From positions 36-64,035 of the forward strand of contig CAYRIY010000006.1 of NCBI GenBank assembly GCA_964424335.1: a stretch of 64,000 nt of DNA, in the 5' to 3' direction. The number at the start of each line of letters is the position of its first letter. Within the stretch, counting starts at the first letter, position 1. The position numbers and the translations under genes were made by a program. Below, in pieces: positions 1 to 64,000 of this stretch. Source of the DNA: an uncultured Clostridia bacterium. Its GTDB lineage: Bacteria > Bacillota > Limnochordia > DTU080 > RSA5. The notes under the pieces are model-generated. The model searched no databases. It had not been told where the DNA came from and saw only the letters and a program-made list of their open reading frames with translations.

Positions 1-289
1 CCTGCAAATGACGGACAACCCCGTCGTCCGGTTGAACCGGGCTGTCGCCGTCGCAATGGTCCACGGACCCAAAGCGGGGCTCGAGGCCTTGGAGGCGCTC
101 GATCGGGATCGACGCATCGCCGGCCATTACCGACTCGATGCGGTGCGGGCGCACTTCTACGAGATGGCCGGGGAGATCGATGCCGCAATCGCTCACTTTC
201 GAGCGGCCGCCAAGGGAAGCACGAGCATCCCTGAACGCACGTACCTTGCCGAGCAAGCCCAAAGGCTCAGCACATCTCGCAGGTCGTAG
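1..289 (+). CDS. C-terminal fragment (5' truncated by the window edge) of an ECF-type RNA polymerase sigma factor C-terminal extension (DUF6596-like)
   Basis: Translation ...YRLDAVRAHFYEMAGEIDAAIAHFRAAAKGSTSIPERTYLAEQAQRLS resembles the conserved C-terminal region of ECF41/SigJ-like sigma factors. The frame stays open to position 1. Confidence 0.45.
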   Translation, partial: LQMTDNPVVRLNRAVAVAMVHGPKAGLEALEALDRDRRIAGHYRLDAVRAHFYEMAGEIDAAIAHFRAAAKGSTSIPERTYLAEQAQRLSTSRRS

Positions 290-386
290 GGAACCCAGCG
301 GCCTGAGCAAAGCTAGGCTGCTTGCCATCGGGCATGTCGAGCATGCACCTTTCGTGATTTGTCGCTCGCCGCCTCGTCCATACTAG

Positions 387-1010
387 ATGCGCCGGCATCG
401 ACGGCGTGCGTCAGTCGATCGACGAACACAGCAGGAGGTGAAGAAGGCGGTGGCCTCCGATCAACCCTGGCCCGAGATTCCCGCGCCGCTTGGGGAAGCG
501 CTGGATGGACTCGAAGCGCTGCGTGAGCACAACACCCGCGTCGTTTGGGGTGAAGGCGACCCCCGCGCGAGCTTGATGATCGTACTCGACAACCCTGGCG
601 CACGAGAAGACCGGGACGGCCGACCATTCATTTGCCCGACGCGCATCACATTGCGGCGAGCGCTCAATGAAGCCCACATCGATTTGAGCGACGTATACGT
701 GACCTATCTTCTCAAGCGCCGACCGACTCGGGCGTACGATCGGGCGCTTGCCTGGGAAGCTTACAAGCCCATTCTCGAGCGGCAAGTGCGCGAAGCGCTT
801 CCTCGTGTCCTGGTCCTCGCCGGCAACGTGCTTGTGCATGCCCTCATCGACCCCGAACTAGACGTCAAGGGCCTGCGGGGGCGCGCCCTCAAGATGTTTG
901 ATCGCCCCGCAGTCGTCACGTACCACCCCCTGGCGGCGCGGCGACGGCCCGCCCTCTTTCCCAAGCTGGTCGAAGATTTGAGACACGCAGGAGCGCTCTT
1001 GCCCATATAG
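387..1010 (+). CDS. uracil-DNA glycosylase superfamily protein (family 4-like)
   Basis: Motif GEGDPRASLMIVLDNPGAREDRDGRPF near the N-terminus and a C-terminal HPL..RR motif (family 4 has HPS..LR). This is a variant of the canonical GEGPG...PFVG.AG motif. Confidence 0.55.
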   Translation: MRRHRRRASVDRRTQQEVKKAVASDQPWPEIPAPLGEALDGLEALREHNTRVVWGEGDPRASLMIVLDNPGAREDRDGRPFICPTRITLRRALNEAHIDLSDVYVTYLLKRRPTRAYDRALAWEAYKPILERQVREALPRVLVLAGNVLVHALIDPELDVKGLRGRALKMFDRPAVVTYHPLAARRRPALFPKLVEDLRHAGALLPI

Positions 1011-1055
1011 CCGCAATCCGCCAGACACACTGGTTCGGCCTGCACGCAAGGAGCC

Positions 1056-3356
1056 CTAAACGCGCACCAGCGGCATCCGCACCTTGCGCACCGCCTCGAG
1101 CGGGCCCCGCTCAATCGACTCGACGCCGGACCATTTTTCGATTAAATAGGCGCGCCGCCGCTCAAACAGCGACTGGGCGTCGACGCCTTGGCGGCTTAGG
1201 ATGCCGAGGGATGAATGGATCGCTCGGTGTAGGTACGTCATGCCGAAAAAACGAGCGATGATAAAGCCCGCAGTAGAAATTTGAAAGGCGAGGTCGTTGT
1301 CCTCAAAGCCCCATCCCGGCCCGTCGAACGGATCACGCTCGTCGAAGCGGACGCCTGCCTCGAATACCTCTTTGCGAAACATCCCGTATTGAGTCCACGC
1401 GACGTCGTCGTTCTCTTCGACCTTGCGGCCATCGACCCCGTACAGATAGGGCGTCGCCCGCTCCCTCCTCGGCGTTTGGCCCGCCGAATCGGCCCCGAGG
1501 CAGCCGAGTTCCCTACCAAATGTCTCCATGGCGCGAAACATCGAGTACGACGAAAACGGTACGATTTCGACGTCACCGTCGAGAAAGAGGACGTAATCGG
1601 CGCCTGCTTCGAGGGCGCAGTCGATCATCTGGTTGCGAGCGATCGAGTTGCCGCGGTTGACCTTGTTGAGGATGAGCTTGTGCTCGACGTCGATCTCGGA
1701 CGAAAACTTTTGCAGCGCCTCCGCGGTGCCGTCGTCCGATCCGTTGTCACAGATGCAAACAAAGGCGCGAAGGCCGAGTCGCTCCAGCATCCTCGCTTCT
1801 TCCACCAGCGATCGGGCCGACTCGAGGCTGATCTCCCGCGTGTTCCATGTCAGGAGGCCGAGGCAAATCTTGTGCTTATGAGGTCGAGCGGCCGAGTGGG
1901 TGGCTCCTACTTTTTCAAAGACTCCGCCCATCACGGCGTGGGGCGCGGCTTCAACGTTGAGATAAAGCGAGCGATCCCCTTCGAGGGGTTCACCCACTGG
2001 AACGGAGATTGGCCTAAGACCGACGCCTTCGCATAGCGCTGTCCACTCATCCACCGTCACCTTGTTCCATCCGTTAAAGACTTCCCTGCGATCGCTCCGG
2101 ATTACGCCCGATCGGAGGAGATTGTCTCGTTCCCAGAGCGAATCGAAATAGTAGTCACTGGTCAGGATGAGGCGCCCGCCGATCTTGAGTTTGTCGCTGA
2201 GTGCGCAGATCAATTGCGCTCGCTGCGGGGCAAGGAGGTGCTCGAGCGTGTTGATGCAAAACACCCGGTCAAAACTGCCGTCTGGAAACCCCCGAGGCGT
2301 GCGAAACCTCTTGTCTGCAACCGGATTCCAGTAGCGATAGAGGACGTGGGGAAACAGCCTGCCGATCCGCTCTTCGAAGTTCACCGGATTGATCGTGCAG
2401 TCCAAGACGGACATCGTATCCGAAAGCTCCGCCGCAAAGAGCGCCCAGGGCAGCTCCCACCTGCGCATCCGGGGAAGTTTCTGCATGTAATTGAATGCCT
2501 GCAACTCCCTCGTTTCGAGGCGTTCTATTGTCGCGACGCACGGATCGGCGCCAGCCCTCAAAGGTACCGATGTCTCTGGAGCGCTCAGCGCCACGTCGTT
2601 TTCGCCCCTTCTCCGGCAGTTTGGTTTCCAGTCTCGATACGTCTTCCAATCGTCGCCGAGAAGCCGACGGATAGGGCCGACGTCTATCTCTTCCCAGTAC
2701 GATCCCGTCGTCCGTTTTGGGCTCACGTTTTGGCCGTGAATGATACCCACGTGAAACGTGTTGTCGTCAAGGACGAGCGCTCGTTCCCTGACCCGGGATG
2801 CGAAGCGGACGTCTTCGCCGACGTCCTGATCCGGAAACGGGTTGCTGCGCCATAGCTCTTTTGTGTAACAAAGGGTGCTTCCCGAGAGCCAAAAGGGTCG
2901 GCTGCTCCGGACCGGAGCGTCATTTTGGTACGCATGCGCGCGGCCGCGGTCCACGTCGTAGAAAAGGAGCCTTTGCAATCCGCAAATCTCTAGGCCTGAA
3001 GCCGCCAGGGCGTCGACTTGAAACGCGATGCGCCGCGGCGCGTGCCAGTCGTCGTCGTCCCAGTGCAGCACGACGTCGCCCCTTGCCGCTTCGCAGGCGA
3101 TGTTCCGCTTCGCGCCGACCGTATGGCGACGATGGAGGCGAACGTAGCGAACGCTCACACCTCTCGAACCGTTCGCGGCGCCTGCGTCGGTCGCCCAGCT
3201 ATCCACTAAGTCTCCGACCGGATCGCTCCCGTCATCGACCACGATCAGTTCCCGGTTTGGGTAGGTTTGCCGCCTGAAGTATTCGAGCGCAAGGGGAGCA
3301 AAGGCCCTCCGGTTGTATGTGGGCATGATGCAGGATACGAGCGGCAGCTCACGCAC
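1056..3356 (-). CDS. multidomain glycosyltransferase: GT2, class I SAM methyltransferase, GT2
   Basis: N-terminal LVSCIMPTYNRR...VVDDGSDP (GT2 signature). Central FCINTLEHLL...GGRLILTSDYY (methyltransferase-like). Second GT2 with ICDNGSDDGT. Start re-called at GTG 3356 (VRELPLVSCIMPTYN), giving a GTGCGTGA overlap with the TPR gene stop. The ORF-track start at 3614 would overlap the TPR gene by 265 nt. Confidence 0.7.
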   Translation of the reverse strand: MRELPLVSCIMPTYNRRAFAPLALEYFRRQTYPNRELIVVDDGSDPVGDLVDSWATDAGAANGSRGVSVRYVRLHRRHTVGAKRNIACEAARGDVVLHWDDDDWHAPRRIAFQVDALAASGLEICGLQRLLFYDVDRGRAHAYQNDAPVRSSRPFWLSGSTLCYTKELWRSNPFPDQDVGEDVRFASRVRERALVLDDNTFHVGIIHGQNVSPKRTTGSYWEEIDVGPIRRLLGDDWKTYRDWKPNCRRRGENDVALSAPETSVPLRAGADPCVATIERLETRELQAFNYMQKLPRMRRWELPWALFAAELSDTMSVLDCTINPVNFEERIGRLFPHVLYRYWNPVADKRFRTPRGFPDGSFDRVFCINTLEHLLAPQRAQLICALSDKLKIGGRLILTSDYYFDSLWERDNLLRSGVIRSDRREVFNGWNKVTVDEWTALCEGVGLRPISVPVGEPLEGDRSLYLNVEAAPHAVMGGVFEKVGATHSAARPHKHKICLGLLTWNTREISLESARSLVEEARMLERLGLRAFVCICDNGSDDGTAEALQKFSSEIDVEHKLILNKVNRGNSIARNQMIDCALEAGADYVLFLDGDVEIVPFSSYSMFRAMETFGRELGCLGADSAGQTPRRERATPYLYGVDGRKVEENDDVAWTQYGMFRKEVFEAGVRFDERDPFDGPGWGFEDNDLAFQISTAGFIIARFFGMTYLHRAIHSSLGILSRQGVDAQSLFERRRAYLIEKWSGVESIERGPLEAVRKVRMPLVRV

Positions 3357-4401
3357 CGGGCTCCGACCGCCTTGAAGCTTTTGATGCAGGTCGCCGGGTT
3401 GCAAGGTACCTACGAGCCTCTGCGGCGTACTTGCCAAAGACTTGCTCGGATAGGGGGCGGAGCAGTTCGAGCGCTTCGCTTTCGTTTCCAAGCTGATCGA
3501 GGGCAATGCCGCGGTAAAATCGCACCCGATCGCCCTCGTGACCCTTGGCGTCGATACCCTCCAGGTGGCCAAGCGCCTGGTCCGCCTTCCCTTCCGCAAG
3601 ATCGAGCACTGCAAGGTCCACCCGCGCGCCGACGTCGGACGGGTCGAATTTTACGGCCCGCTCAAATTCTCGGCGCGCCGCCCCACGGTCGCCCGTCGCC
3701 ATGTACACCATGCCGAGATGGCGCCGAGCGAGGGCCGCATCCGGATCGACGGCGAGCGCCCTCTTTAGCGCATCCGCCGCCGAACCGAAATCCTTGCGCA
3801 AAAAGAGCGCCACGCCAAGCTGCGTCCACGCCTCCACGGACTCAAGGTCGAGCGAAGCGGCCTCCTTGAGGATCCGAACGGCTTCGTCGAGGCGACCTTG
3901 AGCGGCCACCGCCATGCCAAGCCCCGTGTAGAGCAGGCTGACGTCGCTTGGCGCGGACTCGCCCACGGCGCTGATCGCTTCCGCCCAGGCACGTTCGGCC
4001 TCAGCATGACGACCTGCTTTAAAGAGGACGCGCCCGAGGCTGTCCCACGCAAGGACGTTGCCGGCGTCGATCGCCACCGCCTCGCGCAAGTGCCGCACTG
4101 CCCCGATTACGTCTCCTTTCATCGCCCGCACATTGCCGAGGTTGCCCCGAGCCATGCTTGCGTTCGGGTTCAGCTCGATCGCGCGCAGGTAAAGCTCTTC
4201 GGCCTCCTCGATCCGCCCCTCTTGGGCGTACAGGAAACCGAGGTTGTTGAGCGCCGTCGCATTGTCGGGGTCGGCCGCTAGCGCCTCCTCGTATGCCTGT
4301 TTCGCGCCTTGGAGATCGCCTTCCAGGTGAAGGAGCGCCCCTCGATTGCTCGCCGCCTGCGACTCTGGAGTAGGAGACGCCGATTCTTGCAAGGATGACA
4401 T
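3349..4401 (-). CDS. TPR repeat protein
   Basis: Multiple 34-aa TPR units (AYEEALAADPDNATALNNLGFLYAQEGRIEEAEELYLRAIELNPN...) across 350 aa. Confidence 0.8.
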   Translation of the reverse strand: MSSLQESASPTPESQAASNRGALLHLEGDLQGAKQAYEEALAADPDNATALNNLGFLYAQEGRIEEAEELYLRAIELNPNASMARGNLGNVRAMKGDVIGAVRHLREAVAIDAGNVLAWDSLGRVLFKAGRHAEAERAWAEAISAVGESAPSDVSLLYTGLGMAVAAQGRLDEAVRILKEAASLDLESVEAWTQLGVALFLRKDFGSAADALKRALAVDPDAALARRHLGMVYMATGDRGAARREFERAVKFDPSDVGARVDLAVLDLAEGKADQALGHLEGIDAKGHEGDRVRFYRGIALDQLGNESEALELLRPLSEQVFGKYAAEARRYLATRRPASKASRRSEPGA

Positions 4402-4453
4402 ATGAAAAACCCTTCCTCGTAATCTTGTCGGCCCAGTCGACCATGCACCCTCG

Positions 4454-7400
4454 TCAGACCACCGCGTCCACGAGGTCGCTGATGAGGTCCTTCACATCGA
4501 CATCAGGCACGATGAACTCTACATCGGAGAGCGAGATGTCAAAGGGCTTTCCTTCCTCGTAATGCACGGGAAACTTCACGCCGAAGCGCAGGTTGGAGCC
4601 GAACTCCATCCTGGCCAGCTCCCAACTCCTCTCGTAGAGCGTGATGGTCTTGAGCAAGAGGTCGAGCTCGACGTTGACGAAGGCCTCGATATTAAAGACA
4701 AACTTGGGCTGTACGTACAATTCGCCGAGGGCGTCGATCTTGAGCCCCTCCGCTGGGGTCCAGTCGATGTTGACACCCGTGTTTAGTGCGCCTTCCAACC
4801 CCAACCGGCCGCCTACCTCAAGCCCTGCCGTGGCGCTCACGATCGGAATCCCGGCGCCGATGCCACCTTGTACGTAAAGGCGCAAACCGGCGGACGCGGG
4901 CACATGGAGCTCGGCCGACCCCGTGACGTGCGTCTGGTCCTCGTGATCGGGATTGTAGGTGATGCCAAGCGATACGTTGCGGAGCACCCCGGGGCCGATG
5001 CCCGCCTCGGCTTCGAGTCCGCCTCGAATCGTCGCGAAGATGCCAATGCGACGGCCGGCCGCCGCCACGCCGATGATCGGGATGTCGAGGGGAGGCGGCC
5101 TGAGGATGTCCTTTTCGTACGCCAACCTCTCGAAAAGTTCGATGGTATCGGGAAAGCCGATCTGCCCGGAGATCTCGATCTCGCCGTTTTCTAAGAGCCG
5201 CAGTCCGACAGTGCCCTGGAGCCAGGGAGCGATCCGCACCGTCACGCTGCCGCCGCCAAAAGCCCGCAAGGTGTCTCCGGGTTCGCCGCTTGGTTCGCCG
5301 CTGTCGTCGACTGGACGATTGGTCACGCCTAGCTCGACGCGGCCCTTCATCATGCCGCGCTCGTACTCGGCCGATCCCTGGATCGTAAAGAGGCCGTCGT
5401 CGTAGCTCACGCTCAAACTCGTATCGACCCCGGGAATGTCGGGCTGGGCCGAGCCTTCGGCGCTCACCTTCCAGCCGTCTTCGCCTTTTCGCACCGTCAC
5501 GTCGATCGAGCCGCTGCGGATGCCCGGGACGTCTTGGGAAAGCGTGAAGCCTCCCCCAATCGTTAGGCCGTCCTGCTCGGAAAACGAGAGCGACATCCTA
5601 CCTTGCTCGATCCCGGGAATGTCCGGGGCCACCTCGCCTTCGGCCGAGAACAGGCCGCTCGCGTACTCCGCAGTGATGCGCCCCGAGCGGATGCCTCTGA
5701 CTTTTCGCGGGCCGATGACGAGCGTCCCTCGGGCGCCAAACGCGTCGTCCCGGTACCAAAGGTCGATCTCTGCCTGTTCGAATAGGTCCGTGTCAAAGCT
5801 AAAGGAGCCTTGCAAGTGGAGGCCGCCGCGGGAGTTCGCGACGCCTCGCACGTACCCTTCGCCCGCCCCCTCGATGGCAAAGTCGATTTGCCCCTCGACG
5901 ACAAAGCCGCGCTCCGTGCTGATCGCAAGTGTGAGCGACGAGTCGCGCACCACAAAGGGGGCCGGCACGTTGAAGTCGCCCGGACGAAACTCCTTGTAGA
6001 CCGAAAAGTCCGAACCGGAGAGCTCAAAGCCAAGATCGAGGTCGCCGATGAGCGGCGTCTCCGGGAGGATTGCCCCGATCGCGTACAATCCGCCCTCCGG
6101 AAGCACGTCGAAGTAGTCGACGCGAATCGGGCTGAGCCGCTTCACCCGCATGCTGCGCAAGTGCGCACGGACCGCCGCCTTGTCGATATACCCGGCATAC
6201 CGGGCCCCCTGCCAGCGATGAATCGGAATCTCTTTGTCTTCCGGAAATGGTTGCCACTTGTCGTCGTTCTCTTTGACGTTCACCTTGAACGACCCGATCG
6301 AGCTTTGAGACGGAGCGTCGTCACCCTCCGTCACAAAGCGCTTCGATTTGATGACAAAGGGACTGAGCCAGTCGCGCTCGGCAGAGGTTGCCGCCGCCTC
6401 CTTTCCCTCGGCGTTTCGAAGCGAAAACTGCTTTCCAAGGCCGTGGCCGGCTTCGGAGGGGAAAATCCGCACCTTGCCGTTGCCGCCGATGTCGGCCAAG
6501 TTGGCGGGCGCAACGGGCCCGAGGTGATCGCCCTTTTTGATCTCCTCTTTAGTCCAAAAGTCGTTCGGACCCGGCTGCTGGCCGAAGTTGCCGCCGACAG
6601 GGTCGTTGAACTTGAGGTTGTACCCTCTTTTGATCGTCGCCGCGTCGTCGCCGAATCGCCCGTCCGTGGCTTGAATAAACGTGCGAACTTTATCCTCGAC
6701 CTTTTGCTTGATCACACTGCCGGAAGAACGGTTGACGCTCGAATCGAGCAACTCCATGTTCTCAACCGTATTTGCCCAGCTCCGATCTTCGGGCCAATTC
6801 GCAAGTTGGAGCTCGAGCACGTGATCGACGTCGAAGGAGTGCGGCTCGCCCGCCCGGTCCCACTGCGGCAGTGTCAATGCCTTCGCAATCTGTGGCAGCT
6901 CGCCGATGAAGTACAGCGGCTTGTTCTTGCCATATTTCGACGGCGCTTTAAAGACGTACGGCTCGCCGGGAGTGACGGCGCCGTAGGCCTGTTCATACTT
7001 GCTCTGGAGCGCCGTCTCGACTGTGCTCGTCTCTTTGCCGAGATCACGCTGCCAGACTTCCCTCTGGCGCGTGTTTCTGCGACTCTCTTCCGTGTAGGTC
7101 CGAGCTCGCTGCAAGTCGCGCTCGTAGATCGTCGCCCGATGGTCCGAAACCTTGAACATCGGCACCTCGATCTGTGAAAACGTAATGTCTTCGCCTTCGA
7201 GGACGCCCGTCGCTTCGGTCATGGCCGGCGCATCGGTCGCTTGTTCCTGCTCGTCTGTTTGCTCCCCGCCGCCTCCATCGCCTTGTTCGTCTGCATCCTC
7301 GCGCTGCACGATGGCTCCTCGGGAAAAAGTTTGCACCGCTCCTCCCGGGCTCTGCTGCGCCGCGCCCTGCTCGGCGGCGCCCTGTTGAAAGACGTGCGTC

Positions 7401-8329
7401 ATCTCGTGCGCCATCAGCCGAACGTCGTGATCCGACTCCCCGTGACCGAGCCAGATGTCGCTGCCGTGCGTAAAGGCGCGGGCATTGATCCCAGCAGCGG
7501 CCTCCCGGTCTTGGGGGCCGTCGTGGACGCGCACATGGCCCAAGTCCGCGCCAAACGCTGGCTCGAGTCTGCTCCGCACGCCGGCGTCGAGGGGCCTGCC
7601 TGCGCCGCGGCCCTCGATCGCTCGTGCGGCAATCGCGGCAGGCCCGCCTTCACCGCTTGCTTGGACCGGCTCTTCCTCGTCGAGCCCCTTTGGCTGCACC
7701 GGTTCCTCGTCTTCCGATGACATCGCCTGCACGGGTTCCTCGGCGTCGATGAAGTCCGCCTGTACTTGATCGCTTTCATCGTCGAGCTTGGCCTGGACGG
7801 GCTCCTCGTCCTCCGCGGCGAGGGCCTGCGCCGGACTTCCCGATGCGCCTCCCAGCCCGCCCGGTCCGATCGACGAGATCGCAGGCGCCTCCAGGCCGGA
7901 TGCGACTCGGCCTGCGACCCGATCAGCCTCCCGCTCGTAGCGGTCGCCCGCTTCGCCAATCGTGACTTTGCGCTGCACGCCGCCCGCGAGGGCAACGGCC
8001 GGACCGCCGGCGGACATCAGTCCAAGGCCCGAGCTCCCTGCGTGGGCCAAAACGTGGGGCCCACCGCGTCTCGGCGTCGTGACTCGCCCTTTTGAGCCGG
8101 CCTCCTTGGCGGACTCACCGCCTCTTGCTCGCTTCTTGCTGCCGACCGCGCTGCCCATGGCGCCCCCCTCCTTTCGAAACCGCCCCCATGAACGCCGCGG
8201 GCGAGCGCTCGCGATTTGAGCGCTCCGACTCGCCGTCCAGCGGGCAAAGTCCGCCGTTTTTGCGATACTCAGCGCGAACTGCGGCCTCGAGGCGATCGCT
8301 CGTGATCGGCCCGCGCTCTTCGAGCGCAA
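4454..8329 (-). CDS. eCIS-associated effector candidate: DUF4157 (HExxH zinc-peptidase-like) N-terminal domain plus a large Gly-rich, beta-rich C-terminal region
   Basis: DUF4157 hallmarks GDRYEREADRVA ... LGHVRVH ... AFTHGSDIWLG ... HEMTHVFQQ. Acidic tandem EEPVQ repeats. The listed start overlaps the ATPase gene. The real start is probably internal (M at about 8161 or 8020). Confidence 0.7.
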   Translation of the reverse strand: MRSKSAGRSRAIASRPQFALSIAKTADFARWTASRSAQIASARPRRSWGRFRKEGGAMGSAVGSKKRARGGESAKEAGSKGRVTTPRRGGPHVLAHAGSSGLGLMSAGGPAVALAGGVQRKVTIGEAGDRYEREADRVAGRVASGLEAPAISSIGPGGLGGASGSPAQALAAEDEEPVQAKLDDESDQVQADFIDAEEPVQAMSSEDEEPVQPKGLDEEEPVQASGEGGPAAIAARAIEGRGAGRPLDAGVRSRLEPAFGADLGHVRVHDGPQDREAAAGINARAFTHGSDIWLGHGESDHDVRLMAHEMTHVFQQGAAEQGAAQQSPGGAVQTFSRGAIVQREDADEQGDGGGGEQTDEQEQATDAPAMTEATGVLEGEDITFSQIEVPMFKVSDHRATIYERDLQRARTYTEESRRNTRQREVWQRDLGKETSTVETALQSKYEQAYGAVTPGEPYVFKAPSKYGKNKPLYFIGELPQIAKALTLPQWDRAGEPHSFDVDHVLELQLANWPEDRSWANTVENMELLDSSVNRSSGSVIKQKVEDKVRTFIQATDGRFGDDAATIKRGYNLKFNDPVGGNFGQQPGPNDFWTKEEIKKGDHLGPVAPANLADIGGNGKVRIFPSEAGHGLGKQFSLRNAEGKEAAATSAERDWLSPFVIKSKRFVTEGDDAPSQSSIGSFKVNVKENDDKWQPFPEDKEIPIHRWQGARYAGYIDKAAVRAHLRSMRVKRLSPIRVDYFDVLPEGGLYAIGAILPETPLIGDLDLGFELSGSDFSVYKEFRPGDFNVPAPFVVRDSSLTLAISTERGFVVEGQIDFAIEGAGEGYVRGVANSRGGLHLQGSFSFDTDLFEQAEIDLWYRDDAFGARGTLVIGPRKVRGIRSGRITAEYASGLFSAEGEVAPDIPGIEQGRMSLSFSEQDGLTIGGGFTLSQDVPGIRSGSIDVTVRKGEDGWKVSAEGSAQPDIPGVDTSLSVSYDDGLFTIQGSAEYERGMMKGRVELGVTNRPVDDSGEPSGEPGDTLRAFGGGSVTVRIAPWLQGTVGLRLLENGEIEISGQIGFPDTIELFERLAYEKDILRPPPLDIPIIGVAAAGRRIGIFATIRGGLEAEAGIGPGVLRNVSLGITYNPDHEDQTHVTGSAELHVPASAGLRLYVQGGIGAGIPIVSATAGLEVGGRLGLEGALNTGVNIDWTPAEGLKIDALGELYVQPKFVFNIEAFVNVELDLLLKTITLYERSWELARMEFGSNLRFGVKFPVHYEEGKPFDISLSDVEFIVPDVDVKDLISDLVDAVV
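7651..7816 (-). repeat. in-frame tandem repeats encoding an acidic (D/E)EEPVQ(A/P) linker, at least 4 copies
   Basis: Nucleotide repeats ctgcaccggttcctcgtc / ctgcacgggttcctcggc / ctggacgggctcctcgtc on the + strand. Translation AEDEEPVQA...DAEEPVQA...EDEEPVQP...DEEEPVQA. Confidence 0.7.
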
Positions 8330-17651: not shown

Positions 17652-20548
17652 GCCAGGCGGTCGCGGCCGAGCACCGTTCGCTCACGCACGTTCCACGGGT
17701 GTCCATAGGCGAGGTACTGTTCGCCCAGCGCGCCCTGTCCGACCACGGCCGCGGCCAGCCGACTGCTCCGACCGGGCTGCGTATCGATGCCAAGCCTCGC
17801 CTCACCAACTCGAAACATCGCCCAATACGGCTTGATCTCAAACTCGGTGTGCGCCGGTTTTTCTAAGGATACGACTCGGCGCACCACCTCAGGATCGGGG
17901 CCGACCGCTAGCCTCGCCGAACCGCCCTCTATGCCTGGAGCGTCGACCTCTCCCAAGACCGGTACGAGCACCGTAAACCGGTGCGCCCGCTCGAGCGCCG
18001 GCACGTAGATGGATGCGAAGTGGATCCAGTCGAGTAGCGCTCGCCTGGAAGTGGGCAGGCGCTCCGGCAACGGGACGTCGGCGAATGCGCCGGCGCCGAG
18101 CGAAGCGTAGTAGGGCGACGCTTGAACGAGGGCGCTGACCCGCCGGTAGCGGCGCTCTAGAAATTGCTGGTAAGCGCTGATGTCCGACGCCTCGATCGCG
18201 GCGTACGCAAATCCGATCGCAGAGCGCGTAAACGCCTGCCACGCCTCGGCCTGCGCCGCATCTTCCGGCATGACCGGGGGGAATTCGACCTCGTCGAACG
18301 AAGCGAAGGACGAGTTCCAGGCCTGGTTTAGCCGATTTATGTCGCCAAAGCGGTCCGTCAAAAACTGCCGGTATCGCTTGTGGATCGGGTCGGGACCTTG
18401 GGAGGGGCTCCACGGCACACGGGGCGTGCTCACGCCAGGACCTTCTCGCTCACTTGGATTTCCAAATAAAACGCCGGGCCTCTTGCGGGTGAGAAATTGC
18501 TCCACGATGCGGATGCTGCGAGCGCTTCCGATACATGCGGCCCCGACGCACTCGCCCAAGACCGGCTCGGTAAAGATCGAATCGTCAGGACATGGGTCCG
18601 TGGCGAGCCGGATCGCCCGGACGATGCCCGAAACGGTGCCACGCTCGGCAAACATCCGAGGCGCATGGCGAATCAGCAGGCGCTTGCGACCTTCATCCCA
18701 CGCCTCATCCAAGGCAAGTCCGAGCCAGCCTGCGAGCCACTCGAGCGATTCGGCCGGAGCCGTACGGGGATCAAAAAACACTTGTGCATTTGCGATCCGG
18801 TCCTCGAGCGCTGTGAACACGCCCTCAGGGTTGGCGAGAAACCGCTCGAGAAACGAAGCAGAGCTAGGGTCTTCCCTGTAGACTGCGGGCAAGTACTCCT
18901 CGAGGTACGAAAAGCGTGGATAATACACCCGAACGGCCCTCAACCGGGGCGTCGTCCTCCCATTGCCCGCAAGAGAGATGCGAAGCTGGAGGAAACGTCC
19001 CCGCGCCTTTTGCAACAAGAGCTCCCAAGTCCCTGCGCTCTTTGGCCCTCCGCTTTTTTGATCCAGATACGGACGGTAAAAGGGAATTTCCGCTCCCATC
19101 GGCCGCAAGTACGGGTCAGGCTCTCGCTGCCAGGGCGTCGCCTGTAGCATATGAGCGTCATCCGCCGCTCTGCTTTCGACCGTAATCGACGCTCCGGGGG
19201 GAATCACGGCGTCGAGCATGGCGCGGTGCCACACGCACGCGCGCTCTTTGCCGTCGAATGCAAGGCCTGCAAATCCGCCCGCTTCGAGGGGGACGCCCAC
19301 CACTGGGAGCACGCCCGCAGGCACGAAGCGCTTCCTTGGCTTTTCAGCGAGCTCTACCCAGGCGATCGCGCCTTGCTCAAACCGGTCGTAGTAGACGACT
19401 CCGTCACCCATTGTGCCTAAAGCCGCCACGAGGCCTCGTCCGCCAAAGCTCCTCATCGGCAGGTAACGCATTTCGAGTTCGAGCTCAAGGCCGAGCTCTC
19501 CGGACGGCAAGTCGCGAGCCGGATCGGCGGTGAGGGAGAACGCAAAGGACTGGTTGCCGTCCGCGCCCGTGATGTAGAGCGTGCCTGACGTGCGGCCGGG
19601 TTCAGGCAAGCTGCCCTCTTTTCGCGGAAGAAACGCGAAGTCAAACGCCGTGAACGGCTCGTCCTCAAAGACGCCATGGGGCGCGGCGACGCCATATGGA
19701 CGACTGCCTACGAAACGGCGCACCCGTGCGTCGCCGGCGCCGGCGTCGAGGATCAGCACGGAGCCGTCCGATAGAGCCTCGATCGCGATCGGATTTTCAG
19801 CCTCAAAGGGCGCGGCGTCCTCGAGCGCGATGCCCGTGGGGAAGGTTCTCGCAGGCTTCGGCTGGCGCTCAGGTCCGTCTTCCGGGTGAAAGTGAAACGC
19901 ATGTGCCGGTTCGATTTCGACGCGCTCCTGATCGACGTCGAGCGTTTGGAAATGCCGATCCAACACCCAATACCTCGAATGCTCCCGATCGAGTATGTAC
20001 AGGAGCCCGCCTGGACCTGCCGCCATGTCGTACGGCGCAAAAGGGATTTCGCTTGGCCAATCCATCCAAAGCGGCGGACCGCCCGCATGCAGGTCGAAGA
20101 TGATCAATCCGGCCGGATCGAGGGCGCCCGCGACCAGGTAGCGCTCCTCGGTTACGGCAAGCCCGCGCATCCGTGCAAACTGCGCGGTGGGTGGCGGCGC
20201 CTCGGGCCCAAAATCGCCCGGGCTAGGCGTTTGGAGTTCGGGCTCTTGCCCTGGCCAAAAGAGCTCGGGCCGTGCGAGCCCTGCAGGAAGCATGTAGATC
20301 GCGTCGCCTTCGCCTGAAATCCAGTACCAGTTGCCATGCGGGTCGATGGCCGCTCCATTGCGGCGCTCCAAAGAAGGAGGAACTTCGGAGGGCGACCGCT
20401 CAAATCGAAAGAGCCGACGCGCCAGGATCACGGAGTTCGACGCATCGTCCCAAGCGATGCCCCGATCCGGGCCGCCCGCCTCATGAAGCGCGGGTCGCCA
20501 GTTCGCCTCGCCGATCAGCATGTGAAATCGTGTTTGGTTGGCGTCCAA
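17648..20548 (-). CDS. eCIS baseplate protein (Afp12/Pvc12-like, P2 gpI-like C-terminus)
   Basis: About 960 aa, a size typical of Afp12. The C-terminal region resembles phage tail protein I. It lies immediately downstream of the baseplate J gene and ends in an ATGA overlap with the next gene. Confidence 0.55.
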   Translation of the reverse strand: MDANQTRFHMLIGEANWRPALHEAGGPDRGIAWDDASNSVILARRLFRFERSPSEVPPSLERRNGAAIDPHGNWYWISGEGDAIYMLPAGLARPELFWPGQEPELQTPSPGDFGPEAPPPTAQFARMRGLAVTEERYLVAGALDPAGLIIFDLHAGGPPLWMDWPSEIPFAPYDMAAGPGGLLYILDREHSRYWVLDRHFQTLDVDQERVEIEPAHAFHFHPEDGPERQPKPARTFPTGIALEDAAPFEAENPIAIEALSDGSVLILDAGAGDARVRRFVGSRPYGVAAPHGVFEDEPFTAFDFAFLPRKEGSLPEPGRTSGTLYITGADGNQSFAFSLTADPARDLPSGELGLELELEMRYLPMRSFGGRGLVAALGTMGDGVVYYDRFEQGAIAWVELAEKPRKRFVPAGVLPVVGVPLEAGGFAGLAFDGKERACVWHRAMLDAVIPPGASITVESRAADDAHMLQATPWQREPDPYLRPMGAEIPFYRPYLDQKSGGPKSAGTWELLLQKARGRFLQLRISLAGNGRTTPRLRAVRVYYPRFSYLEEYLPAVYREDPSSASFLERFLANPEGVFTALEDRIANAQVFFDPRTAPAESLEWLAGWLGLALDEAWDEGRKRLLIRHAPRMFAERGTVSGIVRAIRLATDPCPDDSIFTEPVLGECVGAACIGSARSIRIVEQFLTRKRPGVLFGNPSEREGPGVSTPRVPWSPSQGPDPIHKRYRQFLTDRFGDINRLNQAWNSSFASFDEVEFPPVMPEDAAQAEAWQAFTRSAIGFAYAAIEASDISAYQQFLERRYRRVSALVQASPYYASLGAGAFADVPLPERLPTSRRALLDWIHFASIYVPALERAHRFTVLVPVLGEVDAPGIEGGSARLAVGPDPEVVRRVVSLEKPAHTEFEIKPYWAMFRVGEARLGIDTQPGRSSRLAAAVVGQGALGEQYLAYGHPWNVRERTVLGRDRLA

Positions 20549-20607
20549 CCTGCGTCACCTCCTTTTCGTCGGTCGGATTGGCAGACACTTGATTCGTTCG
20601 CGCTGGA

Positions 20608-22824
20608 TCAGCACTCGTCCGGCACCACCGGAACCGGGATCAATGAGCTCGAAGCGCCGTCCGGATCGGGCGCGCCGCCGAGGAGTCGCTCCGGCAGCTC
20701 CGGCTCCCCTTGGGCTACGCCGACTTTGAGAAGGCGCGGAAGTTCGAGACCTGAGATCGAGACTTCCTCGACGCTGACGCCGCTCGCGTCGATCAACAGG
20801 AGTTCGTTAACGAACGCGACGCCATCGACCCGCGCCGCCTCCGCCCACAGTTCCTTTGCAATCACGGCCCTGCCTCGGGGCCAGCCTTCGCCTTCCCTCC
20901 CGCCGTACAATGGCGAGAGAAACCGCTTGAGCGCCTTTGCAACGGCGTCGCGAACAGGAGGAAAGTCTCGGCCGGCCGCTGTTTCGATTCCCACCGACAC
21001 GTGGACCGGCTTGTACTTTGGACCGCGAACGTGCACCTCGGTCGTGACGAGGCGGCGCGGCTCGATGTGCCGGCAAATCGCATCGAGGAAAAGATTGTCG
21101 GGAACCGGAGCGTCCGGCTGGAGCCGGTCGACTTTGGGAATCGCAAGGAGCGTAACCACGCCGGGCATCACGATATCCGGCAGGTCCGGGTGAAAGGTCG
21201 GCAAAACCTCGAGGCGGCCGATGTCCACCCCGGGCGTCCGCAGCGCCACTTCTTCAAAATCGTTCAACGAGACCAATCGGTCCTTGTGGCGAATAAACGC
21301 GGGGATATTTCGCTCAGCCTCATCGACCGTCTCTGCGTCGTCCCCGCCCCAGGTCGGCAGGGGGTTTGTCACTTTGACCCCGCTTGGAAGCGCCGGCGCT
21401 TTGCTGATGGCCCCGATCCCGAGATTGCCGGCCTGACCGCCCCCGTAGGCGTAGCTCACCCGGATCACGGTTCCCAACGGAGGCCGTGCGCCTCGCAGGC
21501 CGTCTCCGAAGCGAATCACGCCTGCCTCAGGGTCGAGCGTAAAGACATTGGACGGCGCATCCTTGGCGCTCGTCCGAACATGGGGCAGGATGCCTTCGGT
21601 CTGGGGGACCTCGGGTCCCGCCGCAAATAAGTCGTCGATTTGTTCCCAGGCGACGCCGTCTACCGTAAGGCGCACCGAACCGGAAATCACGGGCTTATGT
21701 ACGAGACTCACCGCCTGGTCGGGCTCGCCCGTCCCCCGCCCTGCAATCTCCGATACCACGTTTGTCTGCTGAACCACCCTGGCCGCATTGATGCCGACCC
21801 AGCCGATGCGCGCCCGACCTCCGCCTCGCGTCTTGCGGTCGGACAGCCGGATCCTGATCCATGTCACGATCCGGTCTTCTTCAGCGTCGTCCTCGAGCGA
21901 TGGCGGAAAGTCGCCGGTCCCCTTGGTGAGCGGCTCCGTAATCTCCCACATGTTGAGCTGATCGGCCCCGGGGAGGCGAAGTTTCACCACGCCCGGCGCG
22001 CCAAGGACGTCTGCATCGGATTCGGCTTGGAGCCTGTCGTACAGTGGGGCGCCCGTAGCCGGGTCGACTTTGTCGGTTGCAATTTCAAATACAAGGGATG
22101 TGCGTAAACCGGCCGTCGAAGCGCCGACAGGGTGCAGCGTGCGCCCCTCCTCCTCAACCTCCGGCAGCACGCCAAGACTCAAAACCCGTCCTGCGATCAC
22201 GGGACGAGCGTCGCCGGGCGTCTCCCTGGGCCGTGCAAGAAGCGCTACCCATAGGGAGTCGTCCACCGTATCGGACGCTAGGTCGACAACGGAGTACGAG
22301 GAAGCGTCGACCGGCGGTTCGAGCGGGGTGGTCTCGTAAAACGCGAGGTTGTCTGCGGCGTCGGCGCCGCCGTAGAGTTTGGCGTAAAGGCTGCGCACTT
22401 CTGCCTGCCGCTCTTCTGAGAGCGTGCGCTTGTAATACACCTTCGCCTCCACGGGCAAGACGTCGAGCGCGTCTTGCGTGCGAAACGGGAGCTGTCCGGC
22501 GAGGACTTCCAGATCGGCCGCGAGCGTCAGCGACTCTAGACTGCCGCGCACGTTGGCAAACGTCACGATGCCCCGCGCCGGAGTCGCCGGCTGCATCGGC
22601 ACACCGAGCAGCGAGAGGAACTTTCGCCTGTTTCGCTCAGGGATCTGATTGCTCCGATAGAGCAGGTTTTCCGTCATGAAAGCAAAGAGCTCGAGCAGGG
22701 TGACACCCGGGTCGCTCTCGTTGAAGTTGGTCCATTCCGGGTTGTACACCCGGATGCGGGCGAGCGCGTCGTTTAGGATTTCTCTGTAGGACCGGTCGTC
22801 AATCTTGGGAATCTCGATCGGCAT
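20608..22824 (-). CDS. baseplate J-like protein (Afp11/gp6-like)
   Basis: N-terminus IPKIDDRSYREILNDALARIRVYNPEWTNFNESDPGVTLLELFAFMTENLLYRSNQIPERNRRKFLSLLG matches the conserved N-terminus of the eCIS baseplate J family. Confidence 0.75.
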   Translation of the reverse strand: MPIEIPKIDDRSYREILNDALARIRVYNPEWTNFNESDPGVTLLELFAFMTENLLYRSNQIPERNRRKFLSLLGVPMQPATPARGIVTFANVRGSLESLTLAADLEVLAGQLPFRTQDALDVLPVEAKVYYKRTLSEERQAEVRSLYAKLYGGADAADNLAFYETTPLEPPVDASSYSVVDLASDTVDDSLWVALLARPRETPGDARPVIAGRVLSLGVLPEVEEEGRTLHPVGASTAGLRTSLVFEIATDKVDPATGAPLYDRLQAESDADVLGAPGVVKLRLPGADQLNMWEITEPLTKGTGDFPPSLEDDAEEDRIVTWIRIRLSDRKTRGGGRARIGWVGINAARVVQQTNVVSEIAGRGTGEPDQAVSLVHKPVISGSVRLTVDGVAWEQIDDLFAAGPEVPQTEGILPHVRTSAKDAPSNVFTLDPEAGVIRFGDGLRGARPPLGTVIRVSYAYGGGQAGNLGIGAISKAPALPSGVKVTNPLPTWGGDDAETVDEAERNIPAFIRHKDRLVSLNDFEEVALRTPGVDIGRLEVLPTFHPDLPDIVMPGVVTLLAIPKVDRLQPDAPVPDNLFLDAICRHIEPRRLVTTEVHVRGPKYKPVHVSVGIETAAGRDFPPVRDAVAKALKRFLSPLYGGREGEGWPRGRAVIAKELWAEAARVDGVAFVNELLLIDASGVSVEEVSISGLELPRLLKVGVAQGEPELPERLLGGAPDPDGASSSLIPVPVVPDEC

Positions 22825-22830
22825 CGGTCG

Positions 22831-23301
22831 TCACTCCCCTCCAAGGCGCACTAAGACCGAAGCGCTCTCTTGGCGTCCGTCGCTCACGAGCCGGTAGTGG
22901 ATCGTTACATGTGCGATCGCGGGGTCGTGTGGGTCCGCCTCCACCGCCACCCCGTCGAGGCGGATGCGCGGCTCCCACATGGCGAGGGATTGCGTGACGC
23001 GCTCCTCGATCAACCTCCGGGTCGACGCTGTGTTCGGTTCGAAGAGAAAGCGCCGTAAGCCCCCGCCAAACGAGGGCAACATCAAGCGCTCACCGGCCTC
23101 GGTCGATAAGATCACGCGAATCGACTCCCGAATGTTCTGCGGCCCCTCCGACCAGGCCATTCGCCCGTCCTCGCCAAGCCGTGGCGGAAAGGATATGCCC
23201 TTGCTTTTAGGTCTCGTGATCGCCATGTCGCTGGTTCCTTTCAATCCGTCCCTAGTCAGCCGTACCCTAGTCAGCCGTAGCTCCCTATCGGCGCCCGTCA
23301 C
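22831..23301 (-). CDS. baseplate wedge protein gp25/GPW-like (Afp9)
   Basis: IRESIRVILSTEAGERLMLPSFGGGLRRFLFEPNT...LAMWEPRI is the typical GPW_gp25 signature. Confidence 0.8.
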   Translation of the reverse strand: MTGADRELRLTRVRLTRDGLKGTSDMAITRPKSKGISFPPRLGEDGRMAWSEGPQNIRESIRVILSTEAGERLMLPSFGGGLRRFLFEPNTASTRRLIEERVTQSLAMWEPRIRLDGVAVEADPHDPAIAHVTIHYRLVSDGRQESASVLVRLGGE

Positions 23302-23331
23302 ACCACTTGCCGACGAAACGCTCCCTTTTCA

Positions 23332-25050
23332 CTAACGGCGAATCGGGAAGCAAATCTTACAAAACGGCAGCCACCAAAAGACGAAGTTGAGCGCTTGCAA
23401 AATGATCAAGAGCAAGATCATGGCGCAGATCGTGATGATCGGAATCGACAAGGTGCAAACCATTCCCAAGTCAAAGCTGCGCCCGGGACCCGGCCCTTCT
23501 TCGAGTTCGCTGAAATTTAAGCCCCGGAGCCGCTCCATCTGGCTGCGAAGCTGTTTGGATGCAAAGAACGACACGTCGCGCTTAAACTTTCTGAGGCCCG
23601 ACACGCTCGTATCGATCGGAAGCGAGATCCGGACCGGACGAGTCGGGGCGTCCGGGTCGAAAAACGAAGCGATTTGAAAGGGTCGAGACGCTTCGCTCAC
23701 GAGCGGCGGGTGCAGGTCCATGCAGTGCGGTCGCTCGTAAACGCATCGAATGACGTAGTGCGCCCCGGCGTCTGCGTCCATCATCGGGAGTGTGGGAACG
23801 CTCGAGGCGCCGGATGGATCGGGGGGCGGTTCATAAGGGCCGAGCGTCGGGACGACCGCCTCGAATTGCCCGCGCAATGCGTCGATCTTGCCTTTGGTAA
23901 CCACGCTTGGATCGATCGTGAACGACTCCGCGTTTGGATCGCCTGCAAGCAGCGCTTCACGGTCGTTCCAGACGGCGACGAGCGCTTCGGCCCAGGTCGT
24001 TTCAGAAACGCCGATTCGTTCGGTTAGCAATCGATCTGCGAGGAGCTCCACGGGGCCCGAGGGCGACTCGAGGCCGCCCGAGTTCCAATCGCTTTCCACG
24101 ATCGCCCACACCGGCGCGAAGTGGTCGTGTAAGAGCTCTGCCAAGTCGTACAGGATGAACGTCGACGCCTCGGCGGCCTCGGCCTCCGATGTCGATGCGC
24201 GCAGGAGATTTCGTAAGGAACGCTCGACCCGCGACTCGAACTGCGCGATACGGGGATCCACCTCACCAGGGACGGATCCTGGGTCGACATAGGGGCTCGC
24301 CGATCCCTTCGCCTCATAACTCTCCCTGCTCGACACCGGAATGAGGCCGGCGAGCACACGCCGTTTTTGTCCGTCCATGTCAAAGAACACGCCAAAGAGC
24401 GGGTGACGCTCTTCGGATGATCCGTCGAACGACCCGAGGCGACCGGCATCCGCAAGGGGCCGCCAGCCAAGTTCGGAGCCAGCCCACGCCTCCTCGACGT
24501 AGGTTGCGGGATCTGCCGGGTCCACCTCGCCCTGTGCGTTTTTCGGCGCAAGGCGGCGCAGGACAAAAGACGCGCTCTCCTCCTTGGCCGGATCGATCGT
24601 GCGGCAGGGCAGTCCCGGGATGCGGCACACGAGGTCGGCCGCCACCAAGTAGTAGCGCTTGTGCGCCGGTTGGAAGAGCTTATAGGCCATCTGGCTCCAC
24701 CGGACATCGTTTGACGGCAGCCAACCTGCACGCTCGTCCCTCCACGTCTCGGGCTGCGCGACGTACTCGGGCAGCCTCTCGGGCGAACGTTCCAACAGCG
24801 CAAGCAGGTCATCCATAAACTCGTCTCGATCGAAACGGAGCACGATGGGGCGAAAGAGGGCGGCGGCATCGGAGTCGGAAAGCGCCCGGTCCCAGATCGG
24901 GGCGGGGGCGCGCCACTCGGGGACGTGCTCCACGTTGCGCAATCGGTTTTGGCGCGCAAGTGCGCCAACTGAATGCCTCTTGACAGAGGGCGTCCCGTTT
25001 CGATGGCCCGATTTGACGGTGGCCGCTGGTACGGCCCGCATCATTACCAT
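23332..25050 (-). CDS. hypothetical eCIS protein with a C-terminal transmembrane/tail-anchor segment
   Basis: Soluble 520 aa with no recognised motif, then a terminal hydrophobic stretch LSIPIITICAMILLLIILQALNFVFWWLPF. Sits between gpV and gp25 and overlaps the gpV stop. Confidence 0.4.
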   Translation of the reverse strand: MVMMRAVPAATVKSGHRNGTPSVKRHSVGALARQNRLRNVEHVPEWRAPAPIWDRALSDSDAAALFRPIVLRFDRDEFMDDLLALLERSPERLPEYVAQPETWRDERAGWLPSNDVRWSQMAYKLFQPAHKRYYLVAADLVCRIPGLPCRTIDPAKEESASFVLRRLAPKNAQGEVDPADPATYVEEAWAGSELGWRPLADAGRLGSFDGSSEERHPLFGVFFDMDGQKRRVLAGLIPVSSRESYEAKGSASPYVDPGSVPGEVDPRIAQFESRVERSLRNLLRASTSEAEAAEASTFILYDLAELLHDHFAPVWAIVESDWNSGGLESPSGPVELLADRLLTERIGVSETTWAEALVAVWNDREALLAGDPNAESFTIDPSVVTKGKIDALRGQFEAVVPTLGPYEPPPDPSGASSVPTLPMMDADAGAHYVIRCVYERPHCMDLHPPLVSEASRPFQIASFFDPDAPTRPVRISLPIDTSVSGLRKFKRDVSFFASKQLRSQMERLRGLNFSELEEGPGPGRSFDLGMVCTLSIPIITICAMILLLIILQALNFVFWWLPFCKICFPIRR

Positions 25051-25778
25051 ACGTTTCCTGCCCCCGGGGTGTAGCTTGCGCTCACCACTGAGTTGGCGAT
25101 CAAGGTGGGCGCCTGGACGACGCCGCTAAAACGGGACATGCCGGCATTTACGGTCAGCATGCCCGCCGTCACCTCGACCGTGGCCCCGGCGTTGATCGTG
25201 ACCTTTGCCGTCGCGTTTACCGTAATGCCGCCCGTATCCATCGTCACGCTGTTTCCATTGCTATCCCGCACCTCGATCGATCCGGGTCCGTCTTGCAAAA
25301 CGATCGTTTGGCCGCCCGGCGTCTCCAACACGAGCGACTCCTGACCGTCCGTGTCGTCAAAGGTCACCTTGACGCCGTTGCGGGTCGTGATGCTCTTGAT
25401 CGAGTTAAGCCCCGCGGCGTCCATCGACTCAGGGGGATTGTCTCGGCCGTTCCACAGGGCGCCTACCACGTAAGGCCTCCTCGGGTCGCCGGCCTCAAAC
25501 GAGACCAGCACTTCGTCGTCGATGTCGGGAATGAACCAACTGCCGCGGTCGGCCCCGGCCATCATCGTCGCAAGGCGCGCCCAGACCTCATAAGCGCTCC
25601 CCTTTGTATCCGGAGACCAAGGGAGGCGCACTTTGACACGGCCAAGCCCCTCGGGGTCCGCGATGTCGCTCACGAGCGCTGAGTACACACCGTAAAACCG
25701 CCCGCCGTAACCGACAGGCGCCCTCTCGTTTAGTTCCGTCGTCAGCGTCGTCTGCAAACCGCTCACACTCCCAACCAC
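25044..25778 (-). CDS. spike protein, phage baseplate assembly protein V / gp5-like (C-terminal half of VgrG)
   Basis: GVYSALVSDIADPEGLGRVKVRLPW...WARLATMMAGADRGSWFIPDIDDEVLVSFEAGDPRRPYVVGALWN matches the gpV/Gp5 OB-fold signature. A Gly-rich beta-helix tail follows. Confidence 0.8.
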   Translation of the reverse strand: MVGSVSGLQTTLTTELNERAPVGYGGRFYGVYSALVSDIADPEGLGRVKVRLPWSPDTKGSAYEVWARLATMMAGADRGSWFIPDIDDEVLVSFEAGDPRRPYVVGALWNGRDNPPESMDAAGLNSIKSITTRNGVKVTFDDTDGQESLVLETPGGQTIVLQDGPGSIEVRDSNGNSVTMDTGGITVNATAKVTINAGATVEVTAGMLTVNAGMSRFSGVVQAPTLIANSVVSASYTPGAGNVW

Positions 25779-26848
25779 GGGCGTTCCACGCGAAACTCCG
25801 TGCGATACCCTTGAGCCTCGTCAAATAAATGCCGCGCCTCGACCACGTCGTATGCTCCGTTAAAGATCGGGTCGAGACCCGATAGGACGACTTTGGATCC
25901 CACCGTCAATCTGCCGTCGCCTTCGGATGTCCCGCGCCCCGTCACAAATCGCCGGGCCGCACGTCGGTAGTAAGCCTCCGCGATCGCTCTCGCCTCTTGG
26001 TCGCTCTCCGGAGCATGGTGTACGATCTGCTCGGCACGCTCACCAAAGGCTTGTCTGAGCAGCGGGCCCCCTGCGACCTCGCCTTGGAGATCAGATCGTA
26101 TCGCCGCATCGTCGACCCGCACATCGATCGGCTCCTTCGCGGCAACGTCCCACCCGGAGACCGTTACCGACGTCCTCTGACCGGCGAGGTCCGCCAAGAC
26201 CGAAAACTCACGAAGTCGCTGACCGTACGTGAGCGCAATCTCCGATCCCTCGCGCCGCCCGCGAGACGCTACGCGCAACTCCTCGCCTTTTACCCAAACC
26301 TCAGCGTCGATCGCTCGTGCTCGTTCCCGCAAAAACGCAAGGTCGCTCTGGTTTACCTGGGTGATGGCCTTGTGCGTAACAGAAGCGTCGACGTCGATCC
26401 TTGGCGTGAGATTGTGATCGCTCGCCACTTGACGAAAGATCGCCTCGTCCGTCACGTCTTCGAACGACCGGGTCCGGCGGGTCATCCGCAGGTCTTGTAG
26501 CCGGTCCTCTGCGAGGACGGTCAACTCAGGGGGCCTGGTTTGAGGAAACCGCCCTTCCAATCCCATAATCCGACCCTCGAACACCGTGGCAGCCGTCTCG
26601 CCCACGCCCATGCGGACCTCGAGCGCCTTGCCGAAATCGAGGAGGCGGCGATCCAAGTAGAGGTAGCCGACTTCGCCTCCCTTGGCGCCCCAGTTGCCAA
26701 GCGTGATTTCGCACCGGTACAGCCCCGCCGTCGTCTCCTCGACCATGAGTGAGAGAACCCCGTCGGCAAGCTCGGGTTGGTCCGCCCCGTCAACCAGGAG
26801 GACGGGCCGGGCCGAGTAAAAGGCGGGCGTGCTCGGGAGTGCGCTCAT
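25763..26848 (-). CDS. phage late control gene D-like hub protein (N-terminal half of VgrG, gp27-like)
   Basis: gpD-family layout. The position is immediately upstream of gpV with an overlapping stop/start. Confidence 0.75.
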   Translation of the reverse strand: MSALPSTPAFYSARPVLLVDGADQPELADGVLSLMVEETTAGLYRCEITLGNWGAKGGEVGYLYLDRRLLDFGKALEVRMGVGETAATVFEGRIMGLEGRFPQTRPPELTVLAEDRLQDLRMTRRTRSFEDVTDEAIFRQVASDHNLTPRIDVDASVTHKAITQVNQSDLAFLRERARAIDAEVWVKGEELRVASRGRREGSEIALTYGQRLREFSVLADLAGQRTSVTVSGWDVAAKEPIDVRVDDAAIRSDLQGEVAGGPLLRQAFGERAEQIVHHAPESDQEARAIAEAYYRRAARRFVTGRGTSEGDGRLTVGSKVVLSGLDPIFNGAYDVVEARHLFDEAQGYRTEFRVERPWLGV

Positions 26849-26854
26849 CGGCTC

Positions 26855-27025
26855 TTAGTGCGCCTCGACCCGCGCCAAACGCTCGGCTCGCTGGCGCAGA
26901 ATTTCTGCGATATCCCTGGGCGATACGCCGACCGATGGACTGCCATTGGCGGGCTGTCCCCTTTCCAAAGAGCCTTGCGGCGCATCGTCCGCGATCACTT
27001 CAAATTCGTTGATGATGACTGCCAT
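26855..27025 (-). CDS. small ORF (56 aa) not in the ORF track, possible Afp6-like small eCIS component
   Basis: ATG at 27025 with GGAGGAG 8 nt upstream. Translates to MAVIINEFEVIADDAPQGSLERGQPANGSPSVGVSPRDIAEILRQRAERLARVEAH. Its stop lies 6 nt before the gpD ATG. Confidence 0.4.
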   Translation of the reverse strand: MAVIINEFEVIADDAPQGSLERGQPANGSPSVGVSPRDIAEILRQRAERLARVEAH

Positions 27026-27046
27026 GTGATCATCTCCTCCTGCTAT

Positions 27047-27181
27047 GGCGGTAGGGTCCTTCCTGTGGAAACGCTCGCTGCGCGCCCTCCTGGCGCTCCA
27101 CTCGCTCGGCCCTCGGGACCTACCGCCATCGTGGCTCCCGGCCCCTCCGGCACGTTCCCCAGGAAGGACCCTACCACCGCC
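27047..27181 (-). repeat. structured intergenic element A (paralog of element B), closing stem ggcggtagggtccttcctg / caggaaggaccctacc(ac)cgcc
   Basis: Core gtggaaacgctc...cgcgccctcctggcgctcc...cgccatcgtggct...cacgttcccc is conserved with the element at 32199-32339. Ends 14 nt upstream of the RBS of the small ORF. Confidence 0.6.
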
Positions 27182-27223
27182 GATCTCGCGCTCTTGTTGC
27201 GACGTGCTGCGATACGTGAGCCA

Positions 27224-36105: not shown

Positions 36106-36346
36106 ATATGGGTTGACCTTCAAAAAATGGAAAAAACAGGTCCAAGGTCCTGCCAAGGAAGCCCGGGATAGGACTGTAGACCCGTGTCGGGTCGGGACTA
36201 TAGTCTGGCCATGGATCGGGACCAAAGTCCGACGTCGTACATCGACCAAAAAATACGACAATAAAGGTCTTTGGAACGGCGTCGAGTTCGTCGATATCAA
36301 GAGGTGATCGGCTATTTCATGCGAAAATACTCGTCGACCGCTGCCC

Positions 36347-36934
36347 ATGAAAGGCAGCAGCTTTACGCGAGGAAGGGGGACGCACGAGGTGGCCCAACGT
36401 GCCTTGGGACATGAGATTCTCGACTGGCTTCGCACGATTGTGATCGGAGGGGCATGCGCGGCCTTCGTGATCTTGTTTATCGCCCAATCTTACGTCGTCG
36501 AAGGCTCTTCGATGGATCCCAACATGCGCGATCGAGATCGCTTGCTGGTAGAGAAGGTCAGTTATCGGTTGCATGAGCCCCGTCGAGGCGATGTCGTCGT
36601 CTTTCGCACCGAAAGCGAAGCGTTGATCAAGCGCGTCATCGCCGTCCCCGGCGACACGGTCCTCATCAAGGATCACGGCGTGTACGTCAACGGGATCCGA
36701 CTCGAAGAGGACTACCTCAATGACCGAATGATCGCCTACAGGCAGATCGGTCCGCTCACCGTACCCGAAGACCAGTATTATGTGCTGGGCGACAACCGAA
36801 ACGTCAGCAGGGACAGCCGCGATCCGACGCTCGGATTGGTCAAGGCAGAGACCATCGTTGGGCGAGCCCTTGTTCGTTACTGGCCCTTGACCCGAGTCGG
36901 CATCATCCAGGCCTTCCGCCCCTACGGGGAGTGA
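36347..36934 (+). CDS. lepB: signal peptidase I
   Basis: S26 boxes VEGSSMDP, RGDVVVF, IKRVIAVPGD, YYVLGDNRNVSRDSR. Confidence 0.85.
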   Translation: MKGSSFTRGRGTHEVAQRALGHEILDWLRTIVIGGACAAFVILFIAQSYVVEGSSMDPNMRDRDRLLVEKVSYRLHEPRRGDVVVFRTESEALIKRVIAVPGDTVLIKDHGVYVNGIRLEEDYLNDRMIAYRQIGPLTVPEDQYYVLGDNRNVSRDSRDPTLGLVKAETIVGRALVRYWPLTRVGIIQAFRPYGE

Positions 36935-38084
36935 CCGCATCGCTTGGCCGATGCTCACGGCGTGTGCCGCACGATTTGCGGATCACGAGGTGGGTCTCCA
37001 GCACCACGCCCTTTGAGGCTCCGCCGCCGGATCCGATCAACTCGAGGAGGAGAGCGGTCGCTCTGCGACCTATCTCCTCTTTTTGCTGCGCCACCGTCGT
37101 GAGCGGCACGTCGATGCGATCGGCAATGTCGATGTCGTCAAATCCGATCACCGCCATCTCCTCCGGAACGTGGACGCCCATCGTTCGGCACGCAGCAATG
37201 ACGTCGAGCGCGACGAGGTCGTTCACGGCAAACACCGCGGTGACTCCAAGGTCGAGGAGCGTCGTCGCAAGGCCGCGATAGGCCTCATGAGCAGATTTTT
37301 CATCCATCCTGGATATTTGGGGAACAAAAACGTATAGGCTCGAGTCGTACGACAGCCCTTTTCGTTCGAACGCCTCCCGGTACCCGGCAAATCGATCCCA
37401 GACCGTATGGACGCTGAGCGGGCTCCCCGCGGCAAAAGCGATCCGCTCATGACCGTGATCGATCAAGTGCATGACCGCCTCCGCCGCCCCCTTTTGGTTG
37501 TCGGAGATCACATACGACACGTCGCTCCGCTGTAGGCGTCGGTCCATCGTGACGCACGGGATCCCATTGAGCAAGAGCGCGTCTAGTCCGGGCAGGACGA
37601 CGACTTCGTCCGTCGGAAAGATGAGCAGCCCACTGAGGCCCACGCCCGCGAGTTCCGCGATCACCTCCGCTTCCCGCCTCGCGTCGGCCCTCGAGCTTCG
37701 AAAGACAAGCTCAAACCCGCTTGCGGTCGCCGCCTGCTCCACACCTCGGATCACGTCCGAAAGGAAGTGGTCGGTGACGTACGGCACGACCAGCCCGATC
37801 AGTCCGGCGTTGACGTCCTTGGCTCCCTGTTTTTCGCCTCGATTTCTTCCCCGGCCGATGCGCACAAACGTCCCCCGGCCCCGAAGCCGCTCCACAAACC
37901 CGCTTCGTTCCAGGTCGGCGAGGGCTTGGCGCACCGTGTGACGACTCACGAAAAACTGCTCGGAAAGCTGATGCTCAGAAGGGATGAGTTCGCCGTCCGA
38001 TAGCCGCCCAGCCTCGATGTCCGATCGGAGCCGGCGACTCAATTGAATGTATAATGGAATTCCACCGCGAGGATCCAGCCTCAT
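36903..38084 (-). CDS. GntR-family HTH transcriptional regulator with a periplasmic-binding-protein (LacI-type) sugar-binding domain
   Basis: N-terminus IPLYIQLSRRLRSDIEAGRL...LIPSEHQLSEQFFVSRHTVRQALADL (GntR HTH), then a PBP1-type fold (LIGLVVPYVTDHF..., AVNDLVALDVIAACR). Confidence 0.75.
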   Translation of the reverse strand: MRLDPRGGIPLYIQLSRRLRSDIEAGRLSDGELIPSEHQLSEQFFVSRHTVRQALADLERSGFVERLRGRGTFVRIGRGRNRGEKQGAKDVNAGLIGLVVPYVTDHFLSDVIRGVEQAATASGFELVFRSSRADARREAEVIAELAGVGLSGLLIFPTDEVVVLPGLDALLLNGIPCVTMDRRLQRSDVSYVISDNQKGAAEAVMHLIDHGHERIAFAAGSPLSVHTVWDRFAGYREAFERKGLSYDSSLYVFVPQISRMDEKSAHEAYRGLATTLLDLGVTAVFAVNDLVALDVIAACRTMGVHVPEEMAVIGFDDIDIADRIDVPLTTVAQQKEEIGRRATALLLELIGSGGGASKGVVLETHLVIRKSCGTRREHRPSDAVTPRRGGRPG

Positions 38085-38451
38085 ATTTCTAAACCCCGGT
38101 CGCGCAACATCTTGTCCAATATGGATTCATCGCCGACGACGCCGGTTCCCTTCGTGTCCACCAAATGTGACCGCCCCTTAGAACTTGTTCGGATTTCCCA
38201 GGATTGGTTCAACCAGATTCTGAAAAAATCACCCATTCCCTGTGCAGGAACTATACGTCGTAGTCAGAATATTATCCTTGTACGTACCTTCTGTACGTAT
38301 CGAGCGGCTCGAAATCAGAGTTGGACGAGCAACAATGCTCAAATCGAGGAAAGAGGGTGACACCCCGGTATATTCGCTACATGTGCCAGGCCTCACGTAG
38401 TTCAGCGACTCAAATTGACGTGGCTAAAAAAACGTCCAAAAGAACGGGAGG

Positions 38452-39747
38452 TTGTCATCATTGCGAAATCGATTCATCGGGTTTACACTCATCGCACTGT
38501 TGATCGCGTTCGGTTCGGTAGTCGCCTTTGCGGCCCCCGTCGAGATCAGCTACTGGGGCGTCTGGGGCGGAGAGCCCGCCCAATCGATTGAAAACGACGT
38601 CATCAATGCGTTCAACGAAGCATTCGAAGGCCGGTACCGGGTCGTCGGCAGCCCCGCGGTCTCCCCTGAGCAGCTCACCACGGCCGTCATCGGGGGCGCT
38701 CCGCCGGACGTCGTCAAGGTCGACCGGTTTGAGGTAGGCTCGTACGCCTCTGCAAACGTCATCACCCCGCTCGACGACCTGATCGCCAGGGACGGATTTT
38801 CGCTTGCCGAGTATTACCCCGCCACGAGTGATGAGGCATTCTACCAGGGCCAAACCTACGCCATTCCCTGGAATACGGACAACCGCGCCCTCTACTACAA
38901 CATCAGCATGTTTGCAGAGGCGGGTCTCGATCCCAACGCGCCGCCCACTACGTGGGAACAAGTCGATGAGTACGCTCGCGTGCTCGACCGGTGGAATCCC
39001 GACGGGACCCTTGCCCAAGGCGGGTTTGTTCCCCACTGGGGCAACTGGTACTTCCTCGGCTGGCTCTGGGCCGCCGGCGGCGAAGTGCTTAGCGAAGACA
39101 ACCGCACCGTCGCGTGGAACGGCCCTGAGGGCCACAGAGCGATCAACTGGATGAAGGAAGCGCTCGACAAGTACGGCGGCGCCCCCGAGCTCGACGCCTG
39201 GAGCGGCTCGGTCACCAACGGCGCATTTTACGGTGGTCGCCTCGGCATGATGATGGACGGTTCCTGGGCCCTTGGCCACATCAAGAACATCGGCATGGAG
39301 GGCCAGTTTGGCGTCGCCAACCCGCCGCGGCCTGCCGGTCTTGAACACGAGCCGATCACCTGGTCCGGCGGATTTGCCCTGGCAATTCCGGTCGGGGTAA
39401 GCGAAGAGAAGCGTCGCGGCGCGTGGGAGTTCATCAAGTTCTACACGAGCCACTGGGCGCAAACGCAGCTTGGATCGCGCAGCGGACAGATCCCGGCGCT
39501 GCGTTCGGCCGCCACGTCTGAGGAGTTCATGAGCATCGACCCGCTCATCTACAAGTTCGTCGACCTCATGTCCTACAGCCGCTTCCGCCCTGTCATCCCG
39601 GCGGGCACACAAATGTGGCGGATCTACGTCGACCAGGTCCACTCGCTATTGACCGGCGGAGACACGCCGCCTGAGCAGATCATGTTGCAGACTGCCGAAA
39701 ATGGTCAGCAAGCCCTAGACGAGGGCTGGATGCGAGCAGGGCTGTAA
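38452..39747 (+). CDS. ABC transporter extracellular solute-binding protein (family 1, sugar)
   Basis: Signal/anchor sequence, then a typical SBP_bac_1 layout (YQGQTYAIPWNTD..., GGFALAIP). Confidence 0.85.
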   Translation: MSSLRNRFIGFTLIALLIAFGSVVAFAAPVEISYWGVWGGEPAQSIENDVINAFNEAFEGRYRVVGSPAVSPEQLTTAVIGGAPPDVVKVDRFEVGSYASANVITPLDDLIARDGFSLAEYYPATSDEAFYQGQTYAIPWNTDNRALYYNISMFAEAGLDPNAPPTTWEQVDEYARVLDRWNPDGTLAQGGFVPHWGNWYFLGWLWAAGGEVLSEDNRTVAWNGPEGHRAINWMKEALDKYGGAPELDAWSGSVTNGAFYGGRLGMMMDGSWALGHIKNIGMEGQFGVANPPRPAGLEHEPITWSGGFALAIPVGVSEEKRRGAWEFIKFYTSHWAQTQLGSRSGQIPALRSAATSEEFMSIDPLIYKFVDLMSYSRFRPVIPAGTQMWRIYVDQVHSLLTGGDTPPEQIMLQTAENGQQALDEGWMRAGL

Positions 39748-39781
39748 AAACAATTACAGTCAGATGCGATCGATTGAGGGC

Positions 39782-39818
39782 GGTCCCGGGCGTCGATGCC
39801 CGGGACCGCAGTTTTTAC
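39782..39818 (+). terminator. intrinsic terminator
   Basis: GGTCCCGGGC-gtcgat-GCCCGGGACC followed by GCAGTTTTTAC, directly after the SBP gene. Confidence 0.55.
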
Positions 39819-39860
39819 ATTGCGCCCTAACCTATAATCCCTCGTTTGCCAAGATCCACT

Positions 39861-41222
39861 CTATGCCGCCTGCGCCGCCTCGCCAGGCGCCTCGTGGCGC
39901 GCACTCGCCTGCCGCCACACGACGACGGATTCGATCGCCTCTCCGAGGCAGTAGACGAAGGCGCCCACGACCGCTGCGTCCCAAGGAAACAGGGCTGAAG
40001 CCGGTCCAAACGCAATGTAGATCGCCACTGCAACGGTGGCTAAGTTTGCCACTTTGGCGTACCCGATGATCGACGTGCGCCGCCGGAGCATGAGCATGCC
40101 CCAATACGCCTCTCGCCAAGCGGCCACGGCCGGCTGTATAGCGAAGACGGTGATCGTTTGCAAGGCGATCTCCCCTACGAGTTCCGGAATCCCCATAAGG
40201 GTCATGACGACGAAGCGACCGACAGGACTCTGTGCGAATAGGAGCATGAGCGTCCCGATCACAAACCCCGTAGCGATCGAGAAGTTCCGCACCCGGCGCC
40301 AGTTCGGGTCGCTCGCATCCTTTACAAAGACCAGTGTGCATTGGTGGACCATCGACGTTCCACCGGCGAGCAAGACGAGAAGTCCAAGCGCGACGCCATA
40401 GGCGGCGAGCGAAATCGTAGGCGACGCGCTCTTTCCGACACCGCTTTGGATCAGCGGGTGCATCCACCCGGCAATCCAGATCATGACCGCGAGCGGCGCA
40501 AAGAAGCGGGCAATCACAGGCAATGCCACGGGTTCGTCGCCCTTTCTTGGAATCGCGTGCGCCGCGCGGGTAAGCGACCCAAATCTCTTGATGAGGTACG
40601 CGCCCAAGAAGCTTCCCTCGATGCCAAGTCCCAAGACCCACGCAATCGAGCCGACGATGAGGCCGGGCAAAGAGCCCGTGATGAGGAAGATTCCAAGGAA
40701 GAGCATGACGGCGACCGTCCGCACCGCAAGGCCGACGGGCATCATCGCGGCGCCCCGATGGCTGATGGCGAGCCCATGCACGATATTGCGGAACGTCTCC
40801 ACAATGGGAAGCAAAAAGACGATGAACAAGCCGCGCGAGGCGAGCGAGAGCTCTTCGCCGGACGAGAGTCCCACGCGTCCGAGCGCCCAAGCCCCGAGGG
40901 GCGTGAACGCCATAATGAGCAAAACCGCCACGAAACAGGCCGTCATGCCCCATACAAATCTCAACACATTTCCAAAGCTATCTTTGCCGTCGACCAAAGC
41001 CACGACCATCTGCCTCACGGTGTTGGTCGGGGCCTTGACGGCGTTGACGAGCGCTTGGAGAACTGCGTACGCGGCGAGATTCACTTCGGGGGCGGGTAGC
41101 CGGGCCAAGGTGGCGCTTGTCAGCGTGTGTGAGATTGCGATCATGAAGGGCGTGACGCCTAGGGGAATAAAAAAGCGGGCAATTTGACCGTAAGTGACCG
41201 GCCTTTCCGACGATGGCCGCAA
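39861..41222 (-). CDS. polytopic membrane transporter, MATE/MOP-superfamily-like
   Basis: About 12 predicted hydrophobic helices across 453 aa. The other-frame ORF 39832..40953 is considered spurious. Confidence 0.45.
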   Translation of the reverse strand: MRPSSERPVTYGQIARFFIPLGVTPFMIAISHTLTSATLARLPAPEVNLAAYAVLQALVNAVKAPTNTVRQMVVALVDGKDSFGNVLRFVWGMTACFVAVLLIMAFTPLGAWALGRVGLSSGEELSLASRGLFIVFLLPIVETFRNIVHGLAISHRGAAMMPVGLAVRTVAVMLFLGIFLITGSLPGLIVGSIAWVLGLGIEGSFLGAYLIKRFGSLTRAAHAIPRKGDEPVALPVIARFFAPLAVMIWIAGWMHPLIQSGVGKSASPTISLAAYGVALGLLVLLAGGTSMVHQCTLVFVKDASDPNWRRVRNFSIATGFVIGTLMLLFAQSPVGRFVVMTLMGIPELVGEIALQTITVFAIQPAVAAWREAYWGMLMLRRRTSIIGYAKVANLATVAVAIYIAFGPASALFPWDAAVVGAFVYCLGEAIESVVVWRQASARHEAPGEAAQAA

Positions 41223-41428
41223 CGCAGGATCCCTCTTTAGACTGGGTGATATCAGACAGAGGGGTATTCAAGTCGACAGCCCGCACTCCCTGTCAGTTGC
41301 CCGTGGGACGCCCAAATTCGCCTGATCCGAGCAACTGCGGCATGTACCTCCATCGATTTCAGAGGAAGATCGCACTTTATACGGAAATTTGCCATTAGTC
41401 ACACTACACTTGACTGGGGGATGTACAC

Positions 41429-42724
41429 GTGCCGATCATCAAGCGAACCGGAACGCTCGCCCTTGTCCTGACGATGCTCATGGTTCTCCTCGCGTTGCCC
41501 GGTCAGGGCGCGGAGCGTAAGCTCACGGTCGGAATCATCTGGGGACCGACCGGCGCCGAATCTGCAGGGTTCGTACCAGCCGCGGAAGCGTTTCAAGCAA
41601 TTTACCCGGACGTCGAAGTCGAGTTCCTATGGACCACCTCCCTCGGCGACTTCGTCTCCGATGCCGCCACTGCCAAGGTGATCAATATGATCGTCGGGGG
41701 CCTTCCGCCCGACATCGTCATGGTGAGCGGCCAAAACGTGCCGCAATACGCCGTCGAGGGCTTCCTCCACCCCATCGACAGGTACGTCCAGGCGGATGGG
41801 CTGAATCCGCAGGACTTCGTTCCCCCGGCCTGGAGCCAGACGTTTTGGGACGGCCGTCAGTACGCAATGACGCTGCAGGTTGATCCAAATTTTGCACTCG
41901 TTTGGAACAAGGATATCTTTAGCCAGTCGGGACTCGATCCTGAGCGCGGACCGGAAACGCTTGCCGAATGGGAGGAGTACTTTCGGACGCTCACCCGGAT
42001 CGACGGCGAGGGCATCGTCACGCAGATCGCGCAGCGGCCTTGGGACGTCTACGGATCTGCCAACACCACCTTTACCTGGGGCTGGGTATTTGGCGGAGCG
42101 TTTTACGACTACGAAAACCAGCGGGTCACGGCGGCAGACCCTAGAAACGTCGAGGCCGTCGAATTCATCCGGGACTACCACCAGCGCTACAACGCGTCGC
42201 TCGGCGGCGACATCAGCTTCCCCGGCGGCAACGAAGCGATGCGCTTCGCAGTGACATCAAACCTCCTCCAATGGAGGACCAACTTCCCCGACATCCCGCT
42301 GGGCGCCGGGTTTGAGCCGTACAAAGCCGACACCGGCAGCCCCAACCCGTCCTGGATCGGGGGCTGGGCCATGGCGATCCTCGAGGAGAGCCAAAACAAA
42401 GATCTGGCCTGGGAGTTTCTGAAGTTCATCACCGCTTCCGAAGAAGGCACCTATGCCTTCGCCAAGCCATCGGGGTGGATTCCCGCGTACTTGCGCTCCC
42501 CCATCATGGCCGACTTCATGGAGGATCCGCACCTGTCGGTGTACCTGCAGATTGCCCAGAGCGCCCGATTTGTGCGACCTGCCATGCCCGTCATCTCGAC
42601 GTACATGACGGAGCTCGGCAGCGCCCTGGACCAAGTGCTGCAAGGGACCGTTCAGCCGGCCGACGCGCTGCGATTCGTCGAGCAGATCGTGCAGCAGGAG
42701 CAAGACCGAGTGCTTGCCCGCTAG
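41429..42724 (+). CDS. ABC transporter extracellular solute-binding protein (family 1)
   Basis: Signal peptide MPIIKRTGTLALVLTMLMVLLALPGQGAER, then an SBP_bac_1-like sequence. Confidence 0.85.
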   Translation: MPIIKRTGTLALVLTMLMVLLALPGQGAERKLTVGIIWGPTGAESAGFVPAAEAFQAIYPDVEVEFLWTTSLGDFVSDAATAKVINMIVGGLPPDIVMVSGQNVPQYAVEGFLHPIDRYVQADGLNPQDFVPPAWSQTFWDGRQYAMTLQVDPNFALVWNKDIFSQSGLDPERGPETLAEWEEYFRTLTRIDGEGIVTQIAQRPWDVYGSANTTFTWGWVFGGAFYDYENQRVTAADPRNVEAVEFIRDYHQRYNASLGGDISFPGGNEAMRFAVTSNLLQWRTNFPDIPLGAGFEPYKADTGSPNPSWIGGWAMAILEESQNKDLAWEFLKFITASEEGTYAFAKPSGWIPAYLRSPIMADFMEDPHLSVYLQIAQSARFVRPAMPVISTYMTELGSALDQVLQGTVQPADALRFVEQIVQQEQDRVLAR

Positions 42725-42823
42725 CTTCTAGCGCCGAGTTGCGACGCACATCCCGTCGCCCGACTCGATTTTCGGGGCGCTTCGGATCGGCATCTCCCGC
42801 CTGGTCCGAGGCGTCCCGGCCGC

Positions 42824-44188
42824 TCACGTGGGCACGGGAAACCGGGCGAGGAAACTTGCAAAGCGGTGCCACATCGTCGACCCCGAACGGTACATATCGG
42901 CATCGAAGGCTTCAAAGACCGAGTAATCCGGGCAAAAATCACATTCGATCAACCAAAACTCCCCGTCGGGACCGATCGCTACATCAACGCCCACATCGCC
43001 CAAGGTTTGAAAATCTTCCTCGAGCCGCCCCAATAGGTCACAGCACCACGCGACCGCGCGCTGTTCGACCTCCCTGGCCTGGTCGAGCTCGATTTTCAAA
43101 GCGGCGGTCAACGCCAGGTCCACGGGGAGCAAGATGGCGCCGTGTTCGGGAGCTGCCGAGACGCTTCCAGGGGGGATGAGCTTCGCGAACTTCCCGTGAC
43201 AGCAAAACTCGCCCGTTCCACCCCGCTGGATCAAAAACCGCACGTCAAACGGACGACCTCCGATGGTTGCCGACGGTACAGGCTCCTGCACGATGTAGCG
43301 GCCACCGAGCATGTACGGGCGCCCTAAAAACGCCCGCAGCTCCTTGTTTGTGCGAAATCGGCGGCGCACATCTTTGCCTTGAGAAAGGTACGTCGCCTCG
43401 ACCCCTGTTCCCGTGAGCTCGAGGAGTACGACGCCTCGGCCTTGGTCGTCGGAGCGCGGCTTGAGCCAAATGCGCTGCGAGCGGTCGAGCGCCTCCCGCA
43501 CCGCATGAAACGACGAGGCAAGGCTGACGGGCGCGAGGTGGGGCGCAAGGTCCGCGTGGCGGGCGACTGCCTGATGCACGTCCCATCGATCGACGCTGCA
43601 GCGGCCGTTGAAAACGCGCCGGTCCGTCCACTGCAGCCACTCGTTCTCGGCCTTTGCCGTCAGTGTGGTGCGCCGGTGAACCGCCGCCGGAATGGGAAAT
43701 CGGCCGGAAATCCACGGACCCGCCTCGTGGTTGGGGTTGTAGTACCTGCCGTTAACGAAGCCCGAGTTCCAGTCGACGTCGTCGGGTCCAAGGAGAATCG
43801 TGAGTCCCTTCACCTCGCCGTACGCCTGCATCAAGCGCTCCCATTCGCGATCTGAGACGCCTCCTCGCTGACCACGAGCGTCGACGATCAACCCAATGAT
43901 GGGCCCCAGGACGATCGAGGCGGGCCCGGAACGAGCGAGCCGATACTCTAGATCCGTGACGAGGTTTAGTTCTTGAGCAAGGGCTACGGACGGGACGACG
44001 AAGCGGCGCCGCCCCTTGTGACTCGAAGCGCCGACAATGCCGATCTGCGCCTCCGTCGATCGCAGGCCATACGAGAGCACGACCTGCCCCCCAAGTGGCA
44101 GCTCCCACTCGTCTAGGAGCGACTGAGGCAACCACAAACAGCGGTCCGGCCCTGGATCCGGGGCGCTCAACCAAACGTCTGCGTACAT
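42824..44188 (-). CDS. YheC/YheD-family ATP-grasp protein
   Basis: C-terminal ATP-grasp region (RIWLKPRSDDQGRGVVLL..., RFLIQRGGTGEF..., LIECDFCPD). Similar to the Bacillus YheC/D family. Confidence 0.55.
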   Translation of the reverse strand: MYADVWLSAPDPGPDRCLWLPQSLLDEWELPLGGQVVLSYGLRSTEAQIGIVGASSHKGRRRFVVPSVALAQELNLVTDLEYRLARSGPASIVLGPIIGLIVDARGQRGGVSDREWERLMQAYGEVKGLTILLGPDDVDWNSGFVNGRYYNPNHEAGPWISGRFPIPAAVHRRTTLTAKAENEWLQWTDRRVFNGRCSVDRWDVHQAVARHADLAPHLAPVSLASSFHAVREALDRSQRIWLKPRSDDQGRGVVLLELTGTGVEATYLSQGKDVRRRFRTNKELRAFLGRPYMLGGRYIVQEPVPSATIGGRPFDVRFLIQRGGTGEFCCHGKFAKLIPPGSVSAAPEHGAILLPVDLALTAALKIELDQAREVEQRAVAWCCDLLGRLEEDFQTLGDVGVDVAIGPDGEFWLIECDFCPDYSVFEAFDADMYRSGSTMWHRFASFLARFPVPT

Positions 44189-44395
44189 CTTAACAATTCA
44201 CCTCGAAATATCCGTTGCACACTTTTCCTTCGGATGACGATCCGCAGCTTTTTGGGGATTCTCGCAATTCTCCATCGGGCTTGAGCGGAGAATGCAGGCC
44301 GACCGCCTTCATCATCGTATGTTATTCACTGCGGATTCGTTCGACCAAGAAGTTTGCGGCGCCAGGAGAATCAAACTCAAGGGAGAGTGTCACGC

Positions 44396-45409
44396 ATGGC
44401 AGCCACTAATAATCGACGCCCCGTCGTATCGATCGTACACGGGCGCCAGCTCACCGAGGAGCTCTACGATGAGGGCATGCTTGAAAGGATCAGGCAGATT
44501 GCCGAATTGCGAATCAATGAATCGGCGGAGCGGCCGTCCGTGGAGCAAGTTGCAAACCTTTTGGAGGACGCCGATGTCGCCGTGACGAGCTGGGGCTGTC
44601 CCACCCTTGACCAAACGGCCTTGCGATCAGCCGACGCTCTAAGGCTCGTGGTACACGCGGCGGGATCGGTAAAACCGATCGTGAGCGACACCCTTTTTGA
44701 GCGAGGAATCCAAGTGACAAGCGGCGCCGCCGTCATCGGCAAAGGGGTGGCCGAGACGACGCTTGGCATCATGATTACCGCGTCCAAGGACATTTTGGGG
44801 TTGAATCAAGCGACGTCTAAAGGGGCGTGGAGCGAGGCCCGCCATACATGCCAGGACTTTTACGACATCACGATCGGCATCGTCGGATGCGGTCAGGTCG
44901 GACGACACCTGATCTCCCTGCTCCAATCCTTCGAAGTGGACGTGTTGGTCTACGATCCATACCTCTCCGATGAAGAAGCCATCCAGATGGGCGTCCGCTC
45001 GGTAAGCCTAAACGAGCTCGTGCGGCGCTCCGACATCGTGTCGCTCCATGCGCCCAGCATCCCCGAGACCCGCCACATCATCAACCACGAGACGCTCGGG
45101 CTGATGCGGGATGGCGCCATATTGATCAACACCGCCCGGGGCAGCCTGATCAACGAGGATGACCTTGTCCGCGAGGTCGCGAGCGGACGGATTCGCGCCT
45201 GGCTCGACGTGACCGACCCGGAGCCCCCTGCCGCCGACCACCCGTTTCGAAAGCTTCCGGGCGTCGTGCTCACCCCGCACATCGCCGGAACGGTCACCAA
45301 TGGACGCAGGCGCATCGGCCGGTATGTGCTTGCGGAGATCGAGCGATTCGCCAAAGGCGAGCCGCCCTTGTACGAAGTGCGCCAAGAGCAGCTCGCTCGC
45401 CTTGCCTAA
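44396..45409 (+). CDS. D-isomer-specific 2-hydroxyacid dehydrogenase (NAD-binding)
   Basis: GIVGCGQVGRHLI (Rossmann fold), LHAPSIPETRHIIN, INTARGSLINEDDL, LDVTDPEP, TPHIAG. Start re-called at ATG 44396 (GGGAGAG RBS). Confidence 0.8.
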   Translation: MAATNNRRPVVSIVHGRQLTEELYDEGMLERIRQIAELRINESAERPSVEQVANLLEDADVAVTSWGCPTLDQTALRSADALRLVVHAAGSVKPIVSDTLFERGIQVTSGAAVIGKGVAETTLGIMITASKDILGLNQATSKGAWSEARHTCQDFYDITIGIVGCGQVGRHLISLLQSFEVDVLVYDPYLSDEEAIQMGVRSVSLNELVRRSDIVSLHAPSIPETRHIINHETLGLMRDGAILINTARGSLINEDDLVREVASGRIRAWLDVTDPEPPAADHPFRKLPGVVLTPHIAGTVTNGRRRIGRYVLAEIERFAKGEPPLYEVRQEQLARLA

Positions 45410-46207
45410 CTAAGAGGGTCGATCAAAAAGCGTGCGCAGGTAGGCAACGTCCTCCCGTGCAAGGCGCTCCACCTCGTGCTCCGCGCTGTACTCGGCGCTG
45501 AGACAGAGGACGCCGTCATACCCGCGGGCGTTCACATACCGGGCAATGCGGGGCCACGAGGCAAAGCCCTGCCTGCCGCTGGTCCAGTACACCTTCCAAT
45601 CGACGTCCTCGGCTTCCGGACCGGTCTTCCTTATCCGGATCGCGTTTTTGACGTTGATCATGAGGAGGCTCGGCCAGACGATCTCGAGGCCAAGCTCGGG
45701 CTCTTCGCCTTCCAGAGCGTTGTGCGCCGAGTCCCATATTGCGCCGATGTGGCGAGGATCGAATCCTTCAAGCAGGGCCCGCAAGCCGAGGGAATTGGGA
45801 GGAACAAACCGGGCGCAGTGGTTTTGCACGCCGACCTTGACGCCGTACCGCTCACATAGTGGAAGGGTTGCTTCAAGCGTTTCCCGGGCTCTGCGTTCGG
45901 CTTCGAGGTACCCTTCTTTCCCGACGTTGAACATTACCCGGATGATGGAGATGCCGGCGGCCGCACAACCTGCAAAAACAGGCTCCGTCAATGGACCCGC
46001 CACGCTTGCGACATTGATGCCTTGGTCTTGCATGGCGGCCGCAAGGCGCGGGAGGCCCCTTTCGGCATCCTCCGGCTCGATCTGGTATCCGGGGCGAAGC
46101 GGGAACTCGATGGCATCGAAGCCCATATCCCGCACCAGCGCGGCAAGCTCGGGCAGGGGCGTTTCCTTCCAAGGCTTGGTAAAGACGCTATAAGTAATCG
46201 TGCCCAT
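45410..46207 (-). CDS. sugar phosphate isomerase/epimerase (xylose isomerase-like TIM barrel)
   Basis: AP-endonuclease-2/TIM family motifs. Start re-called at 46207 (AAGGAG RBS). Confidence 0.75.
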   Translation of the reverse strand: MGTITYSVFTKPWKETPLPELAALVRDMGFDAIEFPLRPGYQIEPEDAERGLPRLAAAMQDQGINVASVAGPLTEPVFAGCAAAGISIIRVMFNVGKEGYLEAERRARETLEATLPLCERYGVKVGVQNHCARFVPPNSLGLRALLEGFDPRHIGAIWDSAHNALEGEEPELGLEIVWPSLLMINVKNAIRIRKTGPEAEDVDWKVYWTSGRQGFASWPRIARYVNARGYDGVLCLSAEYSAEHEVERLAREDVAYLRTLFDRPS

Positions 46208-46589
46208 GCTTCTTTGTCCACTCCTTACAAAAAACCGATTGGCTGCGGTCCCCACTTGCCGCCCACTAGGGCCAGCGACGCTGGCCCGCTAGGATTTTCA
46301 TCCGCTCGTGGCTTGGCCTGGCCGACAAGGTCGGGCGGCCAAGTGGGTGACGCCTTTGTCCGATGGGGCAAAGGCGACTTCACCTCCCTATTCGTCCTTT
46401 CGGCTGAAGTCCTGCCTTGCAAGTATGTTTGCATACGTGCTTCAGGGGCGTTCGGTCGATTCGACCGTGCCAGGCGAGCGGCCAAAGCCGGGACCGCCAC
46501 GTTGAGGTTGACAACGGCAGCGCCTCGTGCTAGGATTTAATCCAAACTCATCCACAAATTGATGGTCAAAGGTTATGAAAGGGACCAGT

Positions 46590-46866
46590 ACGTTGGGGAT
46601 GCGTCTTTAGAGAGCCGGTGGGTGGTGCAAACCGGCGTCGCAAACCAGCAGAAGTCACCCTGGAGCCGCCGGCTGAAGATTGGCAAAGTAGGCTTAGGAC
46701 GGTCTTGCGCCCGTTACAGCGCACTCCGATTGATCGCCGCGAATGCACGTGAGCGTGCGTCGGAGTATGAGGTCGCTCTCGCAAGTGAGCGACAAAGTCG
46801 GGTGGTACCGCGACAGGCTGATTGGCCTCTCGTCCCTACAGGGATCGAGAGGCTTTTTTGTTATTC
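46590..46866 (+). ncRNA. T-box riboswitch leader with intrinsic terminator, upstream of ilvB
   Basis: T-box sequence AAGTCGGGTGGTACCGCG at 46794-46811, immediately followed by terminator CCTCTCG-tccctacagggat-CGAGAGG-CTTTTTTG at 46826-46860. Upstream AGAGAG and stem elements. Possible specifier context AGAA-GUC-A. The ORF-track ORF 46559..46921 corresponds to this leader. Confidence 0.75.
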
Positions 46867-46917
46867 TTTGGCGCGCTGCTTACAGTTACACCGGAAAAGA
46901 GGAGGCCCCGGCTTACG

Positions 46918-48672
46918 ATGAGAGCAACTGCAGCATCAGATCAACCAGATATCAGGGCGGACGTGCGACGCGGCACAAAAAGGGCTGCCGAGCGTTTTGT
47001 AGAGAGTTTGGTGCGCAACGGCGTCGACGTCGTCTTCGGTCACCCGGGCGGAGCCGTGCTTCCCCTTTATGACGCGCTGTATGGGCAGTCCATCAAGCAC
47101 ATACTCGTCCGGCACGAGCAGGCCGCCGCGCACATGGCCGACGGGTACGCAAGGGCCACCGGACGCGTCGGCGTTTGCCTTGCGACGTCTGGCCCTGGGG
47201 CGACCAATCTCGTCACCGGTCTTGCGACTGCGCACATGGACTCGATCCCGGTGGTCGCGATCACGGGAAACGTGCCGACTTCGCTCATCGGCACCGACGC
47301 CTTTCAAGAGGCGGACATCGTCGGCATCACCCGGCCGATCACCAAGCACAACTATTTGCTCCAGGACGCCCGGGATCTCCCTAGGGTGATCGACGAAGCG
47401 TTCCAAATCGCCGCTTCGGGGCGCCCGGGACCGGTGTTGATCGACATTCCCAAAGACGTCGGGCTCGCCGAGTTCTCAGACGGGTTTGGCGAGGAGCAGC
47501 CGCGATTTGCCGCGCGGCAACCCGAGGTGACGCGGCTTGCAGGCGGGACGCGCCGGCAGCTTCAGCGAGCCGCGGAAGCAATCAGTCAGGCGGAACGACC
47601 GGTTCTGTATATCGGAGGCGGCGTGATCATCGCAGGCGCTCACCAAGAGATACGCGCCCTAGCGGAGAAGGCCAACCTCCCCACCACGTTTACGCTGATG
47701 GGCATCGGAGCGTTTCCGGGCGATCACCCACTCTCCCTTGGCATGCTCGGCCTCCATGGGACCGCCTACGCCAATTACGCCATGTACGAAGCGGACCTGA
47801 TCATCGCTGTGGGCGCTCGGTTTGACGACCGCGTGACAGGCCGGCTCTCCGACTTTGCCAAGGGCGCCAAAGTGATTCACATCGATGTCGACCCGGCTGA
47901 GATCGGCAAGATCGTTCCGGTCGACATCCCGATCGTCGGAGACGCCAAGAGCGTGCTCACGCATCTCTTGCCGCTGGTGGAGGCCTCGCGAAGAGATGCT
48001 TGGCTCGAAAAGATTCAAGGATGGAAAGAGGCATATCGCCTGCGCTACCATGAACGGCCGGGCATTATCGCCCCCCAGCGCGTGATCGAAGAGCTCTACC
48101 GAGTGACCAAAGGCGAAGCGGTCATCACGGCTGACGTCGGGCAGCATCAGATGTGGCTTGCGCAGTTTTACCCCTTCCACAACCCCCGGTCGCACCTCTC
48201 CTCCGGAGGCCTGGGGACGATGGGCTTTGGCTTTCCCGCAGCCATCGGCGCGAAGCTTGCGCTCCCCGACCGAAGCGTCTGGAGCGTCAACGGTGACGGC
48301 GGCTTTCAAATGAACATTCAAGAGTTGGCCACATGCGCGGCCTACCGCATCCCCGTCAAGACGGCGATCCTCAACAACCGCTCTTTGGGCATGGTCCGCC
48401 AGATTCAAGAACTGAGTTACGACGGGCGTTACATGGCCGTCGACCTCGACTCCGTGGCAGATTTTGCAAAGATCGCCGAAGGGTTCGGCGTGGCCGGAAG
48501 AAGGGTCGAGGATCCGGCAGAGCTCCCTGCGGCAATCGAATGGGCAGAGCGAATGAATGGGCCGATCGTCCTTGACATCCTCATCGACGAAGAGGCCAAC
48601 GTGTTTCCGATGCTTCCCCCAGGCGCCGCGCTCAACGAAATGATCGGCGTCACGGGGATTCTCGAGCCGTAA
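46918..48672 (+). CDS. ilvB: acetolactate synthase large subunit
   Basis: TPP-enzyme motifs VFGHPGGAVLPLYDAL, HEQAAAHMADGYARATGRVGVCLATSGPGATNLVTGLATAHMDSIPVVAITG, GLGTMGFGFPAAIGAKLA. ATG at 46918 after an AAGAGGAGG RBS. Confidence 0.9.
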   Translation: MRATAASDQPDIRADVRRGTKRAAERFVESLVRNGVDVVFGHPGGAVLPLYDALYGQSIKHILVRHEQAAAHMADGYARATGRVGVCLATSGPGATNLVTGLATAHMDSIPVVAITGNVPTSLIGTDAFQEADIVGITRPITKHNYLLQDARDLPRVIDEAFQIAASGRPGPVLIDIPKDVGLAEFSDGFGEEQPRFAARQPEVTRLAGGTRRQLQRAAEAISQAERPVLYIGGGVIIAGAHQEIRALAEKANLPTTFTLMGIGAFPGDHPLSLGMLGLHGTAYANYAMYEADLIIAVGARFDDRVTGRLSDFAKGAKVIHIDVDPAEIGKIVPVDIPIVGDAKSVLTHLLPLVEASRRDAWLEKIQGWKEAYRLRYHERPGIIAPQRVIEELYRVTKGEAVITADVGQHQMWLAQFYPFHNPRSHLSSGGLGTMGFGFPAAIGAKLALPDRSVWSVNGDGGFQMNIQELATCAAYRIPVKTAILNNRSLGMVRQIQELSYDGRYMAVDLDSVADFAKIAEGFGVAGRRVEDPAELPAAIEWAERMNGPIVLDILIDEEANVFPMLPPGAALNEMIGVTGILEP

Positions 48673-48984
48673 CGCCCACGATTTTTAGAGCCGACGCAAA
48701 AAGGCTCTAAGGTCCTCGAGTTTGGGGAAAAACGTGCGAGCCCGCCGGGACGGGAAGGCACGTTTTTCCCCGTCAAGGCGGCGTATCGCCCCAGCTACAT
48801 CCCCCTGACCCATGCCATAACGGCCTTTCGGATTGCTCCCCATCGAGCGGCAGGATAATTCCAAATCAAACGGAATGTCTCAATTGGCAATTATCACTCC
48901 GTTGCCACACCCGCCCGCCACTTCCGCGCGAAATTGAGTGAAGGTTGCAATCGCTTTATTCTCTTTTGCAGAAAAAGGAGGGTT

Positions 48985-49782
48985 ACTATGCCGCGACCTA
49001 GTTTAGGTAAGGCTCAGACGCTTCACACCGTCGAAAGAGCGATCGCAGTGCTTAAAACGCTCGCTCAAAGCGACAGAGAGATGGGAGTCACAGAGATCGC
49101 GGCGGCGCTCGACGTCTACCCCAGCGTCGTCTCAAGGCTGCTTGCGACGCTCAGGAAACACAGTCTCGTCCGCCAAAATCCACAGACGCTAAAATACCAA
49201 TTGGGCACAGGAATCTTGGAATTCAGCGTTGCCGTCATGGACTCCATGGATTTGACCGCAATCAGCCGCCCGATGCTCGAAGAACTGAACCGCCTTACGA
49301 GTGAGACTGTCTTTCTCATGGTGATCGATGGCACCTACGGCGTCTACCTGCAGCGCATCGATAGCCCACACGGGGTCGGCATCCGCTCCCGCGTCGGCGG
49401 GCGTGAGCCCCTCCATGCAAGCTCGGTCGGGAAAGCGCTCCTTGCCCATCTTTCGGACGCGGAGGTCGATCGGATTTTGTCCGAGCGAGGACTGCCCGAG
49501 CGGACGCCCAACACGATTACCGATCCCGACGTGTTTCGCAAACACCTTGCCGAAATTCGCCGAAACGGGTACGCCATCGACGACGAAGAGGGTGAGATCG
49601 GCGTGCGCTGCATCGGCGCCCCAGTATTCAACCACCTAGGACAGCCGGTCGCCGCCGTCAGCATCTCAGGACCGGCATTTCGCACCCCTGTCGAGAAATT
49701 GGTCGGCTGGAGCCAGATCTTGCTCGACCATGTGGCGGAGATTTCGCAAAGGCTAGGCTACCAGCAGCGGGTTCGCGCCTAA
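48985..49782 (+). CDS. IclR-family transcriptional regulator
   Basis: HTH region MGVTEIAAALDVYPSVVSRLLATLRKHSLV plus a C-terminal IclR effector domain. Confidence 0.8.
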   Translation, partial: TMPRPSLGKAQTLHTVERAIAVLKTLAQSDREMGVTEIAAALDVYPSVVSRLLATLRKHSLVRQNPQTLKYQLGTGILEFSVAVMDSMDLTAISRPMLEELNRLTSETVFLMVIDGTYGVYLQRIDSPHGVGIRSRVGGREPLHASSVGKALLAHLSDAEVDRILSERGLPERTPNTITDPDVFRKHLAEIRRNGYAIDDEEGEIGVRCIGAPVFNHLGQPVAAVSISGPAFRTPVEKLVGWSQILLDHVAEISQRLGYQQRVRA

Positions 49783-50954
49783 CCGTGCCGGAGCCAGCGC
49801 CAGATCTCCCTTGGCGTGGCCGACTTACCGTACATGAGCATCCCGACTCGAAACAGACGGGCAGCGAGCAAAACGACGACGCCCGTGGAGGCAAACAGGA
49901 CCAAGCCGGCCGCGATCATTTCCCATAGGGGCAACTCGTTCATTGCCGAGCGCAGCATGATCAAAAACGGACTGCTCATGGGGATGAACGTGCCGATGCG
50001 GGAGGCCACGCCTTCCGGGTTGTTGATCACCGGGGCGATGAAAAGCGCGGCGGTAAACGGCAGCATAAAGACCATGCCTTGCGCGTTGCCCGCGCTCTGG
50101 ATATCCTCCATCGTCGCCCCGGCGCCGACGAACAACGCCGAGAAGAACAAGTAGCCCGCAATGAAGAATACCACCGCGATCGGCAAAAGCTCCCATGCGA
50201 CCCATTCGAAGATCGGAAAGTCTAGGAGGAGCATCGCAATGGGCAAGCCGATCGCGAGCCATACGAGGATTTGGACGATGCCCAAGATCAAATGGCCCAC
50301 AATCTTACCTGCCATCAGCGTCTTCGCGTCGATCGAGGACAACACGACTTCGCTCATGCGGTCCCGCTTCTCCTGAAGCGCGCTTTGCAGCAGCATCGCA
50401 CCCGAGCTCATGATCAAGATGGCGAGCATGACCGCAATGGCGCCCATCGTCACCATCCGCGCCGGATCAAATCCAAATGCGCCGTCGTTCTCCCCTTCTA
50501 CCAGCGGCCTTTGCGTCACATCGGCCCGTGCGGTCACAAACATCACGTCTGCCGGATCGAGGCCCGAAGTCTCGATGCGGACATGCTGCAAGAGTTGCGT
50601 GAGGGCTGCCCTGAGTTCACTGGGCACGGAAGACTTGGCCGTCTCGACATAGATGATCGCCTCACCGCCTTGAACGAACGCTTCATCGAGAACCAAGAAT
50701 CCCGCAATGGCGCCGCTTTGCACGCGCTCAGACGCCGACTGGTAGTCGGTCTCGAGTTGGACGGCCACACGATCCGACGAAGCGACCGACTCCTCGAGGG
50801 CCGCAAAGGCGCCGATCTGGTCGACGACGCCGTAATGCTCGATCGACGGCCTGTCAAGTTGCGCGAGGATCTGCGGCGCAGCCGAGAAAATGAGAAAGAT
50901 GAGCGGCGTGATCATCATTCCGATAAGGAACTGCTTGTTGCGCAGATTGCGCAT
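49779..50954 (-). CDS. ABC-2 family transporter permease
   Basis: Six or more TM helices, ABC-2 type. Lies immediately downstream of the ATP-binding gene. The ORF-track N-terminus (to 51188) is considered an over-extension. Confidence 0.65.
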   Translation of the reverse strand: MRNLRNKQFLIGMMITPLIFLIFSAAPQILAQLDRPSIEHYGVVDQIGAFAALEESVASSDRVAVQLETDYQSASERVQSGAIAGFLVLDEAFVQGGEAIIYVETAKSSVPSELRAALTQLLQHVRIETSGLDPADVMFVTARADVTQRPLVEGENDGAFGFDPARMVTMGAIAVMLAILIMSSGAMLLQSALQEKRDRMSEVVLSSIDAKTLMAGKIVGHLILGIVQILVWLAIGLPIAMLLLDFPIFEWVAWELLPIAVVFFIAGYLFFSALFVGAGATMEDIQSAGNAQGMVFMLPFTAALFIAPVINNPEGVASRIGTFIPMSSPFLIMLRSAMNELPLWEMIAAGLVLFASTGVVVLLAARLFRVGMLMYGKSATPREIWRWLRHG

Positions 50955-50986
50955 CACTTCCCACCGGATCACATTGCTTAGTCCAC

Positions 50987-51904
50987 TCACGCAGCCGTCT
51001 CCCCTTTCGCGACGCGCAAGAAAATGTCGTGGAGGGAGATCCGTGACACGGAGATCTCGTCGATCGGCGCGCCTTCGGGCAGCGACCTGAGGTACTCGGC
51101 GGGCGCAGCGCCGCGGCGAAGCAAAAGCGTCCAGTGCGCGCCCTCGCGCGCCACGGATTCGATGAGGGGCGAATCCGGCAGCGTCCACTCGGATTGGGAA
51201 GTGCGAATCCTCACCCTATGCGCCCCGTATTCCGCCTTCACCTCGTCGAGCGTGCCGTAGACAACCCGGTTTCCCCGATGAATGAGAAAGATGCGCTCAC
51301 ACAACTCCTCGACGAGATTCATCTGGTGGCTTGAAAGGAGCACGGCGCAACCTCGATCGGCGAGGCGGAGGATCTCGGACTTAAAGAGCTCCTGGTTGAC
51401 AGGGTCAAGGCCGGAGAACGGCTCATCCAAGACCACGAGGTCGGGCTCATGGAGAACGGCGGAGATGAACTGCACCTTTTGAGCCATCCCTTTCGAGAGC
51501 TGCGAAACTTTGGCTCGGGCATAGTCCGCAAGGCCGAAGCGCTCGAGCCACTCGAGGGATCGCTTGTGCGCAACGCTTCGTGGGACGCCCTTGAGGGACG
51601 CAAGGAAGTGCAAGATGTCGATGATCCGAGACTCCTTGTATAGCCCCCGCTCCTCAGGAAGGTATCCCACGCGGGCCTTCGGAATTTCGCCGTCAGGCCC
51701 GCCAAGCCCGTGAAAGCGAATTTCGCCCTCGTCGGGCGCAGTTATTCCCATGATCATGCGAATGGTGGTGGTCTTTCCCGCCCCGTTCGGCCCCAAAAAC
51801 CCGAGGATCTCGCCCGGGCGCACGGAAAACGAAACACGATTTACGGGAACGACGTTCCCATACCTTTTTACCACGTTGTTCACAGTCAAAACGTCGCGAA
51901 TCAT
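50987..51904 (-). CDS. ABC transporter ATP-binding protein
   Basis: Walker A GPNGAGKTT, signature LSKGMAQK, Walker B LVVLDEP. Start re-called at MIRDVLTV (51904). Confidence 0.8.
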   Translation of the reverse strand: MIRDVLTVNNVVKRYGNVVPVNRVSFSVRPGEILGFLGPNGAGKTTTIRMIMGITAPDEGEIRFHGLGGPDGEIPKARVGYLPEERGLYKESRIIDILHFLASLKGVPRSVAHKRSLEWLERFGLADYARAKVSQLSKGMAQKVQFISAVLHEPDLVVLDEPFSGLDPVNQELFKSEILRLADRGCAVLLSSHQMNLVEELCERIFLIHRGNRVVYGTLDEVKAEYGAHRVRIRTSQSEWTLPDSPLIESVAREGAHWTLLLRRGAAPAEYLRSLPEGAPIDEISVSRISLHDIFLRVAKGETAA

Positions 51905-51908
51905 ATAT

Positions 51909-52541
51909 TCAACGTTCCCTTTTTCCCGCCCCGTTCCTGCGATCAAAAGAACCCACGCCCACCGCTTCTTTGACGATGCCGATGATCCGCTCCAAGACGA
52001 TGAGCGGCGGTTGGTCCGCGTCGACCGTGGCCGGAGCGCGGTCTTTGTAATGGGCAAGCAGCTCGCCTGCTTCATCTTCGTACACTTGCAGGCGCTGCCT
52101 GATGACATCTTCTCTTGCGTCATCAAAGCGATTTGACCGCAATGCCCGCCGCCGGATTCGCTCGATCAAGTCGTCTCGCCTTTCGACATCCAGCACGATG
52201 ACCTTGAGGACGTCCACGTACTCGTCGAGCATTCGAGCCTGTCGGGCGCTTCTGGGGATGCCGTCGAGGATGAGCACGTCGTCCGCAGGGTTCCACTCGC
52301 CGACGGAAGCGAGATCGTGGAGGCGCTTGTGCCAGAGGCGCACCGTGTACTCGTCGGGGACGAGTTCGCCCCGGGACGAGTATTCGGTGAAGACCCGCCC
52401 AAGTTCGCTGCCGGAGTCGAGCGTCCGGAACACGTCGCCGCAAGCGCAGTGAAAAAAACCCGGAAGACTGCCGAGTACCTTTCCTTGCGTGCCTTTTCCC
52501 ACACCAGGCGGCCCGATCAGCAGTATGCTTGAGAACTTCAC
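51909..52541 (-). CDS. adenylate kinase-family nucleoside monophosphate kinase
   Basis: P-loop LLIGPPGVGKGTQ and the NMP-binding region. No zinc LID. Confidence 0.55.
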   Translation of the reverse strand: MKFSSILLIGPPGVGKGTQGKVLGSLPGFFHCACGDVFRTLDSGSELGRVFTEYSSRGELVPDEYTVRLWHKRLHDLASVGEWNPADDVLILDGIPRSARQARMLDEYVDVLKVIVLDVERRDDLIERIRRRALRSNRFDDAREDVIRQRLQVYEDEAGELLAHYKDRAPATVDADQPPLIVLERIIGIVKEAVGVGSFDRRNGAGKRER

Positions 52542-52678
52542 GGCAGCCCGACCTCCTTAGAGAATCCGTTTAACACGTGTCCCCATCAATTCGTTGGCGT
52601 GTGCCTTTATATCGTGCGATCTTTCCTGGACCCGTCGAAGGTTCGCCCGCGACCAGGCGATTCCTCCAACCGCTTGCC

Positions 52679-53605
52679 TCATTCGAGCGGCGCGCCGGCG
52701 CGTGCGTGCGCCTCCCGATAGCCGCTCGGAGTCATCCCCGTGCACGCTTGAAACGCCCTGCGAAAGGCCCGACTATCGCTGTAACCAAGCGTTGCCGCGA
52801 TGTGGTCGACCGTATCGTGGGTCGCGATGAGGCGAGCTGCCGCCCGCTGCACCCTCACCCTGCGGGTAAACTCGCGGACCGTCTGACCGGTCGCGGATCG
52901 AAACAGCTTGCTGAAATGACTCGGCGACCAGCCGCACGACTCCGCCAAGGCTTCAAGCGTAGGACCCTCGTCTTGAGATCCGTAGATGAGCTGGATCGCG
53001 GGCAGGAGTCGCTCCCAGGCGTGCGGCGATGCGTTCATCTCTTGGGCCATACAGTCGCACGCCCGCCAGATGATAGCAAGGAGCGCGGTCAACAATCCTG
53101 AGACGACGGATCGGTATCCGGACGCCTTGCTCTGACACTCGACGAGGAGCGCTTCGATAAGTTGATCGACTGAGGATGCGAGCGCAGGCGATGCGCTCAT
53201 CGACACGCACGGTGGGCGCGTCAAGGCATGGGAGCGGAGAAAGACGCCCATCACTTGAGCGACTTCGGGAAACGGCAAGACGTGTTCGAGGGCCTGCGCG
53301 GTAAACATTACGTTGCGGACGACAAACCCTTCGGCCGATTCGGGCACATACCCGTGCGGAACAGACGGATTGATGAGGAGGAGATCGCCCGGTCCGACCC
53401 GCTGGCGACTCGTGCCGTAAATATGCACTCCAGCGCCTTTCGTGACGAATGCAACTTCGAAAAACTCATGGACGTGCATGTTGATGCGATGTCGAACGTA
53501 CACCTCGTTCGCCGCGATGCGCTCGTCCGGACGAAAGTGATGGTCACGCCTCAAATGGCTGATAGATGCATCGCCGATGCGTTCCCCATCGGGATGGATC
53601 GCCAC
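52679..53605 (-). CDS. AraC-family transcriptional regulator (cupin N-domain plus HTH)
   Basis: C-terminal AraC HTH (SHFSKLFRSATGQTVREFTRRVRVQRAAARL...IAATLGYSDSRAFRRAFQACTGMTPSGYR). Confidence 0.8.
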   Translation of the reverse strand: MAIHPDGERIGDASISHLRRDHHFRPDERIAANEVYVRHRINMHVHEFFEVAFVTKGAGVHIYGTSRQRVGPGDLLLINPSVPHGYVPESAEGFVVRNVMFTAQALEHVLPFPEVAQVMGVFLRSHALTRPPCVSMSASPALASSVDQLIEALLVECQSKASGYRSVVSGLLTALLAIIWRACDCMAQEMNASPHAWERLLPAIQLIYGSQDEGPTLEALAESCGWSPSHFSKLFRSATGQTVREFTRRVRVQRAAARLIATHDTVDHIAATLGYSDSRAFRRAFQACTGMTPSGYREAHARAGAPLE

Positions 53606-53832
53606 AAGCGCTCCCCTCCGGCCAACGTATTAGCATCAGGCTTCGGCCTTGGTGGACGGTCCCCTCTTTGCTCGTCGCTGTCATAAGGTGGGCATTCATA
53701 CTCATTGCGTTGCGCTCGCGCCGTGAGTGGTCGTTGACACTTAACACCAAAGAGGGCACAATAGTCATAAGTTTCACACGTCACCGTAAGCGCTTACGGT
53801 GACGACTATTTACTCACATTCAGAGAGGGCGA

Positions 53833-55122
53833 TTGGATTTGAGAGGCGTAAGGTTGCTCGCATTGGCATTGGCGTGTGTATGCGGTTCGGCAGTTGTTCC
53901 AAATCACGTAGTCGGACAAGTGGTGATCACGGTTTGGTCGCACGATGCGACATTGACTGCCGACGCGGGCCTTCCGGTCGTCTTGAATGAAGTGATTCCT
54001 GCGTTTGAGCGTCTCCACCCGGACATCAAGATCGAGTGGGAACACCTCGGTCGGGAAGACATGCGCGAGCGGATGGTCGTGGCCACGGCGGGTGGCGCCG
54101 GTCCCGACATCATCATTGACGGCAACAACTTGCTGGGATCAAGAGTCGCGACCGGATTGGCAACGCCGATCGATCATTACCTGGAGACGTGGGAGCTCCA
54201 TGACCAGGTTGTAACTCCTCATCTGGGGGTGTACCAAGGGAAGACCTACGGCATCCCGTTTGACACGAAGGCCGCTCCTTTGGCTTATCGCGTCGACTTC
54301 TTCGAGGAATCCGGGCTCGATTCATCTCGACCTCCTCAGACGTGGAGCGAATACTTGGACGCCGCCAAGAAGATTACGCGCATCAGCGGCGATCAAGTGA
54401 CGAGGGTTGGCGCCGAGGTTCCCGGGAGCCTTTCTTCTCACGTTCGTTTCTTTAATGTGCTGCTGCAGCAAAACGGTGGTCAACTGTTGGACGAAACATT
54501 AACGAAGGTGGATTTCAACAACGAGTTAGGAGCAGAGACGCTTCGATGGCTGCGTGATCTGGTGCAGAGCGTAACGCCAATTGGATACGAACTGCCGCAG
54601 CTCAGTTATCGAGCGGGTCACGTGGGGATGAGTTTCACTGAGGTATCCATTTCCCGTGTTCTGGCGCCGGTGCCCGATGTGGCTGAGGCAACGGCCGTCG
54701 CACTTCCGCTGATGAAGGGAGACGGACTCACCCGCCGGGTCGCGTCGGGCGGCGGAACTGGGATCTCCATTTCGGATCATTCAGCGCACAAGGACGAGGC
54801 GTGGACGTTCGTCTCATTCTTAATGAATATCGAGAACCAAATCGCGATTCATGCTGCCCAGGAGTCGCTGCCCACGCTGCGAGACGCGATTCTCCATCGA
54901 GCATTCTCGACTAACCACCTGGCAGTTGGCATGAGCGAGGCGGCGCCGTACATCCTTGAGTTTGAACGGGGAGAAAGCGTTCCGGAATATGATGACGTCC
55001 GCAACGCGATCGGAACGCAGTTTCGGTCGGCTTTCGCCGGTGAGATTTCGGTGGAAGAAGCCCTGATGCAAGCCGAACAAGCATGGGCGCCGGCGATCGC
55101 CAACCGTGTAAACGCTCAGTAA
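53833..55122 (+). CDS. ABC transporter extracellular solute-binding protein (sugar)
   Basis: Signal peptide plus an SBP_bac_1-like sequence. Confidence 0.8.
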   Translation: MDLRGVRLLALALACVCGSAVVPNHVVGQVVITVWSHDATLTADAGLPVVLNEVIPAFERLHPDIKIEWEHLGREDMRERMVVATAGGAGPDIIIDGNNLLGSRVATGLATPIDHYLETWELHDQVVTPHLGVYQGKTYGIPFDTKAAPLAYRVDFFEESGLDSSRPPQTWSEYLDAAKKITRISGDQVTRVGAEVPGSLSSHVRFFNVLLQQNGGQLLDETLTKVDFNNELGAETLRWLRDLVQSVTPIGYELPQLSYRAGHVGMSFTEVSISRVLAPVPDVAEATAVALPLMKGDGLTRRVASGGGTGISISDHSAHKDEAWTFVSFLMNIENQIAIHAAQESLPTLRDAILHRAFSTNHLAVGMSEAAPYILEFERGESVPEYDDVRNAIGTQFRSAFAGEISVEEALMQAEQAWAPAIANRVNAQ

Positions 55123-55401
55123 CAGTACGAGGAGGGCGGTTGCTTCGGCATATACCGCCCTCTTCCTCATAGCGTTTCCGCTTTCAGCGCCTCCAGAAAC
55201 CAACTTCTCCAGAAACCAACTTCTAAAGAATAGGATTTCCAGTCGGTTGGCTCGCGAGCAAAGAGGGCTCCGGGAAGATTGCGGCGAAGGAGTATCGCAT
55301 ACCGAGTTGTAACGTTTCAAGTCGCCACTTGCGTCGTTCGAGGAGCGTGCACATGCTTGCGCGCTCCATGGCGGCCGAAACGCGAAATGGAGCGATCTGC
55401 C

Positions 55402-56766
55402 ATGCCGAATTTCGTTCTTTTTATGTCCGACGAGCACAACCCCAAGATCTCTTCGGTCTACGGACATCCGTTCGTACGAACGCCGAATATGGAGCGGCTG
55501 GCGGCGATGGGCACGGTCTACCGGAACGCATACTGCCCGTCGCCGCTCTGCGTCCCATCGCGGTCCGCGCTCATGGCCGGGCGGCACGTACACGAGATTC
55601 GCGCCTTCAACAACTGTAAGGTCATTCCCGCCGATCACCCTTCGTATGGCGGAGTGATGGCCGAGCAAGGAGTGCATACGACGTGGGTCGGGAGCCACTC
55701 AAACCTTTACAAGGACCCATTTGAACTCGGTTTTAGCGAAATGCTCCTCGTCGAAAGACAACGCCTAAACCTCTCGACCGAATTTGACCGGCGCCCCTTA
55801 CCCAAACGGCGTCCGGGCGCGCTCAAACCCGAATACGGGCCTCGTGACGACGCTTGGGCCTCCTCCATCAGGCAGGTGGATCGCGCCGTCGAATGGCTGC
55901 TCGAGACCGCCCCGAAACTCGACGTTCCCTGGACCCTCACCGTGAACGTTCATCCGCCCCACCCTCCTTTGTGGGCGCTGCCCGAGTACTGGGCGATGTA
56001 CGACGGCCTTGCCGACCTGCCCCAACACGGGCCTGACGAGGCCTCGGCCAAGCATCCTTACGCCATGTCGCTCAGAGAGTACTACGCCACCGACGAGTGT
56101 TCGCCGGAGCAGGCGATGGGAATGAGACAAGGCTACTACGCCTCGGTCACGTACGTCGACCACGAGCTCGGCCGCGTTTTGGACGCTCTCGAACGAGCCG
56201 GATTGACCAAGGATACGGTCGTAGCCTACACGGCGGACCACGGAGAGATGCTCGGCAAGTTTGGGATGTGGTGGAAATCGAGCATGTACGAAGACTCGGT
56301 GCGCATTCCAATGATCGCGGCAGGCCCCGGATTTGAAAAGGGCGAGCAGGTCGAGACCCCGGTGAGCCTCCTCGACTTGCAGGCCTCGATCTTCCATGCG
56401 GTCGGAGCGAAGCGCCCATCCCACTGGCATGGCGAGCCGCTGCAGGAGATCCCAAATGAGGACCCGAGTCGAGTTGTGTTTTCTCAATATCACGGACACG
56501 GAGTGCCCTCGGGGGCGTTTATGGTTCGCCAAGGAGATTGGAAGCTCATCTACAACATGGCCGCGCCGCACCAGCTCTTCAACCTTCGAACCGATCCGGA
56601 GGAGCTCGAAAACTTGTGGGACCGTGAGCCCGAAATGGCCGACAACCTCGAAAAAGCGCTGCGTGAGATCTGCAATCCCGAAAAGGTAAATCAGGAGGCA
56701 CACGAGCACGAAGCGCGCCAGCTCGCAACCATCGAAGCGATTAAGGCTGCAAACGACGCCCGTTAA
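55402..56766 (+). CDS. sulfatase (formylglycine-dependent arylsulfatase family)
   Basis: MPNFVLFMSDEHN, then the C-x-P-x-R motif in YCPSPLCVPSRSALMAG, and GKFGMWWK. Start re-called at ATG 55402. Confidence 0.85.
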   Translation: MPNFVLFMSDEHNPKISSVYGHPFVRTPNMERLAAMGTVYRNAYCPSPLCVPSRSALMAGRHVHEIRAFNNCKVIPADHPSYGGVMAEQGVHTTWVGSHSNLYKDPFELGFSEMLLVERQRLNLSTEFDRRPLPKRRPGALKPEYGPRDDAWASSIRQVDRAVEWLLETAPKLDVPWTLTVNVHPPHPPLWALPEYWAMYDGLADLPQHGPDEASAKHPYAMSLREYYATDECSPEQAMGMRQGYYASVTYVDHELGRVLDALERAGLTKDTVVAYTADHGEMLGKFGMWWKSSMYEDSVRIPMIAAGPGFEKGEQVETPVSLLDLQASIFHAVGAKRPSHWHGEPLQEIPNEDPSRVVFSQYHGHGVPSGAFMVRQGDWKLIYNMAAPHQLFNLRTDPEELENLWDREPEMADNLEKALREICNPEKVNQEAHEHEARQLATIEAIKAANDAR

Positions 56767-56878
56767 GGTTTAACCACCTCATCCAACATCGACGCAAAAG
56801 TGGCCGTCTCAACCTTTTTACGGTGGACGGCCTCTTTCGCACTACTCTTTCGCACTATTTGTAGGAAGGCTCTTCGAA

Positions 56879-58183
56879 CTAAACGCCGGCCTCACACTGG
56901 GCCTGGAAAATGCGGCGAGCGTCGATCAACGCCGATCTTGCGTCGCCGTCCCCAATCGCAGCATTGGTCAAGGCTCCTCCGAGCAACCGATCGAGATCGC
57001 CCGTGGTCACGCCCACGCAACGCTGTGCAAAAGGCATGCCGGCGTTTGCAACTTCGGCCACGACGCCCCAGTACGGGTGCGTCTCGAGGTACGCGGGGTT
57101 GAGGTTTTGCTCAGGATTTGATGACATGCGCCCTTGCTGCATGATAAACCAGGCGCCCCCTTGCTCGGCGATCGAAAGCCACTTGAGCAGCTCCCAAGCG
57201 AGCTCGGGATGCTTGGTGTCGCTCGAAATGCCCCAGCCCCAACCCGGTACGAGCACCGAGCGGAGCGGCTCGCCATCCGGAGCGGGAAGCGGCGACATCG
57301 CCATTTCGATTTCGGGGTTTCCTTGGGAGAAAATAAACCAGTCCCCGTCGATGCCCATGTACATCGCTACCTCTTCATTCTCAAACGGCGGCCGTCCCTC
57401 CCCGGCGCCAGACGGGTGCACAGGGCCCAGGCCGGCTTGGAAATCGAGCATCCACTCCGCCACGCTCACGATGCGATCGATGTCCGGTAGCGCCGTCGTG
57501 CTGGCCGGGTTGAAAAGCTGCGTCCCCCACTGCTCGACCAAGGTCTCGAGCAGTCGATAGTTTCTATTGTTGTTGTTGGTCACGATGTCGATGCCTCGCT
57601 GGGTATACGCGCCGTCTCCCGACATCCGCGTGAGCAGGCGGGCGGCCCGCTCCCACTCGGAGTGGGTCTTGGGCGGGTTGTTGGCGTCAAGACCCGCTTC
57701 CCAAAAGAGCCGAGTGTTGTAGTACATCAGGTGGCGCCCGAGATTGATCGTCATGGGTAGGAAGTACGTTTTCCCGTCCGCAACGATCGCCTCGGCGATG
57801 CTCGGGTAGATCATCGAGTCAAACGTGAGCCCGTCGGCTTTCGCAAAGTCGTCAAGGGCGAGCAGGTTGCCTTGCCTACCCCGTGATGGACCGGACTCCC
57901 AGTTGACCATTGCGATGTCCGGCCCGACGCCGGCGGCCCAAGCAGCGATCAGCTTTTGATTGAGCGTCCCACCCACCTCATAGTCGACGATTTCCACACC
58001 TGGATGCAACGCTTCGAATCGGTCGAGCACTTCCCGAAGCAGAGGATGGCGATCTCCGCTCCAGCGGTGCATGACTTCCAACGTGATTTTCTCTTCTGCA
58101 GCCGACGCCGAGGCAAACACGCCGATCAGCATCATAACCGCCGCTACTGGAACAAACCATCTGTAACCTTTGGACCAATTCAT
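56879..58183 (-). CDS. ABC transporter extracellular solute-binding protein (sugar)
   Basis: Signal/anchor MNWSKGYRWFVPVAAVMMLIGVFASASAAEE, then an SBP_bac_1 fold. Confidence 0.85.
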   Translation of the reverse strand: MNWSKGYRWFVPVAAVMMLIGVFASASAAEEKITLEVMHRWSGDRHPLLREVLDRFEALHPGVEIVDYEVGGTLNQKLIAAWAAGVGPDIAMVNWESGPSRGRQGNLLALDDFAKADGLTFDSMIYPSIAEAIVADGKTYFLPMTINLGRHLMYYNTRLFWEAGLDANNPPKTHSEWERAARLLTRMSGDGAYTQRGIDIVTNNNNRNYRLLETLVEQWGTQLFNPASTTALPDIDRIVSVAEWMLDFQAGLGPVHPSGAGEGRPPFENEEVAMYMGIDGDWFIFSQGNPEIEMAMSPLPAPDGEPLRSVLVPGWGWGISSDTKHPELAWELLKWLSIAEQGGAWFIMQQGRMSSNPEQNLNPAYLETHPYWGVVAEVANAGMPFAQRCVGVTTGDLDRLLGGALTNAAIGDGDARSALIDARRIFQAQCEAGV

Positions 58184-58382
58184 CTGCTAGACAACCTCCT
58201 TTGTATCAATGGATTGTAACGTTACAACTACGATTGAGTTCGTCCCTATATCATCCCTTCCTTCCTGATGACGCAAGTGTACACACATTTTTCACTCGCG
58301 CCAAACTCATGACAAATGCGCAAATACGCTTTGTAGCTCGAATTATGCCTGCGCATGCTCACAAGGCGCAGATTGCAACGAT

Positions 58383-58419
58383 TTCATCGACGGTGAGAGA
58401 TGTTCACCGTCGATGAAAC
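58383..58419 (-). terminator. perfect 15-bp inverted repeat (tttcatcgacggtga-gagatgt-tcaccgtcgatgaaa), possible U-tract-less terminator or protein-binding site
   Basis: Lies 20 nt downstream of the stop of the FAD oxidoreductase gene. No T-tract. Confidence 0.3.
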
Positions 58420-58438
58420 CGTAGGCGCGCTTTGAGCG

Positions 58439-59917
58439 TCAGGCGGTAGATCCGGCAGAAGCTTGAGGAACGGTGATGCGGGCGCCTTGAGCCAACAGGA
58501 GTTGCTGCAAGGCCCGCGTCGAAACCTCTCGCACGTCCTTGTGGCGCTCCTTAAATGCAATCGCGGCGGCGGCCCCACCCGCATGACCAAGCGCCATGCC
58601 GATCGGCATGACACGGATGGCCGCCATCGCCTCGTGGGTTGCAGAGATGCAGCGCCCCACGACGAGGAGGTTGGCAACGCCAAGCGGCACGAGAGATCGA
58701 TAGGGAATGTCGTACGTGTCTTTGGGATGCTCGAGCGTGCAGTCCGGGCCGTTGGGGTGATGCAAGTCGATCGGATAGCTCGCAACGGTGATGCAGTCGT
58801 CGAATCTGCGGCTCTCCAGGATATCGTCACGATCGAGGATGTACTCGCCGATGATCCGGCGGGTCTCCCGGATGCCCAGGCGATGCGCCGTGTCGATGAC
58901 GTACGCATCCTCAAACCCCGGGATGTACTCCCTCAAAAACTTCTCAACCACCCACACGTCCTTGCGTGCCTGCATTTCACCCCGACTGAGGTCCTCTGCG
59001 TCCGTGGCGTCGATCAACACGCGGGTCATGTTGACGGCAACTTCGCCCGGGCGAGGCTGGGTGATAAAGATGACCCGGTTGTTGTGCAAGGGGAAGTCGC
59101 CGGCCGCCTTCGCCTCTTCGAGCACCTCCCGCATGCCGACGACGATGAAGTTGTCGGTGCGCACGTAATGTTCCGCGGGAATCAAGTCACAACCAAAGCG
59201 CTGAGGGTCGGCGGCGATCGCGAGCCGCGTCTTGGCAATGTCGACGCCGCTCATGCGAAACATCAGCGTGGCCGGCTGCATCTGCCCGTGGGCGTTCCCC
59301 TTCTCCCAGGTCGCTCCCGCCAAGTAGGCCACATCGCCATCGCCCGTGCCGTCGATGAACCATTCGCCGGCCACGGCGCTTCTGCCGGACTTGTTCTCGA
59401 TCAAGAGGTGCGTGATGCGGCGCCGCCCTCCGCCTTGCTCACCTGCAGCCTTGGGGCCTGGCGGCGTATCGAGTTCCCCCTCGACGGCAACGGACTGCAC
59501 GTCGACGACGAGGCTGTGCAAGAGGACGTCGACGCCGGCCTTCTCCAACTCTTCGATGACGACGCGCTTGAAAATCTCGGGATCGACGGGCGCGTAGCTG
59601 ATGTGGAGCGGGTCGCAACCGTGTCCCACGCATCCGCCGAGCTCGATGACTCGATCGATGATCTCTTTGCCGATCCCCTTGATCACTTCGTTTCCCTGCT
59701 GGTCGAGGAAGGAGAGGAGCGGCAGATATATGGTGGCGTTGCCCCCGCAGAAGGCGTACCGCTCGATGAGCAGCGTGCGGGCGCCGCTTCGGGCAGCCGC
59801 GATCGCCGCGCAAAGCCCCGATGTGCCGCCACCTGCGACCACGACGTCGTAGGCGTGACGGACGGGCGTTTGCCGGGCCGGCTCGTTGATCCAGGCTTCG
59901 ATTTGTTCCGGGTTCAT
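58439..59917 (-). CDS. FAD-dependent oxidoreductase
   Basis: FAD-binding GxGxxG YDVVVAGGGTSGLCAAIAAARSGARTLLIERYAFCGGNAT. Start re-called at 59917 to avoid overlap with the upstream gene. Confidence 0.75.
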   Translation of the reverse strand: MNPEQIEAWINEPARQTPVRHAYDVVVAGGGTSGLCAAIAAARSGARTLLIERYAFCGGNATIYLPLLSFLDQQGNEVIKGIGKEIIDRVIELGGCVGHGCDPLHISYAPVDPEIFKRVVIEELEKAGVDVLLHSLVVDVQSVAVEGELDTPPGPKAAGEQGGGRRRITHLLIENKSGRSAVAGEWFIDGTGDGDVAYLAGATWEKGNAHGQMQPATLMFRMSGVDIAKTRLAIAADPQRFGCDLIPAEHYVRTDNFIVVGMREVLEEAKAAGDFPLHNNRVIFITQPRPGEVAVNMTRVLIDATDAEDLSRGEMQARKDVWVVEKFLREYIPGFEDAYVIDTAHRLGIRETRRIIGEYILDRDDILESRRFDDCITVASYPIDLHHPNGPDCTLEHPKDTYDIPYRSLVPLGVANLLVVGRCISATHEAMAAIRVMPIGMALGHAGGAAAAIAFKERHKDVREVSTRALQQLLLAQGARITVPQASAGSTA

Positions 59918-60008
59918 CTGGTCGTGAATCCTCCTATGCACTTTCCCCCAGGCGCTGTACATCCACGTGTCGCCCGTGGACACCATCAGGGCATGGCGCG
60001 GCCCGGAT

Positions 60009-60869
60009 TTAGGCCGACTCCTGCCCAAGCGCCCTCGCGGCTAGGGCGTCCAGCTCCTCGACGCTGCGTCGCCATGCCTCGATCGGGTAGTCCGGTCCCG
60101 GTCCCCATGGCGGCGTCTCCATCGTCATCGGCGCTTCAAAACCGATGCGCGCCGCAAAACTGAACACGGCGTCCCAGTCGACCTCACCGTGGCCCGGCGC
60201 GAGGTGCGAGTCGCGGTCGCCGGCGTTGTCCGCGAGGTGCCAAGCGGCGATGCGCTCGCCCATCGCTTCCAGGATTTGAACCGCCTTTTCACGGCCGGAA
60301 AGCAGTCCGTGTCCCGTGTCATAGACGAAGCCCACGTTGGGGTCGTCGATTTGGCGCGCCAATTCACGAATGTGCTCCGGCTCCGAAAAGTATCGCCCGC
60401 CGCGCTCTCCCGGCACCATGTTCTCAAGTCCGATGACGACGCCGGCTGCCCTGGCGGCGGGGAGCAGTTCCTCGATGCTCTTTAGCAGTTGGTCGTGGTA
60501 TCGGTTGAGTCCATTGTCCTCCGCCGGGTAGCGATTGGTGGTCGGGTGCTGGATCACTACCTTGGCGCCCAAGTGGCCGGCAACTCCGATCCAGCGAATC
60601 ATGCGCTGCACCGCGCCGCGGCGTTGTGTTTCGTAGAACGAAGCGATGTCGTCGTCTGTGGCAAAGGGCAGGTGAAACGAGTTGACCGCGATACCCGCCT
60701 GTGCGTACCGTTCGCGGACCTCTTTCAACTCCTGCTCACGCAGGCCGTCCGCCCCGCCAACTCCGTACTCCAGAGCCCGGACGCCCGTGGCCTTGCAAAT
60801 CTCGATGATCCGCTCCACGTCGAACTTTGCAACTGAACCGATGAATGCCCATGTCCAGGTCTTTCCCAC
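60009..60869 (-). CDS. sugar phosphate isomerase/epimerase (TIM barrel)
   Basis: Xylose-isomerase-like TIM barrel family pattern (HLGAKVVIQHP, GLENM, GFVYDTGH). Confidence 0.75.
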   Translation of the reverse strand: MGKTWTWAFIGSVAKFDVERIIEICKATGVRALEYGVGGADGLREQELKEVRERYAQAGIAVNSFHLPFATDDDIASFYETQRRGAVQRMIRWIGVAGHLGAKVVIQHPTTNRYPAEDNGLNRYHDQLLKSIEELLPAARAAGVVIGLENMVPGERGGRYFSEPEHIRELARQIDDPNVGFVYDTGHGLLSGREKAVQILEAMGERIAAWHLADNAGDRDSHLAPGHGEVDWDAVFSFAARIGFEAPMTMETPPWGPGPDYPIEAWRRSVEELDALAARALGQESA

Positions 60870-60906
60870 GTCTTTGTCGCTCCTTTCTGACTTTGGCGCT
60901 GCCTAA

Positions 60907-61587
60907 TTACGGGTGGTACGTCGCACTTGCCCCTAGGTGGCCGTGCGCGTTCGCATAGCATAGGACGGGCGCCCCCGTCTCGCCGCGAAACTCAAAACAA
61001 GTGACGGAGCAATTGTAGATGTCGACTCGCCCGCTCCAAGCGTCGTGTGCGGAAAGGCCGAGCAAGACGGCGAGGAGGTGCCGGGCGAAATGCGCGTGGG
61101 TCACGAGCGCAACGGGCGCATCCCCTGGGGCGTGTCGCCGGAGGAGCTCGTCCCGAACAAACTCGGCCCGGGAAAAGAGCTCTTCCCAGCTTTCTTCGGT
61201 GCGCTCCGCCGCCCAACCTCGGTCTTTAGGAAATTCGTCGCCAAATGGGATCTCGGGAAACCGAGCCGCCAATTCAGCGCCTGTTAGCCCCGGCTCTTCA
61301 AAAAAGTAACCCCACTCGACCAATTCGGCCCACGGGCGAGGCGCGACGCCGATCGCCCGCCCGATCGCAAGCGCCGTCTCGCACGTGCGAATGGCCGGGC
61401 TGCAGTATAGATGGGCGATCCCTTTCCCCCGCAACCACGCCCCGGTGAGCTCCGCCTGGCGCAATCCGGCTTCAGTCAGCGGGCAATCGTAAGGGCCCTC
61501 GCGGTCCCGATTTCGCTCGGACTCCCCATGTCGTATGATGTAGAGCAACACGCATGCATCATCTCCGTTCGGCGCATACATTCGCAA
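60907..61587 (-). CDS. histidine phosphatase family protein (phosphoglycerate mutase-like)
   Basis: RHGESERN catalytic motif, and LVTHAHF. Confidence 0.8.
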   Translation of the reverse strand: MRMYAPNGDDACVLLYIIRHGESERNRDREGPYDCPLTEAGLRQAELTGAWLRGKGIAHLYCSPAIRTCETALAIGRAIGVAPRPWAELVEWGYFFEEPGLTGAELAARFPEIPFGDEFPKDRGWAAERTEESWEELFSRAEFVRDELLRRHAPGDAPVALVTHAHFARHLLAVLLGLSAHDAWSGRVDIYNCSVTCFEFRGETGAPVLCYANAHGHLGASATYHP

Positions 61588-61621
61588 AGAGCAAGGTTAA
61601 GGCGGCTATGCGGGGGAACGC

Positions 61622-63301
61622 CTAGCGCGCGGCCTCCCGCACGCGGTTTCTCAAGGCCTTCAGGCTGCGCATCGCCGCCCCTCCGCTCCCCTTGCCGAAA
61701 TGGTCGAAAAGGTTGCGGTACACCGAGTACACCTCTTGATACACCCGGTGACGGCCCGGATTGGGGCGGAACGTCTCCGCGGGCGCTTCGGCCATCCTGG
61801 CCACGGCTTCGCTCGCAGTGGCGTAGCCACCCCGCTTTGGTCCGGCCGCGACGGCTGCAAAGATCGCCGAGCCGAGGGCGGACGCTTGCGCGGCGCCGGC
61901 CGTTTCGATGGCGCGCCCCGTGACGTCCGCCAACATCTGGAGCATGAGCGGGCTCCGGGCGGCGATCCCGCCGCAGGCCCGCACGGTGTTCACCGCGACG
62001 CCCCCGTCTTCGAAGGCCCGGATGATCTCGAAGGCGCCAAAGACCGCCCCTTCCATCAACGCTCGGTACACGTCCTCCGGGCGGGTCTGCAAGGTATAGC
62101 CCAAGACCAACCCGCTCAGATCCCCGTCGGCGAGGGGCGATCGGTTGCCGTTCCACCAGTCGAGCGCGATGAGCCCCGTCTCTCCCGGAACGAGGTCCTC
62201 AGCGAGGCGCTCGAGGTACTGCTGCGTTGATACGCCAAGGCGAGCCGCCTCTTTGGCGTAGCGGGCCGGCGCAAAGTGTTCGGAAAACCAAGAGAACGTA
62301 TCGCCCACGGCAGGTTGCCCGGCCTCAAAGCCGATATAGCCGGCCACGATCCCATCACGAACGGCGCCCGAGATGCCGGGAATCGGAAGCCGCGATTCGC
62401 CAAGCACCATGTGGCACAGCGAGGTGCCCATGACGAGCACGAGCGTGCCCGGCTTTGCGACCCCCGAGCCGGGTACGGCCGCATGTGCGTCGATGTTGGC
62501 GACCGCGACGGGCGTTCCGGGATTCAAACCGAGGTCGGCCGCGGCAAGGGGTGTGAGCCCGCCCGCCCGTTGCCCCGGGGAAAGGTAACGGCCGAGCAGC
62601 TTGCTTTGGACCAAAGTGAGGAGGTCGGGATCCAGGGAGGCGAGGTACTCCTCGGGAAACCCGTCGTCCCAAAGCGTCTTGAACGACACGGCGGAGACGC
62701 CTCCCACCGCCTCGCCTGTCAACGTCCAGACGATCCAGTCCCCGGCTTCGACAAAGCGCGCAGCCGCCGCAAAGACGCCGGGAGATTGCTTGCTGATCCT
62801 CCAGACCTTTGGAAGGAAACTCTCAGCAGGGATTTTGCCGCCGTACCACTTGAGGAAGGACTCGCCGCGCCGCAGCGCATGCTCGGTCATGGCCGTCGCC
62901 TCTCCTTGGGCGTTTTGGTCCTTCCACAGGCATACCCACGCGTCCGGGTCGGCTTCAAAACGCGGCTGCCAGCACAAAGGGCGACCGTCTTGATCGACTG
63001 GGAGCAGGGTGCATGACGTAAAGTCGAGCCCGATGCCGATCACGGCATCCGGATGCACGCCCGACGACGCAAGCACGCCACGCACACCCTCGCGCAGCGC
63101 CACCAAGTAATCGCTCGGGTTTTGGCGCGCCGCCCCGGGCGGCAGCGGAGTCTCGCTGCCGGGCAGGAGGTATTCGATGACCCCGTGCTCGTATGGCGAC
63201 TCCATCCAGGCCGCCTCCGCGCCCGACTCCACGTCGACCAACACCGTTCGAGCCGAAAGCGTGCCAAAATCAATGCCTACCACGTATCGCCTGGTTGCCA
63301 C
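61622..63301 (-). CDS. FGGY-family carbohydrate kinase (ribulokinase-like)
   Basis: N-terminus YVVGIDFGTLSARTVLVD. Length about 559 aa. Typical of AraB-type FGGY kinases. Confidence 0.8.
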   Translation of the reverse strand: MATRRYVVGIDFGTLSARTVLVDVESGAEAAWMESPYEHGVIEYLLPGSETPLPPGAARQNPSDYLVALREGVRGVLASSGVHPDAVIGIGLDFTSCTLLPVDQDGRPLCWQPRFEADPDAWVCLWKDQNAQGEATAMTEHALRRGESFLKWYGGKIPAESFLPKVWRISKQSPGVFAAAARFVEAGDWIVWTLTGEAVGGVSAVSFKTLWDDGFPEEYLASLDPDLLTLVQSKLLGRYLSPGQRAGGLTPLAAADLGLNPGTPVAVANIDAHAAVPGSGVAKPGTLVLVMGTSLCHMVLGESRLPIPGISGAVRDGIVAGYIGFEAGQPAVGDTFSWFSEHFAPARYAKEAARLGVSTQQYLERLAEDLVPGETGLIALDWWNGNRSPLADGDLSGLVLGYTLQTRPEDVYRALMEGAVFGAFEIIRAFEDGGVAVNTVRACGGIAARSPLMLQMLADVTGRAIETAGAAQASALGSAIFAAVAAGPKRGGYATASEAVARMAEAPAETFRPNPGRHRVYQEVYSVYRNLFDHFGKGSGGAAMRSLKALRNRVREAAR

Positions 63302-63371
63302 CCAATTGCCTCCCGTACCTTAAAAAGCGTTTTGATCGACGCGTCTTGGCTCAAAATCGAATGCCGCGCGC

Positions 63372-64000
63372 CTATGCGTACTCGGCGGCGAGTTCCTCGA
63401 CCAATTCAGGCAAGATGCCGACATCCGCCGCCAAGTCAAACAACGTGTACCGCTCGCGCAAAAACCGACACCAGCCGATCGCCCGGACCGCCACGTCGCG
63501 TTGGATACCGAGATCAGATAAGCGCGTCGGACAGCCCGCCTTGTGCAAGACATCAGCAATCTCCGACGGCCGCGGGAGCCTCGAGAGTTCCTGGCGCGCA
63601 AGCGACCAGCGGTCGGCAATGCGCGTTCGCCGCGCTTTTCTCGCCGTTTCGTCAAACTTCGAGAGGCCGAAGTTTTCGGGCACGCCGTCGATCTTTAATT
63701 CTTTGAGGACCTCCTCAGGTCGGACCTCTACCAAAGCCGCGGCAGGCAACGTGTCTACCTGTTGCAACGCCTCGGCCACCCTGCTCGCGATGAGCGTGCC
63801 GACGCCCACGACATGCCCATGGGCAGGCGGACGCATCCCCCGATTGGCACTCCACATCTCAATAAAGTGCGAGACGAGATGCTCCGCCCCCGAGGTGGGC
63901 CTGGAGCTTCCCACGTGCAAGACAGAAGCGCCGGCTCGCACCAACGCCTCCATCAAATCGCCCACCGCTTCCGGTGAGCGCTCCGACACGGACGAAGCGG
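63372..64000 (-). CDS. iron-containing alcohol dehydrogenase family protein (glycerol-1-phosphate dehydrogenase / AraM-like), N-terminus beyond the window
   Basis: SGAEHLVSHFIEM and GHVVGVG metal-binding region. Lies next to the FGGY kinase, as in ara operons. The true start is probably beyond the window end, so the call is truncated. Confidence 0.55.
   Translation of the reverse strand, partial: ASSVSERSPEAVGDLMEALVRAGASVLHVGSSRPTSGAEHLVSHFIEMWSANRGMRPPAHGHVVGVGTLIASRVAEALQQVDTLPAAALVEVRPEEVLKELKIDGVPENFGLSKFDETARKARRTRIADRWSLARQELSRLPRPSEIADVLHKAGCPTRLSDLGIQRDVAVRAIGWCRFLRERYTLFDLAADVGILPELVEELAAEYA

Follow-up and report, generated by a model that had tools for sequence, protein, structure and literature searches.

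What is the job of the very large DUF4157 protein encoded beside the AAA+ ATPase gene of a CIS operon, and which of its parts act as signal, enzyme or helper? The question is raised by a window of 64,000 nucleotides (the whole stretch of DNA that was analysed) from an uncultured Clostridia bacterium, in which an earlier note had placed a DUF4157/HExxH effector gene at 4454-8329 and, owing to an overlap with the ATPase gene, had called its start uncertain. The gene itself is beyond dispute, as the minus-strand ORF 4454..8329 runs unbroken for 1291 codons counted from TTG, and its product matches PF13699 (eCIS_core, formerly DUF4157) far above the cut-off (81.1 bits vs 22, E 6.9e-23, profile positions 1-77 of 79) and contains both motifs that had been singled out, LGHVRVH and HEMTHVFQQ. 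Translation almost certainly begins at ATG 8158, because a GGAGG (8167-8171) lies 8 nt upstream of it and the two closest homologues (P0001 and P0002) begin at the equivalent position, so that the CDS of this Cgo2-orthologue cargo most likely spans 4454..8158 on the minus strand (1234 aa + stop). The upstream extension of 57 codons from TTG 8329 (8159..8329, minus strand), which falls within the ATPase gene's 3' end, is absent from every one of the 15 homologues in the alignment and is probably not translated. A real overlap with the ATPase gene remains, but it measures only 44 nt.

The nearest guide to function is found in Algoriphagus machipongonensis, where a 1228-aa protein annotated as an eCIS core domain protein (P0215) is encoded in the order tape-measure protein, 498-aa DUF4157 protein, P0215, TPR protein and AAA ATPase. 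By organism, length and neighbours this protein is Cgo2 (ALPR1_12690), the published lengths of Cgo1 and Cgo2 being 498 and 1228 aa (bioRxiv 10.64898/2026.05.27.728243). Residues 62-1231 of the cargo protein align with it (BLASTP, 576 bits, E=0, 32% identity over 1275 columns), with an identity that rises to about 45% over the C-terminal 565 aa, and on this sequence evidence the cargo protein is a full-length collinear Cgo2 homologue, that is, an additional member of a very large known family. The suspicion that the gene encodes a CIS-associated effector is thereby supported, Cgo2 having been located in the AlgoCIS tube lumen, which it fills, by cryo-electron tomography and mass spectrometry (PMC8894135). 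The same study established its release upon contraction, a result that concerns Cgo2 itself. Both proteins display, in the same order, a QxKLxxGxxGDxYExEAD motif, acidic EExVQ repeats, DUF4157, a DH...N...N module and a beta-rich C-terminus, and each gene is directly followed by a TPR gene and has an AAA+ ATPase gene as a neighbour. There are differences, however, since (i) the gene order is ATPase-cargo-TPR in the window and Cgo1-Cgo2-TPR-ATPase in AlgoCIS, (ii) AlgoCIS has Cgo1, whereas the window lacks a Cgo1-like second cargo, (iii) the window protein begins with a longer, more strongly basic tip and (iv) the sheath of the window operon resembles that of the haloarchaeal and Streptomyces systems far more than the AlgoCIS one, its nearest relatives belonging to cytoplasmic or T6SS-like systems. 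The family counts 1454 representatives at E<=1e-3, or about 1450 clusters at 50% identity, and was followed in 68 genomic loci across >10 phyla; nearly all of the best 150 of the 1454 are 1150-1350 aa long with the Cgo2 architecture.

How such a protein would be loaded can be read, by analogy, from its N-terminal region, which comprises (i) a basic, Gly-rich and presumably disordered tip (residues 1-60; 7979..8158, minus strand), residues 1-70 having a net charge of +8 and 23% Gly, (ii) the conserved motif VQRKVTIGEAGDRYEREADRVAGRV (residues 61-85; 7904..7978, minus strand), in which E75 and A78 never vary in the alignment of 15 homologues, and (iii) five tandem acidic 11-residue repeats, (D/E)EEPVQxxxxx (residues 115-169; 7652..7816, minus strand), within a segment, residues 96-188, of net charge -17. 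Four repeat copies have an exact EEPVQ and one a degenerate ESDQVQ, the VQ falling at residues 121, 132, 143, 154 and 165 (1234-aa numbering), and Tandem Repeats Finder detects a 33-nt period at 7694-7762. In AlgoCIS, the loading of Cgo1 and Cgo2 needs the region before DUF4157 and ATP hydrolysis by the AAA+ protein, but neither DUF4157 nor the C-terminal domain, and Alg15 is the loader of both proteins (bioRxiv 10.64898/2026.05.27.728243). EE(E)xVQ repeats occur at the same place in Cgo1 and Cgo2, and the window encodes, at 8115..10328 on the minus strand, a 737-aa AAA+ ATPase (Pfam AAA, E 1.1e-24) that is homologous to Alg15 (35% identity over 256 aa, E 1.5e-51). The analogy thus supports the disordered N-terminal region as a packaging signal, and residues 1-60 would belong to the region that matches the experimentally defined Cgo1/Cgo2 loading sequence; here, loading features are visible only as composition (basic tip, acidic repeats) and as adjacency to the ATPase gene. 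A packaging role had already been proposed for a Lys/Arg-rich stretch of 90 N-terminal residues, 57 of which lie upstream of ATG 8158 and are probably untranslated. The real N-terminus is still basic, but the signal region takes in the EEPVQ "linker" too, and this acidic tandem repeat, although correctly recognised, precedes DUF4157 (residues 189-261) instead of following it. Cgo1 (ALPR1_12695) and other DUF4157 effectors, the EATs of Geller et al. 2021, share the succession of ExEAD motif, acidic EEEExVQ repeats, DUF4157 and C-terminal effector part (PMC8213781), yet Cgo1 is only 498 aa long and its C-terminal part is unrelated, with a second HExxH.

Where, then, might the toxic activity reside? 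The 850-aa Gly-rich, beta-rich C-terminal module that had been put forward for this role exists as far as the last 565 aa are concerned, but the 350 aa that precede them are alpha/beta (confidently modelled, pLDDT 90) and open with a 230-aa module having an HNH/His-Me-finger-like core (residues 319-549; 6512..7204, minus strand; AF2 model pLDDT 90), a probable nuclease toxin module. The second half of this middle region (residues 550-669; 6152..6511, minus strand) is mixed alpha/beta and has no recognisable relative. The putative active site, DHVLELQ...N(467)MELLD...N(476)RSSG (residues 445-480; 6719..6826, minus strand), involves D445, H446, N467 and N476, which hhalign puts in register with D839, H840, N854 and N863 of Cas9 (probability 53%, E 1.4e-4 against the SpCas9 HNH domain). 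Across 292 instances of the module, all 289 ungapped rows have H, N and N, and the first position is D in 282 and E in 7; such invariance argues for an active site. The spacing of the catalytic His, the preceding Asp and the two Asn is canonical, and the AF2 model has the beta-beta-alpha order (strand 132-136, strand 158-162, helix 163-187) of HNH nucleases such as PF01844, GmrSD_C (PF07510) and the Cas9 HNH domain. What sets the module apart from these is that its matches all stay under the curated thresholds, that the surrounding 230 aa are without a known relative and that its further invariant residues (R360, W369, W433, E449, Q451) are not HNH features. Among 27 diverse members, the HNH clan provided the sole recurring Pfam matches (GmrSD_C in 6/27, HNH in 5/27), none of which reached the gathering score (best GmrSD_C 20.5 bits, cut-off 23; best HNH 20.1 bits, cut-off 21.4), while the window sequence itself scored 15.5-16.1 bits against HNH-clan models. 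A search of PDB sequences with the module profile returned no match, and these two results, together with purified AlgoCIS showing no toxicity toward any cell type tried (PMC8894135), speak against a nuclease toxin. Toxin domains of DUF4157 effectors are carried at the extreme C-terminus (PMC8213781), which is where the module sits in four other DUF4157 proteins, and a DNase domain fused to DUF4157 has been cited by Danov et al. (PMC11297309). A parallel is offered by Tme (BN159_7576) of Streptomyces davawensis, a DUF4157 effector likewise of great length, with an N-terminal DUF4157 and an EndA-like nuclease module (EndA-type His-Me finger) whose toxicity is histidine-dependent (PMC11126660). 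Tme differs in having that module at its extreme C-terminus, and transmembrane helices and tape-measure-like regions where the cargo protein has a beta meander. As judged from sequence and models, residues 319-549 are the more plausible seat of the toxic activity, which is likely, and predicted, to be that of a nuclease.

A further component comes from the genomic context. The genes for sheath, tube, spike, baseplate and cap are spread over roughly 36015 to 10426, and the cargo gene, sitting beside the AAA+ loader gene of this CIS operon as expected of the Cgo2 family, had been taken for the last gene of the operon. It is not, as it is followed, after 52 nt that contain no terminator, by the start of a gene for a 350-aa protein with Pfam TPR matches and no signal peptide (3349..4401, minus strand). 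This TPR gene keeps its place in relatives: it adjoins the cargo gene in the closest relative and cgo2 as well, and 38/55 loci have a same-strand homologue of it within 400 nt of the cargo gene, on the downstream side. The TPR protein may act as a chaperone, an adaptor or an immunity protein. Type III secretion translocators, which are alpha-helical, are encoded beside a class II TPR chaperone. The resemblance, in which a putatively membrane-directed cargo of an injection device is paired with its own cytoplasmic TPR protein, is by analogy only and does not extend to the sequences. As for immunity, haloarchaeal DUF4157 toxins are neutralised by their downstream gene (PMC11566945).

The reading that we favour, at a probability of roughly 0.72, is a Cgo2-family CIS cargo that combines an N-terminal loading signal, an HNH-like nuclease as toxic activity, an accessory DUF4157 domain, a beta meander and a TPR partner. 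Extrapolating from the Cgo1/Cgo2 experiments, the AAA+ ATPase would recognise the disordered N-terminal region (basic tip, ExEAD helix and EEPVQ repeats). The remaining steps are suggested by sequence and models: after refolding, module 319-549 would act as a metal-dependent His-Me-finger (HNH-like) nuclease, the zincin-like DUF4157 domain would be accessory, possibly self-processing, rather than the toxin, the amphipathic beta meander might touch lipid or membrane or otherwise aid delivery, and the TPR protein, whether chaperone, adaptor or immunity protein, may stop the cargo from harming the cell that makes it and keep it in solution.

The architecture of the family is nearly invariant across phyla, unlike that of polymorphic toxins, which speaks against a toxin and may mean a conserved non-toxic role. 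The protein could accordingly be a delivery helper (translocator, plug or lumen filler) for variable effectors such as Cgo1-like proteins, with the TPR protein as its dedicated chaperone, an idea that we find doubtful but worth weighing with care. It would account for an architecture kept in about 1450 clusters, for toxicity being reported for Cgo1 (PMC8894135) and, in the two AlgoCIS studies (PMC8894135; bioRxiv 10.64898/2026.05.27.728243), not for Cgo2, for the pairing of a Cgo2-type gene with a second, smaller DUF4157 gene in Cyclobacteriaceae loci, and for a cargo-TPR pair that moves as a unit, whether the ATPase gene precedes it, as in 29 loci, or comes after it, as in 12. However, the window contains no second DUF4157 gene whose product could be helped, the loading of Cgo1 and Cgo2 in AlgoCIS is mutually independent, and in other DUF4157 proteins the HNH-like module stands by itself at the C-terminal end, a placement typical of a toxin domain.

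The C-terminal part of the protein (residues 670-1234; 4457..6151, minus strand) is a Gly-rich (13.6%), amphipathic, all-beta meander that has ~33 strands, of which three reach 28-30 residues, and a short helix at the end. The earlier note saw here a possible pore-forming or membrane-active toxin module. On such a reading, the meander would insert into the target membrane, perhaps as an oligomer, and do the damage, leaving the HNH-like module a non-catalytic binding or structural part. We consider this unlikely. The meander is amphipathic, ~18/33 strands having a continuous hydrophobic face, and its nearest structural analogues are lipid-facing beta-sheets, but the similarity is remote (TM-score 0.14-0.25, rmsd 13-38 A), the model (pTM 0.51) yields no closed barrel superposing on known barrels, the net charge is -37 with 23% charged residues, and alternating hydrophobicity, which is not specific to membrane proteins, is normal in soluble beta sheets too. 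The absolute conservation of D-H...N...N also argues for an active site in the module.

The DUF4157/eCIS_core domain (residues 189-261; 7376..7594, minus strand) contains HEMTH at residues 251-255 (nt 7394-7408), within a HExxHxxQQ whose H251, E252, H255, Q258 and Q259 are invariant in 15 homologues; HExxH is found in 264/266 family proteins, and an ExEAD-type motif N-terminal of it in 244/266. The zinc ligands of the M48 protease BepA are H136, H140, E201 and H246 (PMC7950410). Like BepA and HtpX, the cargo protein shows NAxAFxxG...AHExxHxxQ and an ExEADR(I/V) helix resembling the one that bears E201, the third zinc ligand of BepA, and yEkeAD falls on BepA NEQEAD in a profile alignment. The cargo ExEAD precedes HExxH by ~175 residues, however, whereas the M48 helix follows it by ~60, and the H246 plug is absent. 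Membership of M48 was rejected, the BepA match having E 0.24 and the ExEAD being N-terminal of HExxH. A bolder scheme, which strikes us as quite improbable, is a two-part weapon in which the TPR-chaperoned beta sheet would insert in the target membrane and bring a His-Me-finger nuclease of a new branch to the other side, while the ExEAD helix and DUF4157, as a circularly permuted M48-like zincin, would cut their own acidic VQ-repeat loop after injection and so shed the loading signal; were it true, one widespread protein would account for cargo maturation, membrane crossing and killing in a large share of CIS. It is very unlikely that the HExxH domain is itself a toxic metalloprotease, for which the invariant HExxHxxQQ and the M48 likeness may be invoked, given that the likeness is weak and not significant, that Cgo1 HExxH point mutants are still toxic (PMC8894135), that DUF4157 is common to effectors with many different toxin domains (PMC8213781) and that it can be dispensed with for loading (bioRxiv 10.64898/2026.05.27.728243). 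That this large beta-rich protein of the operon is a structural component (fibre, tape measure or sheath-associated) instead of a cargo can practically be dismissed, since no likeness to a tail fibre or any other structural CIS component was found in its sequence or fold, a check on which the toxin proposal had been made to depend.

In conclusion, what is new here is an HNH-like module with an invariant D-H...N...N, a 565-aa beta meander and a downstream TPR gene (38/55 loci) in a Cgo2-type cargo; in the literature, the D-H...N...N site and the TPR partner gene of the Cgo2 family were found described nowhere. Cgo2 is among the very few CIS cargos for which location and loading have been shown experimentally, and the window contributes an additional member of its family, along with three handles that apply family-wide (about 1450 clusters, >10 phyla), namely the D-H...N...N site, the amphipathic beta region and the TPR partner. 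As CIS are under engineering for protein delivery, it is useful to be able to tell the signal, enzyme and helper parts of a native cargo apart.

The product of the minus-strand ORF 4454..8329, present as the earlier note had claimed, is an orthologue of a proven lumen cargo and sits in a conserved gene neighbourhood. Bacteroidota members, used as seeds for a homologue search, led to a protein of 1228 aa from Algoriphagus machipongonensis (P0215), in whose locus the gene order is tape-measure protein, 498-aa DUF4157 protein, P0215, 289-aa TPR protein and 435-aa AAA protein. Since 498 and 1228 aa equal the published lengths of Cgo1 and Cgo2, the cargo proteins of the Algoriphagus system AlgoCIS (bioRxiv 10.64898/2026.05.27.728243), P0215 is Cgo2. 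From residue 62 of our protein onwards the two can be aligned as far as the C-terminus, with 32% identity (576 bits, E=0), so that N-terminal motif, acidic repeats, DUF4157, middle module and beta-rich end are all covered. That Cgo2 might be unrelated, as early searches without Algoriphagus had it, was overturned by the Bacteroidota-seeded search; Algoriphagus was absent from the first two word-indexed homologue searches and from a genome scan that found 68 loci, the pattern of which (VDH[IV][VL]ELQ[LI]) misses Cgo2 (IDHKQELQL). In AlgoCIS, which killed none of the cells tested, Cgo2 fills the tube lumen and is gone after contraction (PMC8894135). Its loading requires the region preceding DUF4157 and ATP hydrolysis by the AAA+ ATPase Alg15, DUF4157 and the C-terminal domain being dispensable for this step (bioRxiv 10.64898/2026.05.27.728243).

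The cargo protein is very probably 1234 aa long, starting at ATG 8158 (residue numbers follow this version), because GGAGG is found at the right spacing upstream and the two closest homologues begin at the equivalent residue. On these grounds the start at TTG 8329 was rejected, and the 57 Arg-rich codons above ATG 8158 are then an artefact of the ORF call; a coding sequence that begins at ATG 8158 overlaps the ATPase gene by 44 nt. The DUF4157 domain itself is real (Pfam PF13699, now eCIS_core, formerly DUF4157; E 6.9e-23), with both LGHVRVH and HEMTHVFQQ inside the match, and its gene is the only one of this kind within the window. The protein has no match in NCBIfam, no record of its exact sequence in the assembly collection and, in single-sequence and profile searches with the whole protein, nothing among PDB sequences but a non-significant match to BepA.

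Upstream of DUF4157, a basic tip (residues 1-70, net charge +8, 23% Gly) is followed by an acidic stretch (residues 96-188, net charge -17) where VQ recurs at residues 121, 132, 143, 154 and 165, that is, in five 11-residue units, four with an exact EEPVQ. These repeats had been placed after DUF4157, which they in fact precede, and had been taken for a linker. EE(E)xVQ repeats occupy the same place in Cgo1 and Cgo2, with about nine near-perfect EEEExVQ copies in the N-terminal region of Cgo1 (8468-9964 in the Algoriphagus locus L069), so they are part of the experimentally defined loading region. As judged from the sequences, EEEExVQ and EEPVQ are one repeat type, common to these loading regions. 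Between the basic tip and the acidic repeats lies VQRKVTIGEAGDRYEREADRVAGRV, in which E75 and A78 are invariant, and 244 of 266 family proteins have a motif of this E75/A78 kind ahead of their HExxH. The conserved N-terminal motif YEREADRVAGRV (7904-7978, minus strand; residues 61-85) matches helix NEQEADRIGIQV of the M48 protease BepA, the bearer of the third zinc ligand E201.

The BepA match of DUF4157 in the profile search of PDB sequences is non-significant (E 0.24). The profile alignment sets the N-terminal yEkeAD on BepA NEQEAD, the first Glu of which is, after a chain-numbering offset of 27, E201, the third zinc ligand (PMC7950410). This pairing suggests that DUF4157 and the N-terminal helix may form a circularly permuted M48-like zincin, in which case the acidic repeat loop may sit between its two parts.

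C-terminal to DUF4157, the earlier note had seen a single beta-rich 850-aa block, a possible toxin module, which the models divide into separate middle and C-terminal regions. Within the middle region (residues 311-683), the first 230 aa act as a unit of their own, the module at residues 319-549. DUF4157 proteins that are otherwise different have this module alone at their extreme C-terminus, as seen in Leptospirales, Kofleriaceae, Janthinobacterium and Geodermatophilaceae (L058 7028-10720, L065 8138-10387, L066 7874-10390 and L068 8897-10336, each in its own locus), and it is at the extreme C-terminus that the toxin domains of DUF4157 effectors sit (PMC8213781). In the Leptospirales protein (1230 aa) the middle part is long, hydrophobic and helical, like that of Tme-type effectors. 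Across 27 members sharing 21-43% identity, R360, W369, W433, D445, H446, Q451 and N476 are invariant; of 292 module instances, all 289 ungapped rows have H446, N467 and N476, and residue 445 is D in 282 and Glu in 7. In the model, a strand ends at the DH, the following strand begins right after N467, and the opening turn of a long helix holds N476, so that the order of the core there is beta-beta-alpha, as in His-Me fingers. When the 27 members were scanned singly against Pfam, the only families matched more than once, always below gathering scores, were GmrSD_C (six members, best E 2.4e-4) and HNH (five members, best E 1.2e-3). A comparison by hhalign with SpCas9 775-947, using a Cas9 sequence checked against the PDB, gave a probability of 53% (pairwise E 1.4e-4) and pairs D445/H446, N467 and N476 with D839/H840, N854 and N863. 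The module profile found no match among PDB sequences. Taken together, sequence and model make it somewhat better than an even bet (about 0.6) that the module is a divergent His-Me-finger nuclease, HNH-like and not established as a member of the HNH family.

The beta region (residues 670-1234) was modelled by AlphaFold2 (pLDDT 82, pTM 0.51) as one unbroken meander, about 33 strands running up and down with short turns and a terminal helix, and in this model it does not close into a barrel. One face is wholly hydrophobic and uncharged in about 18 strands; three strands reach 28-30 residues, and VGALVAALLVGIAI is an example of their faces. Foldseek ranked LptD (E 3e-6), the ApoB100 belt and VDAC at the top of the PDB, with TM-scores of only 0.14-0.25, so that what is shared is local, an amphipathic antiparallel sheet. 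No fibre-like resemblance was found for the model by Foldseek against the PDB. Contact of this region with lipid is plausible on the strength of the model, and unproven.

The cargo gene is preceded, in the same orientation, by an operon for a complete contractile injection system: it encodes a Pvc16_N cap, two sheath-like proteins, tube proteins, a gpD-like hub, a gp5/VgrG OB-fold spike, Baseplate_J, Tail_P2_I, an AAA+ ATPase and two large proteins that match CIS13 weakly (all features in this paragraph are on the minus strand). The ATPase (8115-10328; 737 aa compared with 435 aa for Alg15) shows 35% identity to Alg15, the homology being restricted to its last ~255 residues; the N-terminal part in front of them, about 440 aa long, is an uncharacterised extension. 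The sheath protein (32473-34401) is nearest to haloarchaeal T6SS-like (9ezm) and cytoplasmic Streptomyces coelicolor (8bky, 8bl4) sheaths (E about 1e-105 to 1e-110, against only about 1e-40 for those of AlgoCIS, Afp and PVC), so the extracellular nature of the machine is not settled and that label is, as far as sequence goes, an assumption. In a second, very large sheath-like protein (28464-31667, 1067 aa) the sheath domains are confined to the last 270 aa, and the first 800 aa match nothing in Pfam. The two large proteins (12701-15496 and 15531-17651), in which the CIS13 matches are N-terminal, are possible fibres; the former has helix-hairpin-helix DNA-binding motifs near its C-terminus, odd for a fibre, and the same protein is found in the locus of the closest relative (L070). 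The Tail_P2_I baseplate protein (17648-20548, 966 aa) has a segment matching glycoside hydrolase family 42 (beta-galactosidase). A short cap protein with Pvc16_N only (35398-36015, 205 aa) followed by a 300-aa ORF (34492-35394) without Pfam or PDB match recalls the cap/cap adaptor pair of AlgoCIS; the ORF was rejected as such an adaptor for want of a PDB sequence match and of similarity to Alg16B. Directly upstream of the operon, a GntR-family protein with a periplasmic-binding-protein-like sensor domain (36903-38084) is a candidate regulator.

The cargo gene is not the last of the operon, as had been thought: 52 nt downstream, with no terminator between, is a gene for a cytoplasmic 350-aa TPR protein (3349-4401, minus strand). 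Among the 55 loci with enough flanking sequence, 38 have a TPR homologue that follows the cargo gene in the same orientation at a distance of no more than 400 nt, and the one next to cgo2 shows 32% identity (E 1.6e-27). The pair is kept with the ATPase gene either upstream (29 loci) or downstream (12 loci), and beyond the TPR gene of the closest relative come unrelated genes on the opposite strand. The AlgoCIS paper and preprint make no mention of the TPR protein, and a full-text search gave no paper that ties such a protein to extracellular injection-system cargo. In Halogeometricum, toxic DUF4157 proteins are neutralised by a gene downstream of them (PMC11566945). The TPR protein is a candidate chaperone, adaptor or immunity protein.

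With the C-terminal 950 aa as query, only proteins of 1150-1330 aa were matched, all with DUF4157 ahead of the same C-terminal region and with no annotation beyond DUF4157 or eCIS core domain protein. In an exhaustive profile search, 1454 cluster representatives scored E<=1e-3, 671 of them E<=1e-30, and the 68 loci of the pattern scan, in species-representative genomes, span Bacteroidota, Alpha-, Beta- and Gammaproteobacteria, Desulfobacterota, Myxococcota, Acidobacteriota, Actinomycetota, Planctomycetota, Chloroflexota and others. Some members are longer, at 2250-2440 aa (P0046, P0048, P0053, P0064, P0098 and P0106), and may have arisen by fusion or duplication, as they carry the Cgo2-type region C-terminally and match over a second stretch too.

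In the mechanism we propose, (i) the AAA+ ATPase would load the cargo via its N-terminal region, by analogy with the Cgo1/Cgo2 experiments, (ii) the putative nuclease would be the toxic activity, (iii) DUF4157 may be an accessory, possibly self-processing, zincin, (iv) the beta region could serve as a lipid-contacting sheet and (v) the TPR protein would act as a helper, the last four roles being suggested by sequence and models. The cargo is thus a new member of an already known cargo family, the features of which – the N-terminal motif and repeats, the HNH-like module, the beta region and the TPR partner – appear to be undescribed and are directly testable.

What the first reader, a model, noticed from the sequence alone, without database searches (positions are those of the whole stretch)
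23332..25050. 572-aa protein with a C-terminal transmembrane tail-anchor inside the spike/baseplate module, where a PAAR/tip protein would be expected
It lies between gpV (spike) and gp25 and is translationally coupled to gpV. It has no recognisable PAAR motifs and ends with a single strongly hydrophobic 30-residue segment (LSIPIITICAMILLLIILQALNFVFWWLPF) followed by a basic C-terminus. This could anchor the particle or baseplate to a membrane, as in cytoplasmic or thylakoid-anchored CIS, or it could be a membrane-inserting spike tip or cargo.
Basis: inference. Interest (0 to 1): 0.6.

Follow-up and report, generated by a model that had tools for sequence, protein, structure and literature searches.

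The report
Membrane-anchored core subunit of an injection system
This gene encodes an unnamed but very widespread protein that sits next to the spike genes of a phage-tail-like injection machine and ends in a highly conserved membrane-spanning helix, which suggests that this whole, never-studied class of machines works while attached to a membrane.

Summary
Window 25050->23332 (minus strand) is a real 572-aa gene between the gp5-like spike and gp25. It overlaps the spike gene's stop codon (ATGGTAA). It is the only protein of the roughly 24-gene contractile injection system (CIS) operon with a transmembrane segment.

It is not an oddity of this genome. It belongs to a large unannotated family with 1,777 clusters at 50% identity, found in at least 522 species across many phyla. 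The family has no Pfam, NCBIfam, PHROG or PDB match. Every one of the 101 loci examined places it directly after the spike gene; 99 of them have gp25 next.

The hydrophobic tail is present in 241 of 243 family members and is the most conserved part of the protein. No member has a signal peptide. AlphaFold gives a confident fold (pLDDT 84) with no significant Foldseek match and no PAAR fold.

The spike is of the VgrG type that normally takes a PAAR cap. The locus matches eCIS subtype IIb, the one subtype reported to lack PAAR.

Best reading (confidence about 0.5): a core adaptor that ties the spike/baseplate to the producer's cytoplasmic membrane. It would be analogous to TssL, CisA, tCIS Cis13 and haloarchaeal Hbor_38620, but unrelated to all of them. 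Main rival: a membrane-inserting spike tip. Localisation is untested.

The parts
23332..25050 (-). Whole gene: 572-aa membrane protein, a core subunit of the CIS spike/baseplate module (stop codon included)
   Evidence: ORF and translation. 104 homologs by word-indexed search and 1,777 clusters at 50% identity. Conserved position in all loci examined.
24931..25050 (-). Residues 1-40: basic N-terminal extension. It is present only in the closest relatives (P0002, P0004) and is predicted to be disordered.
   Evidence: Alignment A1 shows 13% occupancy for this region. pLDDT is 36-53.
23671..24930 (-). Residues 41-460: confidently folded soluble part. It comprises a beta-rich domain (about 44-236, plus the strand YVIRCVYER at 431-439) and a helical domain (about 239-403). 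The helical domain is the site of insertions in homologs.
   Evidence: AF2 pLDDT is mostly above 90. There is no significant Foldseek match in PDB or BFVD. Insertions reach 1,052 aa in P0103 and P0244.
23521..23670 (-). Residues 461-510: highly conserved segment (FFDPDAPxRPVRIxLPxDTSxxGLRKF...) that the monomer model folds only poorly. It is a candidate docking segment for another CIS subunit.
   Evidence: Mean column entropy is 1.36 bits against 2.0-2.8 for the domains. pLDDT is 45-87 with little secondary structure. The docking role is inference.
23467..23520 (-). Residues 511-528: variable, acidic linker. Long-form homologs have about 25 extra residues here.
   Evidence: Entropy is 2.58 bits. 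The 15-residue N-terminal flank has a mean net charge of -1.4. Alignment.
23344..23466 (-). Residues 529-569: conserved hydrophobic element. It comprises a transmembrane core (about 531-554), then N555, then an aromatic/Pro segment (IVFWWLPFCKICFP).
   Evidence: KD19 is 2.78 and the Hessa sum is -3.4 kcal/mol. It is present in 241 of 243 members; W560 is invariant; S535, I538, A543, F558, C532 and C567 are above 98%. It has the lowest entropy of the protein, 1.01 bits. AF2 models helix 528-567.
23332..23343 (-). Residues 570-572 (IRR) plus the stop codon: short basic C-terminus
   Evidence: Translation. The region after the 20-residue core is 17-32 aa long with a mean net charge of +2.4 across the family.
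25044..25778 (-). gp5-like half of a split VgrG spike (OB fold plus beta-helix). Its stop codon overlaps the start of the gene under study.
   Evidence: Phage_base_V 6e-27. Best PDB relatives are AlgoCIS 7aef_q (9e-30), tCIS All3320 (8e-26), Afp8 and Pvc8. P2 gpV scores only E=0.6.
25763..26848 (-). gp27-like half of the split spike/hub
   Evidence: Phage_GPD, 29.6 bits against a cut-off of 30.1. Position conserved in all loci.
22831..23301 (-). gp25-like baseplate wedge protein, immediately downstream
   Evidence: GPW_gp25 4e-23. In 78% of loci its start lies within 10 nt of the upstream stop.
20608..22824 (-). Baseplate J / Cis11-like protein
   Evidence: Baseplate_J 7e-10. Streptomyces Cis11 9gtp_1K at 3e-56.
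32473..34401 (-). Contractile sheath (Cis2). It defines which characterised CISs are nearest.
   Evidence: Sheath domains. Closest solved sheaths are the haloarchaeal T6SS 9ezm (1e-109) and Streptomyces 8bky/8bl4 (1e-108, 3e-105).

Best explanation
The protein is a core, subtype-specific subunit of a lineage-II (subtype-IIb-like) contractile injection system.

It is made in the cytoplasm without a signal peptide, in a translationally coupled block with the gp5-like spike and gp25. Its roughly 470-residue soluble part, probably including the conserved segment 461-510, docks on the spike/baseplate hub. A flexible acidic linker leads to a C-terminal transmembrane helix that inserts into the producer's cytoplasmic membrane.

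The protein would therefore tie the baseplate, spike side first, to the membrane. This would give this CIS class either a membrane-bound (T6SS- or tCIS-like) or a membrane-triggered (CisA-like) way of firing. It occupies the operon niche that PAAR holds in other subtypes.

Shown here: the gene, its family, its fixed position, the conserved TM element, the absence of a signal peptide, and the absence of PAAR. Inferred: where the protein docks, its topology (N-in), its stoichiometry, and which membrane it enters.
For: - It is the only TM protein of the operon.
- The TM element is present in 241 of 243 family members and no member has a signal peptide.
- gpV is followed directly by this gene in all 101 loci, across many phyla; gp25 then J follow directly in 99 of them. 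Starts and stops overlap or abut. This is the behaviour of a structural gene, not of cargo.
- A separate eCIS_core (DUF4157) effector candidate exists at 4454-8329.
- The layout is folded domain, conserved unstructured segment, variable acidic linker, TM, short tail. That is the layout of a tether.
- Divergent relatives in L100 and L101 keep the homologous TM (hhalign probability 98.9%, E=3e-17) but carry about 100 more residues after it. This suits co-translational insertion in the producer and is hard to reconcile with spontaneous insertion into a foreign membrane.
- Precedent: cluster-encoded membrane proteins go with the mode of action in the nearest characterised systems. These are Hbor_38620 in the membrane-bound haloarchaeal CIS (PMC11566945), CisA in Streptomyces (PMC12237407) and the Cis13 TM helix in Anabaena (PMC8894136). 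The window's sheath is closest to the first two.
Against: - There is no experimental localisation and no model of a complex. Docking on the spike or baseplate is inferred from gene order only.
- The charge distribution (acidic N-flank at -1.4, basic C-side at +2.4) goes against the positive-inside rule for a simple N-in/C-out anchor.
- A generic anchor need not be the most conserved region of a protein, yet this one is. The conservation shows no helical periodicity (permutation p=0.45), so a single packing face is not supported.
- The hydrophobic element (about 41 residues) is longer than one bilayer pass.
- The locus also has Cis13-like fibre proteins, which in classical eCIS serve extracellular targeting.
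- Related lineage-II CISs of Chloroflexota and Deinococcota were seen unattached in the cytoplasm (PMC12998442). I could not establish whether those clusters carry this gene.
Confidence: 0.5

Rival explanations
1. Membrane-inserting spike tip. The soluble part caps the blunt end of the VgrG-type beta-helix in place of PAAR, and the hydrophobic helix is carried on the particle. On firing, the helix inserts into the target cell's membrane, opening or stabilising the puncture or forming a pore.
For: - The spike is of the PAAR-accepting VgrG type, and the operon has no PAAR (PMC6899500).
- The gene directly follows the spike gene and overlaps its stop codon.
- The acidic N-flank and basic C-tail fit C-terminus-first entry into an energised membrane from outside.
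- Sequence-specific conservation of the helix suits an active membrane role.
- The variable, insertion-prone helical domain could be an exposed target-facing surface.
- Cis13-like fibres are present.
Against: - A helix with an insertion energy of about -3 kcal/mol and no obvious shield would enter the producer's own membrane first.
- The TM is joined by a variable, flexible linker, not rigidly as a piercing device would be.
- The L100 and L101 relatives have about 100 residues after the TM. These could not cross a target membrane unaided.
- No fold similarity to PAAR or to any solved spike-tip protein was found.
Confidence: 0.22
2. Membrane-located assembly factor or firing trigger that is not part of the finished particle. 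It would nucleate hub/baseplate assembly at the membrane, or, like CisA, recruit free particles to the membrane only under stress.
For: - CisA is cluster-encoded, conserved and required for firing, yet absent from the purified CIS structure (PMC12237407).
- Lineage-II CISs of Chloroflexota and Deinococcota appear unattached in intact cells (PMC12998442).
- The L100 and L101 relatives have a CisA-like layout: cytoplasmic N-part, TM, C-terminal domain.
Against: - Tight translational coupling inside the V-W block, and position directly after the spike gene in all 101 loci, point to stoichiometric co-assembly.
- CisA sits at the cluster edge and has a disordered N-part, unlike this well-folded protein.
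Confidence: 0.15
3. The hydrophobic helix is not in a membrane at all. It would be buried inside the particle (tube lumen, spike cavity or Cis11 cage) as a plug or a tape-measure substitute, since Afp14 homologs are missing in lineage II.
For: - Afp14 is absent from lineage II (PMC6899500).
- All-round conservation of the helix without periodicity could reflect a protein-enclosed environment.
- No other operon protein is a membrane protein that could partner with it.
Against: - A roughly 45-kDa folded domain does not resemble an extended helical tape measure and would not fit a tube lumen (the size argument is inference).
- Protein length (about 490-1,050 aa) varies through domain insertions, not helical repeats.
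- The element has textbook TM hydrophobicity with an aromatic belt and a basic end.
Confidence: 0.06

Closest known systems
TssL (DotU-like) of the type VI secretion membrane complex
   Same: A cytoplasmic domain followed by a single C-terminal transmembrane helix with no signal peptide. It links a contractile-tail baseplate to the producer's inner membrane. This description of TssL is from my own knowledge of the T6SS literature.
   Different: No DotU Pfam hit and no sequence or fold match to any PDB chain. The soluble part is about 470 aa with a different fold. The gene is encoded between the spike and gp25 in an eCIS-like operon that lacks TssJ, TssM and TssK.
CisA of the Streptomyces coelicolor cytoplasmic CIS (PMC12237407)
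   Same: A cluster-encoded, conserved, single-pass membrane protein with a cytoplasmic N-terminus, proposed to connect a lineage-II CIS to the membrane. The window's sheath and Cis11 are close to the Streptomyces ones.
   Different: CisA has a largely disordered N-part, a mid-protein TM and a folded extracytoplasmic C-terminal domain. From my own recollection of the literature (not checked here), its gene lies at the edge of the cluster. Here the N-part is folded, the TM is at the extreme C-terminus and the gene lies inside the spike/baseplate block. Sequence relatedness could not be tested because no CisA sequence was available.
Cis13 transmembrane helix of the Anabaena thylakoid-anchored CIS (PMC8894136)
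   Same: A CIS structural-module protein whose C-terminal helix penetrates a producer membrane and positions the particle. Deleting the helix frees the particles.
   Different: Cis13 is a trimeric fibre-like protein at the baseplate periphery. The protein here gives no CIS13_fam hit and is encoded next to the spike. The window has separate Cis13-like proteins without TM segments.
Hbor_38620, putative anchor of the haloarchaeal membrane-bound CIS (clade IIa, PMC11566945)
   Same: A cluster-associated membrane protein whose presence correlates with a membrane-bound mode of action. The window's sheath is most similar to that system's sheath (9ezm, 1e-109).
   Different: Hbor_38620 has six TM helices plus a cytoplasmic domain of about 150 aa and lies upstream of the core cluster. 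Here there is one TM, a large soluble part and a position inside the core.
PAAR spike-tip proteins (Afp10/Pvc10/Cis10)
   Same: The operon neighbourhood of the spike. Present where PAAR is missing, on a VgrG-type spike.
   Different: No PAAR_motif hit and no PAAR-like fold. The protein is five times larger and membrane-spanning.

Membership tests
eCIS subtype IIb locus (Chen et al. 2019, PMC6899500) | Afp8/VgrG split into separate gp27-like and gp5-like ORFs | tested here: met
   Phage_GPD ORF at 25763-26848 and Phage_base_V ORF at 25044-25778.
eCIS subtype IIb locus (Chen et al. 2019, PMC6899500) | No Afp10/PAAR gene in the cluster | tested here: met
   No PAAR_motif hit in any operon protein scanned. 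There is no spare ORF at the canonical positions in 84 loci. A PAAR gene elsewhere in the genome cannot be excluded.
eCIS subtype IIb locus (Chen et al. 2019, PMC6899500) | Single Afp11, with Afp12- and Afp13-like genes present | tested here: inconclusive
   One Baseplate_J and one Tail_P2_I protein. The two CIS13_fam matches are far below the curated cut-off (47 and 20 bits against 370).
eCIS subtype IIb locus (Chen et al. 2019, PMC6899500) | Phylogenetic placement inside the IIb clade | not tested
PAAR (PF05488) | PAAR motif/domain detectable by profile | tested here: not met
   Zero Pfam families at E<=0.01.
PAAR (PF05488) | Small conical beta-fold | tested here: not met
PAAR (PF05488) | Binds the blunt end of the VgrG beta-helix | not testable with these tools
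Tail-anchored membrane proteins (class, not a homology family) | No N-terminal signal peptide | tested here: met
   None of 243 members has a hydrophobic h-region in the first 45 aa.
Tail-anchored membrane proteins (class, not a homology family) | Single TM close to the C-terminus with a short tail after it | tested here: met
   241 of 243 members have it, with 17-32 residues after the 20-residue core. Exceptions are the divergent relatives in L100 and L101, which have about 100 residues after the TM.
Tail-anchored membrane proteins (class, not a homology family) | Post-translational insertion, N-terminus in the cytoplasm | not testable with these tools
   Needs PhoA/LacZ reporters or protease protection.
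TssL / DotU | DotU-type cytoplasmic domain | tested here: not met
   No Pfam hit. No PDB sequence hit with the family profile. No fold hit.
CisA (Streptomyces) | Disordered N-part, central TM, folded extracytoplasmic C-terminal domain | tested here: not met
   The model shows a folded N-part and a C-terminal TM with a tail of about 3-15 aa.
tCIS Cis13 | Cis13 N-terminal baseplate-binding domain | tested here: not met
   No CIS13_fam hit for this protein, whereas two other operon proteins hit it weakly.
Tape measure protein | Long extended helical protein whose length scales with the tail | tested here: not met
   Globular beta/alpha fold. Length variation comes from domain insertions.
C-terminal sorting signals (PEP-CTERM, MYXO-CTERM, LPXTG and similar) | Sorting-signal profile plus an N-terminal signal peptide | tested here: not met
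   No NCBIfam hit. No signal peptide in any of 243 members.

The most novel reading that the evidence does not exclude
Subtype-IIb contractile injection systems, found in hundreds of species from Myxococcota to Chloroflexota, Acidobacteriota and Actinomycetota, would be a distinct cell-anchored class. Their entire 'membrane complex' would be this one protein. It would cap the VgrG-type spike in place of PAAR and hold the spike tip in the cytoplasmic membrane through an oligomeric, sequence-specific transmembrane helix, through which the spike is then driven.
Probability: 0.25. Interest if true: 0.8.

Novelty: new variant of a known kind. Interest (0 to 1): 0.66.

Why it matters
How a phage-tail-like injection system acts depends on where it sits: released, membrane-bound, thylakoid-bound or free in the cytoplasm. 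Recent work shows that cluster-encoded membrane proteins are the best predictor of this (Cis13, CisA, Hbor_38620).

In my searches of the held literature I found no characterised member of subtype IIb. Chen et al. (2019) noted only that it lacks PAAR and carries conserved genes of unknown function.

This study identifies one of those genes as an invariant, membrane-spanning core subunit placed next to the spike. That gives a concrete, testable prediction for the mode of action of a very widespread class: at least 522 species and 1,777 clusters at 50% identity. It also defines a new protein family with a fold not found in PDB or BFVD by Foldseek. Cultivable carriers exist, including Myxococcus, Corallococcus, Sorangium, Roseithermus, Halochromatium and Nocardioides.

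Tried and rejected
**Searches for a known family or fold**
- Pfam, NCBIfam and PHROGs on the protein gave no hits.
- A family profile against PDB sequences gave only a chance hit at E=0.07.
- Foldseek of the AF2 model against PDB and BFVD gave nothing with E<=0.001. The top rows (rotavirus VP5*, colicins, diphtheria toxin) have probabilities of 0.09 or less and were not used.

**Ideas tested and dropped**
- Heptad or one-face conservation in the TM helix: the Fourier test was not significant (p=0.45), so no claim is made.
- Rosetta-stone fusions: the 975-aa, 1,052-aa and 789-aa members are insertions or a tandem duplication, not fusions to spike, gp25 or PAAR.
- Phage origin: 17 IMG/VR 'viral' contigs carry the gene, but all are the same CIS cluster beginning at the cap gene.
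- Sorting-signal, holin and tape-measure readings were rejected (see the membership tests).

**Searches that led nowhere**
- A second word-indexed search with the alignment returned the same candidate pool.
- Literature searches found no paper describing this family. The search was swamped by unrelated mpox papers.
- I could not establish whether the imaged Roseiflexus, Calidithermus and Deinococcus clusters carry the gene.
- The window's own contig was not retrievable by exact look-up.
Full report
**1. The observation**

The coordinates 23332-25050 hold an ORF on the minus strand (ATG at 25050, 572 aa). It lies in a long minus-strand operon that Pfam identifies as a contractile injection system (CIS). 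In order, the operon encodes:
- Pvc16_N cap (35398-36015);
- sheath (32473-34401);
- gp19-type tube (31713-32213);
- a 1,067-aa second sheath-like protein;
- a second gp19 tube protein;
- CIS_tube (27224-28030);
- a 56-aa ORF;
- Phage_GPD (25763-26848);
- Phage_base_V (25044-25778);
- the gene in question;
- GPW_gp25 (22831-23301);
- Baseplate_J (20608-22824);
- Tail_P2_I (17648-20548);
- two proteins with weak CIS13-like N-termini;
- a 755-aa unknown protein;
- an AAA ATPase (8115-10328);
- a 1,291-aa protein with an eCIS_core (DUF4157) domain.

The start codon overlaps the spike gene's stop (ATGGTAA) and follows an AGGAA. The quoted hydrophobic stretch is residues 534-563, followed by CKICFPIRR. 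A Kyte-Doolittle scan shows it is the only strong hydrophobic segment among 24 operon proteins. A position-independent sum on the Hessa scale (values from memory) gives -3.4 kcal/mol for residues 531-551. The best window elsewhere in the protein gives +11.5.

**2. The protein belongs to a large, unnamed family**

- A word-indexed search found 104 relatives, all 'hypothetical' and without Pfam domains.
- A profile search of 1.84 billion representatives found 1,777 clusters at 50% identity, 933 of them below 1e-30.
- A scan of one genome per species found at least 522 species with a relative. They include Myxococcus, Corallococcus, Pyxidicoccus, Sorangium, Chloroflexota, Ktedonobacteraceae, Acidobacteriota, Rhodothermales, Salinibacter, Chromatiaceae, Methylococcales, Deinococcota, Actinomycetota, Verrucomicrobiota, Gemmatales and others.
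- Pfam, NCBIfam and PHROGs give no hit.
- The family profile has no PDB sequence relative.

**3. The gene's position is fixed**

- Called genes around four distant homologs show the same order: CIS_tube, a 52-56-aa ORF, GPD, base_V, this gene, gp25, J.
- tblastn with the window's proteins finds the same order in all 84 loci. There is no room for another gene between spike, this gene, gp25 and J.
- In 81% of 74 loci a start codon lies within 10 nt of the spike gene's stop. In 78% a gp25 start lies within 10 nt of this gene's stop. Choosing the nearest start inflates these figures somewhat.
- Seventeen IMG/VR 'viral' contigs that carry the gene are the same CIS cluster, starting at the cap gene, not phages.
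- This is how a core structural gene behaves, not a cargo gene. A DUF4157/eCIS_core protein elsewhere in the operon is the natural cargo candidate.

**4. The hydrophobic tail is conserved, and more strongly than the rest of the protein**

- 241 of 243 family members have the tail. The two exceptions end prematurely.
- W560 is invariant. S535, I538, A543, F558, C532 and C567 are above 98% conserved. G529, I536, P537, T540, L547, P562 and P569 are above 90%.
- Mean column entropy is 1.01 bits for residues 529-569. It is 1.36 for the segment 461-510, 2.0-2.8 for the folded domains and 2.6 for the linker.
- No member has a signal-peptide-like N-terminus, and only one has a second strongly hydrophobic segment.
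- Position 555 is N (141 members) or D (98 members). D goes with R, K or H at 559, and N goes with K or R at 565 (Fisher 1e-49 and 1e-41). This is not corrected for phylogeny and probably reflects two clades.
- Conservation along the helix has no significant helical periodicity (p=0.45). I therefore make no claim of a single packing face.
- The N-side flank is acidic (-1.4) and the C-side is basic (+2.4). Between 17 and 32 residues follow the 20-residue core.

**5. Structure**

AlphaFold2 with a 70-sequence alignment gives mean pLDDT 84.3 and pTM 0.63. The model has these parts:
- a disordered N-extension (1-40), found only in the closest relatives;
- a beta-rich domain (about 44-236, rejoined by the strand YVIRCVYER at 431-439);
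- a helical domain (about 239-403);
- a conserved but poorly structured segment (461-510);
- a low-confidence linker;
- one long helix (528-567).

**6. Context: which kind of CIS this is**

- The spike protein is homologous to the gp5-like halves of PAAR-capped VgrG-type spikes. Its matches are AlgoCIS 7aef_q (9e-30), tCIS All3320 (8e-26), Streptomyces 9gtr_q (1.5e-18), Afp8, Pvc8 and T6SS VgrGs. The alignments run to within about 30 residues of both C-termini.
- The self-tipped P2 gpV scores only E=0.6. A tip protein would therefore be expected.
- No operon protein hits PAAR_motif.
- Chen et al. (2019) describe subtype IIb as the only subtype without afp10/PAAR. It has a split afp8, a single afp11, divergent afp12/13, afp6, and two or three conserved genes without known domains. 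The window matches those features, but I did not place it on their tree.
- The sheath is closest to the haloarchaeal membrane-bound CIS (9ezm, 1e-109) and to the Streptomyces cytoplasmic CIS (8bky and 8bl4, 1e-108 and 3e-105). Cis11 matches only Streptomyces 9gtp (3e-56).

**7. What it most likely does**

In the characterised relatives, cluster-encoded membrane proteins decide or predict the mode of action:
- the six-TM protein Hbor_38620 in haloarchaea, whose CIS is bound to the cytoplasmic membrane;
- the bitopic CisA in Streptomyces, needed for firing though absent from the particle;
- the TM helix of Cis13 in Anabaena, whose deletion frees the particles.

TssL of T6SS is itself a C-tail-anchored protein (my own knowledge).

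The protein here has the layout of a tether: folded domain, conserved candidate docking segment, variable linker, TM, short tail. It is made without a signal peptide, in a coupled block with spike and gp25, and it is the only membrane protein of the operon.

I therefore favour a membrane adaptor that ties the spike/baseplate hub to the producer's cytoplasmic membrane (confidence about 0.5). Two divergent actinobacterial-type loci add support. Their homolog keeps the homologous TM (hhalign probability 98.9%, E=3e-17) but has about 100 residues after it, and a DUF4157 effector gene is inserted before gp25. A TM followed by a soluble domain suits Sec/YidC insertion in the producer. It does not suit unaided entry into a foreign membrane.

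**8. Rivals**

- *Membrane-inserting spike tip (0.22).* In favour: the VgrG-type spike without PAAR, the charge asymmetry (which violates positive-inside for N-in/C-out but suits entry from outside an energised membrane), the sequence-specific helix and the presence of fibre-like proteins. Against: the flexible linker, the problem of self-insertion, and the L100/L101 relatives.
- *Transient assembly factor or CisA-like trigger (0.15).* In favour: the CisA precedent and the cytoplasmic, unattached particles seen in Chloroflexota and Deinococcota. I could not determine whether those clusters carry the gene.
- *Helix buried inside the particle (0.06).* This fits the all-round conservation and the missing tape measure, but not the globular fold.
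- Sorting-signal, holin and cargo readings were rejected.

**9. Novelty and verdict**

I found no paper describing this family or its membrane anchor. Chen et al. list only unnamed subtype-specific genes. CIS membrane adaptors are a known kind. This one is unrelated in sequence and fold to all of them, sits in the spike module of a subtype with no characterised member, and is very widespread. I rate it a new variant of a known kind, with interest about 0.66. The key open points are where it docks, its topology, and which membrane it enters. All need experiments or multimer modelling that these tools do not offer.

Noticed in passing
window 26855-27025 (-): A 56-aa ORF between CIS_tube and GPD belongs to a conserved small-protein family. 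Its N-terminus reads M[ASP]VVINEFEVV, the middle is low-complexity and rich in P, A and G, and the C-terminus reads ER..RVRAH. It occupies the same position in most of 70 loci. It has no Pfam or PHROG hit. It may be the Afp6/Cis6-like spike plug.
   Followed up: partly
window 4454-8329 (-): A 1,291-aa protein carries an eCIS_core (DUF4157) domain at residues 246-318 (7e-23) and has no TM segment. It is the likely cargo or effector of this system. In L101 a 1,474-aa DUF4157 protein with hydrophobic segments is inserted between the TM-protein gene and gp25.
   Followed up: partly
window 12701-15496 (-) and 15531-17651 (-): Two fibre-position proteins have weak CIS13-like N-termini. The 931-aa one ends in helix-hairpin-helix/DUF4332-like motifs (HHH_5, 1e-8), which is unusual for a tail fibre. 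The same combination occurs in L004.
   Followed up: no
window 28464-31667 (-): A 1,067-aa second sheath-like protein matches sheath domains only in its last 270 residues or so. About 800 N-terminal residues are unassigned. The homolog in L003 carries a TIG domain. The gene is conserved in all loci.
   Followed up: no
window 23332-25050 (-), residues 130, 142, 436, 443: H130, C142, C436 and C443 are invariant or nearly invariant and lie on or near strands that probably pair. This could be a metal site or a disulfide. It could not be checked because model coordinates are not returned.
   Followed up: no
window 23332-25050 (-), residues 555/559/565: There are two states of the post-TM segment: N555 with W559 and K/R565, or D555 with R/K/H559 and a hydrophobic residue at 565. 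The association is strong but not corrected for phylogeny. The D/R state goes mostly with the long-form proteins.
   Followed up: partly
L100 9683-11524 and L101 9683-11266: Divergent homologs keep the TM element but add about 100 residues after it, ending in a shared DPLC motif. A moderately hydrophobic stretch directly after the TM could be a second span.
   Followed up: partly
window 1056-4401 (-); L003 18309-19424: A family-2 glycosyltransferase and a TPR protein lie just downstream of the CIS cluster in the window. A similar pairing occurs downstream in L003, so the association may be recurrent.
   Followed up: no
window 17648-20548 (-): The Tail_P2_I/Cis12-like protein (966 aa) has a short match to Glyco_hydro_42 (residues 722-778, 7.5e-8).
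   Followed up: no
P0032 (789 aa, metagenomic homolog): The protein contains two tandem copies of the soluble part and lacks the TM at its end. It may be a truncated or frameshifted gene call.
   Followed up: no
window 38452-58183: Outside the CIS cluster the window is rich in ABC-type solute-binding proteins (four SBP_bac_1 proteins). It also has a YheC/D ATP-grasp protein, a sulfatase and a GntR/LacI-type regulator directly upstream of the cluster (36903-38084). GC content is 62%. The closest relatives of the TM protein that carry an organism name are Symbiobacteriaceae MAGs, so the host may be a high-GC Bacillota-like organism. This was not verified.
   Followed up: no
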